Shown: positions 1 through 64,000 of the stretch, one piece after another
How positions within the stretch are numbered: position 1 is the stretch's first letter
How the letters are laid out: each line of letters starts with the position of its first letter
NCBI GenBank assembly: GCA_964530085.1
Contig: CAZGXX010000002.1
Coordinates: 212,725-276,724, forward strand
Direction of reading: 5' to 3'
DNA from: an uncultured Azospirillum sp.
Lineage (GTDB): Bacteria > Pseudomonadota > Alphaproteobacteria > Rickettsiales > UBA3002
DNA: 64,000 bases
The notes under the pieces: generated by a model
What the model was told of the DNA's origin: nothing
The model's database searches: none
The model's input: the letters and a program-made list of their open reading frames with translations, nothing else
Made by a program: the position numbers and the translations under genes

Positions 1-83
1 GTATGGTTGCGGCCTTGGATGCGGTTGACATACCGTCTCTCTTCGATATTTTGAACGCGTGAAATTAGTGCAAGGATAGACCA

Positions 84-2453
84 ATGGCCAGTGAAAATAT
101 GAAGATTACCGACGAAGAAGCCCTGCTGTACCACAGCCAAGGCCAACCGGGGAAAATCTCCATCCTGCCGACTAAGCCGCTCATCACCCAGCGCGACCTT
201 GCCCTTGGCTACTCGCCGGGCGTGGCCGTTCCTTGCATCAAAATCAACGAAGATAAAAACGCCGCTTACGATTACACCAGCAAGGGCAACCTCGTTGCGG
301 TGATCTCAAACGGCACCGCGGTGCTCGGTCTCGGCAATCTCGGCGCACTCGCCAGCAAACCGGTGATGGAGGGCAAAGCCATCCTCTTCAAACGCTTCGC
401 AGATATCGACTCGATCGACATCGAGGTGGACTCGGTGGATGCGGAGAAAATCATTGAAACCGTGCGCGCGATCTCTGTTACCTTCGGCGGCATCAACCTC
501 GAGGATATCGGCGCGCCGGACTGCTTCATCATCGAGCAAAAACTCAAGGAAATCTGCGATATTCCCGTCTTCCACGACGACCAGCACGGTACCGCGATTG
601 TGACCGCAGCGGGCATCATTAACGCTGCCCACATCACTGGCCGCAGCCTGTCCGACCTCAAAATCGTGGCTAACGGCGCGGGTTCGGCGGGTATTGCCTG
701 CATCGAGCTGCTGAAGCATATGGGCGTGAAACATGAGAACGTGCTGCTCTGCGACCGCTCCGGCGTCATTTATGAAGGCCGCAATGATTCGAGCATGAAC
801 CAGTGGAAATCCGCCCACGCGGTTAAAACCAAGAAGCGCACGCTGACCGAGGCGCTGGATGGTGCGGATGTATTCCTCGGCCTCTCCTCTGCTGGCGCGG
901 TGACGAAGGATATGGTCAAATCCATGGCCAAAAACCCGATTATTTTTGCGATGGCGAACCCAGTGCCAGAAATCATGCCGGAAGAAGTGCTTGAAGTGCG
1001 CAAGGATGCCATTATCGCGACCGGCCGCTCGGACTACCATAATCAGGTGAACAACGTGATGGGCTTCCCGTATATCTTCCGTGGCGCGCTGGATGTGCGT
1101 GCGCGCGAGATCAACGTGGAGATGAAAGTTGCTGCCGCCGAAGCGCTGGCCGAACTCGCCCGCGAGGACGTGCCGGATGAAGTGCTCGCCGCTTACGGCC
1201 ACGAACTCCATTACGGGCCGGAATATATCATCCCCACCCCGTTTGACCCACGCCTCATCACCACCATCCCGATTGCGGTGGCACAAGCGGCGATGGATTC
1301 CGGTGTGGCCCGCCGCCCCATCAAGGATTTCGACGCTTACCGCCGCGAACTTGGCGCACGGCTCGACCCTGCCGCGAACAGCATGACCAACATTTTCGAG
1401 GTGGTACGTCAGAACCCGCAACGCGTGATTTTTGCCGAGGGCGAGGAAGAAAAAGTCATCCGCGCCGCCATCCATTGGCGCGACAATGGCTACGGCCACC
1501 CCGTACTTGTCGGCCGTCCGGATCGTATCCGCCAGACCATTCAGAAGCTCGGCATCAAGCATGCGGATGATCTCGAAATCACCAATGCCGCCGTGTCAAC
1601 GCATCTTAGCCGTTATATCGACTATCTCTACGGCAAGCTCCAGCGCAAAGGCTTCCTCAAGCGCGATGTAGAGCGCATGGTGAAGAACGACCGCAATATT
1701 TTCGCGAGCTGCATGATTGCCTGCGGCCATGGCGATGTGGTCATCACCGGCCTCACCCGCAACTACTACCGCGCGCTGGAGAATATCTGCCGCGTAATCG
1801 ACACCAAGCCCGGCGAATCGCTGTTTGGCGTGTCGATGCTGGTGTCAAAAAACCGCACCGTCTTCATTTCAGACACCGCCGTGCAGGAACTGCCCAGCGA
1901 GCAGGAACTGGCGGATATTGCTGTGCGCACCGCGCGTAAAGTGCAGCAGATCGGGCACGAGCCACGCGTAGCGCTGCTTTCTTACTCCAATTTCGGCAAC
2001 CCGATGAAGGAGAAAAGTAAGCGTATCCGCGACGCGGTAGCCATCCTCGACAGCCGCAATGACATCAACTTCGAATACGAAGGCGAAATCTCGGCGGATG
2101 TGGCGCTGAACCCGGAATTGATGGCGCTTTACCCATTCTGCCGCCTTTCGGGCCCGGCGAACGTGCTGATCATGCCGGCGCTGCACTCGGCGCATATTTC
2201 GGCAAATCTGCTCGAAGAACTGGGCGTTGGTACTGTCATCGGCCCCATCCTCGTCGGCCTCTCGAAGCCGGTGCAGATCGTCAGCATGAATGCGAGCGTG
2301 GCGGATATCATTAATCTTGCCGCCATCGGCAGCATCGACGCGATCGAGGAAAAGTCCCTCGCCGCGCCCGCTAAGCCGAAGAAGGAAAAGGTCAAACGCG
2401 CCGCTGCTGCCAGCAGCACCCCCGTGGTAAAGGCAAAAAAAGTCGTAAAATAA
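84..2453 (+). CDS. maeB: NADP-dependent malic enzyme (malic enzyme domains fused to a phosphate-acetyltransferase-like C-terminal domain)
   Basis: 789-aa ORF. N-terminal malic-enzyme region (LALGYSPGVA, GAGSAGIA dinucleotide fold) plus PTA-like C-terminal half, as in MaeB. Carries an extra ~35-aa Lys/Ala/Pro-rich C-terminal tail. Confidence 0.9.
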   Translation: MASENMKITDEEALLYHSQGQPGKISILPTKPLITQRDLALGYSPGVAVPCIKINEDKNAAYDYTSKGNLVAVISNGTAVLGLGNLGALASKPVMEGKAILFKRFADIDSIDIEVDSVDAEKIIETVRAISVTFGGINLEDIGAPDCFIIEQKLKEICDIPVFHDDQHGTAIVTAAGIINAAHITGRSLSDLKIVANGAGSAGIACIELLKHMGVKHENVLLCDRSGVIYEGRNDSSMNQWKSAHAVKTKKRTLTEALDGADVFLGLSSAGAVTKDMVKSMAKNPIIFAMANPVPEIMPEEVLEVRKDAIIATGRSDYHNQVNNVMGFPYIFRGALDVRAREINVEMKVAAAEALAELAREDVPDEVLAAYGHELHYGPEYIIPTPFDPRLITTIPIAVAQAAMDSGVARRPIKDFDAYRRELGARLDPAANSMTNIFEVVRQNPQRVIFAEGEEEKVIRAAIHWRDNGYGHPVLVGRPDRIRQTIQKLGIKHADDLEITNAAVSTHLSRYIDYLYGKLQRKGFLKRDVERMVKNDRNIFASCMIACGHGDVVITGLTRNYYRALENICRVIDTKPGESLFGVSMLVSKNRTVFISDTAVQELPSEQELADIAVRTARKVQQIGHEPRVALLSYSNFGNPMKEKSKRIRDAVAILDSRNDINFEYEGEISADVALNPELMALYPFCRLSGPANVLIMPALHSAHISANLLEELGVGTVIGPILVGLSKPVQIVSMNASVADIINLAAIGSIDAIEEKSLAAPAKPKKEKVKRAAAASSTPVVKAKKVVK

Positions 2454-2469
2454 GGGTCTCGCCCTGCAA

Positions 2470-2515
2470 TTGTAACAAAATCTTCACGCAACTCGCGTGC
2501 GGAGTAGGGTATTCT
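2470..2515 (+). promoter_or_regulatory. Pho-box-like direct repeat promoter (class II, 22-nt gap)
   Basis: TTGTAAC-AAAA-TCTTCAC (2470-2487), then 22 nt, then TATTCT (2510-2515), 27 nt upstream of the 2543 ATG. A degenerate member of the motif family listed in the findings. Confidence 0.4.
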
Positions 2516-2542
2516 GGCTATATAACACTAGCCGAGAGACCG

Positions 2543-2941
2543 ATGACCGACCGTTACCATAAGCCTTATATGAAGCTTGTTGTGGATTTTACTGCGAATT
2601 ATCCAGCACTTCCATCCTATCTCTTTCTAGATAAAGCGCTTGGCCTTGGCATCAAGCATCTCATTCAAGCAATGGATGAGGGAAAATCAACCTCAGAGCC
2701 TTGGCACGAAGTTAATAATCGCCTCATCAAACTTCTGCCACAAACCAACGGTGATGAAGCAAAGACGCATACACGCCAAATCGAAGACTATATCAAAACG
2801 AATATTGATGAGCTTCATGGCCTAAAGAGTGAAGAAAAGCCACTCAAGAAAGTGGATATCAAGCAAAACTTGGACGGTTTGCTTGCCCGACTGGGGCTGG
2901 AGCAAAATGGTGGAAGTGGCTACGGCTTCCGAGACAATTAA
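2543..2941 (+). CDS. hypothetical protein (132 aa), orphan
   Basis: Clean ORF, AT-richer than neighbours, no recognisable domain, preceded by a motif-family promoter. Confidence 0.6.
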   Translation: MTDRYHKPYMKLVVDFTANYPALPSYLFLDKALGLGIKHLIQAMDEGKSTSEPWHEVNNRLIKLLPQTNGDEAKTHTRQIEDYIKTNIDELHGLKSEEKPLKKVDIKQNLDGLLARLGLEQNGGSGYGFRDN

Positions 2942-2947
2942 CCGAAG

Positions 2948-3625
2948 CTAACCAAGCTTCTCCTCATACCATGTCTCGCCAATAACGATTTTTTCGCGGC
3001 CATTTTTCTCGCGCCATTCGTTGCTATCGCGGAGACTATAAATACAGCCGCAATATTGCTGGGCGTAGAATTCCTCGCGCTTGGCGATTTCGTACATGCG
3101 CGCCCCGCCGCCACCCTTGCGCCAGTTATAATCCCAATAGGTGATCCCCTCATAGGGCGCTGCGGCACGCACACCACAGTCATTAATTTGCTCCATATTC
3201 TTCCAGCGGCTGATGCCAAGTGAGCTGGTGATGACCGGGAAGCCGTTTTCATGCGCATAAAGCGCGGTGCGCATGAAGCGCATGTCAAAACACATCGTGC
3301 AGCGTACGCCACGCTCCGGCTCGTTCTCCATACCCTTGGCACGAGCGAACCAGTCCTGCACGTCGTAATCCGCGTCGATGAAGGGGATGCCCATTTTCTC
3401 CGCAAAGCGGATATTCTCGTTCTTACGGATTTCATATTCCCGCAGCGGATGAATATTCGGGTTGTAGAAGAAAATCGTGAGGTCGATACCGTTGGCGAGC
3501 ATCTGCTCCATCAGCTCCCCCGCGCAAGGCGCGCAGCAGGAATGCATCAGCACGCGCGGCGTGTCGCCGGGGACGGTGAGGTCCACATGCTTGATAATCT
3601 CCGCTGCTTGTTCCTGCTGTTGCAT
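2948..3625 (-). CDS. queH: epoxyqueuosine reductase QueH (DUF208 family)
   Basis: 225 aa. [12 protein letters not shown] Cys cluster near the N-terminus and further conserved Cys ([14 protein letters not shown]), typical of QueH. Confidence 0.8.
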
Positions 3626-3664
3626 GACGGCGGAATTAGCACGAGGCAGGATAAAAGGGAAGCG

Positions 3665-5137
3665 CTAGTGAACTTTAATGGCGGAAACAGCTGCCTGAGG
3701 CTTCGCTGACGGAGTAGCATCCGGCACGAGTGGCAAATGCTTATCACTACTAGCAGGCGCACTAGCTACGACCTGCGCCGCTTTCATTGCAGTCACAAGT
3801 TCTTCCATTCCAATGTGACCATTATGATCTGCATCGTAGTCCAATAATTTTATGTGGTTTCTGGCCATCTTGCTAATGACAGAGACCAAGTCCTTATCCA
3901 TATTGCCAGTAAGCTCGTAAGAAACGAGTTCTTTCGTATCTTTAGAGATATTTATTAGCGTCAAACCCGTGATGATATCGGAGCTGAATTTTTCCAACTC
4001 AGCAGCCTCTTTATATTTATGCTTCAGGTTTTCTAATATTGTTTTCTCATAGCACTGCGTGGCAATACAAATATGCTGTTCGTCCGCGCTCATGATGCTC
4101 CGCGACATATACGCAATAATCTCACGCTGACGCTCTAAACTAAAAGATTTCCAAGCTCTTTCTCCATTAAAAAGCATCTCGGATTCTTTTAAGATCTCGT
4201 GATATAAAGCAATATTGCCAGTTTCATTGATGCGCATAATAATCGGGTCGATATCTGTTCTTGAATCCATAGCAGCGAATTGCTTCACCATGTCTGGACT
4301 AACATAAGAAAAAAGTCTCTCCGCCGCCTTACGCAAATCCTTATTTTGCGCATATCCCTCATGATCACTGACTTTGATATGCTCCCAAATACGGAATACG
4401 TCTTTATACTCGACAGAACCATTATTAATGCCGTCTAAAAGCGCATGAGTTTTCATAGACGGTATCTTCAATACACAAATTTCTTGAAGAACTTTTCCGA
4501 AATCATCTTTTGAGTGCTGCTGTAGAAGTTTCTGCGCAAGAATGAGGTCTTTTTCCACTTCCTCGTTAACCTGCAAGCGAATAGCCGGCTTTGTTTCATT
4601 AATTATCTTAAGTGAATCCTGCATTATTTTTACTTGGAATGAATCTTTAATTCCCGCTTTATGAATTTTTCGAAGGGATTCAGGAATCGTATCCTCAACA
4701 AACGTTCCCACATACGCATCAAAATTCGCTGCTGTAATCCTCTGGCTCCGTATCTTAATCCGTTCCTTCGCCGCATCGCTCAGCTTGAGATACTTGGTCT
4801 GTGCCACATATTCATCCAAAGCCACAATGGTGCTGATATTTTCTTCTGCTTCTTCGATCTGCTTATCGTTGATATCGCGTTTGATAGCCGTCATGATGCG
4901 TGCCACAAGCTGATCCTCAGGCAACAGGGCTAACGAATAATCTTTGAGATCGCTTCCAATTTGATCCAGCAAATCGGATTTGCACGACTGAGAAATTTTG
5001 CTGCTTTCAACTAAGTTCCGCAGATACGCCAAGATTTTTCCGACTTCCGAGCGGCGCTGGTTGGCCTTCTCCAACGCCCCCATCTCCCGTACTGGGGAAG
5101 CGAGGCTAATCTCTGCACTGTTCATCGGTTCGGTCAT
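3665..5137 (-). CDS. hypothetical protein (490 aa) with one canonical C-terminal EF-hand calcium-binding loop
   Basis: AT-richer ORF. The loop DADHNGHIGMEE fits D-x-D-x-N-G-x-I-x-x-x-E and has flanking helices. No signal peptide. Has its own motif-family promoter. Confidence 0.7.
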   Translation of the reverse strand: MTEPMNSAEISLASPVREMGALEKANQRRSEVGKILAYLRNLVESSKISQSCKSDLLDQIGSDLKDYSLALLPEDQLVARIMTAIKRDINDKQIEEAEENISTIVALDEYVAQTKYLKLSDAAKERIKIRSQRITAANFDAYVGTFVEDTIPESLRKIHKAGIKDSFQVKIMQDSLKIINETKPAIRLQVNEEVEKDLILAQKLLQQHSKDDFGKVLQEICVLKIPSMKTHALLDGINNGSVEYKDVFRIWEHIKVSDHEGYAQNKDLRKAAERLFSYVSPDMVKQFAAMDSRTDIDPIIMRINETGNIALYHEILKESEMLFNGERAWKSFSLERQREIIAYMSRSIMSADEQHICIATQCYEKTILENLKHKYKEAAELEKFSSDIITGLTLINISKDTKELVSYELTGNMDKDLVSVISKMARNHIKLLDYDADHNGHIGMEELVTAMKAAQVVASAPASSDKHLPLVPDATPSAKPQAAVSAIKVH

Positions 5138-5160
5138 GAATGTCGGAACTCCACACTTTC

Positions 5161-5194
5161 ACCCTACCACAGAATTGTTACAGTTTCGTTACAA
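5161..5194 (-). promoter_or_regulatory. Pho-box-like direct repeat promoter (class I, 10-nt gap)
   Basis: Gene-strand reading: TTGTAAC-GAAA-CTGTAAC-aattctgtgg-TAGGGT. It ends 23 nt upstream of the 5137 start. Confidence 0.55.
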
Positions 5195-5251
5195 TGCGGG
5201 CGACGAAATGCTGTTTTTTGCTACAATTTTAGCTAATTTACAGCGATTTAG

Positions 5252-6445
5252 TTAAGATCTGGTTAAGAATGGCAGATAAGGAATCGTATCCGGATGCTGG
5301 CTGACCAGAACCAGCGACGATGAATGTGTTGGCATCTGCTCCACATGCTCTGCACGCAATTTTGGCAAGTTCAGTCCCGCAAGCTGATCCAAGAGCGAAG
5401 TATTCAACATCAACGGCGCAGAACGCGGCGCGATAGCCACCTGCACCGTTACAATTCCGCTCTCAATCGCGGGGCTCTCATCGTGCCCAGGGTGATCCGG
5501 CAGAATACCCAACAACGCGTTTTTTATATTCCCAAGTTTATGTATCACGCGCGAAGCGGTTTCTAGCGGATGAGCCATTGCGTGCAGCATTTTTCCACCC
5601 ATTTTGACCATCGCCATGACCGGCGCGGCATGCGTAACAACATGTGCGGCATGTTTTACCGCATCCACCCCATGATGAAATGCATCGCTGACGCCTTCAC
5701 CAATATCTTCTGCCGTTTCACAGACACCATGCCAGATCCCTTTGGCAACTTTTTTGACTTTGCGAACAACACTCGCGGCCTTTTCTGTCATCTTCGCCCG
5801 CTTCGCGTGATGCTCGTTTTCCTCGTGCTCCAACGCAGCTTCCCGCTCACGACGTTCATGCTCCAAACGTGCCTGAATATCGGGGTCATCAATTTTCTCA
5901 GCGGAGGTCTTTTTGGTCGGCTTTGGTTTGGCGGGTGGCTTTGGTGTGAGCTTCTTTTCTGACTTATGCTCTTGCGTTTCTATCGAACGCCGTAAATTCT
6001 CTTTATGATCGACCACCGCATGATGCGTCGTTTCCGCATGCTCAATTTCCTGATCGCATTCGCCGATCATCTTCATAGAGCTTGCTTTCAGCCCGTTGAT
6101 TGTGCGGCGGGAGAGTTTCTTGTGCGGATCGTTTTTAATTTCCGTAATGATGCTGCCGATTTCAGAGGCAGCGGTCAGCGCATTGCTCGACTGCGCGCGC
6201 AGCTGCGCCGCCGCCTCTTTGGCCGTGCTGTCGCCATCATTTTCAAGTTTCTGGGCTTCTGTATCAAGATGTTCTGCCTGCTTACGCAGCGTTGCTTCGT
6301 CATTAATGAGATCGCTGATGATGTTTAGCCCCTCTTCGGTAGGCTCCTTAGAGCTGACAACATCCTCTCCTCCATCCTCTTCGGAGGCGGCCCTGTTCAC
6401 AAGGCGCTCTGTGTGGCGATTCGCCGTATTTTGAGTGGTTTGCAT
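5252..6445 (-). CDS. hypothetical protein (397 aa), acidic coiled-coil N-terminal half and His-rich C-terminal half
   Basis: ORF with a charged, Lys/Glu-rich central region and a His-rich segment (HHGVDAVKHAAHVVTHAAP...). No signal peptide. Has its own motif-family promoter. Confidence 0.65.
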   Translation of the reverse strand: MQTTQNTANRHTERLVNRAASEEDGGEDVVSSKEPTEEGLNIISDLINDEATLRKQAEHLDTEAQKLENDGDSTAKEAAAQLRAQSSNALTAASEIGSIITEIKNDPHKKLSRRTINGLKASSMKMIGECDQEIEHAETTHHAVVDHKENLRRSIETQEHKSEKKLTPKPPAKPKPTKKTSAEKIDDPDIQARLEHERREREAALEHEENEHHAKRAKMTEKAASVVRKVKKVAKGIWHGVCETAEDIGEGVSDAFHHGVDAVKHAAHVVTHAAPVMAMVKMGGKMLHAMAHPLETASRVIHKLGNIKNALLGILPDHPGHDESPAIESGIVTVQVAIAPRSAPLMLNTSLLDQLAGLNLPKLRAEHVEQMPTHSSSLVLVSQHPDTIPYLPFLTRS

Positions 6446-6471
6446 AAATTTTCTAAAATTTTATTAAATTC

Positions 6472-6505
6472 ACTATAGCACAGAAATATGACGGTTTCAT
6501 GACAA
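6472..6505 (-). promoter_or_regulatory. Pho-box-like direct repeat promoter (class I, 10-nt gap)
   Basis: Gene-strand reading: TTGTCAT-GAAA-CCGTCAT-atttctgtgc-TATAGT. The -10 ends 26 nt upstream of the 6445 start. Confidence 0.6.
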
Positions 6506-6528
6506 ATCATGGGTGAACGCAAAATAAA

Positions 6529-7146
6529 TTAATATGACACCGGTACAGGGTCGAGCGCGCGCCAGAGATACCAGGTCGCCACCGTGCGATAGGGCTGCCA
6601 GCGAGCACTGAGCGCTTGGTATTCCTTGAGGGTGAGCCGCTTGCCGCCTGTGTAATGCAGGTCAATGGCCTTGAGCAGGCCGAGGTCTTTCAGCGGCAGC
6701 ACATCCGGCCGCAGCAGGTGGAAGATGAGGAACATCTCCGCCGTCCAGCTGCCGATGCCTTTGATGCTGGTCAGCTCACGGATGACTTCGTCATCACTGA
6801 GTGCATCCCAATAGCGCGGGGTAATCGACCGCTCCCTAAAAAACATGGCGACATTGCGCGCATAGGCAACTTTGGAGGCGGAAAGGCCGCACGCACGTAG
6901 CGTCGCCTCGCGCTTGCGTAGCAGGTTCTCCGGCGTCATCGGGTTCACCGCTTTGGCGAGCTTCGCCCATACCGCATCCGCCGCTTTCACGGAAATCTGC
7001 TGCCCCACAATCGCGCGGATGAGGGTGTAAAACCCCTCGCCCCGCGCCGCCAGCCCCTCGCCTTCATAGCGCGCGATGAGCTCTGCCATCGTCGGGCATT
7101 GCTTGCATAAATGTGTCTGTGCTTTTTTCCAGTAGTGGGGTTGCAT
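6529..7146 (-). CDS. alkA: DNA-3-methyladenine glycosylase II family protein (HhH-GPD superfamily)
   Basis: 205 aa. Helix-hairpin-helix region LTSIKGIGSWTAEMFLIF followed by a catalytic-Asp context (PLKDLGLL). Confidence 0.75.
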   Translation of the reverse strand: MQPHYWKKAQTHLCKQCPTMAELIARYEGEGLAARGEGFYTLIRAIVGQQISVKAADAVWAKLAKAVNPMTPENLLRKREATLRACGLSASKVAYARNVAMFFRERSITPRYWDALSDDEVIRELTSIKGIGSWTAEMFLIFHLLRPDVLPLKDLGLLKAIDLHYTGGKRLTLKEYQALSARWQPYRTVATWYLWRALDPVPVSY

Positions 7147-7166
7147 CGGATTTCCGAAAAAGAATT

Positions 7167-7194
7167 GTCATGCCATTAGAAGCTGGTATCCAGC
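7167..7194. repeat. degenerate copy of the GTCAT...ATCCAG palindromic intergenic repeat family
   Basis: tgtcatgccattagaagctggtatccag, compared with 43759-43786 tgtcatgccagcgcaggctggcatccag. Confidence 0.3.
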
Positions 7195-7237
7195 ATAGTG
7201 TAGAATAATTTGGATGCCATCCTTTAAGGAGATGACC

Positions 7238-8650
7238 ATGACCGCAGCCGCAAAAATGAACACGACCAGCCGTATTGAGACGGATTCCTTCGGCGAGATC
7301 GAGGTGCCGAGCGACAAATACTGGGGCGCGCAAACCAGCCGCAGCCTCATGAATTTCAAAATCGGTGGCGAAACAATGCCCAAGCCACTCATCCGCGCAT
7401 TCGGCATTCTAAAGCGCGCCGCGGCCTCGGTGAATATGGAACTTGGCGCGCTCGATGCCACCCTCGGCAAAGCGATTGTAGATGCCGCGACAGAAGTGAT
7501 GGACGGCAAACATGCCGACCATTTCCCGCTCGTGGTGTGGCAGACGGGCTCCGGCACGCAGACCAACATGAATGTCAACGAAGTAATCTCAAACCGCGCG
7601 ATTGAAATGCTCGGCGGCGTGATGGGCAGCAAAAAACCTGTGCACCCGAACGACCATGTCAACATGGGGCAGTCGAGCAACGACTCCTTCCCCACCGCGA
7701 TGCATATTGCAGCGGCGGATCAGGTGGTGAACCATCTCATCCCCGCCCTCACCCATCTGCACACCGCGCTGGATGCCAAGGCGAAAGAATTTAAAGACAT
7801 CGTGAAAATCGGCCGCACGCATTTGATGGATGCGACGCCGCTGACGCTGGGGCAGGAATTCTCCGGCTATGCGGCGCAAATCGCCTATGGCATCGAGCGC
7901 GTAAAAACCACGCTGCCGCGCCTCTACCCGCTGGCGCAGGGCGGTACGGCGGTCGGCACCGGCCTCAACGCCAAGAAAGGGTTTGATACGAAGTTCGCGG
8001 CGGAAGTGGCAAAAATCACCAGCCTCCCCTTCGTCACCGCGCCGAATAAGTTCGAGGCACTCGCCAGCCACGACGCAATGGTTGAACTCTCCGGCGCGCT
8101 CAACACGCTGGCCGTTTCCCTCATGAAAATCGCGAACGATGTACGCCTGCTTGGCAGCGGGCCGCGCTGCGGCTTCGGCGAACTCTCGTTGCCTGAGAAT
8201 GAGCCAGGCTCCTCCATCATGCCGGGCAAGGTGAACCCCACCCAATCCGAGGCACTCACCATGGTCGCCGCGCAAGTGATGGGCAACCATGTCGCCGTCA
8301 CCGTCGGCGGTAGCAACGGCCATTTCGAGCTGAACGTGTTCAAGCCCGTCATCATTTACAACGTGCTGCAATCCATCCGCCTGATCGCGGATGGCGCGAT
8401 GAGCTTCACGGATAACTGCGTCGTCGGCATTGAAGCCAACCGCGAGCGCATCACCCAACTGCTCAATGAGAGCCTGATGCTGGTAACCGCGCTCAACCCG
8501 CATATCGGTTACGACAACGCCGCCAAAGTCGCCAAAAAAGCGCATAAGGAAGGCACCACGCTGAAGCAGGCCGCCCTCGCGTTGGGGCTGCTCACCTCCG
8601 AGCAGTTCGATCAATGGGTGCGCCCAGAGGACATGATTGGGCCGAAATGA
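7238..8650 (+). CDS. fumC: fumarate hydratase class II
   Basis: [11 protein letters not shown] signature and full-length similarity to FumC. The start is ambiguous (ATGs at 7214, 7232, 7238, 7256). 7238 has the best spacing to AAGGAG at 7225-7230. Confidence 0.9.
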
Positions 8651-8713
8651 CGGTTTTGAGTTAGGCGCTACGCGCTTTACGAAACCGTCATCCCCGCGCA
8701 GGCGGGGATCCAT
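8649..8713. repeat. palindromic intergenic repeat (GTCAT-hairpin-ATCCA family) directly 3-prime of fumC
   Basis: Outer stem cggttt/aaaccg, then gtcaTCCCCGCgcagGCGGGGAtccat (7-bp stem, 4-nt gcag loop at 8691-8708). Confidence 0.5.
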
Positions 8714-8742
8714 CCTTCAATGAATAGCCTGCGCCGCAGCCT

Positions 8743-9411
8743 CTAAAAATCTGGGTCCATGTAGTGCGCGGGCGGCTTGAAGCCCTGCACGCGATCGTCC
8801 AGCAAACCGCGGAAAGCCGGGCGACATTTGATGAGGGCGTACCATTCCTTCACGCTCGGATGCTCGTCCCACGACACATCACCAAGGTAATCGAGGCACG
8901 ACAGATGCGCCGCGGCGGAGATATCCGCCAGCGTGAGATATTCCCCCGCCAGCCAATTGCGCGAGCCCAGCAGATGCGCGATGTAATCGAGGTGATAGAC
9001 GATGTTGCGCTTGCCCGCGCGGATCGCTTCGGAAGACGGCTCGCCATAGCCGAGCAGGCGCTTAAAGACCTTTTCGAACAGCACGAGCTGCGAGACTTCA
9101 CGCTCGAATTTCACATCGAACCATTCGACGAGACGCCGCACTTCCGCACGCTCAATCGGCGTGTTGCCAAAGAACTGAATGTTGGGAAACTGCTCATCGA
9201 GAAATTCGCAAATGGCGTAGCCGCCAACGATATTCTGCCCTTTTTCAGTGACGAGCACCGGCACTTCACCCGCCGGGTTCATCACGAACAAATCCACCCG
9301 CCGCGTCCAGAAATCCTCGGTCACCAGCGTATGTTCGAGATTCTTTTCGCGCAGCATCAGCCGGATTTTTCGGCATCCGGGAATCAGCGGGGAATGATAG
9401 AGCGTCAGCAT
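8743..9411 (-). CDS. glutathione S-transferase family protein
   Basis: 222 aa. N-terminal thioredoxin-like GST fold (LYHSPLIPGCRKIRLML) and a C-terminal helical domain. Confidence 0.8.
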   Translation of the reverse strand: MLTLYHSPLIPGCRKIRLMLREKNLEHTLVTEDFWTRRVDLFVMNPAGEVPVLVTEKGQNIVGGYAICEFLDEQFPNIQFFGNTPIERAEVRRLVEWFDVKFEREVSQLVLFEKVFKRLLGYGEPSSEAIRAGKRNIVYHLDYIAHLLGSRNWLAGEYLTLADISAAAHLSCLDYLGDVSWDEHPSVKEWYALIKCRPAFRGLLDDRVQGFKPPAHYMDPDF

Positions 9412-9430
9412 GCGCTACCCATAACAAACA

Positions 9431-10294
9431 TTACGCGGCTTCGGCAAGCGGTGTCTCACGCGTGACCACGAGTGCCACACCCAGCATAAGTAGTCCTGTC
9501 AGCACCAGCCAGATAGGCTGCACGCCGCCACCGCCCACAATCATCGAGACGATATCCGCCACCGCTACGGGCGTAAAGCTGAGAGCCGCAAGGCGCATGA
9601 GCGTCTCAAACGTCACTTTTGTTTTCAGAATTTGTGCCAGAATAATGCCACCTACTGCCAGAACCAGCAGCATCACCACACGCTGAAGATAAAACACGAA
9701 CCACATGCCAAGCCACATAAACCCGCCAATGACTGCATAGATCATTACAAAGTTTTCTTTCACCCACGCGACGACATTCTTCACCACATCCTCCGCCATC
9801 GCACGGTTGATAATCAGCGGCGCGCCATCGTTGATATCCTTCACGTCGGCGTAGCTATGAATCTCAGTCTTTTTATCTGTTTTGATAACCAACTCATCCG
9901 CATCAAACAGCATCGGGGCGGGCATATTCTGGTGGGTGGTCGCCCCCGTCGTGTCGATGACTGCGAGCAGAGTATGCTCGTCCTCACCCTCGCCCCAGGC
10001 GACGCTAATTTCATGCGCACGCGGCTCGTTGGTTTGCAGTTTGCCATCTTGCAGCGTCATCACCGGCACCTGCGCGGCGATCTGCAGTAGTATCGCTTCC
10101 ATATTAGGCGTTTTACCATTCTCGGAAGAAAATATGGCCTGATGAAATGAGAACGCCATAAATAACACTAAACACAGGCTCATCAAGCAAACCAGCCACA
10201 AGCTATAAAGCAGCCCATGCCCCTGTTTTGCCCGCATCTCGCGGTAGGTATCGGCGGAATAGAATGCGCCCAGAAACATGCGAAAAAACGACAT
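9431..10294 (-). CDS. polytopic membrane protein (DUF1189-like by recollection)
   Basis: 287 aa. N-terminal TM, a large loop, and 3-4 C-terminal TM helices. Confidence 0.45.
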   Translation of the reverse strand: MSFFRMFLGAFYSADTYREMRAKQGHGLLYSLWLVCLMSLCLVLFMAFSFHQAIFSSENGKTPNMEAILLQIAAQVPVMTLQDGKLQTNEPRAHEISVAWGEGEDEHTLLAVIDTTGATTHQNMPAPMLFDADELVIKTDKKTEIHSYADVKDINDGAPLIINRAMAEDVVKNVVAWVKENFVMIYAVIGGFMWLGMWFVFYLQRVVMLLVLAVGGIILAQILKTKVTFETLMRLAALSFTPVAVADIVSMIVGGGGVQPIWLVLTGLLMLGVALVVTRETPLAEAA

Positions 10295-10303
10295 GACGGC
10301 TCC

Positions 10304-11233
10304 CTAATCTTTGATATAGCGCGAAAGCAGCTGCGGCAGCACATCCTCAATCGCCTGCGGGGCGAGGCCAAGCGCAGCGGTGGTCACATCCCCCTCACCC
10401 GCGATGTTATCGTGCTTGAGGAGCTTCACCTGATCCCGCGTAATCAGCGGCGCGAAGGGCATGAGCTCCAGGAAAAACGCTTTGATGCTCGCCATCCACG
10501 ATGGCACCGGCACCAGCCATGTGCGACGCCCGGTGATGCTTGCCATCAGCTCCAGCATCGCGCGGAAGCTATAGGTTTTTGGCCCGACCACCGCATAGGT
10601 CTGCCCCGCCGTTTCCGGGCGCAGCAGCACTTCGAGCACCGTGCGCGCCACATCCGTCACCAGCACGGGCTGGAATTTCGTGTGCCCACCACCGATGAGC
10701 GGCAGCGCTGGAGAAATCATCGACATCCGCGCGAAGCGTTGGAAGAAACCATCCTCCGGCCCCACGATGAGGGACGGACGCAAAATCGTCGCGGCCGGAA
10801 ATTCCTTCATCACCGCCTCTTCACCGGCGAGTTTGGTGCGGCCATAGCGCGTATCCGTCGCGCGGTTGGCGCCGAGGGCGGAGATATGCACAAACGCTAC
10901 CGCGCCCGCCTTGCGTGCCTCTGCCACGACGGCGCGTGCACCTTCGATATTAATGCGGTCGAACTTCTGCCGCCCGCTTTCATACAGAATACTGACCAGA
11001 TTCACTACCGCCATCGAGCCCACAAACTTCCCAGCAAGCGTCTCAGGCCGCGTAATATCTGCATGCTCAATCGCAATCTGGCCAACCGTCGCACAGGTCT
11101 TCAGGTGCTCCGCGGCGATCGTGTCGCGCACCAGCACGCGAATGCGGTATCCCGCCGTCGCCAGCGCCTTCACCACATGGCGCCCCACAAACCCGGAACC
11201 GCCAACAACCGTTACCAATGGATATTGCTGCAT
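10304..11233 (-). CDS. NAD(P)H-binding SDR-fold protein, complex I NDUFA9-like
   Basis: VTVVGGSGFVGRHVV Rossmann motif right after the Met at 11233. The longer ORF-track start (11371) runs into the tRNA-end duplication and is unlikely. Confidence 0.75.
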   Translation of the reverse strand: MQQYPLVTVVGGSGFVGRHVVKALATAGYRIRVLVRDTIAAEHLKTCATVGQIAIEHADITRPETLAGKFVGSMAVVNLVSILYESGRQKFDRINIEGARAVVAEARKAGAVAFVHISALGANRATDTRYGRTKLAGEEAVMKEFPAATILRPSLIVGPEDGFFQRFARMSMISPALPLIGGGHTKFQPVLVTDVARTVLEVLLRPETAGQTYAVVGPKTYSFRAMLELMASITGRRTWLVPVPSWMASIKAFFLELMPFAPLITRDQVKLLKHDNIAGEGDVTTAALGLAPQAIEDVLPQLLSRYIKD

Positions 11234-11324
11234 ACACCCTCGCTGATTCACTGCTGATGCCATAGCAACGCGCCCTGCCATGTGCAAGAAATTCAACGAT
11301 GTTTGGAGGATTTTGGAGAAGAAT

Positions 11325-11344
11325 TGGTGGCTCGGGGGTGATTT
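11325..11344. repeat. 20-nt perfect direct duplication of the 3-prime end of tRNA-Met (att-like scar)
   Basis: tggtggctcgggggtgattt at 11325-11344 is identical to 11471-11490 (tRNA 3-prime acceptor strand plus part of the T arm). Confidence 0.6.
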
Positions 11345-11441
11345 TTCTCGCGCAAAGGGCGCTCGTGTCATTTCCTAAATTCGCTTTGCTCATTAAGTAA
11401 ATGATGAAGGCTGCCCATTCACAGCCCACAAAACAGCCACT

Positions 11442-11468
11442 AAAAAAGCCCCATGAAGGGGCTTTTTT
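11442..11468 (-). terminator. bidirectional rho-independent terminator hairpin following tRNA-Met
   Basis: aaaaaaGCCCCatgaaGGGGCtttttt. A-run and T-run flank a 5-bp GC stem. Confidence 0.6.
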
Positions 11469-11470
11469 AG

Positions 11471-11545
11471 TGGTGGCTCGGGGGTGATTTGAACACCCGA
11501 CCAAGGGATTATGATTCCCCTGCTCTACCACTGAGCTACCGAGCC
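11471..11545 (-). tRNA. tRNA-Met (anticodon CAT). Elongator type or possibly lysidine-modified tRNA-Ile2, not initiator.
   Basis: Manual cloverleaf: GGCTCGG-TA-GCTC-AGTGGTA-GAGC-A-GGGGA-ATCATAA-TCCCT-TGGTC-GGGTG-TTCAAAT-CACCC-CCGAGCC-A-CCA. The 1:72 position is a G-C pair, so it is not an initiator. Confidence 0.9.
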
Positions 11546-11602
11546 GCCCGAGGTCGTAAGGCCGCGCACCTTAGCCAAAATCATTGGCGTGTCAAGGGGG
11601 CT

Positions 11603-12025
11603 TCAGGCGAGTTGGAGCGATTCGAGCGCGGAACGCAGGTCGTAAATAAAACGCCGGGCTTCTTCGTCCTTATAGGCTTCGGAGGCTGCGCCCCAAACGG
11701 GGTTAGGCCATGCCTTATCGCCCTGATAGCGCGCGATGAGGTGGATATGCAGCTGCGGCACCTGATTACCGAGCGCGCCGATATTCAGCTTGTCCGGCGT
11801 CACCAACGCCTGAAAAATATGCGAGACGACAGCGATTTCGTCGCTCAGCTGGTGCTGCTGCTCGCGGCTTAGATCAATCCATTCGCGCGCACCAGCTACC
11901 TGCGGCACCAGCAGCACCCACGGAAAAAGCTTGTTATCCATCAGCCGCACGCTACACAAAGGAAGGTCGGTAACGGGGAACGAATCCCTCGCCAGACGCT
12001 CGTGTAACTGAAACCCTGTTCCCAT
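11603..12025 (-). CDS. HIT (histidine triad) family protein
   Basis: Histidine triad QLHIHLIAR. The ATG at 12025 abuts the divergent ATG at 12026 (CATATG). Confidence 0.8.
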   Translation of the reverse strand: MGTGFQLHERLARDSFPVTDLPLCSVRLMDNKLFPWVLLVPQVAGAREWIDLSREQQHQLSDEIAVVSHIFQALVTPDKLNIGALGNQVPQLHIHLIARYQGDKAWPNPVWGAASEAYKDEEARRFIYDLRSALESLQLA

Positions 12026-12574
12026 ATGCAACACCTTACTCTCAAGGAGAGCCTGAAAAAAATCGCCGGGGGCCGCGCCCCCTGGGTGTATGTGTATGTG
12101 GTGTTGATTCCGCTCGTCAACTGGTCATTCGCGAATGTGCCGAGTTACCCCTTTATGGGCGGCGAATGGAACCCGATGGTGATCGTAACCGGGCTGATTC
12201 TTGTGGTGCGCGATTTAGCGCAACGCGAGGTGGGGCACACAATTCTGCTGCCACTTTGCGTGGGGATTTTCATCTCCTTCATCATGGCGCCGCCGCAAAT
12301 CGCTGCCGCGAGCGCCATTGCTTTTGCCATCAGCGAATCCATCGACTGGGCGATTTTCACCTTCACCAAGCGTCCGCTTTCCGGAAGGATTCTTTGGTCG
12401 TGCGGAGCTTCTGCGCCAGTGGATTCGCTGGTATTTCTGCTGGGTGCCAATATGGCTGTGCCCGGATTATTCTCTTGGGCAACGCTCATTCTCTCCGTCA
12501 TCAGCAAACTGAGCGGGGCCTATGTGGTTTACCGGATGCTCAAGCGCCGCGAACGACAGGCGCTGGCGTCTTAG
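12026..12574 (+). CDS. VUT-family (YhhQ-like) membrane protein, possible queuosine-precursor transporter
   Basis: 182 aa, 5-6 TM. VVRDLAQREVG and VDSLVFLLGA resemble the conserved D..E..G and D..vF motifs of the VUT/DUF165 family (from recollection). Confidence 0.5.
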   Translation: MQHLTLKESLKKIAGGRAPWVYVYVVLIPLVNWSFANVPSYPFMGGEWNPMVIVTGLILVVRDLAQREVGHTILLPLCVGIFISFIMAPPQIAAASAIAFAISESIDWAIFTFTKRPLSGRILWSCGASAPVDSLVFLLGANMAVPGLFSWATLILSVISKLSGAYVVYRMLKRRERQALAS

Positions 12575-13367
12575 AGACCAGCCGCTGCAACACATAAATC
12601 AGTACCAGCACCGAAGCGTAAACAATCATTTGTAGCGCGCTAGGCTGTGCCGTATAGCCCACCAGCGTATGCAAAATTTTTCCAAGAATACTGCTGTCCG
12701 ATACAATGGCCGAGCTGTTCCAGAGTGTCTGATTGAGCGCCGTCACCACCTGCGCCTGCTGTAGATAAAGCGCTGCTTGCGAAGCCATCCCCGCCGCGAG
12801 CAACGCAATCAGCCAGCTTGTCGCCTGAAAGAAATAGCGCACCGGAATTTTGAGCAGGCCCTGATACATCAGCGCAGCGATCATCACCCCCGCACCGAGC
12901 CCTAGCCCACCACCAATCAGCATCGTGTGATGGCTATCATTGCCGGAAGCCGCGATTCCATAAAGGAACAGCACCGTCTCAGCACCCTCGCGCAGCACCG
13001 CCGTGCCTACCACCAGCGCCAGCGCGAATAGGGGGCGATGCCCGGCAGCGACTTCTGCGCCGACAGTTTTCATTTCCGCAGCCATCTCGCGCCCATGCCG
13101 CGCCATCCAGACGATATGCCAGATCAACATCGCCACCGCGAGGCTCAGAATCGCTACATTGAGCATCTCCTGCCCCATGCCCTCAAGTGAACTGCTGATT
13201 GTATCCGTAAACAGTGCAAGAATACAGGCGCCGATGACACCAGCCAGAATCCCTGCCCCGACAAAGCGGTTGCGCCCCAGCACACCGCGCGTAGCAGCGA
13301 GCACAATGCCAACCACTAACCCAGCCTCGATGGTTTCACGAAAGACGATAATCAGGGATGCGAGCAT
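12540..13367 (-). CDS. FTR1-family high-affinity iron permease
   Basis: Two REXXE motifs (RETIEAG, REGAETV) in a 7-TM protein. Confidence 0.85.
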   Translation of the reverse strand: MLASLIIVFRETIEAGLVVGIVLAATRGVLGRNRFVGAGILAGVIGACILALFTDTISSSLEGMGQEMLNVAILSLAVAMLIWHIVWMARHGREMAAEMKTVGAEVAAGHRPLFALALVVGTAVLREGAETVLFLYGIAASGNDSHHTMLIGGGLGLGAGVMIAALMYQGLLKIPVRYFFQATSWLIALLAAGMASQAALYLQQAQVVTALNQTLWNSSAIVSDSSILGKILHTLVGYTAQPSALQMIVYASVLVLIYVLQRLVSKTPAPVVRGA

Positions 13368-13400
13368 GAGGAGCTTTCTGTTGAGGATGCGGCAGCGATA

Positions 13401-14150
13401 TTAGAAATACAGCTCATATTCAAGGAAGAGTCGCGCAGCGCCATCTTCTGCCGCGTCTGAGACACCAACGAGATATGCAGCCTCATACTTGACACCCGGC
13501 GCAAGTTCGCCATAGAGCGCTGGCCCCACAAAATGCGACTGCTCATTGAAGCTATGGTGATCCGACGCACGACCAAAATCTGACTGCCATTCCACACCAG
13601 GTTCCACATATTTGTTATAACGATAACGCGAGCCCCATAGCGCACTGCGCTCAAACCCATCCGCCGAGTCTGCGCCGACTTCATGCTCTGCGACAAGATT
13701 TAACCTATGGAGGAATTTGCCATAGCCTTTTTCAAGCAACAGCTTCGCTTCAACTACATCTGCATTACCGTCTTTCAGTGCATGCGCATAGGCGAGCTGA
13801 AGGCCGGAATCGAGCCAATATTCGCCTTGCTCAAAGAACTGGAACACGCTTGCCGCCTCGATCTCATCGAGCTTCAGGCTTTCGTCTGGCGCTTTGGTGA
13901 ATTTACCTTCCAGCTCCACTTTCATGCGATCTGTAAGACCATATTCTACTTCCATTTTATGCGCCTGATTATTGTCCTTTGTCCGATCGTCATCAAACGT
14001 AGTGGAACCTTGATATTCTAACTCCAACTCCCCCTTATGCACGTTCGGTGAAATAATGCGGCTGATGGCAAATGCCGGAGTAGAAATAAGCGCTAACGCT
14101 ATAGCAGCAGCACACACGCCGCGCAGCGAGCGGTTAAGCAAAAAGGACAT
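13401..14150 (-). CDS. predicted outer-membrane beta-barrel protein of the iron-uptake operon
   Basis: Signal peptide (AFA-IS), alternating amphipathic strands, C-terminal ...LEYELYF ending in an aromatic residue. Confidence 0.6.
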   Translation of the reverse strand: MSFLLNRSLRGVCAAAIALALISTPAFAISRIISPNVHKGELELEYQGSTTFDDDRTKDNNQAHKMEVEYGLTDRMKVELEGKFTKAPDESLKLDEIEAASVFQFFEQGEYWLDSGLQLAYAHALKDGNADVVEAKLLLEKGYGKFLHRLNLVAEHEVGADSADGFERSALWGSRYRYNKYVEPGVEWQSDFGRASDHHSFNEQSHFVGPALYGELAPGVKYEAAYLVGVSDAAEDGAARLFLEYELYF

Positions 14151-14176
14151 AGAGACTCCTGAAATAAAAATGGGCG

Positions 14177-14500
14177 TTATTTAACGATGAGGGTGCCTTT
14201 GGTGGTCGCCTCGTTGAATTCATCGAAGAATGCATAGCGACCAGGCTCTAGTGGACCAACGAAAACCACACCTTCGCCATTGCCTTTGATAATTTTTTCA
14301 CGGTTGAGGTCGTGGCTTTCAAACTCCGCCGGGGTTGGGTCCATATTCTTGATGACAATCTTCACCTTCTGTCCCGCCGAAATAGTCAGCTCCTTCGGCG
14401 AGAACTGATGGTTCTTCAGCGTCAGCACTTGCTCTTCTGCCGCCGCTGCGCCAGTCGCCACGAGCATCAGCAGCGATGCTATAATCAATTCTTTTCTCAT
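14177..14500 (-). CDS. cupredoxin-like periplasmic protein (FtrB-like)
   Basis: Signal peptide MRKELIIASLLMLVATGAAAA. Single cupredoxin-like domain (KIVIKNMDPTPAEFESHDL...GRYAFFDEF). GGAGGAAGTA Shine-Dalgarno before the ATG at 14500. Confidence 0.7.
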   Translation of the reverse strand: MRKELIIASLLMLVATGAAAAEEQVLTLKNHQFSPKELTISAGQKVKIVIKNMDPTPAEFESHDLNREKIIKGNGEGVVFVGPLEPGRYAFFDEFNEATTKGTLIVK

Positions 14501-14522
14501 TACTTCCTCCCTCTCATTTAAA

Positions 14523-14567
14523 TTGAGAATGATTTTCAACTGCAGCCAGTTAGTAATAATCATTCGC
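14523..14567 (-). promoter_or_regulatory. tandem Fur-box-like operators upstream of the cupredoxin/OMP/FTR1 operon
   Basis: ttgagaatgattttcaa (palindromic, 14523-14539) and gttagtaataatcattcgc (14549-14567). The second matches GATAATGATAATCATTATC at 14 of 19 positions. Confidence 0.5.
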
Positions 14568-14611
14568 AACAAGGTCAAGCGGAATTATAAAAGAAAATAA
14601 CGATCGTATAT

Positions 14612-15226
14612 TTACAATGATGAATGCTTGTTCCGCGTACGAGCAACTCGACCTTCTTGCACTGCTTCTTTCAGAAAAATATTCAGCTCCGGGCAATCCT
14701 TGCGCGCATCATAGCGCACGTCGTTCATAAACGCCGCAGGCTCACCAAGAGCACGAAGCAGCTCTCCGCGGGTTATGCGCACATCCAGCCCTGCATCGAC
14801 CAGCATCCATGCGATATCAAGCAACCGCTCCTTGCGCTGCTCTGGAGTCACTGGGTGCACAACATACCTGACAGGTTCAACATACCCATCCAGCAAAGGA
14901 TATGATGTTTCTTTAGATACGTTTTTCTTTGCAGCAACCAACTTCTCTGCCTCTGCAATATCCTTCTTCAGCGCGTCTTCTTTAGCCTCTTTCTTCACCA
15001 ATGGCTGCTTTGTATAGGTCGCTGCAAATGATTCTTTGCGATAGCCTGCTAATACTTCCACAAACAGCATTGGCCCATCGCGGGCTATATCCGGCGCCAC
15101 ATGATAAAGCGTTTTACCATGATGAAAATAATCATACAGCGTTTGGTAATCACCAGCATACGCCGCATCGTGCACCGCCTTAGGTAAACGATGTGCTTTT
15201 TTCAATTGTTCATTTTTGTCCGTCAT
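14612..15226 (-). CDS. hypothetical protein (~204 aa) with weak ankyrin-like segments
   Basis: AT-richer ORF. KAVHDAAYAGDYQTLYDYFHHG and RLLDIAWMLVDAGLDV resemble ankyrin helices. The start at 15226 has a GGAGAG SD. No signal peptide and a basic C-terminus. Confidence 0.55.
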   Translation of the reverse strand: MTDKNEQLKKAHRLPKAVHDAAYAGDYQTLYDYFHHGKTLYHVAPDIARDGPMLFVEVLAGYRKESFAATYTKQPLVKKEAKEDALKKDIAEAEKLVAAKKNVSKETSYPLLDGYVEPVRYVVHPVTPEQRKERLLDIAWMLVDAGLDVRITRGELLRALGEPAAFMNDVRYDARKDCPELNIFLKEAVQEGRVARTRNKHSSL

Positions 15227-15244
15227 AACACTCTCCATGCGGCA

Positions 15245-15290
15245 GCTATACCCTACTCAGCCACATCTGTGCATGACAGTTTTATGACAA
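15245..15290 (-). promoter_or_regulatory. Pho-box-like direct repeat promoter (class II, 22-nt gap)
   Basis: Gene-strand reading: TTGTCAT-AAAA-CTGTCAT, 22 nt, TATAGC. The repeat matches the E. coli Pho box half-site consensus at every position except the first base (T for C). Confidence 0.55.
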
Positions 15291-15294
15291 TTAC

Positions 15295-16602
15295 CTAGCC
15301 GAACACCCGGGCGAAAATGGTGTCCACATGTTTGGTGTGGTAGGTGAGATCAAACAGCGCGCAAAGCTCATCCGTGCTGAGATGGTTGCCAATTTCCTCG
15401 TCCTTTTTCAGTTCGTGAAGAAAGTTAGCCTTCTCTAGCCAGACCTTCATCGCATTACGCTGCACAGCGGCGTAGGACGCTTCACGGCTCATGCCTTTCT
15501 GGGTGAGCGCGAGCAGAATGCGCTGGCTGAAAATGAGACCGCCAAGCTTGTCGAGATTCGCCTGCACATGCGCGGGGTAAATCACCAGCTTCTCAACGAG
15601 TCCCGCGAGGCGATGCAGCGCGAAATCGAGCGTAATCGTCGCATCCGGCGCAATCATCCGCTCCACCGAGCTATGTGAAATATCACGTTCGTGCCACAGC
15701 GCCACATTCTCGAGCGCAGGGGTTACAAAGCCGCGCACAATCCGCGCTAGACCGGTGAGGTTCTCGCTCAGCACCGGGTTGCGCTTATGCGGCATAGCGC
15801 TACTGCCCTTTTGCCCGGCGCTAAAAAATTCTTCCGCCTCCAGCACTTCCGTACGCTGCAAATGACGAATTTCGGTCGCGATATTCTCGATGCTCGAAGC
15901 AATCACACCCAGTGTCGCAAAGAACATCGCATGGCGGTCACGCGGAATCACCTGCGTGCTCACCGGCTCCACCGCCAGCCCCATCTTCGCCGCCACATGC
16001 TCTTCCACGCGCGGGTCAACATTCGCAAACGTGCCCACCGCACCGGAAATGGCGCAAGTCGCAATTTCTTTTCTGGCATTGATCAGGCGAAGCCTGTTAC
16101 GCGCAAACTCTGCATAAAACCGTGCGAATTTCAGGCCGATCGTCACCGGCTCGGCATGTATGCCGTGGCTGCGCCCCATGCACACCATGTCTTTCGTCTC
16201 AAGCGCGCGCGTCTTCAGCGCCGCCAGCACGCGGTCTAGCCCCGCCAACAGCATATCGCTCGCCCGCGCGAGCTGTACGGCCAGTGCGGTGTCGAGCACG
16301 TCGGAACTGGTCATTCCCTGATGCAGGAAGCGCGCCTCCTCCCCCACTTGTTCGGTGACATAGGTTAGAAACGCAATCACATCATGCTTGGTGGTTGCCT
16401 CAATTTCATCGATCCGCGCGATGGCCTTGTCGTCATAGGCCTTCGGCGCCTTTACCCAGATGGTTTGTGCCGCCGCTTTGGGGATGACCCCAAGCTCCGC
16501 CATCGCATCCGCCGCGTGCGCTTCGATATCAAACCAGATTTGAAACCGCGTGGCGGGCTGCCATAGCGCAACCATCTCAGGGCGTGAATAACGGGGGATC
16601 AT
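15295..16602 (-). CDS. purB: adenylosuccinate lyase
   Basis: 435 aa. MIPRYSRPEM start and fumarate-lyase signature GSSAMPHKRNP. Confidence 0.92.
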   Translation of the reverse strand: MIPRYSRPEMVALWQPATRFQIWFDIEAHAADAMAELGVIPKAAAQTIWVKAPKAYDDKAIARIDEIEATTKHDVIAFLTYVTEQVGEEARFLHQGMTSSDVLDTALAVQLARASDMLLAGLDRVLAALKTRALETKDMVCMGRSHGIHAEPVTIGLKFARFYAEFARNRLRLINARKEIATCAISGAVGTFANVDPRVEEHVAAKMGLAVEPVSTQVIPRDRHAMFFATLGVIASSIENIATEIRHLQRTEVLEAEEFFSAGQKGSSAMPHKRNPVLSENLTGLARIVRGFVTPALENVALWHERDISHSSVERMIAPDATITLDFALHRLAGLVEKLVIYPAHVQANLDKLGGLIFSQRILLALTQKGMSREASYAAVQRNAMKVWLEKANFLHELKKDEEIGNHLSTDELCALFDLTYHTKHVDTIFARVFG

Positions 16603-16673
16603 GGGGGCTCCTATCGGGCAATGAAGCCCGCATCATAGCGGCCAACGCTCAGGCATCAATGGGAAAAGCGAAC

Positions 16674-18002
16674 CTAGCTTTTGCTTTTGGAAGAAGACGG
16701 CTTGCTGCTAGGTGCATTATGACCGCCGTGGTCGTGCACATCTGCCGAAGGGAACATGCCCTTACGATCTGTAAGCCCCGCATAATCATGGCCATGCGAA
16801 TGATTGCCTTTACACGTTGCACCCTTATCCAAAGTAATACCTGCAATTTTTGGCTTCATAGGATGACGGTCTTCATCCCGCACTTCAAAATGCAGGTGCC
16901 GCGCCATATTCTTGATGGTACTTGTATTCCCAATAATACCGATCTTCTGGCCTTGAAGCACTTCCGTGCCTTCTTGCGGAAACGCGCTACCATCTTTCAT
17001 GTGCATGTACGAGGTAAACGTGCCATCCGCATGAGCAATGATTACCGTATTCCCAGCCGTTCCAAACTTACCCGAAACAATAACAATCCCACTCGCGGCA
17101 GCCAGAACGTCGCCCACTGCAGCGATATCAGCCCCCTCGTGCCATTTGCTTGCGCCTTTAATGCCTGTGTTGCGTGGCCCTACTCCCGAACGAATACCAG
17201 CATTCATCGTAATAGGACTATGGAACTCTACTTTTTCTCCTTTGTGCGCCGCCATGTAATCCAAACGTTTTTGTTCGGCCTGATCGCTGACGCTGATTTT
17301 TCCTATTTTCCCTGCACCCTTAAAGGTCTTGTTTTTATCCGCTGGCGTAGATGGCGCCGTATTGGTTTGCGCATCATCGCCATCCACCCCTTTATCCAAA
17401 TTATTTCCAAAAATGAGAGCGATGAGCGCTGATAACAGGCTGCTAAAAACATCACCTAAAGAACCAAAAATCTTCTGGAAGAAATTTGGTTCATCTTTCG
17501 TTGATGCAGGAGTTTCTTCCTGATGCTCGCCTTCCTCATGCGTATTGGTTTGTGGTGCCGATTGTTGTTTGGTGGGTGCAGTAGACTGCTTCTTGCCTGT
17601 TGCTATATTCTTCACTTTGGTAAATGCGTTTTGCGCCCAATCAGGCATCCACTTACCAACTCCTTGCCCATCATAAGTGCCCTTTTTACCCCAAATAGTT
17701 TGTTGCTTATGGCCATAATCGATATGCAGCGCGCCTGTTGACTTAGCTCCGCGCATATAAACACCAAAACCAGTCGCACCAGACATTAGAAACTCTTCAA
17801 TCACACGCTGCTTCTGAGAATCTTTTAAATGTCCAATTCCATAATCAATCGCATCTCCGTGGAGATGGCGCGAGTCAGGCGCACCGCCAACCTCTTTGTT
17901 ATGTTCATGGTCGCGATCCGTACAGTTGACGCGCAAAACGATACCTTCGCTGCGAAGCTTATCCGCCACTTCTTTGAATTTTTGCTCTGCATCACGTTGC
18001 AT
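16674..18002 (-). CDS. two-domain peptidoglycan hydrolase: N-terminal M15 (LAS, DD/LD-peptidase-like) plus C-terminal M23 endopeptidase, no signal peptide
   Basis: M15 motifs: RDHEHNKEVGGAPDSRHLHGDAID and ALHID. M23 motifs: WHEGADIA, NTVIIAHADGTFTSYMHM, RHLHFEV. A hydrophobic helix sits in the low-complexity linker. The C-terminal tail is His-rich and basic. ATG at 18002 has an AAGGA SD. Confidence 0.8.
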   Translation of the reverse strand: MQRDAEQKFKEVADKLRSEGIVLRVNCTDRDHEHNKEVGGAPDSRHLHGDAIDYGIGHLKDSQKQRVIEEFLMSGATGFGVYMRGAKSTGALHIDYGHKQQTIWGKKGTYDGQGVGKWMPDWAQNAFTKVKNIATGKKQSTAPTKQQSAPQTNTHEEGEHQEETPASTKDEPNFFQKIFGSLGDVFSSLLSALIALIFGNNLDKGVDGDDAQTNTAPSTPADKNKTFKGAGKIGKISVSDQAEQKRLDYMAAHKGEKVEFHSPITMNAGIRSGVGPRNTGIKGASKWHEGADIAAVGDVLAAASGIVIVSGKFGTAGNTVIIAHADGTFTSYMHMKDGSAFPQEGTEVLQGQKIGIIGNTSTIKNMARHLHFEVRDEDRHPMKPKIAGITLDKGATCKGNHSHGHDYAGLTDRKGMFPSADVHDHGGHNAPSSKPSSSKSKS

Positions 18003-18022
18003 GATCAATCCTTACACTACCG

Positions 18023-18056
18023 ACTATAGCTCAGAATTGTGACAGTATGATGACAA
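18023..18056 (-). promoter_or_regulatory. Pho-box-like direct repeat promoter (class I, 10-nt gap)
   Basis: Gene-strand reading: TTGTCAT-CATA-CTGTCAC-aattctgagc-TATAGT. The -10 ends 20 nt upstream of the ATG at 18002. Confidence 0.6.
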
Positions 18057-18081
18057 CGCGACTGTTTTTTGTGAATAAACC

Positions 18082-19683
18082 CTACATATTCGGGTAATTC
18101 GGCCCGCCGCCGCCCTCGGGCGTGGTCCAGACAATGTTCTGGGTGGGGTCTTTAATGTCGCAGGTTTTGCAGTGGACGCAGTTTTGGGCATTGATTTGCA
18201 AGCGTTTTTCAGCTTCACCCACGATCTCATACACCCCGGCGGGGCAGAAACGCTGCTCCGGCGCATCGTATATCGGCAGGTTCACACCAATCGGCACGCT
18301 CGCATCCCGCAGCGTCAGGTGCGCGGGCTGGTCTTCCTCGTGGTTGGTGTTGCTGAGATAGACGGACGATAACCGGTCAAAACTCACCACCCCATCCGGC
18401 TGCGGATAGGCGATCTTTGCGCACTGATCCGCCGGTTTCAGGCAGGCATGGTCGGCATGGTGTTTCAGTGTCCACGGCGCACGGCCACGGAAGAGATAGG
18501 TATCGAGCGCCGCATAAAGCAGCCCCGCCCACAGCCCATACCGAAACGCCGGACGAATATTCCGCACGCCGTAGAGCTCCTTACCGACCCATGAATTTTT
18601 GAGCGCGGTTTCGTAAGAAACCATATCACTCGCATTATTCGCCAGTGCCGAAGCCGCAGCATCCGCCGCCAACATCCCGGATTTCATCGCCGTATGCGTG
18701 CCCTTGATACGCGGCACATTGAGGAACCCCGCCGCGCAGCCGATGAGCGCGCCGCCGGGGAAGGTGAGCTTCGGAATCGCCTGCCAGCCGCCCTCGTTGA
18801 GCGCGCGGGCACCATAAGCGAGGCGCTTGCCGCCCTCGAACAACGGGCGCACGGCGGGGTGCGTTTTATAACGCTGGAATTCCTTGAACGGGTCGAGATG
18901 CGGATTCGCGTAATCCAGCCCCACCACAAACCCAACGGCGACCTGATTATCCTCGATATGGTAGAGGAACGAGCCGCCATAGGTGCTGCTATCCATCGGC
19001 CAGCCGACGGTGTGCTCCACGCGGCCGAGCTTATGTTTCTCCGGCGCCACCTGCCAGATTTCCTTGATGCCGATGCCATAGGTCTGCGGCGCGTCCTGCG
19101 AGCGAAGTGAGAATTCCTTGATGAGCTTTTCCGTCAGCGAGCCGCGGCAACCCTCAGCAAACAGCGTCAGTTTGGCGCGCAGCTCCATCGGCGGCTGATA
19201 GGTATCTTTGTGCTTGCCATCCTTGCCGATGCCGAATGCGCCGGTTTTCACGCCGCGCACTGCACCGCCCTCGATAATTGTCTCCGCCGCCGGGAAGCCC
19301 GGGAAAATCTGCACGCCGAGCGCCTCGGCCTGTTGCCCTAACCAGCGGCACAAATTCGCCAACGAGATGATATAATTGCCGTGATTGGTCATCGGCCTCG
19401 GCGTGGGCAGGCGCACGCGGCTATCGCGGCTTAAAAAGCTGAAATGGTCGTGCGTCACCGGCACGTTGAGCGGCGCGCCCTTCTCTTTCCAATCCGGAAT
19501 CAGTTCGTCGAGCGCCTTCGGGTCGAGCACCGCGCCGGAGAGGATATGCGCACCGACCTCCGAGCCTTTTTCGATGAGCATGATGTTCGCCTCAGGCACA
19601 GCCTGCTTCAGGCGAATCGCGGCGGACAGGCCCGATGGCCCCGCCCCCACAATCAATACATCGCATTCCATGATATCGGTCAT
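18082..19683 (-). CDS. electron-transfer flavoprotein:ubiquinone oxidoreductase
   Basis: 533 aa. FAD fold [14 protein letters not shown] and a C-terminal 4Fe-4S motif [12 protein letters not shown] ending in PNYPNM. Confidence 0.92.
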
Positions 19684-19744
19684 GGGGTGAGCGTAACATT
19701 ATTTTAGTTGGGGTAAAGTAGAATGCAGGGAAGCCTGAATAGAA

Positions 19745-19936
19745 TTAGCTCAGGAATTGACCCTGTGACGGTTTTGCCAACGCAGCGACCGCAGCCCCGG
19801 TGAGGCTTGCACCCGTCGCTGCAAGGTCAGGAATGCCGGTCAGCTTTTGGATGACCAGCCCATCCACCGTGCTGTTGAAGCCGTTGGCGGCATCAATCGC
19901 CACTTGTGGGAGTGTTTCTGCGGTTGGCTTAAACAT
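19745..19936 (-). CDS. hypothetical small protein (63 aa)
   Basis: ATG overlaps the stop of the upstream ORF by 8 nt (ATGTTTAA), suggesting translational coupling. No recognisable domain. Confidence 0.4.
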   Translation of the reverse strand: MFKPTAETLPQVAIDAANGFNSTVDGLVIQKLTGIPDLAATGASLTGAAVAALAKPSQGQFLS

Positions 19937-20249
19937 GCATCACCTTCTGTTCATGGTCGAGCGTATCGAGAAACTCAATCGCCCGGCGTTGAGATTCAAG
20001 CGTCGGCAGGCTGAGCGCTACCAACTCTTTCGCCTGTTTTACCTTGCGCATGTTCACGCCACACGAAGCCAAATGGCCACGGTTGCTCGACATGCGCGGA
20101 TCCGACATCAGCGCTTTCGCGTATTCCACATCCTGATATTCTTTCAGCGCGCTGGTGAGTTCAATCACTGCTTTCGCCGCAATATCCGGTGCATAAAATT
20201 GGTGTTCGACTAGGCTCATAGGAGTAATACCTTTACTGACTATAGGCAT
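19929..20249 (-). CDS. hypothetical protein (106 aa, or 96 aa if starting at 20219)
   Basis: ORF of unknown function. A TATAGT hexamer lies inside the first 10 codons (20239-20244), so the Met at 20219 may be the true start. Confidence 0.4.
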   Translation of the reverse strand: MPIVSKGITPMSLVEHQFYAPDIAAKAVIELTSALKEYQDVEYAKALMSDPRMSSNRGHLASCGVNMRKVKQAKELVALSLPTLESQRRAIEFLDTLDHEQKVMHV

Positions 20250-20283
20250 TATTACATCAAATTCATTAAGATTTCGTTACCAA
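20239..20283 (-). promoter_or_regulatory. weak, degenerate Pho-box-like site
   Basis: Gene-strand reading: TGGTAAC-GAAA-TCTTAAT, 20 nt, TATAGT. Half-sites and spacing deviate from the other eight sites. Confidence 0.25.
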
Positions 20284-20285
20284 CC

Positions 20286-21104
20286 ATGCAGAATTTTGCA
20301 CAATTTGACCCAATCGACACACTCCGCTGGTATGCAGAAATGGGAGTCGATTTATGCGTAGAGCCAGAGCCACAGCGCCTTAAGGCCGAAGTTATCACGC
20401 TTTACCAGTCACACCCCCCTGCCACTAGCGCAGAAAAAAAATCCGCCGAGCCTACACGCCCTGCTCCAGTGAAGGTTGAGGCTCCAGCCTCCCTCAGCGC
20501 GGCGGTGGCGGATGCGCGGGCACTGGCGGACGGCGCCACCACACTCGCCGAGCTAGAGGCCGCCGTGCGCAGCTTTGGCGGGTGCAGCCTCAAGAAAACC
20601 GCGACCAACACCGTGTTTGCGCAAGGCGTGGCCGCCAGCCGCCTCATGCTCATCGGCGAAGCACCGGGCGCGGAGGAGGACAGGAGCGGCGCGCCGTTCT
20701 GCGGCCCGAGCGGCCAGTTGCTCGACCTGATGCTCAGCCATATCAGCCTCACCCGTGCGGAAAATTTTTACATCACGAACACCCTCTTCTGGCGTCCGCC
20801 CGGCAACCGTCAGCCGACGCAGGAGGAGCTCGACATCTGCCGCCCGTTCGTCGAGAAGCACATCGCGCTGGTGAATCCGAAAATACTGGTGCTGGTGGGC
20901 GGCACCGCCACAAAATCCGTGCTCGGCGACAGCCGCGGCATCACCCGCCTGCGCGGGCAGGTTTTCCGCTATAAAAACGACTATATGGCTACGGAAGTGC
21001 CCGTCCACGTCATCTACCACCCGTCTTACCTGCTGCGCCAACCTCTGGCCAAAAAGCAATGCTGGGCGGATTTACTGGCGCTGAAGCTGGCTCTCAGCGT
21101 ATAA
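20286..21104 (+). CDS. uracil-DNA glycosylase, family 4, with N-terminal extension
   Basis: GEAPGAEEDRSGAPFCGPSGQLLD matches the family-4 motif GEAPGxxEDxxGxPFxGxxGxLL. C-terminal HPSYLLR motif. Confidence 0.85.
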   Translation: MQNFAQFDPIDTLRWYAEMGVDLCVEPEPQRLKAEVITLYQSHPPATSAEKKSAEPTRPAPVKVEAPASLSAAVADARALADGATTLAELEAAVRSFGGCSLKKTATNTVFAQGVAASRLMLIGEAPGAEEDRSGAPFCGPSGQLLDLMLSHISLTRAENFYITNTLFWRPPGNRQPTQEELDICRPFVEKHIALVNPKILVLVGGTATKSVLGDSRGITRLRGQVFRYKNDYMATEVPVHVIYHPSYLLRQPLAKKQCWADLLALKLALSV

Positions 21105-21226
21105 ATCCTCATTTTTACTCGAAAATGACGCGAAACTGATGCAAAAAAGAGACATTTCTCCTTGCTGGGGGTGGGGTTTGGCCGTATAAAGCGCCCTCAA
21201 ATTTAATAAAAGGCATACAACACGGC

Positions 21227-22771
21227 ATGATTTCGCTTCTTACATCCATCGCCCGCAAGGCACGGCGCCGCACGTTTGCGGCGCTATTCGCTGTGGCGTT
21301 GCTCGCGCTTATTCCTGCGCCAACCCTCTCGGTGGGCGACTATGTGGAGAATGCTAGCACGGCGTTGACAGGCGCGGTGCATGTTGCCCCTACCGAGCTG
21401 ACGGCGGAGGATATAGCCCTCTATAACAGCAGCTTCATGGCGGATGCGCGTGGCGACACCCGCGCTGCCGACGATAACCTCGCCCGCGTAGCGAACCCGC
21501 GCCTTGTGGGCTATGTGCTGGCCGCGCGCTACCTTGGTAATGGCTATAAGGCGACAGCGGCGGAGCTGACACAATGGCTCGCGAATTATGCGGATCACCC
21601 GCAGGCAGATGATATCCGTAGACTCGCCGTAGCACGTGGCGCGAACCTCCCCGCCGCGGCTGATACCCAAGACCCGCTCAAAGGCCAGGGTTATGGCGAT
21701 CATCTCGGCCGCACCGGTATGCCGGACGGCTGGTATCACGCCCTCACCCTCTGGCGCGAGGGCGACTATGCAGGTGCGCTACCGCTTTTCACCAGCGCGG
21801 GCGACGACGAATCCCTCTCCGACTGGCAACGTGCCGCTGGGCATTACTGGGCGTATCGCGCCGCCACCAAACTAGGTGACAAAACCACCGCTCACGCGGA
21901 GCTCGCGCAAGCTGCGCAATACCCAACCACGTTTTATGGCATGCTCGCTGCGCCGGGTGCGATTGCGAAAATAAACCCCACAGCGCCGGAAGTATCGAAT
22001 GTTGTGCGTAACGACCCTGCCGCCATCCGCGCCACGCTGCTGGTGCAACTCGACCGCAGCGACGATGCCGAGGACGAACTCCGCGCGCTCTATGGCCGCC
22101 TACCGAAAGAAGAACGCGCGGGCCTCGTAACCCTCGCCAGCGAGCTGCATCTGCCGAACTTGCAACTGCGCCTCGCCAACATGCCGCAGCTCAGCAAGGC
22201 CGAGAAACTCTTCGCCAGCTACCCCATGCCCGAATTTATCACCGACGCGCAGACGGACATCAACCCCGCGCTGTTGCTTGCCATTGCGCGCAACGAATCC
22301 GCCTTCCGTGACACGGCGGCAAGCGGTGCCGGTGCCGTCGGCATGATGCAGATTCTCCCCTCCACCGCCCACGCCATTGAACGCCGCGTAGGGCGCGAGC
22401 AACTGCAAGTCGCCAGCACGAGCGTGGAACCCATCATCACGCGGCTCAACGACCCGGCGACCAGCGCGCGCTACAGTGCGGAATACCTTAAAATGCTCAA
22501 GCGCGAATCGGCGGTTGGCAATAACCTTGTGCGCGTGATTGCGGCCTATAACGCAGGCCCCGGCTCGGTTGCCAACTGGCAATCCCTCGCCAGCAACGTG
22601 AACGACCCACTGCTTTACATCGAGTCCATCCCCTACGCCGAAACGCGTAACTACGTGATGCAAGTCATCGCGCAATACTGGGTTTACCAAACTCTGCGCG
22701 GCGAGAAGCCGGAGACACTCAGCGCCGTCACAAGCGGCATTTGGCCAGCACTCGCGGTGGCAAAAGCGTAG
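21227..22771 (+). CDS. slt: soluble lytic murein transglycosylase (Slt family)
   Basis: Signal peptide, superhelical N-terminal region, SLT catalytic motif ARNESAFRDTA...GMMQILPSTA...AYNAGPG. Confidence 0.8.
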   Translation: MISLLTSIARKARRRTFAALFAVALLALIPAPTLSVGDYVENASTALTGAVHVAPTELTAEDIALYNSSFMADARGDTRAADDNLARVANPRLVGYVLAARYLGNGYKATAAELTQWLANYADHPQADDIRRLAVARGANLPAAADTQDPLKGQGYGDHLGRTGMPDGWYHALTLWREGDYAGALPLFTSAGDDESLSDWQRAAGHYWAYRAATKLGDKTTAHAELAQAAQYPTTFYGMLAAPGAIAKINPTAPEVSNVVRNDPAAIRATLLVQLDRSDDAEDELRALYGRLPKEERAGLVTLASELHLPNLQLRLANMPQLSKAEKLFASYPMPEFITDAQTDINPALLLAIARNESAFRDTAASGAGAVGMMQILPSTAHAIERRVGREQLQVASTSVEPIITRLNDPATSARYSAEYLKMLKRESAVGNNLVRVIAAYNAGPGSVANWQSLASNVNDPLLYIESIPYAETRNYVMQVIAQYWVYQTLRGEKPETLSAVTSGIWPALAVAKA

Positions 22772-22816
22772 CGATTCCCTCTTGCGCTGGCCGCGTGGCT
22801 GACCTACCGTCAGCCC

Positions 22817-23431
22817 ATGCCGGATTTATCACTCGAACATTCTTATGCGCCGCGCCGAGTTTGCGGAGTAGATGAGGCCGGACGCGGCCCATGGGCGGGG
22901 CCTGTGGTCGCTGCTTCGGTAATGTTTTTAAACGAAGCTATCATTCCCACTGGCCTGAACGACTCCAAGAAACTCTCTGCGAAGGCACGAACTACACTCG
23001 CCACGCAATTGCGCGCACTACCCGAAACGCTCATCGGTGTGGGCATCGCGAGTGTGGAAGAAATCGACCAGCTCAACATCTGGGGTGCAACACAACTTGC
23101 CATGCGACGTGCGGCAGACGCCTTAAGCGAAGCCCCCGAAGTCGCGCTCATCGACGGTAACCGCCACCCCAAGCCGTTCCGCTGCGCCACCTATCCCATC
23201 ATCGGCGGCGATGGGCGCTCCCTCTCCATCGCCGCGGCCTCCATCATCGCAAAAACCACGCGCGACGCGCTGATGGAAGAATATGCAAAGCGCTACCCAC
23301 AGTATGGGTTTGAGCGTCATGCAGGTTATGGCACTGCTGCACATCAGGCTGCACTCGCCGCGCACGGCCCCTGCCCCATTCACCGCACCAGCTTCCGCCC
23401 CATCCGCGAATTAATAGAGCGCGCCGCATGA
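22817..23431 (+). CDS. rnhB: ribonuclease HII
   Basis: GVDEAGRGPWAGPVVAA active-site motif. 204 aa. Confidence 0.9.
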   Translation: MPDLSLEHSYAPRRVCGVDEAGRGPWAGPVVAASVMFLNEAIIPTGLNDSKKLSAKARTTLATQLRALPETLIGVGIASVEEIDQLNIWGATQLAMRRAADALSEAPEVALIDGNRHPKPFRCATYPIIGGDGRSLSIAAASIIAKTTRDALMEEYAKRYPQYGFERHAGYGTAAHQAALAAHGPCPIHRTSFRPIRELIERAA

Positions 23432-23934
23432 GCACAGAAAAGAAAAAAAACTATCGCCCGCGCCGCCTGTTTCCTCGCACGCTGGATGAAGTGGTAAAGC
23501 AGGCCACCAAACCGCTGATGGATAAGCAAGGCAAGCTCTACAGCGCGCTGCTGCGCGACTGGGCGACGATTGTCGGCAAAGACCGCGCCGCCGTCACCCG
23601 CCCGCAGCGCCTGCAATTCCCGACCACGGAGGCCACTGGCGCGACGCTGCACCTTGCCGTACGCCCCGCCGCCGCGCCAGAATTTGCTTATATCACCGAG
23701 CAACTGCTCGACCAGTGCGCGCGCTATTTTGGCTATCGCGCCATCGCGCGGATTGTGCTGCACCCCACCCATGGCGAATTTTTCGACGCGGTGGAAACCC
23801 CCGTCGCCACGCCACAACCCTCGCAGCAAGCCACGCATCTGCCGGATAATGTGCCCGCTGAAATGCGCGACGTGCTCGACCGTTTGGCACAGCATGTTGC
23901 ATCGGCAGTTGTCAAAAAAGATGAGACGCGTTAG
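23428..23934 (+). CDS. DUF721 (DciA-like) domain protein
   Basis: 168 aa. The pattern LYSALLRDWATIVG...ATLHLAV...EFAYITEQLLDQCARYFGY resembles DUF721 proteins (recollection). ATGA overlap with rnhB. Confidence 0.55.
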   Translation: MSTEKKKNYRPRRLFPRTLDEVVKQATKPLMDKQGKLYSALLRDWATIVGKDRAAVTRPQRLQFPTTEATGATLHLAVRPAAAPEFAYITEQLLDQCARYFGYRAIARIVLHPTHGEFFDAVETPVATPQPSQQATHLPDNVPAEMRDVLDRLAQHVASAVVKKDETR

Positions 23935-23965
23935 ACCATAGCTCCACATCATTCAGGGAGTTAGT

Positions 23966-24706
23966 ATGGCGGGTATTTCGGGCGGAAAAATTGCGGCAAT
24001 CATTCTGGTAGTGCTGATCGGTGCTGCCGCGAGCTTTGGCTATTTCAAACAAAACGCCGCATTAACAGAACCTGATACACAGACCGCCGCTGCGCAAGAT
24101 GCTGCCGCAAAAGATGCGCAAGCCGCTGCTGAAAAACCTGTCACGCCGGAGCTGATCTCCGCCACCCTCGTCATCAAACCGACCGATATTGTGCTGGGCG
24201 ACAACGCTGCCCCGGTGACGATTTTTGAATATTCCTCGCTCTCGTGCCCGCATTGCGCTAATTTTCATAAAGAAGTGCTGCCAACACTACAGAAAGAATT
24301 CATCACCCCCGGAAAAGTGAGGCTGGTGCTCCGCCATTTCCCACTTAACCCGCCTGCGCTTAAGGGTGCTGTGTTGGTGGAATGCGCCGGGCAGAACGGC
24401 CAGAAGCGCGAAAACTTCCTCAAAGTCCTGTTCGATATGCAGCCCAAATGGGCGTTTGATGAGTCGTTCCTTAAGAATCTCAAGCAAATCGCCGGGGTCG
24501 GCGGCATCGACAGCGCGACGTTTGATAGCTGTATGGCTGATAAATCGCTCGAAGAGCGTGTTCTTGCCGTTCGTAAAGAGGGCGAGGTTGAGCTAAAAAT
24601 CAGCGGCACCCCTGCATTTTACATCAATAACGTGCTCTACGAGGGTGAGCGCAGCGTAGATGGCTTCCGCACCGCCATCGGCGAGGCGATGAAGGCACCG
24701 AAATAG
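23966..24706 (+). CDS. DsbA-family thiol:disulfide oxidoreductase (membrane-anchored)
   Basis: N-terminal TM anchor. CPHC active site in the context YSSLSCPHCANFH. Confidence 0.8.
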   Translation: MAGISGGKIAAIILVVLIGAAASFGYFKQNAALTEPDTQTAAAQDAAAKDAQAAAEKPVTPELISATLVIKPTDIVLGDNAAPVTIFEYSSLSCPHCANFHKEVLPTLQKEFITPGKVRLVLRHFPLNPPALKGAVLVECAGQNGQKRENFLKVLFDMQPKWAFDESFLKNLKQIAGVGGIDSATFDSCMADKSLEERVLAVRKEGEVELKISGTPAFYINNVLYEGERSVDGFRTAIGEAMKAPK

Positions 24707-24758
24707 CGGCCTTCACAGCCTGAGGTTACCCACCAGTTATCCACCGATATATCCACGC

Positions 24759-24787
24759 TTGACAGGTAGGGGCACTATCCATAGATT
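24759..24787 (+). promoter_or_regulatory. candidate sigma70 promoter of the atp F0 operon
   Basis: TTGACA (24759-24764), 17-nt spacer, TAGATT (24782-24787). The predicted TSS is within a few nt of the atpI ATG at 24797, so either the mRNA is near-leaderless or the start codon is mis-assigned. Confidence 0.35.
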
Positions 24788-24796
24788 GCGCGCGCC

Positions 24797-25114
24797 ATGG
24801 GCGAGGAAGACACGCAGAAAGCACAGCAACTTGAGGCGCTGAATCAGCAACTTGAGGAGGTGCGCAAGCTTCAACCGAAGGCGACGCCGGAAGCCAAACT
24901 TCCCGGTGACGCCGCCCGCGCCGCGATCGACTTTGCGTCGGCCACCGCGGTAGGGTCGTTACTCGGATACGGGTTCGACCGCTGGCAGGATACCATGCCC
25001 TGGGGGCTGTTGGTGGGGTTACTCATCGGCACCGCTGCGGGTGTAAAACTGATGTTCGATGAGGAAGCGCGGCAACGTCGCAAATCCAAGGCGAACGAAA
25101 TGAAACAAAACTAA
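24797..25114 (+). CDS. atpI: ATP synthase protein I (AtpI/AtpZ family)
   Basis: 105 aa with two TM helices. Position immediately upstream of atpB, as in alphaproteobacterial F0 operons. Confidence 0.7.
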   Translation: MGEEDTQKAQQLEALNQQLEEVRKLQPKATPEAKLPGDAARAAIDFASATAVGSLLGYGFDRWQDTMPWGLLVGLLIGTAAGVKLMFDEEARQRRKSKANEMKQN

Positions 25115-25127
25115 CAAGGACGACGAC

Positions 25128-25874
25128 GTGTCTGCTGAAGCGCATCATAGCCCACTCGACCAATTTGCAGTAAGCCCGGTCTTCCCGTTGCCAAAAATGT
25201 TTGGCATCGATACCAGCGTGACCAACTCGTCGGTCGTGATGCTGCTGGCAGTGCTCGTCATCGGCCTGTTCTTCACTTTTGCGCTGCGTAAGCGCGCCAC
25301 CGTTCCCGGCCGCACCCAGTCGCTGGCGGAAATCATTTATCAATTCGTCCATGGCATCGTCGAAGAAAATACCGGCCATGCAGGGCAAAAATACTTCCCC
25401 TTCGTGTTCACCCTGTTCCTGTTCATTCTGTTCGTGAACTTTCTGGGGCTGATCCCAACCTCCTTCGCGCCGACCAGCCATATCATCGTCACCTTCGGCA
25501 TGGGCGCATTTGTGTTCCTTGGCATCACGCTGATCGGCCTCATCAAGCAGGGTCCGGTTGGCTTCTTTAAGCACTTCATTCCCGAGGGGCTACCCATCTT
25601 CATCATCCCGCTGATGCTGGTGATCGAGCTGGTTTCCTACCTCTCGCGCCCTTTCAGCCTTGGCATTCGTTTGGCTGCAAACATCGCCGCCGGCCACACG
25701 CTGATGCATGTGATGGCTGCCTTCGTGGCACCGCTTGGCCTGTTCGGCATTATGCCGGTGGCCTTCCTCGTGTTCATGAATGGTCTCGAATTCTTCGTCG
25801 CGATCCTTCAGGCCTATGTATTCACCCTTCTTGCCTGTATGTATCTCGGTGAGGCACTTGCAGAACAACACTAA
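25128..25874 (+). CDS. atpB: F0F1 ATP synthase subunit a
   Basis: 248 aa, GTG start. SPLDQF N-terminus and conserved LGIRLAANIAAGH segment with the essential Arg. Confidence 0.9.
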   Translation: MSAEAHHSPLDQFAVSPVFPLPKMFGIDTSVTNSSVVMLLAVLVIGLFFTFALRKRATVPGRTQSLAEIIYQFVHGIVEENTGHAGQKYFPFVFTLFLFILFVNFLGLIPTSFAPTSHIIVTFGMGAFVFLGITLIGLIKQGPVGFFKHFIPEGLPIFIIPLMLVIELVSYLSRPFSLGIRLAANIAAGHTLMHVMAAFVAPLGLFGIMPVAFLVFMNGLEFFVAILQAYVFTLLACMYLGEALAEQH

Positions 25875-25924
25875 CTAATTACTACGTTTTCTTTCATTTC
25901 TTTTGTTCACTTTTGGAGTTTGTC

Positions 25925-26161
25925 ATGGAAAGTTCAGTTATGGATCTCACAGCATTGAAATTCGTCGGTATGGGTCTGTGTGCCCTCGGGATGATGGGCG
26001 CAGCAATCGGTGCTGGTCTTATCTTCAGCGGCGCAGCACAAGGTATTGCTCGCAACCCAGGCGCGGAAGACAAAGTCCGCAAAATCTCCATCCTCGGCGT
26101 GGTTTTCGCAGAGTTCATGGGTCTGCTCTCGTTCGTTCTCGGCATCATGATCATGGGCTAG
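25925..26161 (+). CDS. atpE: F0F1 ATP synthase subunit c
   Basis: Hairpin proteolipid. GIARNPGA loop and carboxylate in VFAEFMGL. ATG at 25925 follows a GGAG SD. Confidence 0.9.
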   Translation: MESSVMDLTALKFVGMGLCALGMMGAAIGAGLIFSGAAQGIARNPGAEDKVRKISILGVVFAEFMGLLSFVLGIMIMG

Positions 26162-26184
26162 CCTGAGGCTAGAGGCATTTTATT

Positions 26185-26757
26185 ATGAAGCTTTTTCGAC
26201 AGTTGAGTGCCGGTTCGGCCATCTTCGTGACCAGTGCGGGCGCTACCCACGCGGCTGGTATCCCGCAGATGGATCAGACTTGGTATCCGAACCAGCTATT
26301 CTGGCTCGCCATTAGCTTTGGCGTCCTTTATGTGCTGGTCTCACGCCGTATCGCCCCCACCATCCACTCCCTGCTCCACGCACGGGAGGAGGCGATCAAC
26401 ATCGCGATCCGCGACGCGGAGGAAGCCAAGCGCACTGCCGAAGCAACCCGTAGCCACTACGAGTCCGAAGGCCAAGGCGCACGCGGAAAAGCGGCAGAGT
26501 TTGTCGCCCGCGCGCAGGCTGAAACCAGCGCCAAAGCAACGGAGGCCCTAGCGAAGCTCGATAATGAGCTGGCGCAAAAGGCCACCCGTGCCGATGCGCG
26601 GATTGAGGATGCAAAGGCAAAAGCAGCCTCTGCGCTCCAGTCTGCAACGGTCAGCCTTACATCAACCATGGTTGAGAAGCTGCTGGGCTATGCCGTGAAA
26701 GAGGCGGATGTCGCGAAAGCGGTTGCGCCCCTGCTTGCCACCAAATCGAGCCAATAA
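26185..26757 (+). CDS. atpF2: F0F1 ATP synthase subunit b-prime
   Basis: Single N-terminal TM after a signal-like segment, then a long Ala/Glu/Lys-rich helix. First of two b-type genes, as in alphaproteobacteria. Confidence 0.8.
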   Translation: MKLFRQLSAGSAIFVTSAGATHAAGIPQMDQTWYPNQLFWLAISFGVLYVLVSRRIAPTIHSLLHAREEAINIAIRDAEEAKRTAEATRSHYESEGQGARGKAAEFVARAQAETSAKATEALAKLDNELAQKATRADARIEDAKAKAASALQSATVSLTSTMVEKLLGYAVKEADVAKAVAPLLATKSSQ

Positions 26758-26766
26758 GGAACCGTC

Positions 26767-27351
26767 ATGGCGACCAAACATATCGTAGCAAAAGCCGCTG
26801 AATCAGCACCGGAGCATCTTTCTGCTGCGGATGCTGCTTCATCCGCCAACGGCTTCGACATGGCGGCCATCATGCATAATCCGGAAACATGGATTATCGT
26901 TGCCTTCCTGCTTTTCTTCGGCCTGTTCCTTAAGTTTGTGGGCCCGATGATTGGTAAAGGGCTCGATGCCCGCTCGCAGAAAATCTACGAGCAGCTCGAG
27001 CAGGCAACCTTACTGCGTGCGCAAGCGCAGGAGCTGCTTGCGTCGTATGAGCGCGAGCGTGCAGAAAACGCCAAAGAGGCCGAGCGCATCATCGCCACTG
27101 CCAAAGCGGATGCAGAAATGCTGCGCGTACGTGCGGAAGAAGAACTCAAGCTCGCGCTGGAGCGCCGCAGTGCACAAGCGGTTGAGAAAATCGCCCGTGC
27201 AGAGCAGGAAGCTGTGGCTTTCGTACGCTCGCAAATGGCCGATATCGCCAGCAAGGCAGCCGCGCAAGTCATCCGCGAAGAAATGGATAGCAGCAAGGAA
27301 GACCCCGCCGTCGCCCGCGCGATCAAAGCCATCGAGCAGCAGATTCACTAG
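26767..27351 (+). CDS. atpF: F0F1 ATP synthase subunit b
   Basis: One TM helix plus a long charged helix. Second b-type gene of the operon. Confidence 0.8.
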   Translation: MATKHIVAKAAESAPEHLSAADAASSANGFDMAAIMHNPETWIIVAFLLFFGLFLKFVGPMIGKGLDARSQKIYEQLEQATLLRAQAQELLASYERERAENAKEAERIIATAKADAEMLRVRAEEELKLALERRSAQAVEKIARAEQEAVAFVRSQMADIASKAAAQVIREEMDSSKEDPAVARAIKAIEQQIH

Positions 27352-27427
27352 TGATATATTGACTTCAACGCAGGCCGCTGTTTAACCTTCCCGCTCCTTT
27401 TCAGCGACTCCCGAAGGTGCGCGTTGC

Positions 27428-28225
27428 ATGCAGAATTTCGCCCGATTCTTTTTATTTGCGATCTTGCTAAGCGATACCGCATGGGCAGGCGCTTGGCTGC
27501 AACCGAAGGGGCATGGTTTATTTATTGCGCAAACCACCTATTTTGTCAGTGATGCGTTCTATGACCACAACGGCAAAACACTTACTCAGGAAACCTACCA
27601 GAAATACGAAACACAGCCTTATCTCGAATACGGGCTGCGCGATAACCTCACCGTCGGCGGTACGGGCTATTGGCAGTATTCCAGCCAGTCTGGCAGAGCC
27701 AATACGGGCATTGCCGACCCGGAAATATTTGTGCGCAGCACACTGTGGAGCGACACCACCCAGCGCCTAAGCCTTCAACCTCTCTTCAAATTCAAAAGTC
27801 TTTACAGCAAAGACAGCGCACCCCGCAGCGGCAGCCGCAGCCGCGATGCAGAGCTGTCACTGCTTTATGGGCGCAGCCTGAACTTAGTCAGCCCACGAGA
27901 TTATCTCGACGCGCGGCTGGGCTATCGTTACCGCTCGGGTCAACTTCACGACCAACTGCGGGCGGATATTGCCGTGGGCGTACAAGTCGCCCCCACTATA
28001 CAACTTATCCCGGCCATCCGCGCGCTGAAATCTACACATATCAACGGCGACACGAGCTTCAGTGAGAACGGCGATCAGGATTATGACCTCGTGAAGCTAG
28101 AGCTTGGCAGCAGCTATGCGCTTTCGCCAGAGCGGGCGCTGAGCCTTACCGCGTTTGACCATATCACAGGCCGCCAAACGGGTAGCGGCTTGGGCATAAG
28201 CCTTGGCTACTTGCAGCGATTTTAG
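27428..28225 (+). CDS. predicted outer-membrane beta-barrel protein
   Basis: Signal peptide (AWA-GAW), alternating-strand pattern, C-terminal ...LGYLQRF. 10 nt upstream of the GT2 gene. Confidence 0.55.
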   Translation: MQNFARFFLFAILLSDTAWAGAWLQPKGHGLFIAQTTYFVSDAFYDHNGKTLTQETYQKYETQPYLEYGLRDNLTVGGTGYWQYSSQSGRANTGIADPEIFVRSTLWSDTTQRLSLQPLFKFKSLYSKDSAPRSGSRSRDAELSLLYGRSLNLVSPRDYLDARLGYRYRSGQLHDQLRADIAVGVQVAPTIQLIPAIRALKSTHINGDTSFSENGDQDYDLVKLELGSSYALSPERALSLTAFDHITGRQTGSGLGISLGYLQRF

Positions 28226-28234
28226 GATGATTCC

Positions 28235-29980
28235 ATGAAAGCGCTTGCAACCAATGAACATGATGATTTCCTGGATTTCAGCGCCGCACCGCCAGATGCC
28301 CGCCTCTTTATTCCGCGCAATTTGCCACATTATAACGCACACCGCTATGTTCCCTATGCCCGCACGAAACAGGCATTGATCGTAGCCACATCGCATCCCT
28401 GCCCTACACTTCAAAAAACACTCGAAGATTTTTATGCCACGCCGATACACCTGCTCACCACAGGCCAGCGCGATATCACTGCATATTTCGCTTCTGTGGG
28501 CGCCACGGCAAGCACACGTCGTGCGCGCCTTACTTTGCGGCGGAAACACCCCCATCTCGTGGCCGACCGCACGCTGATACCGCAGCAGCTCTATGGGCTT
28601 CTCTTTCTGGTCGCCCTGCTGTTGGGTGCACTCTTGCTTGCCCCCAAATACAGTTGGCAGGCGATCGTGCTTGCCTGCAATCTTTTTTACCTGACCTCCA
28701 TTGCCGTAAAAATAAACTTCTACAAACAAGGGCGCGCCGCCCTACGCGCACAACGAAAATCCATGCCAAAACTAAGGGAGGAAGTAGCCTCGCTTACGAA
28801 TGAGGTGCTCCCCATCTACACAATTCTGGTGCCGCTTTATCGTGAATCATCCGACGTAATGACACGTCTCATACACAGCTTGAGCGCACTTGATTACCCA
28901 CGCGACAAGCTCGACATCAAATTCATTTGCGAAGGCGACGATCACAGCACCATTGAAGCGCTCAAGGCGCTTCGTCCACCGGGGCTGATGCAGATCATTA
29001 CCGTACCTCCTTCCACCCCCCGCACCAAGCCCAAAGCCTGCAACGTCGCACTCCAGCAAATTCGGGGGGAGTTTCTGGTGATCTTCGATGCAGAAGACGC
29101 ACCTGCACAAGATCAGCTTAAACTTGCAGTCGCCATGTTTCGTGCGGGCAATGCGCATCTTGCTTGCCTGCAAGGATCGCTCAATTATTACAACCGCAAC
29201 GAAAATCTACTGACACAGCTTTTTGCCATCGAATATAGCGCCCTGTTCCGCATTAGCTTGCCGGCGCTGGAACGGCTACGCATGCCCATTCCCCTCGGCG
29301 GCACCAGCAACCATTTGCGGGTTTCCACCCTTGTCGAGGCTGGCGGCTGGGACGCCTTTAACGTGACCGAAGATGCTGATCTTGGCATCCGCCTCGCCTA
29401 TCTCGGCTACGAAACGCGGATGCTGCCGTCACTGACATTGGAAGAAGCGCCCATCACGCTGCGGGCGTGGCTCATGCAGCGCACACGCTGGATCAAGGGC
29501 TATATCCAAACCTGGTTAGTCTATATGCGCGACCCCGGCGAACTCAAGCGCCGCCTTGGCACCACGGGCTATTACGGCTTTCAGTTTTTTGTGGGCGTGC
29601 CGGCGCTGACCTTCCTTCTCGCTCCGATTTTCTGGGCGGTGTTTATCGTTTCACTCACCGGCTATGTCACCGACCGCCTCTCGCCACTGCTCTACACGCT
29701 CTGCGCGATTTCCTTCCTGGGCGGTATTTTCAGCAACTGGCTGTATGCCCGCGCCGTGCTCTACACCGAGGGCTGGCGAGGCATGGAGCGTGCGTTCACC
29801 CTTTATCCGCTATACTGGCTGCTCCATTCCGTTGCCGCCGCGAGGGCGCTGTGGCAACTCGCCACCGACCCGCATTATTGGGATAAAACAACACATGGCG
29901 TGAGTAGAGTCGGCGTTGGAAGAGCTCTAAAACGCAACAGGCTTGACTCGCGCCGTACGAACGATAAGCTGGCGGCATGA
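28235..29980 (+). CDS. membrane-bound processive family-2 glycosyltransferase with an N-terminal T2SS-E_N/MshEN-like domain
   Basis: GT2 motifs (LVPLYRES, FDAEDAP, TEDADLG) and QRTRW (QxxRW). TM helices on both sides. The N-terminal ~90 aa (HRYVPYARTKQALIVATSHP...) resemble the GSPII_E N-terminal fold. Confidence 0.75.
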   Translation: MKALATNEHDDFLDFSAAPPDARLFIPRNLPHYNAHRYVPYARTKQALIVATSHPCPTLQKTLEDFYATPIHLLTTGQRDITAYFASVGATASTRRARLTLRRKHPHLVADRTLIPQQLYGLLFLVALLLGALLLAPKYSWQAIVLACNLFYLTSIAVKINFYKQGRAALRAQRKSMPKLREEVASLTNEVLPIYTILVPLYRESSDVMTRLIHSLSALDYPRDKLDIKFICEGDDHSTIEALKALRPPGLMQIITVPPSTPRTKPKACNVALQQIRGEFLVIFDAEDAPAQDQLKLAVAMFRAGNAHLACLQGSLNYYNRNENLLTQLFAIEYSALFRISLPALERLRMPIPLGGTSNHLRVSTLVEAGGWDAFNVTEDADLGIRLAYLGYETRMLPSLTLEEAPITLRAWLMQRTRWIKGYIQTWLVYMRDPGELKRRLGTTGYYGFQFFVGVPALTFLLAPIFWAVFIVSLTGYVTDRLSPLLYTLCAISFLGGIFSNWLYARAVLYTEGWRGMERAFTLYPLYWLLHSVAAARALWQLATDPHYWDKTTHGVSRVGVGRALKRNRLDSRRTNDKLAA

Positions 29981-30294
29981 ACACACACGCTAAAATCTAT
30001 CAACCTGCAAAAACCGCGATGCAATCCGGCAAAGCCAAAACCCAGCACTGGTTGCTGGAGTTTGAGCGCCCTGCCCCCGGCCGGCCGGATGCGCTGATGG
30101 GCTGGAACACCATGCCCGACACCATCGCGCAGGTGAAGCTGACCTTCGCCACGAAGGAAGAAGCCATCGCCTACGCCACCGCGAAAAACATCCCCTACAT
30201 GGTCAGCGAGCCGAAATCCGCCAGCATCGCCCCCAAGGCTTATGCCGAGAATTTCAGCACCAACCGCCGCAAAGCGTTTGCGGGCAACTGCTAA
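29977..30294 (+). CDS. ETC complex I NDUFS4-like (18-kDa subunit homologue) protein
   Basis: AKIYQPAKTAMQSGKAKTQHWLLEFE...MGWNTMPDT...FATKEEAIAYA, typical of alphaproteobacterial NDUFS4 homologues. Confidence 0.8.
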   Translation: MNTHAKIYQPAKTAMQSGKAKTQHWLLEFERPAPGRPDALMGWNTMPDTIAQVKLTFATKEEAIAYATAKNIPYMVSEPKSASIAPKAYAENFSTNRRKAFAGNC

Positions 30295-30347
30295 TTCGCT
30301 GCTTTTTATCCGCATTTTTCTCTAAAATGGTCTCTTTTAGAGGCTTA

Positions 30348-30381
30348 TTGTCATAAAACTGTCATAAAACTGGCGTATAGT
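30348..30381 (+). promoter_or_regulatory. Pho-box-like direct repeat promoter (class I, 10-nt gap), best copy
   Basis: TTGTCAT-AAAA-CTGTCAT-aaaactggcg-TATAGT. The 11-bp unit tgtcataaaac occurs twice in tandem. 48 nt upstream of the ATG at 30430. Confidence 0.65.
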
Positions 30382-30429
30382 TTATACTGCAAGCCGTAGA
30401 AACGGCGATGCCACGATCAGGAGCACACC

Positions 30430-30690
30430 ATGAAACGCTTTACCGTCCCGTGTGATTTTAATGGCGTAAAACAGCCATTCCACGTTTATATCGGCGAGCC
30501 GCACCCGAAGAAGCACCCGCTGCAATTCCAAGGCTGGTGGCTTTCGAGCGAGCGTGGCGGCAGCATCCCACAGGACGTGATGGACAGCTTCGAGAAGCTC
30601 TTCAAAATCAGTCAGGAGAACGAAGTTTCGTTCGAAGATCTCTGCGTCTACGCCCTCGGCGCCGCGCAGCAGGAACAGCAACAAGGTTAA
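30430..30690 (+). CDS. conserved hypothetical protein (86 aa)
   Basis: ORF with GGAG SD, first gene downstream of the best motif copy. No recognisable catalytic motif. Confidence 0.65.
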   Translation: MKRFTVPCDFNGVKQPFHVYIGEPHPKKHPLQFQGWWLSSERGGSIPQDVMDSFEKLFKISQENEVSFEDLCVYALGAAQQEQQQG

Positions 30691-30705
30691 CCCGCGGAAG
30701 CCCTC

Positions 30706-32877
30706 ATGGCGACGGAAATCACCCCCGATAGCGCAGATCTCCCCACGACCGATGATCTCGGTGCGCTGGAAGGAGCGCTTGCTCAGGCACGCGCCGAGCT
30801 TGGGGCAATGGTGGATGCTGCCTCGGCGGCCGACCAGCTAGCAGACGATTCCGCCGAAGAATATTCCTTACACGAGGTGCCCGGCATCGGCCGTTATGCC
30901 GTGATTCGCAAAACAGGCTGGAACCCACTGCTTAAGGTGATCCACACGCGGGCAGCGAATATCGATTTCTCTTCCAATATGTATCCGGGATTCGATGCGG
31001 TTATCGGCGAAAAATTTCCGAGCCCGTACTTGCTGGATCCGTTGGACGAGAAGTACGAATCTGCGACCTATTGCCACTTGCGCGACAACATCGCCGCCGT
31101 GCGCAACTTCCTTATGGAAACCTATTACGTCAACACCCCTTCGGGCATGACGCCAGAGAAAGCCAGACAATCCCTCGAAGAAATTGCCAAATTCGTTGGG
31201 GAAGGACTCGATAATAACTACCGTTTCCTCGGTCTCGTTCCGAACCATGATCCGAGCAAGCCGTTCATCTCGATCTCGGATGCTTCTGCCACCGGCGGAG
31301 CCGGCGCGCAGTATATCTACGAAAAAATCCTCGAAATGCAGCGCCACTCGAACTGGATGCGTCCGTTTGCCGCTGTTGCTGCCTTGTTTGGCGGAAAGAT
31401 GGCGCCAAACTGGATGCTGCCATCCGCGCACGAAACGGAATTCACGGACGTACTTGGCACCGATATTGTTGATACCCATGGCCAAGCGCCCAATGGCCCC
31501 TCTTCTAGCGAGCTTAAGGCCCAACTCGACAAGGTCAATGCACTTGAAGCGGCTCGTGCAAAAGCAATCGACCAACGCCTCCTCAGCGCCAGCGCGCAAG
31601 ATCTCGATGCACTGGGCAACTCGATGCTGCTTACCGCCTCGACCATGCAAGACGTCACCGCGCTTTCCGAGCCGGTACGCCGCGATGCAATCGAAATCGC
31701 CAAAGACATTCTGCGCAAACTCAGAGTCTCGCTGGGCAATATCAATATTCTCGATGGCCTGAAGCTGCCGCCAAACGACGATATCGAAGCCATCGGCGCG
31801 CTCAAGGGCGTTGCCATGGTCTATCAGCGTTTGCTGGCTTATGGGCGAAGTGTGAACGCAGGCATTATGCAAGACCCGGCAATTCTGGCGGCAACACGCG
31901 CCATTGGGCAAATCGGCTATCTCGCCAAGCTCGAAGGACTACGCATGGCGCGCATCGCAGGCAACGGCAAACTTGCGCAATCGCTAAGCGCCGACCTCGC
32001 ACGTGTGCCGGATGTTTATGCAACCGCCTCGGGCAAAACGTTTGCCAGCCTGCTCGACACGGTTGATCGTGGAATTGATACGATTCTCAACCGTTCGCAG
32101 GCGGTAAGCCTTGGCGGTGCACAGGTGGGGCATACCCCAGGGAAAGAGCTGGGAAGCAGCGTGAATGCCGCCCCAACCGCCGGCGTTTCACAGCAATTGG
32201 CAAGAACGACACAGGTCAACGTGACGCGACAAACGAACCAGCTACTGGCCAACGTCAATGCCAATCAACAAGCGCAAGTCGTGCGGGCGCAGCAGCAACC
32301 ATCGCTCCCCCCCGCACTGGGTGATACCAAAGGCAATATACCGCAGCCAGCACCACAGCAGCGCACGGCGGCTGGGCGCACCCTCCCACCCCAGCGCCAG
32401 AGCACATCTCGAAGCTCAACCAGCGCCAGCACGCCGTCGTCAAACAACCTGAACCCACAGCAGCAACAGGCGGGAGCGCGTAATAATAATATCCAGATGC
32501 AACAGCATCACCACGAGGAAGAAGAAGCGCGCGAGCGGCAGCTCAAGCTGCAGCAACAACAGGAAATGCAACGTATCGCCGCAGCAAAGAAAGCCGCCGC
32601 TCAGGCCGCCGTCAAGAAAATGGATCCGAATATGCTGAAAGGATTCCAGAATGCGACGAACACCAAAGGCCTCACCGGCCCCGCGGTCAACCCCGACCCC
32701 AATGCGAAGAATATGTATGGGCAGCGCCTCAAGGGAACGCCCGTTCAGCCTTCTCCAAAACCACCTATTAAGCCTGAAATGCGTTCACCTGAAAACGCAT
32801 CACAGCCAGTGGACGAGTTCAATAAGCCGCTCACTCCAACGACCAACATGCCTCGTGGCGGTGGCCGCGGGTTTTAA
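30706..32877 (+). CDS. large hypothetical protein (723 aa) with a Gln/Pro/Ser-rich disordered C-terminal third
   Basis: Long ORF with backbone-like composition. Acidic N-terminus, structured ~450-aa core, then a low-complexity region (QQQ..., HHHEEEE, PSPKPPIKP) ending in RGGGRGF. No signal peptide. Convergent with the T4SS island. Confidence 0.7.
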   Translation: MATEITPDSADLPTTDDLGALEGALAQARAELGAMVDAASAADQLADDSAEEYSLHEVPGIGRYAVIRKTGWNPLLKVIHTRAANIDFSSNMYPGFDAVIGEKFPSPYLLDPLDEKYESATYCHLRDNIAAVRNFLMETYYVNTPSGMTPEKARQSLEEIAKFVGEGLDNNYRFLGLVPNHDPSKPFISISDASATGGAGAQYIYEKILEMQRHSNWMRPFAAVAALFGGKMAPNWMLPSAHETEFTDVLGTDIVDTHGQAPNGPSSSELKAQLDKVNALEAARAKAIDQRLLSASAQDLDALGNSMLLTASTMQDVTALSEPVRRDAIEIAKDILRKLRVSLGNINILDGLKLPPNDDIEAIGALKGVAMVYQRLLAYGRSVNAGIMQDPAILAATRAIGQIGYLAKLEGLRMARIAGNGKLAQSLSADLARVPDVYATASGKTFASLLDTVDRGIDTILNRSQAVSLGGAQVGHTPGKELGSSVNAAPTAGVSQQLARTTQVNVTRQTNQLLANVNANQQAQVVRAQQQPSLPPALGDTKGNIPQPAPQQRTAAGRTLPPQRQSTSRSSTSASTPSSNNLNPQQQQAGARNNNIQMQQHHHEEEEARERQLKLQQQQEMQRIAAAKKAAAQAAVKKMDPNMLKGFQNATNTKGLTGPAVNPDPNAKNMYGQRLKGTPVQPSPKPPIKPEMRSPENASQPVDEFNKPLTPTTNMPRGGGRGF

Positions 32878-32892
32878 TTTACTGCGCGGCGC

Positions 32893-33090
32893 TTAGAGAG
32901 AAACGATTCTCGTAGAATCGTGTATCACTTGATTCTCAACCATATCCTTATTCACCGCACGCTTAGGCCCGCAGGGACTATTATCGATCCCCACACAAGG
33001 GCTTTGCTGGGGCCTTACGGTTTCATCCGCACAGGCGCTAAGCGTGGCCAATATTCCAAGCGCGACTAAAAGAGAAAATGTCTTTTTCAT
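32893..33090 (-). CDS. small lipoprotein, VirB7-like candidate
   Basis: Lipobox LSAC at residues 17-20 (MKKTFSLLVALGILATLSAC). 65 aa. AVNK resembles the P-[ILV]-N-K VirB7 motif. Last gene of the virB operon. Confidence 0.45.
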   Translation of the reverse strand: MKKTFSLLVALGILATLSACADETVRPQQSPCVGIDNSPCGPKRAVNKDMVENQVIHDSTRIVSL

Positions 33091-33095
33091 GTGAA

Positions 33096-34424
33096 CTACC
33101 TTCTTCCGCTATGACCACCGGCTTTAGGGTTAGCACCGCCGAGTAATCCCCCGCCACCGGATTTATTTCCTTCAAGCATCTGGCTAAGTTTACCCTGCGT
33201 GTCAAGCGCCACAAAAGCGTTCGATATCTCGCTCGAGATCCGCTCGACGACCGAGGTAAAGCGTTGCGCTAAATAAATGAGAATCAAGAAACTCAAAATA
33301 TCCACAATATTGATCGGAAACTCAGGACATGGCTTTGCATTTGCGCCGGATGAATTGGGCGACAATAAACACTCCATCGAGCCTTTCCAGGTCATTTCTG
33401 TACTGGCAACTTTGGTATTTCCATCAATATGGCGCCACATGGCGAGCTTGTTAGGTGATCCCTCCACGTTTTTGTACTCCTGCCAACAGAGCTCTGTGCC
33501 AAGCATATCGCGCGAAGCACTTTCAATCAGCACGAGGAAGAACGAAAGGAAGGTGAATAACAGAATAGGTTGAAGCGAGAGGTTCACAATCGCGTTGAGC
33601 CACCCCATGAACATCATTTTGGTTTTGTCGAACAACAGGAATACAAAGAAAATTGGCGCAAGACCGAGAATCAGCGCGCGCGCCACAAAAGTGACCGCAT
33701 AGACTTGCAAACATTTCAACACCAACTGAATAAACCCAATCATCGCAATGAGCATCAGCGCGCCCATGGTGAGCCCAAACGGACCTTCAAGCACCGAGCC
33801 CATAATTCCGATGATGGTATCTGGCTGAATAATAAACTCCGCTAGCCTATCGAGCGCATAGAAAGGTGTGGCACCTTGAGGCACGGGTATACCCGTGCCA
33901 ATCGCCTGCACTCCTCGAATCAAATCGTCCGTACCGTCCTGAAAAAAGCGGACGACATTGTCATTGAAAAACTCCCAACCGGTGGGAGAAATAAGCGTAA
34001 ATAGAATCCCCATTTTAATTAAACGCACCAATACTTGCTGGAAGTTCGGTTGCACGATGCCCATGGTGAAGCCGACCCCATATAACACCACCATGAGCGA
34101 CATCGCCCCCATAAGTGCATTTTGGTATTCGGTGCTGTTCGTAAAGGAAACAAAGAGCTTCTGCGTTGCGTCATTCACCGTTTGCACAATGAACTTATAG
34201 ATATCACTCATGATACCATCTTGCTGCGTGCTATTGGGATTATCAAACACCTCCGTCGCGCGCTCGCAGAACGTGGTGCATGTGTCGCCGGAGTTCGTGG
34301 AAGTACTGTTGGCGCTGTTACAGGTTGCAGCGAAAGCCCCCTGCGGTATTGCTACCAGCGCAGCCACCATCAGCAGGCAACAAGCCATTATCTGTAGAGT
34401 GAATTGACGCATCACGAACCTCAT
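33096..34424 (-). CDS. virB6: VirB6/TrbL-family T4SS inner-membrane protein, paralog 3
   Basis: 442 aa. Signal peptide plus 5-6 TM helices in the VirB6 arrangement. ATGA start/stop overlap with the upstream paralog. Confidence 0.7.
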   Translation of the reverse strand: MRFVMRQFTLQIMACCLLMVAALVAIPQGAFAATCNSANSTSTNSGDTCTTFCERATEVFDNPNSTQQDGIMSDIYKFIVQTVNDATQKLFVSFTNSTEYQNALMGAMSLMVVLYGVGFTMGIVQPNFQQVLVRLIKMGILFTLISPTGWEFFNDNVVRFFQDGTDDLIRGVQAIGTGIPVPQGATPFYALDRLAEFIIQPDTIIGIMGSVLEGPFGLTMGALMLIAMIGFIQLVLKCLQVYAVTFVARALILGLAPIFFVFLLFDKTKMMFMGWLNAIVNLSLQPILLFTFLSFFLVLIESASRDMLGTELCWQEYKNVEGSPNKLAMWRHIDGNTKVASTEMTWKGSMECLLSPNSSGANAKPCPEFPINIVDILSFLILIYLAQRFTSVVERISSEISNAFVALDTQGKLSQMLEGNKSGGGGLLGGANPKAGGHSGRR

Positions 34425-36073
34425 TTCTTTGCCGTCGGCGTTGGTGGCGGAGTTTTCGGCACCGCCGTACTAATTTCACCTAAATAATCATGTATGCCGG
34501 ATTTAAACGCGCCTGGGGCACGATTAATAAATTCCTTGTCCTTCGCAGTGCTTGTTACTCTTCCTGCTGCATCACGATCAACGAACTTCTCTGTAAGCGC
34601 TGCTTTTCCGCGTTCAAATGCCGTCGTGAATTTGGTCTCGATCGGTGAATTTGCCGTAAGCGCTGCCCCGGCAATCGATGAGCCAATCATACTCGACACG
34701 CTGCCTTGAACGCCCTTCAGACCCTCCGCAATCAAATAGGCCATCAAGAAAAGCTTGATGCTTTCCATAAATAAATCCGTCATCGCCTTTTTCTTGTCCT
34801 GGAATCCTGAAGAATTTACTTTTGTCACATCAAACGTAGGCGTACTCAGCATAGAACATGCATCCGACCCGCCACTCAAAAGCGGTTGACCCAAGCGCTG
34901 CAAGTATGGGTTCTCAAGCTGTTTCTTTAGATCTGCATCTGTGGATGTACCGCCCGATCCTTTAGATTTAGGATCCCCCGTAATATTCAGGCTACAAGGC
35001 TTTTTATTTTGCTGAAGCGCTTCCTTAAGGATTGGGGCATCAAAAAGCTTCTGCATTTTTGAATCTGGCGCAAACAACAATTTATCATACACCAATAACG
35101 CATACATGGCATACGCCGCGATGATGATTGGCAGCAGCAACCCTGCAAAAATCGCTTTCCACCATTTCTCAAAATAGTCCGATGTAGTTTTTAGCAGCAC
35201 CAATGGCAAAAATAACGGCGCCATAATTAGCATAAGGCACACAATCAGATAGCCATTCATGAAGGCAAGTGCGGTGCGGAATACCAGCATCAATATCGTC
35301 CATAGCACTCCAATCATCGCAAAGAAGACAGCGACACCAAGCGTACCCCCGAAGAAAAACCCACTCAACAAACCGAAAGTACTCGCAACTAAGATCATGT
35401 TTACAGGTTTTGTGCCATTGGGCCCAGTATTGCCAGTCCCGGTGGCGAAACCAAAAAGTTTGCCGAGCACGCAATCCATTTGTTTCCATATCTGGGGGGT
35501 ATTGGCGTCACCGTATTTATTGATGTCGCAATGAAAGGAACTGGAGTTCGGGCCGATCGCATTCGATACAATTTGCACCCCATCTGCCATAACGCCATAC
35601 GCCTTGGGCACAACATGATGGGGTATCAACTGCAACATGCCAATAACAAACGCAATTTTCACAACAAACGAGAATGCCTGCGGGCCAATTTCACGCTCTC
35701 CTTGCAGTACTTTTACGCCAAAAAAGACGATCGCCAAGGTGAGAAAAGCGTAAAATATAGGCTCCATAAAATGGATGAATTGCTCGCTGAAGCTCTCCGT
35801 ACTTTTTTCGATCGTAAAAATCAGGCATGGAATGATGTGCCCAAGCAGCACACCGCCCTTTGCCTCAGGAAGCGTTGAGCATGTCTGCTTGCCACCGTTG
35901 CCGTCTGATGTTTTTAGCTCACGCTCCGTTTGCGTGCCTTTGGGGTCATCATTTAACGCAGACGCGTCTTCGTTAGTTTGGTCAGTAGCCGCCCAAGCAT
36001 GCTGGCTCACAGCAAGCGGTTGCGCGAGATATACCAGCGCGGCGAGTATGAGGAGTGCTAGAAATTGCCTCAT
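34421..36073 (-). CDS. virB6: VirB6/TrbL-family T4SS inner-membrane protein, paralog 2
   Basis: 550 aa. Signal peptide, polytopic core, hydrophilic C-terminal extension. ATGA overlaps at both ends. Confidence 0.75.
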   Translation of the reverse strand: MRQFLALLILAALVYLAQPLAVSQHAWAATDQTNEDASALNDDPKGTQTERELKTSDGNGGKQTCSTLPEAKGGVLLGHIIPCLIFTIEKSTESFSEQFIHFMEPIFYAFLTLAIVFFGVKVLQGEREIGPQAFSFVVKIAFVIGMLQLIPHHVVPKAYGVMADGVQIVSNAIGPNSSSFHCDINKYGDANTPQIWKQMDCVLGKLFGFATGTGNTGPNGTKPVNMILVASTFGLLSGFFFGGTLGVAVFFAMIGVLWTILMLVFRTALAFMNGYLIVCLMLIMAPLFLPLVLLKTTSDYFEKWWKAIFAGLLLPIIIAAYAMYALLVYDKLLFAPDSKMQKLFDAPILKEALQQNKKPCSLNITGDPKSKGSGGTSTDADLKKQLENPYLQRLGQPLLSGGSDACSMLSTPTFDVTKVNSSGFQDKKKAMTDLFMESIKLFLMAYLIAEGLKGVQGSVSSMIGSSIAGAALTANSPIETKFTTAFERGKAALTEKFVDRDAAGRVTSTAKDKEFINRAPGAFKSGIHDYLGEISTAVPKTPPPTPTAKK

Positions 36074-37791
36074 GGCGACTTCCTTCCAGTAACCATACTT
36101 TCCATTTTCGAGCGTATACCCTGATGCCCCGGCGTGCCACCGGCGACTGCTCCAAGATTCGGCATCTGGCCAAAGTCACCCACAAGGTCATACGCCACCA
36201 TCGGTATGACTTTAAGCAGGCCGTTCATAACAAACACCACCACCGCTGCAAAAATCACCGCGGCCATGGCCTCTTTTGAAACCTGCTCGGCTTTATCCTG
36301 CGCCTGATCGCCAGCCGGAACACTAGTATCAATCACCACCGCCGGATTGCGCACATCGGCCACCAGTTTCCAGTTGATACTCGTTTTCCAGATACGGAGT
36401 GGATAGCTTTGCGCGCATTGCTGTTTAAGGTCTTGGTCATCTTTAGAAAGCTTGCTATCGTCTGTACTCATTAATGCCTTCGTACATTTACTATTTTCTA
36501 GCCCGCTGATAGCATCGCCGGCCACCGTTCCATCGGTTGGTGTCGGGTCCTTGGTATCGCCCTTTATCTGTCCGAGATCAAACGGCACTTCACCTACCAA
36601 CCTGACGATATCGTCAGGATTCATATTCTGAGCTGCCTGACAAGGTGTTTGGGGCTGCGGGCAAAGACATGATGAAGGATTAGATTTGTCGCGGTCGCAA
36701 GTAAGATAATAATTCAGGCTGAAATCGCTCTGGCGCGATGCCTCCCCCGCGATACGGTACATCACTGAATAATCGCCCGAGAACGTGGCGAGATCCACCG
36801 CCGAAATACTGAGCACCACAAACACCAGAATAATAACTGGCTGCAAGGCAAAGGAAATGACCAGCTTCAGCCATTTATCAAAATAAGCTTTGGTGGCCTG
36901 AAACAGCAGCATGGGAATAAACAAGGGCCCCGCCATCATCAGCACTGCAATACCGAGATATCCGGCAATATAAATAAACAGCGCCTTAATAATAAGGCTG
37001 ATGATACCCCAGATAAAAATCAACCCGATGATGGCAAGAACAAAGCCCATGACCGATGAACTATAGGCACTAAAAAAGAAGTATAACATACCGCGCGAGA
37101 GGCCTTGATCTGCGTTTTTTAACTTCTCGTTATAAGCTTTCCCTTGCCCCAGTGCCGTTTGTGAAATCCCGCCTAAATTCTCAACTTTGATACCAATCAC
37201 CGTGTCGAGAATACAATCCATGGCCAGCCACGGCCCAGAAATATACTTCGCCGAGGTCGCGCTCGACTTCACATCATTCATATTCTTCAGGCAGTTTATC
37301 TTGCTAAAATCACTGCCTTGCGTGTTATCAGCCGTACCATTCTCCGGTACAAAACTGACAACCGACTGCGCTACTGAATCCATCATCGTAATGGTCTGAT
37401 GGTATAAATAGTCCGTATTCATGGCAAACGTGCTCACCGCCGCGATTTTGATCAGCAGCATAATAGAGTCGCGCCCGACCTTCTCGAGCATACCGAACGC
37501 TGCCATAATCCCAAAAACAATCACCGCCAGCGTTGTTGTTCCGGCAATAGCCTTCTTCACAAGCGGGTAGAAACCTGTGTTGCTATCAAAAAACTGACTT
37601 GTTGCTGAATCGAGCGTCTCGCGAACGCAGCCTACGATATGATTGGTGAGGCCCACATACCCACTTTGCATTTTCACACGATTACCAGCGGCATCGGTCT
37701 GGTAACTGCTGCAGGTAGTGCTGATGGCAAGCTGCGCACGCGAACTGCTTGCCGCGAGAGAAACCCCAAGCATCACGACAATAACAAGCAT
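36070..37791 (-). CDS. virB6: VirB6/TrbL-family T4SS inner-membrane protein, paralog 1
   Basis: ~573 aa from the ATG at 37791 (signal peptide MLVIVVMLGVSLAASSS). The ORF-track GTG at 37854 lies inside virB4. Polytopic core plus a Cys/Pro-rich C-terminal extension. Confidence 0.75.
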   Translation of the reverse strand: MLVIVVMLGVSLAASSSRAQLAISTTCSSYQTDAAGNRVKMQSGYVGLTNHIVGCVRETLDSATSQFFDSNTGFYPLVKKAIAGTTTLAVIVFGIMAAFGMLEKVGRDSIMLLIKIAAVSTFAMNTDYLYHQTITMMDSVAQSVVSFVPENGTADNTQGSDFSKINCLKNMNDVKSSATSAKYISGPWLAMDCILDTVIGIKVENLGGISQTALGQGKAYNEKLKNADQGLSRGMLYFFFSAYSSSVMGFVLAIIGLIFIWGIISLIIKALFIYIAGYLGIAVLMMAGPLFIPMLLFQATKAYFDKWLKLVISFALQPVIILVFVVLSISAVDLATFSGDYSVMYRIAGEASRQSDFSLNYYLTCDRDKSNPSSCLCPQPQTPCQAAQNMNPDDIVRLVGEVPFDLGQIKGDTKDPTPTDGTVAGDAISGLENSKCTKALMSTDDSKLSKDDQDLKQQCAQSYPLRIWKTSINWKLVADVRNPAVVIDTSVPAGDQAQDKAEQVSKEAMAAVIFAAVVVFVMNGLLKVIPMVAYDLVGDFGQMPNLGAVAGGTPGHQGIRSKMESMVTGRKSP

Positions 37792-37814
37792 TATTCTGAT
37801 GAGGCTTGATCGAC

Positions 37815-40211
37815 TCACAGTGCACTCACTCTTTTGGTAAATATTGGTAACCACGCATTCACATCATCGCCCACTTCGGCGCGGATTTCGTCGAGCAGGC
37901 CGACGGTTTCCGCACGGCCAGAGAGTACATGAACAATATCCGTCATTCCGCTCAGATCAATCCGCGCGACCACCACGTCCTTACCTTGCTTCACCAGAAA
38001 ATAACGCGACCCCGGATCTGTATTCTTGAGGAGATTAAACTCACGCTCTGAAAGCATAAATGCCTTACGATAAGGCTCGGTAGCCTTAGGGTTCGGCAGG
38101 AAAATTTGCGTTGCCGTCTGCTGGATCAACGTATCGGAAATCGAGCTTCCAACAGCATCTTCCACGCTTTGCGTAGCGAACACCACCATGCCGTTCAGCT
38201 TCCGCAGGGTCTTCAGCCAGTCTTTAATTTTGACAGCAAAAACTTTGTTATCCACCAGCGCCCATGCCTCATCGAGGATGATAATAGTCGGCGTGCCATC
38301 AAGCGAAATCTGGATGCGATGGAACAGGTAAAGTAGCACCGGAATCAGGCAGACTTTGTTCGCCAGAACATCCCCCATCTCAAAGCCAAAAACGTTGCTG
38401 CTTTTAAAATTGATTTTATCTTCTACCTGGTCAAAAAGCTGCGCATAACGCCCATTACTGTGCCATTGCTTAAGACGCGTCGCGAGGCTGCCTGCCACCT
38501 CCATCCCAAAAAACGGCGCGATATTGTGTAGCACTCGGTCTTCTTTACGCAGCTTAAAGCAGCCATCAATCGCCCGGATGACAGTTTCGTTTTCCTCAGC
38601 TGTCAGCGGCTCATCGTGGATCGACACAAGCGAACTCAACCACTCCGCAATAAAAGTACGGTTTTCCATCGTGTCGTCGAGCTGCAATGGATTGAAATAA
38701 CACTGCCGGCCTGGGTCGATATGCGCATATTGCCCATTCAATGCTCGCACAAAAATCTCAGCACCGCGGTCTTTATCGAACATGAACATGCGGCAATTAA
38801 ACTTCAGCGCCTGCGCTGCGAGGAAGTTCATCAACACCGTTTTACCCGCACCCGTTGGCCCGATAATGGTGGTATGCCCAACGTCCCGCGCATGGAAATT
38901 AAAGAAGAACGGCGTACCGGAGGTAGTATCAAACACCGTCACGGCATTTCCCCAATGATTTCCATCAATACGGCCAACCGGATAGTTATGCATCGCCGCG
39001 AACCCGGCAATATTCAGCGTATTGATTTTCGCTGCACGACCAATATATTCGAAATTACCCGGCAACTGCGCCCAATAGCATGCTTCAAGCACCAGCTTTT
39101 CGCGCACCGGATTGACCCCCACATTCACTAGCTCAGCAATCACCATCGCAATTGAACTCTCGAGCGCCACGAGGTTATCCTCGATACAGAGCACCGTCAT
39201 ATGATGCTCACCAAACGCGATATGACCCGACATCGTCATATCAAGTGCTTCAGAAATCTCTTGCATCTGACTAACGGCAACATCACCACTTTGCAACATG
39301 CGACGCTGCTGCAACTGCATCGACTGCATGTTGTTTCCACGATTAGCAAACCGATAACTCTGGCTAATCACAAACTCAAATGGCAATTGCAAAAATGCAT
39401 CCATTATACCTGCGGCCGTGTGTGGTGAATATTCCTTGATACTCACTATACCCGCATAACGCGTTCCAGTGGGCGAACGCACCTCAATTGCACGTGAACC
39501 GAAATAGAGACGGTTCACTGGCAAATAATGGGCAATATCGATCGTAGGAACGAGCATTTTTTGTGTATCCCCAGCATTCACCAAACGCCCCAAGAACTCT
39601 AGCGGTTCAGATGCCGGCCCTGACTCAGTCATCTTCGTCGTCAGCACCGCAATGCCATAATCTTTAAACGTCGCAAGCACACGATAGACGGCTTCTTTTA
39701 GCTCTTTGTGCATCTCTTGCAGCTGAATTGATTCAGCGCCTTTGTTGGTCTTTTTTTCAATTTTATTGAAAATATTCTCGAGCTTCGCTGCCCCCTTTTC
39801 ATCCTGCTTACGAATGATTGTGATATATAGCTCATTTACAAAAGTAGAGCGCGCATGATGCTTTTTTTTCCAACTATCATCGACATATTTGGCAAAGCCA
39901 GTAGGCAGCGTTCCACCAGGATACGCGCTCTGACGACGACGTATCGTATGAAAATAAAGACTAAAGGTCCCCTCTGCCATACTTTTATACAGCGAGTTGC
40001 GAACCATTTTCTTCATGTCCACGACGTCATCATCTGCTGTTTCAAATGAGAACCCATCAATCTTGAGGATCTGCATCAATTCACCATTTTTGGTGATGAT
40101 GGTATCTTTGTCCCAATGATGCTCATAAGGAATAAAGTCGGCCATTGAAATTTCGCGAGCTGCGTATTTCGCTTTTGATGTCTTTCTGGGTGTCAATGGC
40201 TTCAGCAACAT
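37815..40211 (-). CDS. virB4: T4SS ATPase VirB4
   Basis: 798 aa. Walker A GPTGAGKT, Walker B IIILDEAW, N-terminal FIPY...IITKNGELM region typical of VirB4/CagE/TrbE. Confidence 0.92.
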   Translation of the reverse strand: MLLKPLTPRKTSKAKYAAREISMADFIPYEHHWDKDTIITKNGELMQILKIDGFSFETADDDVVDMKKMVRNSLYKSMAEGTFSLYFHTIRRRQSAYPGGTLPTGFAKYVDDSWKKKHHARSTFVNELYITIIRKQDEKGAAKLENIFNKIEKKTNKGAESIQLQEMHKELKEAVYRVLATFKDYGIAVLTTKMTESGPASEPLEFLGRLVNAGDTQKMLVPTIDIAHYLPVNRLYFGSRAIEVRSPTGTRYAGIVSIKEYSPHTAAGIMDAFLQLPFEFVISQSYRFANRGNNMQSMQLQQRRMLQSGDVAVSQMQEISEALDMTMSGHIAFGEHHMTVLCIEDNLVALESSIAMVIAELVNVGVNPVREKLVLEACYWAQLPGNFEYIGRAAKINTLNIAGFAAMHNYPVGRIDGNHWGNAVTVFDTTSGTPFFFNFHARDVGHTTIIGPTGAGKTVLMNFLAAQALKFNCRMFMFDKDRGAEIFVRALNGQYAHIDPGRQCYFNPLQLDDTMENRTFIAEWLSSLVSIHDEPLTAEENETVIRAIDGCFKLRKEDRVLHNIAPFFGMEVAGSLATRLKQWHSNGRYAQLFDQVEDKINFKSSNVFGFEMGDVLANKVCLIPVLLYLFHRIQISLDGTPTIIILDEAWALVDNKVFAVKIKDWLKTLRKLNGMVVFATQSVEDAVGSSISDTLIQQTATQIFLPNPKATEPYRKAFMLSEREFNLLKNTDPGSRYFLVKQGKDVVVARIDLSGMTDIVHVLSGRAETVGLLDEIRAEVGDDVNAWLPIFTKRVSAL

Positions 40212-40214
40212 CGT

Positions 40215-40511
40215 TTAGAACACATCGTACGAATTAGTGTGATGATGAAATGCGCGATTCCAACTTTGGAAGCCAGTTTTCATCCGTAGCATCCAAAGCT
40301 CTACCGCGCGCGGCTCCTTCTGGCACAATAAATAGCCAAAAATATGCACTACCCCACCAAACGGCATTGCCAAAAAAGACTTGGTGTTGATGAACATGAT
40401 AGTAGTCAGCATCGCGTTGACCACGAAATACATGTAACTGACGCCCATAATCATGGGCGGACGGGCAAGCCCCTGAAATAATGGATCCGCACGTAAACGG
40501 CCACCAGCCAT
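40215..40511 (-). CDS. virB3: T4SS protein VirB3
   Basis: DPLFQGLARPPMIMGV motif followed by two TM helices. The ATG at 40511 is preferred over the TTG at 40535. Confidence 0.85.
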   Translation of the reverse strand: MAGGRLRADPLFQGLARPPMIMGVSYMYFVVNAMLTTIMFINTKSFLAMPFGGVVHIFGYLLCQKEPRAVELWMLRMKTGFQSWNRAFHHHTNSYDVF

Positions 40512-40686
40512 ATCCACCCCTGTCTTTTTATGCAACCTACTGTATAGTATGAATTACCAAGCAGAAGCAGGCTGCACGTACAATTACCAATAACTGATTA
40601 TAACAGCTATTTACTAAAATTGTGTAAAGATCTGGCGCTTTTTTCACATGAATATGAAAATAGATGCGCGAGGTGTGACACCCTCA

Positions 40687-41583
40687 CTACAGCCCTACCA
40701 ACGCGCGGGCAAAATCCTCGGCGATGAAGGGTTGCAGGTCGTCCGCCCCCTCACCCACCCCAATGGCATGAATGGGCAGTTTAAATTGTTCGGCAAGCGC
40801 CACCACAATCCCCGCTTTCGCCGTGCCGTCGAGCTTGGTAACAATCAACCCCGTTACACCCGCAACTTCACGGAATGCCTTCACCTGCGCCAGTGCGTTC
40901 TGCCCCGTGGTCGCATCGAGCACCTGCAGCACCGCATGCGGCGCATCCGGTATCAGCTTGCGGATGACCTTGGTGATTTTCGCCAGTTCCGCCATTAAAT
41001 TATCCTTGGTGTGCAGACGCCCCGCCGTATCGATAAACAGAATATCCACCTTCTCCGCCAGCGCCCGCTCCACCCCGGCATAGGCGACCGAGGCCGGGTC
41101 GGCATTCTCAGCACCGCGTACAAAGCTCGCACCACTGCGCTCGCTCCAGCGCTCAAGCTGTTCCACCGCTGCTGCGCGGAACGTGTCGGCTGCCACCAGC
41201 ATCACCTTATTCCCCGCGCGGACATAGCCATTCGCAAGCTTGCCAATGGTCGTCGTTTTGCCGTTACCATTCACGCCGACGACGAGAATCACCCGTGGGG
41301 CAGCGCCTGTCACATCCATCTCGCGCGCATAAGGCGCAAGGCGCGTGGCGATTGCATCCGCGAGCAACTGCTTGAGTTCCCTTTCGTCGATGTCTTTATC
41401 CACCCGCTCGCGCGCGATTTCGGCGGTCACTGCCGCGGCCACGCCTGCGCCCATGTCCGCCATAATCAGCGAATCTTCGAGCTCCTCCAGCGTCGCCGCA
41501 TCGAGGCGCCGCTTGGTGAACACCGCGCCGAGCGAATCGGTCGTTTTCTTTAAGCCTTCAGAAAGTCGTGCAAACCAGCTCAT
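40687..41583 (-). CDS. ftsY: signal recognition particle receptor FtsY (short form, no acidic A domain)
   Basis: NG domain with GVNGNGKTTTIGKLA, DTAGR and TKLDGTAKAG motifs. Confidence 0.9.
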   Translation of the reverse strand: MSWFARLSEGLKKTTDSLGAVFTKRRLDAATLEELEDSLIMADMGAGVAAAVTAEIARERVDKDIDERELKQLLADAIATRLAPYAREMDVTGAAPRVILVVGVNGNGKTTTIGKLANGYVRAGNKVMLVAADTFRAAAVEQLERWSERSGASFVRGAENADPASVAYAGVERALAEKVDILFIDTAGRLHTKDNLMAELAKITKVIRKLIPDAPHAVLQVLDATTGQNALAQVKAFREVAGVTGLIVTKLDGTAKAGIVVALAEQFKLPIHAIGVGEGADDLQPFIAEDFARALVGL

Positions 41584-42818
41584 GCCGCATATACCATGCT
41601 GTTATCCGCCCGCGCGATGGTGACGCGCTGCACGCTTCCCACCTGCGCCCCAGCAGCAAGCCGCACCAACGCGAAGCCCTCGCTATGGCCGCTCATGCCG
41701 TCCTGCTCTACCACCACGTCGAGCATTTTGCCCACCTGCCGCGCGAGATAGGCCGCGAGTTGCTTCTCCCCCGCCGTGCGCAGCATCGCCGCCCGCGCCT
41801 TACGCACGGGGGATGGTACTTGCGGCATCCGCGCTGCCGGCGTACCCGGGCGCGAGGAATACGGGAAGATATGCAAATGCGTAAGCGCCACTTCGTCCAC
41901 CAGCCGCAGGCTGTTTTCAAACATCGCGTCCGTCTCGGTCGGGAACCCGGCGATGATATCTGCGCCAAAAACCATGTCCGGTCGCAGCGAGCGAACACGC
42001 TCACAAAACGCGACGATATCGTCACGCAAATGCCGCCGCTTCATGCGCTTGAGCACCATGTCGTCGCCCGCCTGCAGGCTGATATGCAGATGCGGCATCA
42101 GGCGCGGCTCCTCGGCGATGAGGCGATACAGGTCTTCATCCACTTCAACGGCATCAATGGAAGAGAGACGAAGCCGCTTCAGCTCCGGCACAGCCGCGAG
42201 CACGCGACGCATCATCTGCCCCAGCGTCGGTTCGCCGGGCAGATCCTTGCCGTAGTCGGAGACATCCACGCCGGTAAACACAATCTCGTTATAGCCGCTC
42301 TCGACCAGCGTGCGCACCTGCGTCACAATCTCGCCCATCGGCACCGAGCGCGAGTTACCACGACCAAACGGAATAATACAAAACGTGCAGCGATGGTTGC
42401 AGCCATTCTGCACCTGAATAAATGCCCGCGCGCGGCCATCGAAGCTCGCCACGAGGTGCGACGCCGTTTCCTTCACGCTCATGATATCATTCACCTGCGC
42501 CCGCTCGGTATCGAGGCTGAGATAGGGTGCCGCCGTCATTTTCTCCTGATTGCCGATCACCGCGCTCACTTCGGGCATGCTGGTGAACTGCTCTGGCCGC
42601 ACTTGCGCCGCACAGCCCGTCACCACAATCCGCGCGTTCGGGTTAGCTCGCCGCGCCTTACGAATCGCTTGCCGCGCCTGCTTTTCCGCCTGCGCCGTGA
42701 CGGAACAGGTGTTGAAAATAATCGTATCCTTTAAACCCGCATCGGCAGCATGCCGCTTCATCACCTCACTTTCGTAGGTGTTCAGTCGGCAGCCGAATGT
42801 GACAATGTCGATGGTCAT
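41580..42818 (-). CDS. mtaB: tRNA t6A37 methylthiotransferase MtaB (radical SAM)
   Basis: 412 aa. N-terminal MTTase Cys (FGCRLN, NTCSVT, GC), radical-SAM CNHRCTFC, TRAM-like C-terminus. ATGA overlap with ftsY. Confidence 0.85.
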   Translation of the reverse strand: MTIDIVTFGCRLNTYESEVMKRHAADAGLKDTIIFNTCSVTAQAEKQARQAIRKARRANPNARIVVTGCAAQVRPEQFTSMPEVSAVIGNQEKMTAAPYLSLDTERAQVNDIMSVKETASHLVASFDGRARAFIQVQNGCNHRCTFCIIPFGRGNSRSVPMGEIVTQVRTLVESGYNEIVFTGVDVSDYGKDLPGEPTLGQMMRRVLAAVPELKRLRLSSIDAVEVDEDLYRLIAEEPRLMPHLHISLQAGDDMVLKRMKRRHLRDDIVAFCERVRSLRPDMVFGADIIAGFPTETDAMFENSLRLVDEVALTHLHIFPYSSRPGTPAARMPQVPSPVRKARAAMLRTAGEKQLAAYLARQVGKMLDVVVEQDGMSGHSEGFALVRLAAGAQVGSVQRVTIARADNSMVYAA

Positions 42819-42829
42819 AAGAAGTATCT

Positions 42830-42915
42830 AGTATTCGGTATTCGGTATTCAGTGAAGAAAATACGTAAAGCAGTTCCAATTCGGAAAAATCACTAAATAC
42901 CGAATACCGAATACT
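42830..42915. repeat. 25-bp inverted repeat (1 mismatch) with internal GTATTCG heptamer repeats, 36-nt spacer, in the dapF-mtaB intergenic region
   Basis: Left arm agtattcggtattcggtattcagtg (42830-42854). Right arm cactaaataccgaataccgaatact (42891-42915). Confidence 0.7.
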
Positions 42916-43747
42916 AAATACTAATTTCTCCCTCAAACACATAGGCAACCGCACCGCTCATCAGCACGTCGCCTTGGGTTTCCTCGTCGCCTTTTTGCCA
43001 GTCTATGTTAAGAGTGCCGCCGGGCAGATGCACCGTAACGCTGCGCCCTGTCAACCCGCGCTGATGCGCTGCCACCAACGCCGCACAGGCCGCAGAGCCG
43101 CAGGCCAGCGTAATGCCCGCGCCACGTTCCCACACCAGCATTTTCAGCTCGGTTTCGCTCATCACCTGCACGGCGCTCACGTTCGCGCGCTCCGGGAAAA
43201 GCGGGTGATGCTCCAGCTTTTCGCCCCACTCTGCCATTTTGATATGGGCGAGGTCGCGCACAAAGAAAATCATATGCGGATTACCCATCGAGACCGCGGC
43301 GGGGTCGAACAACAGCCCCTCCTCAATCCCCAGATGCAGGGTATTGCGCGACTCGGCGAGCGGAATCTCCCGCCACGCCAGGCGTGGCGCGCCCATATTC
43401 ACCTGCACCGCGCCATCCGCCATGCGCCAGCCTTTGCGAATGCCAGCCTTGGTTTCAATCGTTGCCTCGGTCGCCGAACGCTCTTTCATCAGAAAATCTG
43501 CGACACAGCGCGTCGCATTGCCGCAAGTAGAAATCTCCGAGCCATCGGCGTTGTAAAGCGTCATCGTTGCATCCGCCGCGCTGGATTTACCCAGCACCAC
43601 CAGCTGGTCGCAGCCAATGCCAAAATGGCGGTCACAAAGCTGCACAGCCGTTTCTTTCGTCATGCTCAGCCCACGGCTGCGGGCATCCAGCACCACGAAA
43701 TCGTTGCCCGTGCCGTGCATTTTGAGGAAGGGTGTGTTGGTACTCAT
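42914..43747 (-). CDS. dapF: diaminopimelate epimerase
   Basis: FLKMHGTGNDFVVLD start. Both catalytic Cys contexts are present (CGNATRC, ACGSAACA). Confidence 0.92.
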   Translation of the reverse strand: MSTNTPFLKMHGTGNDFVVLDARSRGLSMTKETAVQLCDRHFGIGCDQLVVLGKSSAADATMTLYNADGSEISTCGNATRCVADFLMKERSATEATIETKAGIRKGWRMADGAVQVNMGAPRLAWREIPLAESRNTLHLGIEEGLLFDPAAVSMGNPHMIFFVRDLAHIKMAEWGEKLEHHPLFPERANVSAVQVMSETELKMLVWERGAGITLACGSAACAALVAAHQRGLTGRSVTVHLPGGTLNIDWQKGDEETQGDVLMSGAVAYVFEGEISI

Positions 43748-43756
43748 CGTTATCCT

Positions 43757-43826
43757 TTGTCATGCCAGCGCAGGCTGGCATCCAGTTTTATATTTTGTCT
43801 GGATACCAGCTTTCGCTGGTACGACA
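43757..43826. repeat. compound palindromic intergenic repeat (two hairpins, GTCAT...ATCCAG family)
   Basis: gtcaTGCCAGCgcagGCTGGCAtccag, a spacer, then ctggaTACCAGCtttcGCTGGTAcgac. The two halves are inverted copies of each other. Confidence 0.5.
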
Positions 43827-43832
43827 AGTAAC

Positions 43833-44306
43833 CTAGAACGGAATTTCGTCATCCAGTGCGGCTTCAGCGACGCGGGCGCGTTGCGGCGCGGCGTTGCTGT
43901 AGCCACGGTCCTGATTATACTCATCGCCACCGCCGCTGCGCTCACCGCTGCCGCCTTTGCTGTCGAGCAGCGTCAGATTGCCGTTGAAGTTCTGCAGCAC
44001 CACTTCGGTCGAGTATTTTTCCTGGCCGTCTTTGTCCGTCCATTTGCGAGTTTGCAGCTGGCCTTCGATATAGACCTTGCTGCCTTTGCGCAGATATTCC
44101 TTCGCCACGCGGCCGAGATTCTCGTTGAAAATCACCACGCGGTGCCATTCGGTTTTCTCTTTACGCTCGCCGGTGGCGCGGTCTTTCCAGCTCTCGCTGG
44201 TGGCGAGGCGGAGGTTCACAATCTCGCGCCCATCCTGCGTTGCGCGCACTTCCGGGTCGAACCCGAGGTTACCTACAAGAATCACTTTATTGATTGAACC
44301 GGCCAT
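43833..44306 (-). CDS. ssb: single-stranded DNA-binding protein
   Basis: [17 protein letters not shown]-fold N-terminus, Gly-rich linker, acidic tip DDEIPF. ATG at 44306 with a GGAGAAAG SD. Confidence 0.92.
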
Positions 44307-44412
44307 GACTTTCTCCTTCCGAACACATGATACAAGGCGACTATCATAGGCGGCAGGAACGGCTTTGCAACCGCGAAAGCGCCCCTGTGGATTCATCCGG
44401 CAGCACCACCAA

Positions 44413-44458
44413 TTGTCACACAATCTTCACAATTGTTAACAAAAAACTGTGCTAGGGT
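44413..44458 (+). promoter_or_regulatory. Pho-box-like direct repeat promoter (class II, 22-nt gap)
   Basis: TTGTCAC-ACAA-TCTTCAC, 22 nt, TAGGGT (44453-44458). Confidence 0.45.
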
Positions 44459-44502
44459 GCGCGGCATTAGAAATGAATAAAACAACAAAAAAGGAGACCA
44501 TT

Positions 44503-45489
44503 ATGGTTCTGGAGCAGACATTAGCGAGACTCGATGAGATCACCGGATCGCACAATAAAAATCTAAGCTCAAAAAACCCAGAGGTTTTAGCAAAAACAAT
44601 AGATAGTCTTAAAGAATTCTTTACGCCTCTTTCTAAAGAACAGCGCGTTGAAATTTTCTATAACGCATTAAAACATCATGAGGGCCACAAAGAGTACCGA
44701 GGTTACGACGTTTTCAGTGGTTATGTTGGCGCACAAGTCTTTGAACCACTTAAAGCCATTATCAAAAATGGTGATCTCAAACTCTGGCAAGCCGCTACTG
44801 GTGGCCTAACCACCGAAGAAAAAATGAGGGTGTTGGGCGCACATTACAACAATAGTGGCGATTCTCTGTGGCATGTTCTGGCAAAAGCAGAAAACCCAGA
44901 ACTGTTTAAATATTCCCTACGGAACCTAACGGTTGGCGAGAAAATAACAGCCTTTTCGAATTATAATTTTCAACACGATGATGAATGCACCCAGAATCGG
45001 AACGAAGTCGGCAATACCGTTTGGCATGTAGTGGTAAAAAACAAAAATCCTGAATTCCAAAAGATTGCATTTAAGGGATTATCCCCAGAAGAAAAGCTTT
45101 CCGTTTTAAGACTCGAACGCAAATACAGCCAATTGGGTGAGCGTGTGGGCAGCGTAGTCGTCCAAGAAAACAAGACGCTCGTATTTGCGGGGCTAACGCG
45201 CATACAGCGCATGCTGACAAAATCCTCTAAAGAAAACAGTCTATCCAAAGTAAAAGAAGACGGAAGCACAGTAAGAATTTCTTTTTCAAACAATGGCTCG
45301 CGTATTCTGGAGCATCATTCTCCTGGAAACAAAGATGAGTTGGAGGATAGGACTGTTCAATATCTAAAACGCGAAAATGGCACCCGCAAATATACCGGGC
45401 CAGAGGGTACTATGGAATGGAGCAAGGTTATCCGCCAGCACGAAGACGGAAGCGCCATTTACGAAAGAGAAGAACCTTTCCGCCGCTAA
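44503..45489 (+). CDS. hypothetical protein (328 aa) with degenerate ankyrin-like repeats
   Basis: AT-richer ORF. AAGGAG SD 6 nt before the ATG at 44503. Internal repeats GDSLWHVLAKAENPELFKYSLRNLTVGEKITAF and GNTVWHVVVKNKNPEFQKIAFKGLSPEEKLSVL resemble the ankyrin G-x-T-x-L-H core. No signal peptide. Ends ...EEPFRR. Confidence 0.6.
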   Translation: MVLEQTLARLDEITGSHNKNLSSKNPEVLAKTIDSLKEFFTPLSKEQRVEIFYNALKHHEGHKEYRGYDVFSGYVGAQVFEPLKAIIKNGDLKLWQAATGGLTTEEKMRVLGAHYNNSGDSLWHVLAKAENPELFKYSLRNLTVGEKITAFSNYNFQHDDECTQNRNEVGNTVWHVVVKNKNPEFQKIAFKGLSPEEKLSVLRLERKYSQLGERVGSVVVQENKTLVFAGLTRIQRMLTKSSKENSLSKVKEDGSTVRISFSNNGSRILEHHSPGNKDELEDRTVQYLKRENGTRKYTGPEGTMEWSKVIRQHEDGSAIYEREEPFRR

Positions 45490-45611
45490 CCGTCCACAGT
45501 CACGTGAATACATACCAAACGCGGTTAGCGGTTGACTAGTCGCGCCATCCGCCCGTATAACCACTCTCCCTCAAATTCCAATTGGCGGCAGTGGCCGTTA
45601 CAGCAGGCACC

Positions 45612-48581
45612 ATGCAAGAGATGATTTCGATCCGCGGCGCGAAGCAGCATAACCTCAAGAACGTGGATCTCGACCTGCCCAAAAACAAGCTGGTGGTCAT
45701 CACTGGCCTGTCGGGCTCTGGCAAGTCGTCGCTCGCGTTTGACACGCTCTATGCCGAGGGGCAGCGCCGCTATGTGGAGAGCCTGTCCGCCTACGCGCGC
45801 CAATTCCTCAACATCAACGACAAGCCAGATGTCGAGAGCATCGAAGGCCTCTCCCCCGCCATCGCCATCGACCAGAAAACCACCTCGCGCAACCCGCGTT
45901 CCACCGTCGGCACGGTGACGGAAATCTACGATTACCTCCGCCTGCTCTACGCGCGCGCGGGCATTCCGTATTCCCCGGCCACCGGCTTGCCGATTGAATC
46001 GCAGACCGTCTCGCAGATGGTGGATGCGATTAAGGCGATGCCGCTGGGCACCAAGCTGCATCTGCTCGCGCCCATCACCCGCGGGCAGAAAGGCGAACAC
46101 CGCAAAGAGCTGCAAGCCATGGCCAAGCGCGGCTTCACGCGCGTAAAAATCGACGGTGAGATGTATGAGATGAGCGACCTGCCAACGCTCGACAAAAACA
46201 AAAAGCACGACATCGCGATTGTGGTCGACCGCATTAAGCTCTCGAATGAGCTGGGCAACCGCCTCGCGGATTCAATCGAGACCATCCTCACCATCTCCGA
46301 CGGGCTGCTGCAGGTAGAAATTGTGGAGCTGGGCGAAGAAACCGCAAAGGCCAAAAAAGGCGCGATGGCCTATAGCAACGGCCAAACCATCACCTTCTCG
46401 GCCAAATTTGCCTGCCCAGTTTCCGGCTTCATGCTGACGGAGATCGAGCCGCGCCTGTTCTCGTTCAATAGCCCGTTCGGCGCCTGTCCCACCTGCGACG
46501 GCCTCGGCACGCAGATGTATTTCGAGGAAGCCCTCATCGTGCCGGACGCCAACCTCTCCCTCGCACAAGGGGCGATTGCGCCTTGGGCATCCGGCCACGC
46601 CAAGTTCTATCAGCAAGCGCTCGAGGCCGTGTCGCGCCACTATAAATTCAGCATGACCACGCCGTTCCGCAACCTGCCGGAGAATATTCAGAACATCATC
46701 CTCCACGGCACGGGCGAGGAAGCGATTAAAATCGCCTATTTCGACGGCGCACGCACCTTCCACAGCAACAAACCGTTCGAAGGTGTCATCGGCAATTTGC
46801 AGCGCCGCTATACGGAAACCGAATCGGAATGGTCGCGCGACGAAATGAGTAAATTCCAGGCCACCAGCCCGTGCGAAAGCTGCTGCGGCGCGCGCCTGAA
46901 GCCCGAAGCACTCTGCGTGCGCATTGGCGACAAAAACATCGCTGAAGTGACCGCCATGCCGATCGATATCGCGGTGGAATGGTTCGAAAAATTGCCCAAA
47001 CAACTCAGCAATAAGCAAAACCAGATCGCCGAGAAAATTCTCAAAGAAATCCGCGCGCGCCTTGGCTTCCTGCAGAATGTCGGGCTGGATTACCTCACCC
47101 TCAGCCGTGAATCCGGCACACTCTCGGGTGGCGAATCGCAGCGCATCCGCCTTGCTTCGCAAATCGGCTCCGGCCTTTCCGGCGTGGTCTATGTGCTCGA
47201 TGAGCCGTCGATCGGCCTGCACCAGTGCGATAACGAACGCCTGCTGAAAACGCTGCAACATCTGCGCGCGCTGGGCAACACGGTTATCGTGGTCGAGCAT
47301 GACGAAGAAACCATGAAACACGCAGATTACCTCGTGGATATGGGGCCCGGGGCGGGCATCCATGGCGGTGAAATCGTCGCGGAAGGCACGCCTGCCGAGG
47401 TGATGGCCAACAAAAAATCCATCACCGGGCAATATCTCGCGGGCACACGGTTTATTCCCGTTCCCAAAGAGCGCCGCACGGCACCGAAGTCGCGCCATAT
47501 CCGCATTTTCGGCGCGCGCGCGAACAACTTGCGCAATATCGATGTTGAGATTCCACTTGGCCTGTTCACTTGTGTCACCGGCGTTTCGGGCGGCGGCAAG
47601 TCGAGCCTCGTCATCCAGACGCTCTACAAAGCCGTCACCAAGCGCCTGCACGGCACCAAAGTCACCCCCGGCGCGCATGACCGTATCGAGGGGCTCGAAC
47701 ATATCGACAAAATCATCGAGATCGACCAATCGCCGATTGGCCGCACCCCGCGCTCCAACCCGGTCACCTATACCGGCGCCTTCCAGCCCATCCGCGACTG
47801 GTTCGCCGGCCTGCCGGAATCCAAGCAGCGCGGCTATGCCTCCGGTCGTTTCAGCTTCAACGTCAAAGGTGGTAGCAGCGAAGCCAGACAGGGCGACGGT
47901 ATGCTGAAAATCGAAATGCACTTCCTGCCGGATGTCTACGTCACCTGCGACCAGTGCAAAGGCCAGCGCTACAACCGCGAAACGCTCGAAGTGAAGTACA
48001 AAGACAAATCCATCGCCGACGTGCTCAACATGACGGTGGAGGAAGCGGCGGAGTATTTCACCGCGCACCCCACCATCAAGGAAAAGCTCACCGCGTTGAT
48101 GGAGGTCGGCCTCGGCTATATCCATCTCGGCCAGTCAGCGACGACGCTCTCGGGCGGCGAGGCGCAGCGGATTAAGCTCGCGAAGGAGCTAAGCAAGCGC
48201 GCGACGGGAAAAACCTTGTATATCCTCGATGAGCCAACGACAGGTCTCCATTCCGAAGACATTAAAAAGCTGCTGCATGTGCTGCACAAACTGGTCGATT
48301 CTGGCAATACAATCGTGGTTATTGAGCATAACCTCGATGTGATTAAAACCTCCGACCATATCGTGGATATCGGCCCCGGCGGCGGCAACAAGGGCGGTCA
48401 CCTCGTTGCTATGGGCACGCCAGAACAGGTCGCGGCGACCGCAAAAAGCATCACGGGGAAATACCTAAAACCGCTGCTTGCACCGCGCAAAGCACCTGCT
48501 CCACTGTCGAAAGAAAAAGCCCCCGCTGCAGAAAAATCAGCCAAGGCAAAACCTGCCAAAGCGAAGAAAAAAGCGGCGTAG
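45612..48581 (+). CDS. uvrA: excinuclease ABC subunit A
   Basis: Two ABC ATPase modules ([23 protein letters not shown] signatures). Start at [17 protein letters not shown]. Non-canonical C-terminal Zn module and an extra Lys/Ala/Pro tail (see findings). Confidence 0.93.
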
Positions 48582-48604
48582 CCTGATATCGGGAGAGACC
48601 ACCT

Positions 48605-49045
48605 ATGAAGAAAAGATTTGTCTTTATATGCTTCTTTGCATTTACCTACAGCCCTGCAATGGCCGCCGATCAAATATCAAAATACTGCCTGAAGGAAGAA
48701 ATAGAAGGCGACACAGGAGCAGAAAGCGTTCCGATCGGTTTTTTTGAAATGACTGCCGAATTAAGACAGAAGGGCAATCGCTTTTTTGTTTCCTTTAGTA
48801 ACCATATGCCTGATTCCGGTCAAATCTTGGAGGTGAATGATATCCCCGCAAAGAAGACAGTAGAGCATACCTACAGCTTCCGATTCACTGATAATTGGGG
48901 CAATCGAGGGAAAGGGAGCCTACATCTCAAAAATGAAACAGCAGACATTGATATAGATGTGACAAAGCCAACATCAGATCCGTGGGGTAAAAATGCACTG
49001 CGTCAGTATGGGGCATACACGTTGACTAAAGCTGATTGTGAATAA
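48605..49045 (+). CDS. hypothetical secreted protein (146 aa)
   Basis: Signal peptide MKKRFVFICFFAFTYSPAMA-AD. AT-richer. No recognisable domain. Confidence 0.6.
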   Translation: MKKRFVFICFFAFTYSPAMAADQISKYCLKEEIEGDTGAESVPIGFFEMTAELRQKGNRFFVSFSNHMPDSGQILEVNDIPAKKTVEHTYSFRFTDNWGNRGKGSLHLKNETADIDIDVTKPTSDPWGKNALRQYGAYTLTKADCE

Positions 49046-49050
49046 CCAAA

Positions 49051-49455
49051 CTACATCACCGGGCTCGCCCGCCAAAGCACTTCGGCGGCGATAATGGCGA
49101 TGGCGGCGACCCACGGGCGGATGGCAAAAAAGCCGGATGCCACCACCAGCATACCACCAATCGGCGTCGGCGCGAGAATCAGCAGCCACGGCAGCCATTC
49201 GTGCGCTTTTGCCCGCATTTTTTCAATGCGCTCAAGCTGCACTTCCGCACTCACGCGCTCGGGCATCCGCCGCAGCCACACGCCGAGCAGATAGAGCAGC
49301 GCGGCCGCCGCGACACCCCCTACTCCCGCGACTGCCGCCGCGAGCGGATATTCCGTCGGGTGCAGATTCAAAATTGCTGGCAGCGTCACTTCATGAAACA
49401 CAGGCAACAACCGCGCCACAAACGCTTCGGTGATCAGTACAAAAAAATCATTCAT
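49051..49455 (-). CDS. small membrane protein (about 134 aa, 3-4 TM, YqaA/DedA-like?)
   Basis: Hydrophobic ORF. The ATG at 49455 avoids overlap with hicA. The family assignment is tentative. Confidence 0.45.
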   Translation of the reverse strand: MNDFFVLITEAFVARLLPVFHEVTLPAILNLHPTEYPLAAAVAGVGGVAAAALLYLLGVWLRRMPERVSAEVQLERIEKMRAKAHEWLPWLLILAPTPIGGMLVVASGFFAIRPWVAAIAIIAAEVLWRASPVM

Positions 49456-49481
49456 GGCATTTCCGGTAAGAAAAAGAGGAA

Positions 49482-49700
49482 TTATTCGAGCAAATCCTTT
49501 GGCTCGAGACCAATATCGCGGCATATTTTGCTGAGCAATCCCGGCCCGATCACTTCGCGCGCATGCACGGGAACGACTGTTTTTCTTCCATCCGGCGCTT
49601 CAAGCAGATGGTGACTGCCACGCACACGCACGACCTCGAACTCAAATGCTCGCAGTATTTTTATCAGCTCTTTGCCGGTTATGCGCGGGGCGCGGACCAT
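49482..49700 (-). CDS. hicA: type II toxin HicA (mRNA interferase)
   Basis: 72 aa. Pattern GKELIKILRAFEFEVVRVRGSHHLL...VVPVH typical of HicA/YcfA. Confidence 0.8.
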   Translation of the reverse strand: MVRAPRITGKELIKILRAFEFEVVRVRGSHHLLEAPDGRKTVVPVHAREVIGPGLLSKICRDIGLEPKDLLE

Positions 49701-49924
49701 GCATCCACCGAAACACGCTGAACGCCGACGAACTGACGTGCACCAAGAACGTCCTTCTTAACTTGATCTTCCAGGCAAAGTGAAATCGCCTCTTTCACGC
49801 GCTCAAGCAGCACATCCATCGACTTCGCCTGCGTATGACAACCCGGAATTTCCGGCACGCTGGCGACGAGATAATCTTCTTTATCCCTCTCGATGACGAC
49901 ACTGAACTCGGATTTCTTTTTCAT
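49679..49924 (-). CDS. hicB: type II antitoxin HicB (UPF0150 fold)
   Basis: 81 aa. FSVVIERDKEDYLVASVPEIPGCHTQAKSMDVLLERVKEAI matches the HicB N-terminal domain. Overlaps hicA by 22 nt. Confidence 0.75.
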   Translation of the reverse strand: MKKKSEFSVVIERDKEDYLVASVPEIPGCHTQAKSMDVLLERVKEAISLCLEDQVKKDVLGARQFVGVQRVSVDAWSAPRA

Positions 49925-49959
49925 GTTAAAACTCTACATCACAGTGCAAAAAATACAAC

Positions 49960-50697
49960 CTAATTCCGCTCAGCACAGAGCAAAAACTCCACATTCCCCT
50001 TCGGCCCCGTAATCGGGCTTGGGGTGATGCCGCGCACCGCCCAGCCAGCCTCCGTCAGCCATTGCGAAATATCCTCGCACACCGCCCGATGCAGCGCCGC
50101 ATCGCGGATCACGCCCTTGCCGCGGCTCACCTCCACCTTCCCTACCTCAAACTGCGGCTTGATGAGCGTCACCAACTGCGCGTGCGGCTTAGTAAGCGCC
50201 AGCGCCGCAGGCAGCACTTTCTTGAGGCTGATGAACGAGGCATCGCACACCACTAAATCCAGCGGCTCAGCCATCTCCAGCGTAAGATGCCGCGCGTTGG
50301 TTTTCTCCATCACCACCACCCTCGTATCGGCGCGCAGCTTGGCGTCGAGCTGGCCGTGGCCGACATCCACCGCATAGATTTTCGCCGCGCCGTGGGCGAG
50401 CAGCACATCCGTAAAACCGCCTGTGCTGGCGCCGACATCCATCGCCACCGCACCCGTCACATCGAGCGCAAAATGGCTGAGTGCGTGGGCGAGCTTCATT
50501 CCCCCGCGGCTGACCCACGGGTGCTCGCGCCCGCGCACGGTCAACGCAATATCCTCCAAAAATTCCGCACCCGCCTTGTCGAGCTTCTGCTCACCCGCAT
50601 AGACCAACCCGGCCATAATCAGCGCCGCCGCCTTGGTACGCGACTCCGCAAGCCCCTGCGCCACCAGCAATAGATCTAACCGTAATTTTCCCGCCAT
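49960..50697 (-). CDS. tlyA: TlyA-family rRNA 2-prime-O-methyltransferase (hemolysin A homologue)
   Basis: S4 domain RLDLLLVAQGLAESRTKAAALIMAG plus FtsJ-like MTase motif DVGASTGGFTDVLL. Confidence 0.85.
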   Translation of the reverse strand: MAGKLRLDLLLVAQGLAESRTKAAALIMAGLVYAGEQKLDKAGAEFLEDIALTVRGREHPWVSRGGMKLAHALSHFALDVTGAVAMDVGASTGGFTDVLLAHGAAKIYAVDVGHGQLDAKLRADTRVVVMEKTNARHLTLEMAEPLDLVVCDASFISLKKVLPAALALTKPHAQLVTLIKPQFEVGKVEVSRGKGVIRDAALHRAVCEDISQWLTEAGWAVRGITPSPITGPKGNVEFLLCAERN

Positions 50698-50760
50698 CCG
50701 CCACTCATAGAGGCGGATCAGTGGTTTCTCAAGTGGTGGTTTTTGAGGGTGACAAATGAA

Positions 50761-50806
50761 AATGTCACAAAACTGTCATACAACAGAGGGTGTTTTTGAT
50801 GTATAG
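50761..50806 (+). promoter_or_regulatory. Pho-box-like direct repeat promoter (class II, 22-nt gap)
   Basis: ATGTCAC-AAAA-CTGTCAT, 22 nt, TATAGT (50801-50806), 49 nt upstream of the ATG at 50856. Confidence 0.5.
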
Positions 50807-50855
50807 TAAGCACAGATGAGAGATCAACTCTCACGCAATAAAAAAAGGCAAACCT

Positions 50856-51722
50856 ATGACGAAAGATCACAAGCCTCACACGAGGCATATCGTTGGCGAT
50901 ATTAAAACCCGCGATCCTCATACTTCCTGGGCAGTGCTGGATAGCAAAGGCCACCTCCTTAAATCCGAAAGCCACTTGCCTCATTTTCGGCAAGATCCCG
51001 CTTCCACCACCAAATTATGGACGCTCTACACCCTCGCCACAATGATAGAAAAAGACCAATTGCCCGATAATTTTATTAAAAAACACAGGCACGATATCAA
51101 TTTAATGCTGGTACGCTCCGATAATGTTGCCTCAGAAAGGCTCGCAATAGCTGCTGCGGGAAGCGAAGACAATTTCTGTCGCATTATGACACGGCTTGCA
51201 CATAAAAAAGGGCTGGATGACACTCAGTTTAAAACCTGTAATGGCCTCCCCGAGCGCGGCCACTACAGCACCGCAGATGACATGGCGCGTATGGCGTATT
51301 TGTTGGAGCGGGATTTCCCCCAACATAAACGTCTGGCTAGCCAGATACATGCCCCAGGAATTCCTAAACCCAATACTGGCGCAGGGCTGCTTAACGACTG
51401 CATAGAGTTCGGCAAAACAGGAACAGCGCACGGACTCTACGGCGCGCACGGGAAAAAATCATACACGGGCGGCTTGGATCATGGCGGATATGCAGCGGTA
51501 GCAGGAGCACATGATAAACATGACCGCGACAAAATTATGCTTGCTGCAGATCGGTTCTTTAAGGAGCACCCCACACATTCCTCACAGCACCCATCCAGCA
51601 AGAATCATGAGGGACATGGAAAGAAGTTAGCCGCAAAGCATGCGGAAGACCATGACGGACCGCCGCCGAAACATCATGGGCATAAGAAGGAACACGGACA
51701 TCGTTCCCATTCCCATCACTAA
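50856..51722 (+). CDS. serine DD-peptidase (S11 D-Ala-D-Ala carboxypeptidase / beta-lactamase fold) without signal peptide, His-rich C-terminal tail
   Basis: SxxK (ASTTK), SxN (SDN) and KTG (GKTGT) motifs in order. NGLPERGHYSTADDMARMAYLL is typical of S11. The tail is HHGHKKEHGHRSHSHH. Confidence 0.7.
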   Translation: MTKDHKPHTRHIVGDIKTRDPHTSWAVLDSKGHLLKSESHLPHFRQDPASTTKLWTLYTLATMIEKDQLPDNFIKKHRHDINLMLVRSDNVASERLAIAAAGSEDNFCRIMTRLAHKKGLDDTQFKTCNGLPERGHYSTADDMARMAYLLERDFPQHKRLASQIHAPGIPKPNTGAGLLNDCIEFGKTGTAHGLYGAHGKKSYTGGLDHGGYAAVAGAHDKHDRDKIMLAADRFFKEHPTHSSQHPSSKNHEGHGKKLAAKHAEDHDGPPPKHHGHKKEHGHRSHSHH

Positions 51723-51730
51723 ATGCTGGC

Positions 51731-52690
51731 TTAATTCTTCCGCGTCACCACGAAGTTCGCCAGCGTGCGCAGCTGATTCGCGCGTTCGTCAAACGCGGTG
51801 AGATGGTTGATGGCCTGATCCGCCAGCGTGCGTGCCTGTTCGCGCGCGCGATCAACCCCGAGGATGGAGACCAGCGTCGCCTTGCCCTTGGCCTTGTCCT
51901 TCTGCACGCCTTTACCGGTTTCGGTACGGGTGCCCTCCACATCGAGCAAATCATCCGTAATCTGGAACGCGAGGCCCATATCATGCGCATAGCGCTGCAG
52001 GCGCGCGCGCAGGGGCTCCGGCGCTTTGCCGAGGATCGCCCCCGCCTCACAGCTCACCGCGAACAGCTCCCCCGTTTTTAGGCGCTGCAGGCGAATCACC
52101 TCATCAATCGAGAGTTCCTGCTGCTCCGCGTCGAGATCCATCATCTGCCCGCCGACCATGCCGCGCACGCCGGATGCCCGCGCCACCGAGCGAATCAGCT
52201 CGCAGCGTACGTTCGGGTCGGCATGCACGCGCGGGTTCGAAAGCACCTCAAAGGCAAACGTCAGCAGCGCATCCCCAGCGAGGATTGCCGCCGCTTCGCC
52301 GAATTGTTTATGGCAGCTTGGCTTACCGCGGCGCATATCGTCGTTATCCATCGCGGGCAAATCGTCATGCACCAGCGAGTAGGTATGCACGAACTCAATC
52401 GCTGCCGCCGTCATCAGCGCGCCGGTGGGGTTCACGCCGAACAGTTTGGCGGATTCTACCGTGAGGAACGGACGCAGGCGCTTCCCGCCCGCCAGCGCGG
52501 AATAGCGCATCGCCTCAATCACCTTGGCTTCGCCCTCTGGCGAGGCGGCCACTTCGGCCTCCTGCTGGCGGCTATGCAGCGAGATCACCCGCGTCGTCAT
52601 TTGCAGGTTGGTGGGCAGCAATTCATCCATCACGCTATCCAGCGCGGTCGAGGTGGCGGCGAGTGTCTGTTGGAGATTCTGCATGTTCAT
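51731..52690 (-). CDS. ispA: (2E,6E)-farnesyl diphosphate synthase / polyprenyl synthetase
   Basis: First and second Asp-rich motifs (LVHDDLPAMDNDDMRRG, ITDDLLD). Confidence 0.85.
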   Translation of the reverse strand: MNMQNLQQTLAATSTALDSVMDELLPTNLQMTTRVISLHSRQQEAEVAASPEGEAKVIEAMRYSALAGGKRLRPFLTVESAKLFGVNPTGALMTAAAIEFVHTYSLVHDDLPAMDNDDMRRGKPSCHKQFGEAAAILAGDALLTFAFEVLSNPRVHADPNVRCELIRSVARASGVRGMVGGQMMDLDAEQQELSIDEVIRLQRLKTGELFAVSCEAGAILGKAPEPLRARLQRYAHDMGLAFQITDDLLDVEGTRTETGKGVQKDKAKGKATLVSILGVDRAREQARTLADQAINHLTAFDERANQLRTLANFVVTRKN

Positions 52691-52716
52691 GTCCCGTGCT
52701 AGAGTGTTTTCTGTTG

Positions 52717-52983
52717 TTATTCCGTGGCAAACGCGCTGGTCGTCACCGAGCCATCGGCGCGCATCTGAATTTGTTCAACCTTAAGCTTGGCCTCGCTCAG
52801 CTTGGCGAGGCAATGTTCCTTGAGTGCATTCCCGCGCTGATAATCCGCAATCGCCTTATCGAGGTCGGCGCTGCCGGATTCCAGCGCGCGCACAATCGCC
52901 TCCAGCTCCTTCATCGCCGCCTCAAAACTGAGCGTGCTAATGTCGGATGCGGTTTTCTCTGGCGATACGGCTGTTTTTGTCAT
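52717..52983 (-). CDS. xseB: exodeoxyribonuclease VII small subunit
   Basis: 88 aa. FEAAMKELEAIVRALESG...LDKAIADYQRG pattern. The xseB-ispA arrangement is conserved. Confidence 0.85.
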   Translation of the reverse strand: MTKTAVSPEKTASDISTLSFEAAMKELEAIVRALESGSADLDKAIADYQRGNALKEHCLAKLSEAKLKVEQIQMRADGSVTTSAFATE

Positions 52984-53029
52984 AGATACCGGGCATTACC
53001 AATAAGCACCCGAAAAGGCAATCAAAACC

Positions 53030-54391
53030 ATGTTCGAATCCCTAAGCAAACGCCTCACCGAATCGCTCGACAAGCTGCGCCGCAAGGGGCGCCTCACCGA
53101 AGCGGATGTGGATGGCGCGCTGCGCGAGGTGCGCATGGCCTTGCTCGAGGCCGATGTGGCGCTACCCGTCGCGCGCGATTTCATCACCAACCTCAAGGGC
53201 AAACTGGTCGGCGCGGATATCATCGCCAGCGTCTCCCCGGCGCAGATGGTCATCAAGCTGGTCTATGACGCGCTGGTCGAGCTGCTGGGTGGCGAAACGG
53301 CTGAGCTCAACCTCGCCGCTGCCCCACCCGCCGTCATCCTTATGTGCGGCTTGCAAGGCTCCGGCAAAACCACCACCACCGGAAAGCTCGCCTTGCGCCT
53401 GCGCAGCAAAATGAACAAGCGCGTGCTGGTCGCCTCGCTCGATATCTACCGCCCCGCCGCGCAGGAGCAGCTCGCAAGCGTCGCCACCACGGCGGAAGTG
53501 GATAGCCTGCCGATTATCGCCGGGGAGCAGCCCGCCGCCATCACCGCCCGCGCGCTGGATGCGGCGCGTCGCGGCAATTACGACGTGCTGCTGCTCGACA
53601 CCGCCGGCCGCCTGCATGTCGATGATGTGTTAATGGATGAACTGAAAAAAATTAAGCAGCTGGCGCAGCCAGTTGAAACTCTCCTGGTCGCGGATGCGCT
53701 GACGGGGCAGGACGCCGTCACCATCGCCCGCGCGTTTCATGAATCGATCGGCGTCACTGGCATCGTGCTCACCCGGTTGGATGGCGACGGGCGCGGCGGT
53801 GCGGCGCTCTCCATGAAATCTATCACCGGCCAGCCCATAAAATTCATGGGGCTTGGCGAGAAGGTTAGTGAATTTGAACCATTCCATGCTGAACGTATAG
53901 CAAGCCGCATTCTGGATAAAGGCGATGTGGTTTCCCTCGTCGAGCGCGCGGCGGAGGTGATGAACACCGCCGAAGCCGAGGCCGGTGCCAAGCGGATGAT
54001 GCAGGGTCAGTTCGACCTCAACGACATGCTGCAGCAGATGCGGCAAATCAAGAAAATGGGCGGCCTCGGCGGGGTGATGAGCCTGATGCCCGGCATCGGC
54101 AAACTGAAAGACGCCATGGCCGGCGCGCAGATGCCGGATGATTCCGTCGTCAAGCGGCAGGAGGCGATTATTCTGGCCATGACCAAGGCCGAGCGCGCGA
54201 AACCGACGCTACTCAACGCCTCGCGCCGCCGCCGCATCGCCAATGGCTCCGGCACGCAGGTCAGCGACGTCAACCGCCTCATCAAGCAGTATCAACAGAT
54301 GGAAACCATGATGAAGCAAATGAAAAAAATGGGCGGCAAAGGCGCCATGAACCCGCTCAAACTCAAGCAAATGCTGAGTGGGCTTAGCTAA
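53030..54391 (+). CDS. ffh: signal recognition particle protein Ffh
   Basis: NG domain (GLQGSGKTTTTGKLA, DTAGR, TRLDGDGRGGAA) and a Met-rich M domain. Confidence 0.93.
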   Translation: MFESLSKRLTESLDKLRRKGRLTEADVDGALREVRMALLEADVALPVARDFITNLKGKLVGADIIASVSPAQMVIKLVYDALVELLGGETAELNLAAAPPAVILMCGLQGSGKTTTTGKLALRLRSKMNKRVLVASLDIYRPAAQEQLASVATTAEVDSLPIIAGEQPAAITARALDAARRGNYDVLLLDTAGRLHVDDVLMDELKKIKQLAQPVETLLVADALTGQDAVTIARAFHESIGVTGIVLTRLDGDGRGGAALSMKSITGQPIKFMGLGEKVSEFEPFHAERIASRILDKGDVVSLVERAAEVMNTAEAEAGAKRMMQGQFDLNDMLQQMRQIKKMGGLGGVMSLMPGIGKLKDAMAGAQMPDDSVVKRQEAIILAMTKAERAKPTLLNASRRRRIANGSGTQVSDVNRLIKQYQQMETMMKQMKKMGGKGAMNPLKLKQMLSGLS

Positions 54392-54518
54392 AATCTTAAA
54401 AAACCCCTTGCGCCCCCGCCCTATTCGTGGTTAAAGCCCCGCCACCTGTCTTCTTGGGTATATGGACGTAGCGCCGCATTGGGCGGAATGCGCGGTTCAA
54501 CCGAAAGGAGTGATTGAC

Positions 54519-54929
54519 ATGGCTGCTGTAATTCGTCTTGCCCGTGGTGGCGCGAAAAAGAAACCGTTCTACCGCATCGTGGTCGCTGACCGCCGTGCAC
54601 CGCGTAACGGTGATTTCATTGAAAAACTGGGTACGTTCAACCCGCTTCTGCCGAAGGACAGCGCGACGCGCCTCGTGCTCGATGCGGAACGTGCAAAACA
54701 CTGGCTCACCGTGGGCGCACTGCCGTCGGATCGCGTGAACTCGCTGTTCGCAAGCCTCGGCCTCACCAAAGCGTTCGACGCTTCGGGCAAGCCACAAAAA
54801 ACCCGCAAAAAAGCCGATAAGCTGACCCGCGCCGAGAAGCGTGCTGCTGCTGAGGAAGAAGCGAAGAACGCTCCCGCTGCAGAAGCACCGGCTGCCGAAG
54901 CTGCTGCAGAAGAAGCACCGGCTGCATAA
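54519..54929 (+). CDS. rpsP: 30S ribosomal protein S16 with Ala/Glu/Lys-rich C-terminal extension
   Basis: [34 protein letters not shown] before the ATG at 54519. Confidence 0.9.
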
Positions 54930-54954
54930 ATTTACGAATCTACCCACACTTCGA

Positions 54955-54981
54955 AGACGGCAGCAATGCCGTCTTTTTTTT
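54955..54981 (+). terminator. rho-independent terminator or attenuator after rpsP
   Basis: AGACGGCA-gcaa-TGCCGTCT (8-bp stem, 4-nt loop) followed by a T-run. Confidence 0.65.
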
Positions 54982-55054
54982 GCCTCCTCACAGCCGAGTA
55001 GTGTTGCGCCGCGCGCGAAAATCCTTATAATGCGCGCATCACAAAGGAGTTTTT

Positions 55055-55123
55055 ATGGCTATTGGTATCGCAATCGCAGGTGTCGCGCTGGCTGTTATTG
55101 GCCTCATCGGCCAGTTTAGTTAG
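55055..55123 (+). CDS. candidate small hydrophobic peptide (22 aa, MAIGIAIAGVALAVIGLIGQFS)
   Basis: Not in the ORF track (too short). AAAGGAG SD 6 nt upstream of the ATG. Single predicted TM helix. Lies between the rpsP terminator and rimM. Confidence 0.35.
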   Translation: MAIGIAIAGVALAVIGLIGQFS

Positions 55124-55131
55124 GCGTTTTT

Positions 55132-55671
55132 ATGAGTCAGGAGTGGATGGATCTCGCGGTCATCGGCCAGCCGCATGGGGTGAGTGGCCGCGTCAAAATC
55201 AAGTCCTTCACCGACCCGGCGGATGATTTCGCCGCACATAAAGCCCTCTCCTATGCGGACGGAACGCCGGTTAAACTGCGCATCACCGGGCACACGCAGG
55301 GCATGGCGATCGTGACGATCGAGGGCGTTACCCGTCGCGAACAGGCGGAGCTTCTGCGCGGCAAAAAGCTCGGCGTTCCGCGCGCGGCGATGCCAACCCT
55401 CACCACGCCTAACCAGTTCTACACCGCCGACATCATCGGCATGGAAGTCCTCACCCTCGATGGCACGACGTTTGGCACGGTAACAAACGTCGCCAATTAC
55501 GGCGCGGGCGACATTCTCGACATCACTCTCCCAAGCGGCCGCAGCGAAATGTTCGCCTTCACCGCGGCCACTTTCCCCAGTGTTGACCACGCAGCGCGGC
55601 GCATCACCATCGACCCGCCAGTGATTCTCGGTAGCCGTAAGGAAGAGCAGTCATTCAACGAAACCACTTGA
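55132..55671 (+). CDS. rimM: 16S rRNA processing protein RimM
   Basis: 179 aa. IGQPHGVSGRVKIKSFTD N-terminal barrel and PRC-barrel C-terminus. Conserved operon position. Confidence 0.85.
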   Translation: MSQEWMDLAVIGQPHGVSGRVKIKSFTDPADDFAAHKALSYADGTPVKLRITGHTQGMAIVTIEGVTRREQAELLRGKKLGVPRAAMPTLTTPNQFYTADIIGMEVLTLDGTTFGTVTNVANYGAGDILDITLPSGRSEMFAFTAATFPSVDHAARRITIDPPVILGSRKEEQSFNETT

Positions 55672-55745
55672 ACCGAAGATAATTTGGTTCTACCCAATCG
55701 GGCGTCGCGCATCTCGCGCATACTAAACCTCACGGAGAAAACCCC

Positions 55746-56036
55746 ATGAAAAAGACCCTTCTTGCACTCACCACCGCACTCGTATTCACCAGCGCTTTTG
55801 CTGCGTCGGAAGTAACCACTTCGGCTGGCACCCCAGTCACCAGCAGCAACAATACCCCGGTTGCCGTTGCCGCACCAGAAGCAGGCGCTGCAGAAGCTCC
55901 GGTTGTTGAGAAAAAAGCCGTTGCGAAAAAAGCAAAACACAAAGCACACAAAGCGAAAAAAGCTGCTGCAAAAGCCGCTGATAAAGCTGCTCCAGCTGCT
56001 GCAACGACCCCAGCTGCTCCGGCTGCTGCACACTAG
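55746..56036 (+). CDS. small secreted Ala/Lys/Pro-rich protein (96 aa)
   Basis: Signal peptide MKKTLLALTTALVFTSAFA-AS, then low-complexity EKKAVAKKAKHKAHKAKKAAAKAADKAAPAA. Inserted between rimM and trmD. Confidence 0.6.
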   Translation: MKKTLLALTTALVFTSAFAASEVTTSAGTPVTSSNNTPVAVAAPEAGAAEAPVVEKKAVAKKAKHKAHKAKKAAAKAADKAAPAAATTPAAPAAAH

Positions 56037-56042
56037 TTCGCA

Positions 56043-56780
56043 GTGAACTCTTCCCTCTGGCGCGCGCGCGTCATCACCCTGATGCCCGAAATGTATCCCG
56101 GGCCACTAGGGTGCTCGCTGATTGGCGAGGCGCTCGCGCGCCAGATATGGGAATTATCGACCATTAATCTTCGCGATTTCGGCATCGGTGTTCACCAGAA
56201 GGTGGATGACTCGCCCTGCGGTGGCGGTGCGGGCATGGTGCTCAAGCCGGATGTGGTGGATGCCGCCATCACGCACGCCAAGGCTCTATCTATTAAAAAC
56301 AGCCCGCCTCAGGCGCAGCCTGCGCAGCTCATCCACTTCACCCCGCGCGGTGAACCGATGACCCAGGCGCATTTCCGCGAATTCAGCCAGATCGATCTGA
56401 TTCTCCTCGCCGGACGCTACGAGGCGGTGGATCAGCGCGTGCTCGACAAACATGCCCCGCGCGAGATTTCACTGGGCGATTTCGTCCTCACTGGCGGCGA
56501 TATTCCCGCCATGACGTTTATCGAGGGCTGTGTAAGGCTCCTACCCGGTGTCGTTGGTAAAATTGACAGCTTGGGCGAGGAAAGCTTCGGCGACGGCGCT
56601 TATGCCAACCTCCTCGAATATCCCCATTATACCAAACCCGCCGAGTGGGAAGGCCGCGCCGTGCCACCCGTGCTGCTTTCCGGCAACCACGCCGACATCG
56701 CCAAATGGCGGCTCGGCGAGGCGGAATCCGCCACAAAAGCCCGTCGCCCCGACCTTTGGGAAAAACGTAGCAAAAAATAG
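56043..56780 (+). CDS. trmD: tRNA (guanine37-N1)-methyltransferase
   Basis: GTG start. VITLMPEMYPG N-terminus and a SPOUT knot region (GRYEAVDQRV, SLGDFVLTGG). Confidence 0.9.
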   Translation: MNSSLWRARVITLMPEMYPGPLGCSLIGEALARQIWELSTINLRDFGIGVHQKVDDSPCGGGAGMVLKPDVVDAAITHAKALSIKNSPPQAQPAQLIHFTPRGEPMTQAHFREFSQIDLILLAGRYEAVDQRVLDKHAPREISLGDFVLTGGDIPAMTFIEGCVRLLPGVVGKIDSLGEESFGDGAYANLLEYPHYTKPAEWEGRAVPPVLLSGNHADIAKWRLGEAESATKARRPDLWEKRSKK

Positions 56781-56868
56781 CATATTCTGCTTGCCAAGCC
56801 CGCTCACCCGATGTAGGAAACCCGACCTTCAATTATATTATGCGCGATAAACGCGGCACGAGGACGAC

Positions 56869-57279
56869 ATGAACATTCTGCAACAAATCGAAGCTGAACA
56901 AGTAGAAAAACTCAGCAAAGGCAAACAGATCGACGATTTCAAACCCGGCGATGTCGTTCGCGTGAACGTAAAAATCATCGAGGGCAGCAACGAGCGTATT
57001 CAGGCATTCGAAGGCCTCGTCATCGCGCGTAAGAACGCGGGCATCAACTCGGCATTCACCGTGCGCAAAATCAGCCACGGCGAAGGCGTTGAGCGTATCT
57101 TCCCGCTCCACTCGGCGCGTATTGATTCGGTGGTTCGCGTGCGTCAGGGTGAAGTGCGTCGTGCGAAACTCTACTATATCCGCACCCGTACCGGCAAATC
57201 GGCACGCATTAAAGAGCGCGTAGACTTGGCTGGTTTTGCTGCGGCTAAAGCGGCTAAAAACAGCGACGCAAACGCATAA
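56869..57279 (+). CDS. rplS: 50S ribosomal protein L19
   Basis: [33 protein letters not shown], typical of L19. Confidence 0.92.
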
Positions 57280-57299
57280 GGCGGCTTGTCATTCCTGTA

Positions 57300-58706
<1,407 letters not shown>

Positions 58707-58827
58707 AAAACCTCAGTTTTACTGAAGAATTCACATGTAATCCACGAAAGCCTGTGTTATAAGGCCGCTTCGCTTAAGCAAAAGAGCGGGCAATAACGCT
58801 CGCGCTAGACCAGAATTAGGACCCCAC

Positions 58828-59604
58828 ATGAGCCAGAACCAGACCCTCCGCACCCACGCCATTTCCGCTGGGCGCGACTACCAAGAACTGCCCGCGTGGC
58901 AAAAATCCATGACGCTGGCCGAGCGCGTTTATACGCTGGCGGAAGACCATGCTGGCCTCGTCGCACACATGCGCGAAACTGCGCTTAGCATCACCGCATC
59001 CATCGCCGCGGCGAGCGGTCGTCACAACGAATTCGGCATGACGGATAGCTACTCCAAAGCGCAAAGCGCGAATGCCGAGCTGATGACGCAATTCACGCTG
59101 GCGCAGCGTTTGGGCTATCTCGACCAAGACACAGTGAGCGAGCTTCTCGTGGCGAGCGACGAAGTGGCGCGCCTCATCATCGGCCTCAAGCACGGCCTGA
59201 AGGTTGCTGCAAAAGACAAAGAAAACGCCGAGAAAGACGCCGCCAAAGCCGAGCGTGACCGCAACACAGAACGCGCCGAGCGTTCGGAACGTCCGCGCCG
59301 TGAATATAAACCTCGCGATGGTGCACGCGACGAACGCCCGCGCCGCGAATACAAGCCGCGCGATGCTGGTTCCGAAGCCCCTCGCCGTGAGTATAAACCA
59401 CGCGATGCCTCGGCAGGCGACGACCGCCCACGCCGCGAGTTCAAGCCACGTGATGGCGCCAGCAGCGACCGCAAGCCTTATGGCGAGCGTAAGCCTTACG
59501 GCGATAAGAAGCCCTATGGCGACCGCAAACCCTACGGCGATAAGAAGCCCTATGGCGACCGCAAACCCTCCGGCGGCAAGCCCTTCCGCAAACCGCGCGA
59601 TTAA
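58828..59604 (+). CDS. four-helix-bundle (23S rRNA IVS-protein-like) domain fused to an Arg/Lys/Pro-rich tandem-repeat tail
   Basis: The N-terminal ~125 aa (LPAWQKSMTLAERVYTL...SITASIAAASGRHN...AELMTQFTLAQRLGYL) resemble the four-helix-bundle family. The C-terminus has 4x (E)RPRREYKPRD and about 6x RKPYGD. Confidence 0.7.
   Translation: MSQNQTLRTHAISAGRDYQELPAWQKSMTLAERVYTLAEDHAGLVAHMRETALSITASIAAASGRHNEFGMTDSYSKAQSANAELMTQFTLAQRLGYLDQDTVSELLVASDEVARLIIGLKHGLKVAAKDKENAEKDAAKAERDRNTERAERSERPRREYKPRDGARDERPRREYKPRDAGSEAPRREYKPRDASAGDDRPRREFKPRDGASSDRKPYGERKPYGDKKPYGDRKPYGDKKPYGDRKPSGGKPFRKPRD
59285..59600 (+). repeat. in-frame coding tandem repeats (about 45-nt units x4, then 18-nt units x6, including a near-perfect 36-nt duplication)
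   Basis: 59500-59535 and 59536-59571 are identical over the first 34 nt (ggcgataagaagccctatggcgaccgcaaaccct). Confidence 0.75.
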
Positions 59605-59648
59605 TCCATCGTTGGCTTCCTGCGCCTTCCGTGCTAGCCACTAGGCGT

Positions 59649-60191
59649 ATGGAACTCACCTCTGATATGGAATATGCCGGATTCTGGCGGCGTTTTAACG
59701 CCTATGGCGTCGACGCGACGATTGTGCAGATCGCCACCTGGGTGATCGGCTGGCAGCTGGGGCTCAACACAGGCAGTTCCATCGACCTCAAAACCTTTCA
59801 GGCGCTTCTCGTTTCAGCGCAAAGTGGTGTAGTCGACCCCGCACTCATCACCCTGCTGGCCGATGGTATAAAAAGCTCTTTCTCCGGCGGTTCATTCATC
59901 TCGCTGGTGGATGACAAACTCTTCATTTTCCTCTCGGCGGCCTACAACATCCTCTTCGTGGCGGGGGTGTGGCAGGCCACGCCGGGCAAGCACTGGCTTG
60001 GCCTGAAAGTCACCCGCAAAAGCGGCGCACGGCTTACGCTGCTTGAGTCTGCCACCCGCCACGCCGCGAGCGGCCTATCGATGCTGGCGGCAGGCATTGG
60101 CTACATCACCCTGTTCTTCACCAAGGAAAAACTCGCGCCGCACGACATGATTTGCCAGACGCGCGTGATTCATGTAAAAACACCTAGCTAA
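59649..60191 (+). CDS. RDD-family membrane protein
   Basis: YAGFWRRFNAYGVDATIV N-terminal RDD signature plus 3 TM helices. Confidence 0.7.
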   Translation: MELTSDMEYAGFWRRFNAYGVDATIVQIATWVIGWQLGLNTGSSIDLKTFQALLVSAQSGVVDPALITLLADGIKSSFSGGSFISLVDDKLFIFLSAAYNILFVAGVWQATPGKHWLGLKVTRKSGARLTLLESATRHAASGLSMLAAGIGYITLFFTKEKLAPHDMICQTRVIHVKTPS

Positions 60192-60201
60192 CGGAGGATG
60201 T

Positions 60202-60348
60202 ATGTTTCAATGGTTCCGTGATTTAGTCGGCAAAGCCGCCCTTCGCCGTAAGCAGAAGGACGACTGGTCGCGCTATTACGCCAACACCGCCGCCGCGAAG
60301 AAACTCAACCTCCCGCTCGACCCGGGCAACGATCCATGGATGTCATAA
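60202..60348 (+). CDS. candidate small protein (48 aa, [48 protein letters not shown])
   Basis: Not in the ORF track. GGAGGA SD at 60193-60198 (3-nt spacer to the ATG). Fills the RDD-leuD gap exactly. Backbone-like codon composition. Confidence 0.35.
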
Positions 60349-60352
60349 CCTT

Positions 60353-60952
60353 ATGAAAAGTTTCACCACACTCGCCGCCATCGCTGCGCCGCTGCCGATT
60401 CAAAACATCGACACGGATATGATTATCCCTAAGCAATTCCTCAAAACCATCAAGCGCACCGGCCTGAAGGAAGGGCTTTTCTACGAAATGCGTTATACGA
60501 CCGAAGGAAAAAAGATCGAGAATTTTGTGCTCCACCGCGAGCCCTACACAAACGCGAAAATCCTTGTCGCGCTGGAGAATTTTGGTTGTGGCTCCAGCCG
60601 CGAGCATGCGCCGTGGGCGCTGGCGGATTTCGGCATCACCTGCGTCATCGCGCCGAGCTTTGCGGATATTTTCTACAATAACTGCTTCAAAAACGGTATT
60701 CTGCCGGTTGTCCTCCCGCGCGAAGAAGTGGATACGCTGATGCAGCACGCGCAGTCGAGCAGCAACCTCGTCACGGTCGATTTACCCGCGCAAACCGTGC
60801 GTGCGGGCAACCACCAGTTCGAATTCACGATCGATGCTTTCCGCAAACATTGCCTCATGAACGGGCTGGATGATATCGGCCTGACGCTTGAGAAATCCGC
60901 CGCGATTCAGGGCTATGAAGCGACGCTTCAAACAGCGCGCCCTTGGTTATAA
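60353..60952 (+). CDS. leuD: 3-isopropylmalate dehydratase small subunit
   Basis: 199 aa. [14 protein letters not shown] and [13 protein letters not shown] motifs. Confidence 0.92.
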
Positions 60953-60953
60953 A

Positions 60954-61060
60954 CGTCGTCATTGCGAGGCTTTAGCCGAAGCAATCCAGCGTCGCGCGTC
61001 TGCGCGACAGTATTCTCTTAAGAGGGTCTGGATTGCTTCGCTACGCTCGCAATGACGACG
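60954..61060. repeat. 107-bp nested palindromic intergenic element (GTCAT...ATCCAG family, full-length copy)
   Basis: Outer arms cgtcgtcattgcgag / ctcgcaatgacgacg (15/15). Inner arms gaagcaatccag / ctggattgcttc (12/12). Central hairpin gtcgcgc-gtct-gcgcgac. It creates the spurious [10 protein letters not shown]-terminal extension of the leuB ORF. Confidence 0.75.
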
Positions 61061-61128
61061 GGGTATTTTATCTCTCAACAACCTCACGAACCCCTTGCCT
61101 TTCCAACATAGACTGCTATCTCAAAACG

Positions 61129-62241
61129 ATGAAAAATATCCTCCTCATCCCCGGCGACGGCATCGGTCCTGAAGTGGTCGAACAGGCGCGTCGCGTACTC
61201 ACATGGGCGGGCGAACATGCGGGCGCGCCGTTCGCGTTCGACAACGCCCTGATCGGCGGCGCGGCGTATGACGCAACGGGCACGCCCTTCCCCGCCGAAA
61301 CGCTCGCCAAAGCCAAAGCGGCAGATGCGATTTTGCTAGGCGCGGTCGGCGGCCCGAAATGGGAGCCACTGCCCCACGCCGTGCGTCCGGAACGCGGGCT
61401 GCTCGCCATCCGCAAAGAACTCGACCTCTTTGCCAACCTGCGCCCGGCCATGTGTTTCGCCGCGCTGGCGGATGCATCGAGCCTCAAGCCAGAAATCATT
61501 TCCGGCCTCGATATCCTCATCGTGCGCGAACTTACTGGCGATATTTATTTCGGCGAACCGCGCGGTGTCACGCTCGAGGGCAACCACCGCGTCGGCCGCA
61601 ACACCATGATCTACGCCGATTGGGAAGTGACCCGCATCGCCCGCGTCGCGCTCGGCCTCGCCCGCGCGCGCGGCAAAAAACTCTGCTCGGTGGATAAGGC
61701 AAACGTGCTCGAATGCACCGAAATGTGGCGCGAAGAAGTGGTGAAGCTCCACGCCGCGGAATATGCCGACATCGCGCTCAGCCATATGTATGTCGACAAC
61801 GCCGCCATGCAGCTCGTGCGCAACCCCAAGCAGTTCGATGTCGTCGTCACCGGCAACATGTTCGGCGATATTCTGTCGGACTGCGCGGCCATGCTCACCG
61901 GCTCGCTCGGCATGTTGCCCAGCGCCTCGCTCGGTGCCGAAATCGGTGGCAAGCGCGCCGCGCTTTATGAACCTGTCCACGGCTCCGCGCCGGATATTGC
62001 GGGGCAGAACATCGCCAACCCCATCGCCACGATTCTCTCGGCGGGGATGATGTTGCGCTACTCCTTCAGCATGATGCGCGAGGCAGACCTGATCGACCAG
62101 GCCATCAACGCCGTGCTCGGCAAGGGCCTACGCACGGCGGATATCATGCAAGACGGCGCACAGAAAATCAGCACGCAGGCAATGGGCGATGCGATTCTGG
62201 CCGAGCTGGCCACCCTCGCCTCTGCCGCGAAGGTCGCCTAG
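61129..62241 (+). CDS. leuB: 3-isopropylmalate dehydrogenase
   Basis: [16 protein letters not shown] start and NMFGDILSD motif. About 370 aa from the ATG at 61129. Confidence 0.93.
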
Positions 62242-62718
62242 GTGCGTGCGCTCCCCCTCTTCCTCACCTTCTTCCTCGCGACAGCTGCCATCGCGCAAAC
62301 TGCGGCGGAGCCAACCATGCAGCAACAAATTATGCAAATGCTGGCGAAGCAGAAAAACAATCAAGCCCTCGGCAGCGCATTGGCGGTGGGGGCGCTGCTT
62401 GGCTGCACCAAAAAACAAGCCGGAAAAGAAGCCACGCAGAGCTTCTATCAGCAAGCGCTCTCTATCGGAAAAACGATTGATGGCTACTGCAAAGAAGGTG
62501 ATAAAACCTCGGCAAAAACCATGCTGCTATCGTCGCTGGATGCCAAACAATCCGACCCCGTGCTCAAAACAGCGCTCAGCTGCTACGACAACCAGACTGC
62601 GAGCCTTGCGGGCATGATTGGCGAGAAACAAGCCTCAAAAGCAGCATTCTACGCGCGCTGGGTACGCAACCCCGCCATCGCACACGAAGAAATTAAAACA
62701 ACGGATATTTGTAAGTAG
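62242..62718 (+). CDS. hypothetical periplasmic protein (158 aa)
   Basis: GTG start abutting the leuB stop. Signal peptide MRALPLFLTFFLATAAIA-QT. Four Cys. No recognisable domain. Confidence 0.5.
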   Translation: MRALPLFLTFFLATAAIAQTAAEPTMQQQIMQMLAKQKNNQALGSALAVGALLGCTKKQAGKEATQSFYQQALSIGKTIDGYCKEGDKTSAKTMLLSSLDAKQSDPVLKTALSCYDNQTASLAGMIGEKQASKAAFYARWVRNPAIAHEEIKTTDICK

Positions 62719-62729
62719 GAAGGTATAAA

Positions 62730-63773
62730 ATGAGCTATAAAATTGCAGTGGTCGGGGCGACGGGAAATGTGGGCCGCGAGATTCTCGAAACGCTTTCGCA
62801 GCGCCGTTTCCCGGCGCGTGAAGTGGTGGCACTCGCCTCGCGCAGCTCCGTCGGCAAGGAAGTCAGCTTCGGCGACAGCAAAACCCTCACCGTGCAGGCG
62901 CTCGACGATTACGACTTCACCGGCACGGATATCGCCCTCTTCTCCCCCGGTTCGGCGGTGAGCAAAATCCACGCGCCACGCGCCGCTGCGCAAGGCTGCG
63001 CGGTGATCGACAATACCTCGTATTTCCGGATGGACCCTGAAATTCCGCTGGTAGTGCCCGAGGTAAATGCCGCCGCGCTCAAGGATTTCCGCAAGCGCAA
63101 CATCATCGCCAACCCGAACTGCTCCACCATCCAGATGGTGGTCGCGCTCGCGCCGCTACACGCCATCAACCCTATCAAACGCGTGGTGGTGAGCACCTAT
63201 CAGTCTGTCTCCGGCGCGGGGAAAGAGGCGATGGACGAGCTGTACAACCAGACCAAAGGCTTGTTCCTGCACGACCATAAAGACGCCAAGAAATTTACCA
63301 AGCGCATCGCGTTTAACGTCATTCCGCATATTGATTCCTTCCTCGAGAACGGCATGACGAAGGAAGAATTCAAAATGGTGGAGGAAACCAAAAAAATCCT
63401 CGACCCGAATATTAAAGTATCCGCCACCTGCGTGCGCGTGCCGGTGTTCGTCGGCCATTCGGAATCCGTCAACATCGAGTTCACGAACCCCATCACTATC
63501 GAGGAAGTCTACGACGCGCTGGAAAACGCCGAGGGCGTGCTGGTCGTCGACCGCCGCGAGGATGGTGGCTATATGTCGCCGCTCGAAAGCGTGGGGGAAG
63601 ACGCGGTTTACGTGAGCCGCGTGCGCGTCGATCCCACCATCGCCAACGGCATCAATCTCTGGGTGGTGGCGGATAATCTGCGCAAAGGCGCCGCACTCAA
63701 CGCCGTACAAATCGCCGAAACGCTCGTCGCCCAATTCGGCCTTCTGCCTTCGAAGAAGAGGGAACTGGCGTAA
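62730..63773 (+). CDS. asd: aspartate-semialdehyde dehydrogenase
   Basis: KIAVVGATGNVGRE Rossmann start. Active-site NPNCSTIQ. Confidence 0.93.
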   Translation: MSYKIAVVGATGNVGREILETLSQRRFPAREVVALASRSSVGKEVSFGDSKTLTVQALDDYDFTGTDIALFSPGSAVSKIHAPRAAAQGCAVIDNTSYFRMDPEIPLVVPEVNAAALKDFRKRNIIANPNCSTIQMVVALAPLHAINPIKRVVVSTYQSVSGAGKEAMDELYNQTKGLFLHDHKDAKKFTKRIAFNVIPHIDSFLENGMTKEEFKMVEETKKILDPNIKVSATCVRVPVFVGHSESVNIEFTNPITIEEVYDALENAEGVLVVDRREDGGYMSPLESVGEDAVYVSRVRVDPTIANGINLWVVADNLRKGAALNAVQIAETLVAQFGLLPSKKRELA

Positions 63774-63908
63774 TCTGCTCAGTGGCAAAAGCGTGACGCG
63801 TAAGCGCATGTTTTCCATCGTCGGTTGATGAAATCACCCCCGCGTTTGACAAAGCCGCGCGTGCGTTGCATGACTGTGGTCAGTTCGCAACCCACGATGG
63901 AAAACGCT

Positions 63909-64000
63909 ATGAGCAACATCCAGGAAAACCGCCCGCTTTCGCCGCATGTTGGCATCTATCGCTGGCAAATTACCAACACGCTTTCCATCCTCCACCGCAT
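63909..64000 (+). CDS. sdhC: succinate dehydrogenase cytochrome b556 subunit (5-prime partial, runs off the window)
   Basis: MSNIQENRPLSPHVGIYRWQITNTLSILHR matches the conserved SdhC N-terminus RPLSPHLxIYRw....SI.HR. Confidence 0.7.
   Translation, partial: MSNIQENRPLSPHVGIYRWQITNTLSILHR

Follow-up and report, generated by a model that had tools for sequence, protein, structure and literature searches.

What kind of promoter would recur, nearly unchanged, ahead of eight unrelated genes in one short stretch of a bacterial genome, and what might those genes have in common? The stretch considered here, called the window, is 64,000 nt long and belongs with the Mitibacteraceae, the basal free-living Rickettsiales, to which Schoen et al. 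(2022) assign the relatives UBA6178, UBA6189, UBA6149 and RS372. An 18-bp tandem repeat, YTGTMAY-N4-YYKTMAY, occurs in it eight times, always in an intergenic position and facing the next gene. We give a probability of roughly 0.7 to the whole of the following explanation: these are activator-dependent sigma-70 promoters, served by a PhoB-type regulator and placed on lineage-specific genes other than those for phosphate acquisition. Two TGTCA-class heptamers, in 11-bp phase around an A/T-rich spacer, would stand in for the -35 element, and a response regulator of PhoB type (OmpR family), bound to the repeat as a dimer, would recruit RNA polymerase.

Three tests exclude chance matches as the source of the eight sites. 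The degenerate pattern has seven exact matches in the window, compared with 0.00 in 100 dinucleotide shuffles. A position weight matrix trained solely on DUF2610 promoters from other genomes (the clade matrix) finds seven window sites at scores of 16.3-30.7, where the expectation above 14 is 0.12; the site at 2470 is borderline at 10.2. Lastly, with an external matrix made from 59 E. coli PhoB ChIP-seq sites (table in PMC10294691), the top eight positions of the window are exactly the eight sites, six of them scoring 20.3-25.0 and those at 44413 and 2470 scoring 15.4 and 15.0, to be read against a null maximum with a mean of 14.3 and a top value of 18.2. The scores of the eight sites are matched nowhere else in the window, whether within genes or upstream of housekeeping genes, and the claim of the initial annotation that no housekeeping gene here carries the box stands. 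A weaker ninth site had also been proposed at 20283. Its scores, under 9 (clade matrix) and 10.8 (E. coli matrix), leave it unsupported, and the only relatives that keep it are so closely related that this says little.

The sites fall into two spacing classes. In class I the box ends exactly 10 nt before a TATAGT or TAGGGT hexamer, as had been described, and this holds for four of four window sites. The first, at 30348-30381 (+ strand), consists of the box TTGTCATAAAACTGTCAT (30348-30365), a 10-nt spacer and the -10 hexamer TATAGT (30376-30381), and scores 30.7 with the clade matrix and 25.0 with the E. coli matrix. Its target is an operon (30430-32877, + strand) in which an 86-aa protein (30430-30690) is followed by a 723-aa orphan, p723 (30706-32877). 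The small protein is a member of DUF2610 (Pfam PF11020, E=1e-37); p723 has a family of about 120 members, for which Pfam gave no match. PDB sequence searches with both proteins were without matches, and their AF2 models (pLDDT 87.6 and 75.2) had no Foldseek match in the PDB at E<0.3.

The other three class I promoters are on the minus strand. The one at 18023-18056, TTGTCATCATACTGTCAC-N10-TATAGT, scores 27.9 (clade) and 22.1 (E. coli) and is kept in the close relatives L081-L084. It precedes a 442-aa peptidoglycan hydrolase (P0121; 16674-18002, minus strand) that combines Peptidase_M15_3 and Peptidase_M23 domains and has no signal peptide. Only three homologues of this protein were found, at 74-80% identity on metagenome contigs, and footprinting of its promoter is uninformative because the promoters of the three are nearly identical. 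At 6472-6505, TTGTCATGAAACCGTCAT-N10-TATAGT has a TGc extended -10 (24.9 and 20.5) and faces a 397-aa His-rich, hydrophilic orphan (5252-6445, minus strand) with no Pfam match. At 5161-5194, TTGTAACGAAACTGTAAC-N10-TAGGGT has a TGg extended -10 (18.7 and 20.3) and faces a 490-aa orphan (3665-5137, minus strand) that had been labelled an EF-hand protein. Its single EF-hand-like loop, DADHNGHIGMEE, is canonical by eye, but the EF-hand_1 match (E=0.0013) lies under the Pfam cut-off. A spacer core, WTTCTG, had also been reported as common to several sites; it is present, and partly reflects the TGn extended -10.

Class II was said to have exactly 22 nt between box and -10. The class is real, but across the clade the distance is 21-23 nt. 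In the window, the minus-strand promoter at 15245-15290 has the box TTGTCATAAAACTGTCAT, an 18-mer identical to that at 30348, with TATAGC at 22 nt (15250-15245) or TAGGGT at 17 nt (15255-15250), and scores 25.8 (clade) and 23.9 (E. coli). The plus-strand promoter at 2470-2515, the weakest of the eight, has the box TTGTAACAAAATCTTCAC with TAGGGT at 17 nt or TATTCT at 22 nt. These two sites have in common GAGTAGGGTAT, which provides the alternative TAGGGT at 17 nt, so the class II -10 is ambiguous there; in the L081 counterpart of the former, TAGGGT has become TAGGCT and TATAGC is retained. The genes that they face encode a 208-aa orphan (14612-15238, minus strand), which may be co-transcribed with the downstream genes for an exported cupredoxin-like protein, a 249-aa protein and EfeU, and a 132-aa orphan (2543-2941, + strand). 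The promoter of the S11 peptidase gene, ATGTCACAAAACTGTCAT-N22-TATAGT, spans 50762-50807 (+ strand; 24.0 and 24.8), with the box at 50762-50779 and the -10 at 50802-50807. All eight quoted sequences are present as given in the initial annotation, except that this box begins at 50762 and not at 50761. Its target (50856-51722, + strand) is a 288-aa protein of Peptidase_S11 / beta-lactamase fold with a His-rich tail and no signal peptide, and a search of metagenome contigs found no close relative of it. The last, a probable class II promoter at 44413-44458 (+ strand), reads TTGTCACACAATCTTCAC-N22-TAGGGT with a TGc extended -10 and scores 16.3 with the clade matrix and 15.4, close to the null maximum, with that of E. 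coli. The gene behind it (44503-45489, + strand) encodes a 328-aa orphan with internal repeats, which had been called ankyrin-like, although a Pfam search gave no ankyrin or other match. Its start is likely the ATG at 44503, behind AAGGAGA; a GTG at 44449 would overlap the -10. Neither a third half-site nor a -35 element was seen in the class II spacers.

The targets were described as orphan and mostly leaderless, and this is borne out: they lack signal peptides, evolve fast, are mostly without annotation and include no housekeeping gene in the window. An N-terminal hydrophobic segment is absent from them. They are low in GC (0.49 vs 0.566, p=3e-4) and hydrophilic (GRAVY -0.57 vs -0.07, p=7e-5), and in the relatives nine of the ten proteins downstream of a box have no Pfam match. 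No recognisable Pho gene is found among the eight window targets and no phosphate-related function among the ten targets in relatives. We found no domain common to the box-driven proteins, neither at the N-terminus nor in an all-against-all comparison of the last 120 residues, and no enrichment of positive charge at the C-terminus.

That the box is of the Pho type, as first proposed, is supported by the sequence itself and by the experimental PhoB matrix, with which the eight sites rank as the top eight. The window sites have two 7-bp CTGTCAT-class direct repeats with a 4-bp A/T-rich spacer and an 11-bp phase, and in two of them, those at 30348 and 15290, the core TGTCATAAAACTGTCAT is that of the E. 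coli pstS Pho box. The same heptamers, spacer and phase, with no -35, are found in the PhoB promoters of E. coli (pstS, phoA, phoB), S. meliloti and Caulobacter, and the window's variant half-sites, namely TGTAAC, TTTCAC-like and CGTCAT, each occur among the E. coli PhoB ChIP-seq sites. E. coli PhoB has a recognition helix that includes VEDRTVDVHIRRLR. The distance of 10 bp from the end of a box that replaces the -35 to a sigma-70 -10 is also that of PhoB promoters; the four class I sites have it and the four class II sites do not. Class I would thus be the classical PhoB geometry, while in class II the regulator would sit about one helical turn farther upstream, often with a TGn extended -10. 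To our knowledge, this second geometry is not a classical PhoB arrangement, and it counts against the main reading. Two other features set the window apart from known PhoB promoters, namely the downstream genes, which are orphans and signal-peptide-less peptidoglycan enzymes and not phosphate genes, and the very high density, with eight promoters in 64 kb.

How unusual these targets are can be judged from a metagenome sample of 80 public contigs containing box-N10-TATAGT. Among the 76 matches with a downstream ORF, 45 (at least 59%) precede an ORF of PstS, PhoA or PhoB type, and NCBIfam confirmed representatives of these. Since the box mostly stands before such genes in metagenomes, a PhoB-type promoter here serves non-Pho genes. 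With an architecture that agrees with E. coli pstS base for base, an entirely different gene set behind it and a second conserved spacing class, this is a clear instance of regulatory rewiring.

Among 78 related genomes, 62 have a recognisable box upstream of the DUF2610 gene (GC 0.40-0.66, 72-98% protein identity), and in 52 of these 62 orthologous promoters a TAnnnT hexamer follows exactly 10 nt past the box, a spacing that played no part in their selection. G, T, C and A in the half-site cores of the DUF2610 promoters are invariant, and the motif is kept across about 60 species-level genomes. The initial annotation had suggested comparing motif density inside and outside genes. A census of 1.16 Mb of the clade returned 45 further matches, 31 of which fall in the intergenic 10% of the sequence, and for 25 of the further matches there is an ORF on the same strand no more than 200 nt away. 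The -10 offsets in the clade peak at 10 and at 21-23 nt, with about half of the sites in the latter geometry.

The operon of DUF2610 and p723 is the conserved core of this putative regulon, and it adjoins a type IV secretion system (T4SS) cluster. Convergent with p723 lies an rvh-type T4SS fragment (32893-40535, minus strand), recognised by Pfam, lipobox and synteny, that contains virB3 (40215-40535), virB4 (37815-40211), three virB6 paralogues (33096-37854) and a gene for a 65-aa lipoprotein with a lipobox (32893-33090). Its GC of 0.47-0.49 is like that of the box-driven genes. The T4SS had been noted merely as co-resident; the link is stronger than that, as the operon is a conserved neighbour of virB6, virB4 and virB3, and the closer relatives keep the order NDUFS4-[box]-DUF2610-p723-virB6x3-virB4-virB3. 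In two relatives, L069 and L036, a box is found in front of virB3 itself; mostly, the virB3 operon has another conserved upstream element. A more distant subclade retains the pair of box and DUF2610 with the T4SS cluster not adjacent.

Several other explanations of the repeat have to be weighed against this one. The identical 18-mers at 30348 and 15290 might suggest that a small mobile element or repeat has been copied, or else that the matches are due to chance. However, the likeness between sites stops at the box and the -10, with unrelated flanks, and the shuffles, the oriented intergenic placement of the matches and the conservation of the orthologous DUF2610 position across the clade effectively refute both ideas. 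Somewhat less remote, yet still highly improbable, is that the repeat is the -35 element of a promoter for an alternative (ECF-type) sigma factor. Such a promoter would have a bipartite conserved motif at a fixed distance from a downstream hexamer and no canonical -35, all of which is seen here, but the distance from half-site to -10 is 10-11 or 21-22 nt and not the 16-18 nt of sigma promoters, and we rejected the idea on this spacing. In addition, the -10 is sigma-70-like (TATAGT) and often TGn-extended, and a tandem 11-bp repeat with two spacings one helical turn apart has the features of an activator site.

Two further alternatives, each of which we consider rather unlikely, keep the activator and change either its regulon or its identity. 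The first is an ordinary, large phosphate-starvation regulon in which a PhoB orthologue drives lineage-specific stress proteins, the position beside the T4SS being a coincidence of gene order. The motif and the class I geometry are indeed indistinguishable from PhoB sites, the targets show no secretion-signal signature, box and DUF2610 stay together in relatives without an adjacent T4SS, and pstSCAB and phoU are listed for the freshwater Mitibacteraceae MAGs UBA6149, UBA6178 and UBA6189 (Schoen et al. 2022). Such a regulon fits poorly with the absence of phosphate-related genes (0/8 window targets, 0/10 annotated targets in relatives), with the low GC common to targets and T4SS genes, with the two genomes in which the box precedes virB3, and with peptidoglycan hydrolases that lack signal peptides and have no obvious cytoplasmic role. 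In the second alternative the regulator is a PhoB paralogue or another OmpR-family protein that has retained TGTCA specificity and responds to some other signal, for instance the cell cycle, envelope stress or contact with prey or a host; the gene content, which resembles no Pho regulon, and the atypical class II geometry speak for it. It might be one of the Mitibacteraceae proteins annotated as OmpR (one per MAG) or KdpE (one or two), or CenR. Read on the opposite strand, the box does include the CenR motif, TGA-N8-TGA, but this match is uninformative because the motif is too short and too poor in information to discriminate. Moreover, activating CenR sites in Rhodobacter lie upstream of the -35 and do not replace it, while the window site replaces the -35 and has GTCA as its strongly conserved bases. 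Against any paralogue, the 18-mer is that of PhoB among characterised proteobacterial OmpR-family regulators, and the unbiased metagenome sample places the pattern mostly before Pho genes.

Returning to the PhoB-type promoter on non-phosphate genes, we think that its regulator is probably the PhoB orthologue itself, and otherwise a paralogue of the same specificity. PhoR-PhoB and EnvZ-OmpR are annotated in Rickettsiales. Pfam and NCBIfam searches of the ~65 ORFs of the window gave no response regulator, tblastn with E. coli PhoB, PhoU and PstB as queries against the window and about 1.2 Mb of related DNA returned receiver domains only, and no OmpR-family regulator, PhoU, PstB or other pst/pho gene was found in the window or in these ~1.2 Mb of related loci. 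Low phosphate as the trigger has, in our estimate, a little under an even chance.

The link to the T4SS invites comparison with systems in which secretion is under OmpR-family control, namely PmrA in Legionella and Coxiella, BatR in Bartonella and VirG in Agrobacterium, which are also the precedent for a regulator other than PhoB. In Legionella pneumophila and Coxiella burnetii, numerous Dot/Icm effector genes that evolve fast and are otherwise unrelated have a tandem repeat for PmrA (and CpxR) close before their -10, and the PmrA motif served for effector discovery. Here too, one regulator site directly precedes the -10 of numerous genes that are unrelated to one another (8 sites in the window and 31 intergenic ones in relatives), and the genome has a T4SS. 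The repeats differ, however, being cTTAATatT for PmrA and TGTCAT here, where no TTAAT-class site was found, as do the secretion system (IVB Dot/Icm vs IVA rvh) and the branch of the phylum. The analogy is functional only and not one of membership, and by it the targets are candidate substrates. VirA/VirG and BatR/BatS are alphaproteobacterial examples in which an OmpR-family regulator activates a VirB-type T4SS together with its substrates, and Agrobacterium virG is itself inducible by phosphate starvation. The sites used there, the vir box TNCAATTGAAAY and those of BatR, differ in sequence from the box described here, which is on putative cargo genes and not on the machine.

Free-living basal Rickettsiales have an rvh T4SS for which no effector could be identified (Schoen et al. 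2022; Lehman et al. 2024). Schoen et al. (2022), who did not find known effectors, proposed that the system kills bacteria by means of M23/PGBD effectors; that proposal rests on domain counts alone. The promoter described here marks the operon adjoining the T4SS and dozens of signal-peptide-less orphans, and could thereby yield testable effector candidates, as the PmrA motif did. In the Mitibacteraceae-type lineage, it is placed on low-GC, hydrophilic, mostly orphan genes without signal peptides instead of on those for phosphate acquisition, with the DUF2610-p723 operon beside the rvh genes as the conserved core of the set. More tentatively, this set may include T4SS cargo, for which the missing signal peptides, the GC content close to that of the T4SS genes and the orphan status are circumstantial evidence; the M15+M23 and S11 enzymes would then be candidates for antibacterial effectors. 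The Xanthomonas-type effectors (X-Tfes) of a VirB-type T4SS are likewise proteins that have no Sec signal and carry domains for peptidoglycan degradation, M23 among them. In the window, cell-wall-degrading domains without a Sec signal are confined to these two among about ten targets. Unlike X-Tfes, the box-driven proteins have in common no XVIPCD-like C-terminal domain in their last 120 residues, and no adjacent immunity lipoprotein gene, or other immunity-like gene, is evident beside either peptidoglycan enzyme. We know of no promoter motif common to X-Tfes.

A bolder extension, which we regard as speculative and improbable on present evidence, is that an ancestral Pho box was co-opted in the Mitibacteraceae as a master switch for rvh cargo, such that phosphate scarcity would release a rapidly diversifying arsenal, signal-peptide-less peptidoglycan hydrolases included, to be injected into neighbouring bacteria. 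If true, the box would give the first genome-wide effector catalogue for the ancestral Rickettsiales T4SS, and killing by contact would be tied to nutrient limitation at the base of a lineage that was later to become obligately intracellular. A point against the main explanation comes from farther afield: in Methylobacter and Spirulina, DUF2610 is part of NACHT/STAND defence-type operons and not of a T4SS.

Eight genes or operons of the window are preceded by an 18-bp tandem repeat of the Pho-box type (two heptamers with a 4-nt spacer), as the initial annotation had proposed. Upstream of the operon encoding the 86-aa DUF2610 protein (30430-30690, + strand) and the 723-aa orphan p723 (30706-32877, +), the promoter at 30348-30381 (+) reads TTGTCATAAAACTGTCAT-aaaactggcg-TATAGT, 49 nt before the 86-aa ORF. 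The degenerate pattern YTGTMAY-N4-YYKTMAY has seven matches in the window, compared with 0.00 in 100 dinucleotide-preserving shuffles. The eighth site (ATGTCAC...), before the S11-type peptidase gene, lies outside these seven; the site itself stands, but its box begins at 50762, one base later than originally placed (50761). A matrix built from all eight sites scores them at 23.9-30.9, against at most 15.8 everywhere else in the window. Since that test is circular, an independent 19-nt matrix was trained solely on the orthologous DUF2610 promoters of other genomes. It recovers seven sites (30348, 18056, 15290, 6505, 50762, 5194 and 44413) at scores of 16.3-30.7, with 0.12 matches expected above 14. 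The 2470 site, with 44413 one of the two weakest, is borderline at 10.2, and a ninth site suggested earlier at 20283 scores below 9 and is unsupported. Each of the eight lies between genes and is oriented towards the following one; no comparable site was found within genes or before annotated housekeeping genes of the window. In the DUF2610 promoter (30359-30376, +) the spacer carries the repeat onward, CTGTCAT-AAAA-CTGgcgT, so that it can be read as two and a half Pho-box units extending into the -10; this AAAACTGGCG spacer is also retained in L001, a related locus.

The likeness to the Pho box was assessed with a matrix built from 59 PhoB-bound E. coli sequences of a ChIP-seq study (PMC10294691). 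This matrix gives its eight highest scores in the window to exactly these eight sites, six of them scoring 20.3-25.0 and two 15.0-15.4, against a null maximum with a mean of 14.3 and a top value of 18.2. The 30348 and 15290 boxes share the core TGTCATAAAACTGTCAT, which agrees with the E. coli pstS site. Public metagenome contigs served as a control: they were scanned for YTGTCAY-N4-YTGTCAY-N10-TATAGT, and 76 instances with a downstream ORF were sampled. These ORFs were PstS-like in 23 cases, PhoA-like in 18 and PhoB-like in 4, and among the remainder were TAT-signal proteins and a porin. Representatives checked against NCBIfam were confirmed as PstS, PstS-family, alkaline phosphatase and PhoB (TIGR02154). 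With mostly Pho genes downstream, the architecture is thus diagnostic of the PhoB regulon elsewhere; none of the eight window targets is a phosphate gene. In several low-GC, mutually unrelated metagenomic contigs (L107, L156, L163, L167), a ~46-aa basic peptide (…NQRRKQLxRQHHK…SRRQSHF…) is encoded directly 3' of a perfect Pho box-N10-TATAGT and could be a small member of the Pho regulon that has escaped annotation.

The window has a GC content of 55%. Its housekeeping genes include the F0 ATP synthase operon, leuBCD, asd and the genes for FzlA and an NDUFS4-like protein. A DUF2610 protein search of one-genome-per-species contigs yielded 80 loci. Every one of them belongs to an uncultured MAG, labelled mostly as Rickettsiales or Alphaproteobacteria bacterium, in some cases as Azospirillum or Pseudomonadota. 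Among them are UBA6178, UBA6189, UBA6149 and RS372, which Schoen et al. (2022) placed in the Mitibacteraceae, a basal, apparently free-living Rickettsiales family with GC of 42-58% and genomes of 1.6-2.2 Mb. A recognisable box precedes DUF2610 in 62 of the 78 usable loci, over a range of 72-98% in protein identity and 0.40-0.66 in genome GC. G-T-C-A in half-site 1 and G-T-.-A in half-site 2 are invariant, and TAnnnT stands exactly 10 nt past the box in 52/62, the boxes having been chosen without regard to -10 spacing. The consensus in more distant relatives is CTGTCATAATTnGGTAAY-A-N9-TAnnnT. Applied to 1.16 Mb of related DNA, the other-genome matrix gave 45 further matches; 31 were intergenic, where intergenic DNA makes up 10% of the sequence, and 25 had a same-strand ORF within 200 nt.

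The TAnnnT offsets of 42 non-DUF2610 sites have one peak at 10 nt (10 sites) and another at 21-23 nt (19 sites), so both spacing classes, I and II respectively, are real clade-wide; the earlier division into two classes holds, but the "exactly 22" of class II has to be relaxed to 21-23 nt. Neither a -35 nor a third half-site was seen in class II spacers, and a TGn extended -10 is frequent. In each of the 15290 and 2470 promoters, two hexamers that overlap could serve as the -10: TAGGGT at 17 nt and TATAGC/TATTCT at 22 nt. In the L081 counterpart of the 15290 promoter, TAGGGT is mutated and TATAGC retained, which mildly favours the 22-nt assignment. These two promoters share an 11-mer, GAGTAGGGTAT, 14 nt past the box (15255-15245, -; 2500-2512, +), which may be a further recognition element or the trace of a promoter duplication.

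The best-supported reading is that these are sigma-70 promoters which depend on activation by a PhoB-type response regulator and are deployed on lineage-specific, rapidly evolving genes for non-exported proteins, the conserved core of the target set being physically tied to the rvh T4SS. We regard the cis-element and the way it acts as well supported, and put the probability of a real OmpR/PhoB-family activator site at about 0.9. The published motif of another regulator, CenR (TGA-N8-TGA), occurs within the reverse complement of the box, but so short a motif cannot discriminate, and the sites at which CenR activates, unlike the window box, do not take the place of the -35. The window contains no response regulator gene, and tblastn with E. 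coli PhoB, PhoU and PstB against it and ~1.2 Mb of related DNA found no OmpR-family regulator, pst or phoU. A table in Schoen et al. lists pstSCAB and phoU for freshwater Mitibacteraceae MAGs and, per genome, one OmpR-annotated and one or two KdpE-annotated OmpR-family regulators, phoB not being among the families shown; annotations of other Rickettsiales include PhoR-PhoB and EnvZ-OmpR. The activator is somewhat more probably the PhoB orthologue itself than another regulator, and phosphate as the cue has slightly less than an even chance.

Besides DUF2610 and p723, the box-driven products are an M15_3+M23 peptidoglycan hydrolase and the S11-type peptidase (both by Pfam), a 490-aa orphan with one EF-hand-like loop under the Pfam cut-off, and orphans of 397, 208, 328 and 132 aa; the 328-aa protein had been called ankyrin-like, and Pfam gives no ankyrin match. 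Targets are lower in GC than the other 56 window ORFs (0.49 vs 0.566, p=3e-4) and more hydrophilic (GRAVY -0.57 vs -0.07, p=7e-5), and all of them lack an N-terminal hydrophobic segment. The T4SS genes of the window have a similarly low GC (0.47-0.49). Nine of ten box-driven proteins tested in relatives had no Pfam match, the sole exception belonging to a Peptidase_C26 family seen in five genomes. This class-I glutamine amidotransferase-like protein (318-352 aa, without a signal peptide) is a recurrent class II target in the distant subclade, ~4 kb upstream of DUF2610 (L043, L048, L053, L054, L060). Neither a C-terminal charge bias in the window targets nor a terminal domain shared among box-driven proteins was found, nor an immunity-like gene adjoining either cell-wall enzyme.

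The window cluster virB3-virB4-virB6-virB6-virB6 is arranged as is typical for the rvh T4SS of Rickettsiales. The closer subclade keeps the order NDUFS4-like, box, DUF2610, p723 homologue and convergent lipoprotein-virB6x3-virB4-virB3; the more distant one keeps the NDUFS4-box-DUF2610 unit without an adjacent T4SS. Among 52 loci with at least 6 kb downstream, virB6 is adjacent in 21 and p723 present in 39. The lipoprotein, a 65-aa ORF 3' of the last virB6 (32893-33090, -; signal …LATLSAC), is conserved in 29 relatives and is a candidate VirB7-like component of the rvh system. The virB3-virB4 operon mostly lies under another conserved element, TTTACnCAATTTTAGTAAAT (40609-40628, -), which takes the form TTTAC/TTAAC-n-CAATTTTAGTAAAT followed by tCTTGGTAtT in many relatives (also L007, L014, L017, L022, L023, L025 and L036) and loosely resembles the CtrA box (TTAA-N7-TTAG). 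Judging by this different upstream sequence, the T4SS machine genes seem to be controlled apart from the box-driven genes; exceptions are L069, with a box at 10-nt spacing before virB3, and L036, with two tandem boxes there.

Schoen et al. (2022) and Lehman et al. (2024) report rvh in these bacteria, known effectors not being found, and the former proposed a bacteria-killing role from counts of M23 and peptidoglycan-binding domains. That the box-driven proteins are T4SS cargo is a tentative suggestion. The mechanism itself belongs to a known type; the novelty lies in a canonical Pho box used on non-Pho genes linked to a T4SS, a conserved second spacing class, and a motif that offers a candidate effector handle in a lineage with no known effectors. 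In the library of papers searched, there was no precedent for T4SS effectors controlled by PhoB or a Pho box.

AF2 models of DUF2610 and p723 were confident or moderate and had no structural match. Outside the clade (L086-L088, a Methylobacter MAG and others; L089, Spirulina; 64% identical), the small DUF2610 gene closes operons that encode giant NACHT/STAND NTPases (2191 aa), in islands holding integrases, PIN toxins and restriction genes; this position hints at an adaptor-type domain of conflict systems. Cyanobacterial papers list DUF2610 as fused to orthocaspases. The p723 family has ~120 members, all hypothetical, with a conserved, mostly helical N-terminal 470 aa, a low-complexity Q/P/S-rich tail and, family-wide, a conserved …GGRGF at the extreme C-terminus that could be a recognition tag.

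On the same strand, 3' of the box-driven 208-aa orphan, the stretch 12540-14578 (-) encodes two exported proteins, one cupredoxin-like and one of 249 aa, and an EfeU/Ftr1 iron permease. Both exported-protein genes are low in GC (0.475-0.50); an iron-uptake operon may therefore also be under the 15290 box. Among window genes the lowest GC, 0.424, belongs to a 146-aa exported orphan (48605-49045, +) that begins 23 nt past uvrA. With neither a box nor space for a promoter before it, this accessory gene is apparently expressed by read-through from a housekeeping gene.
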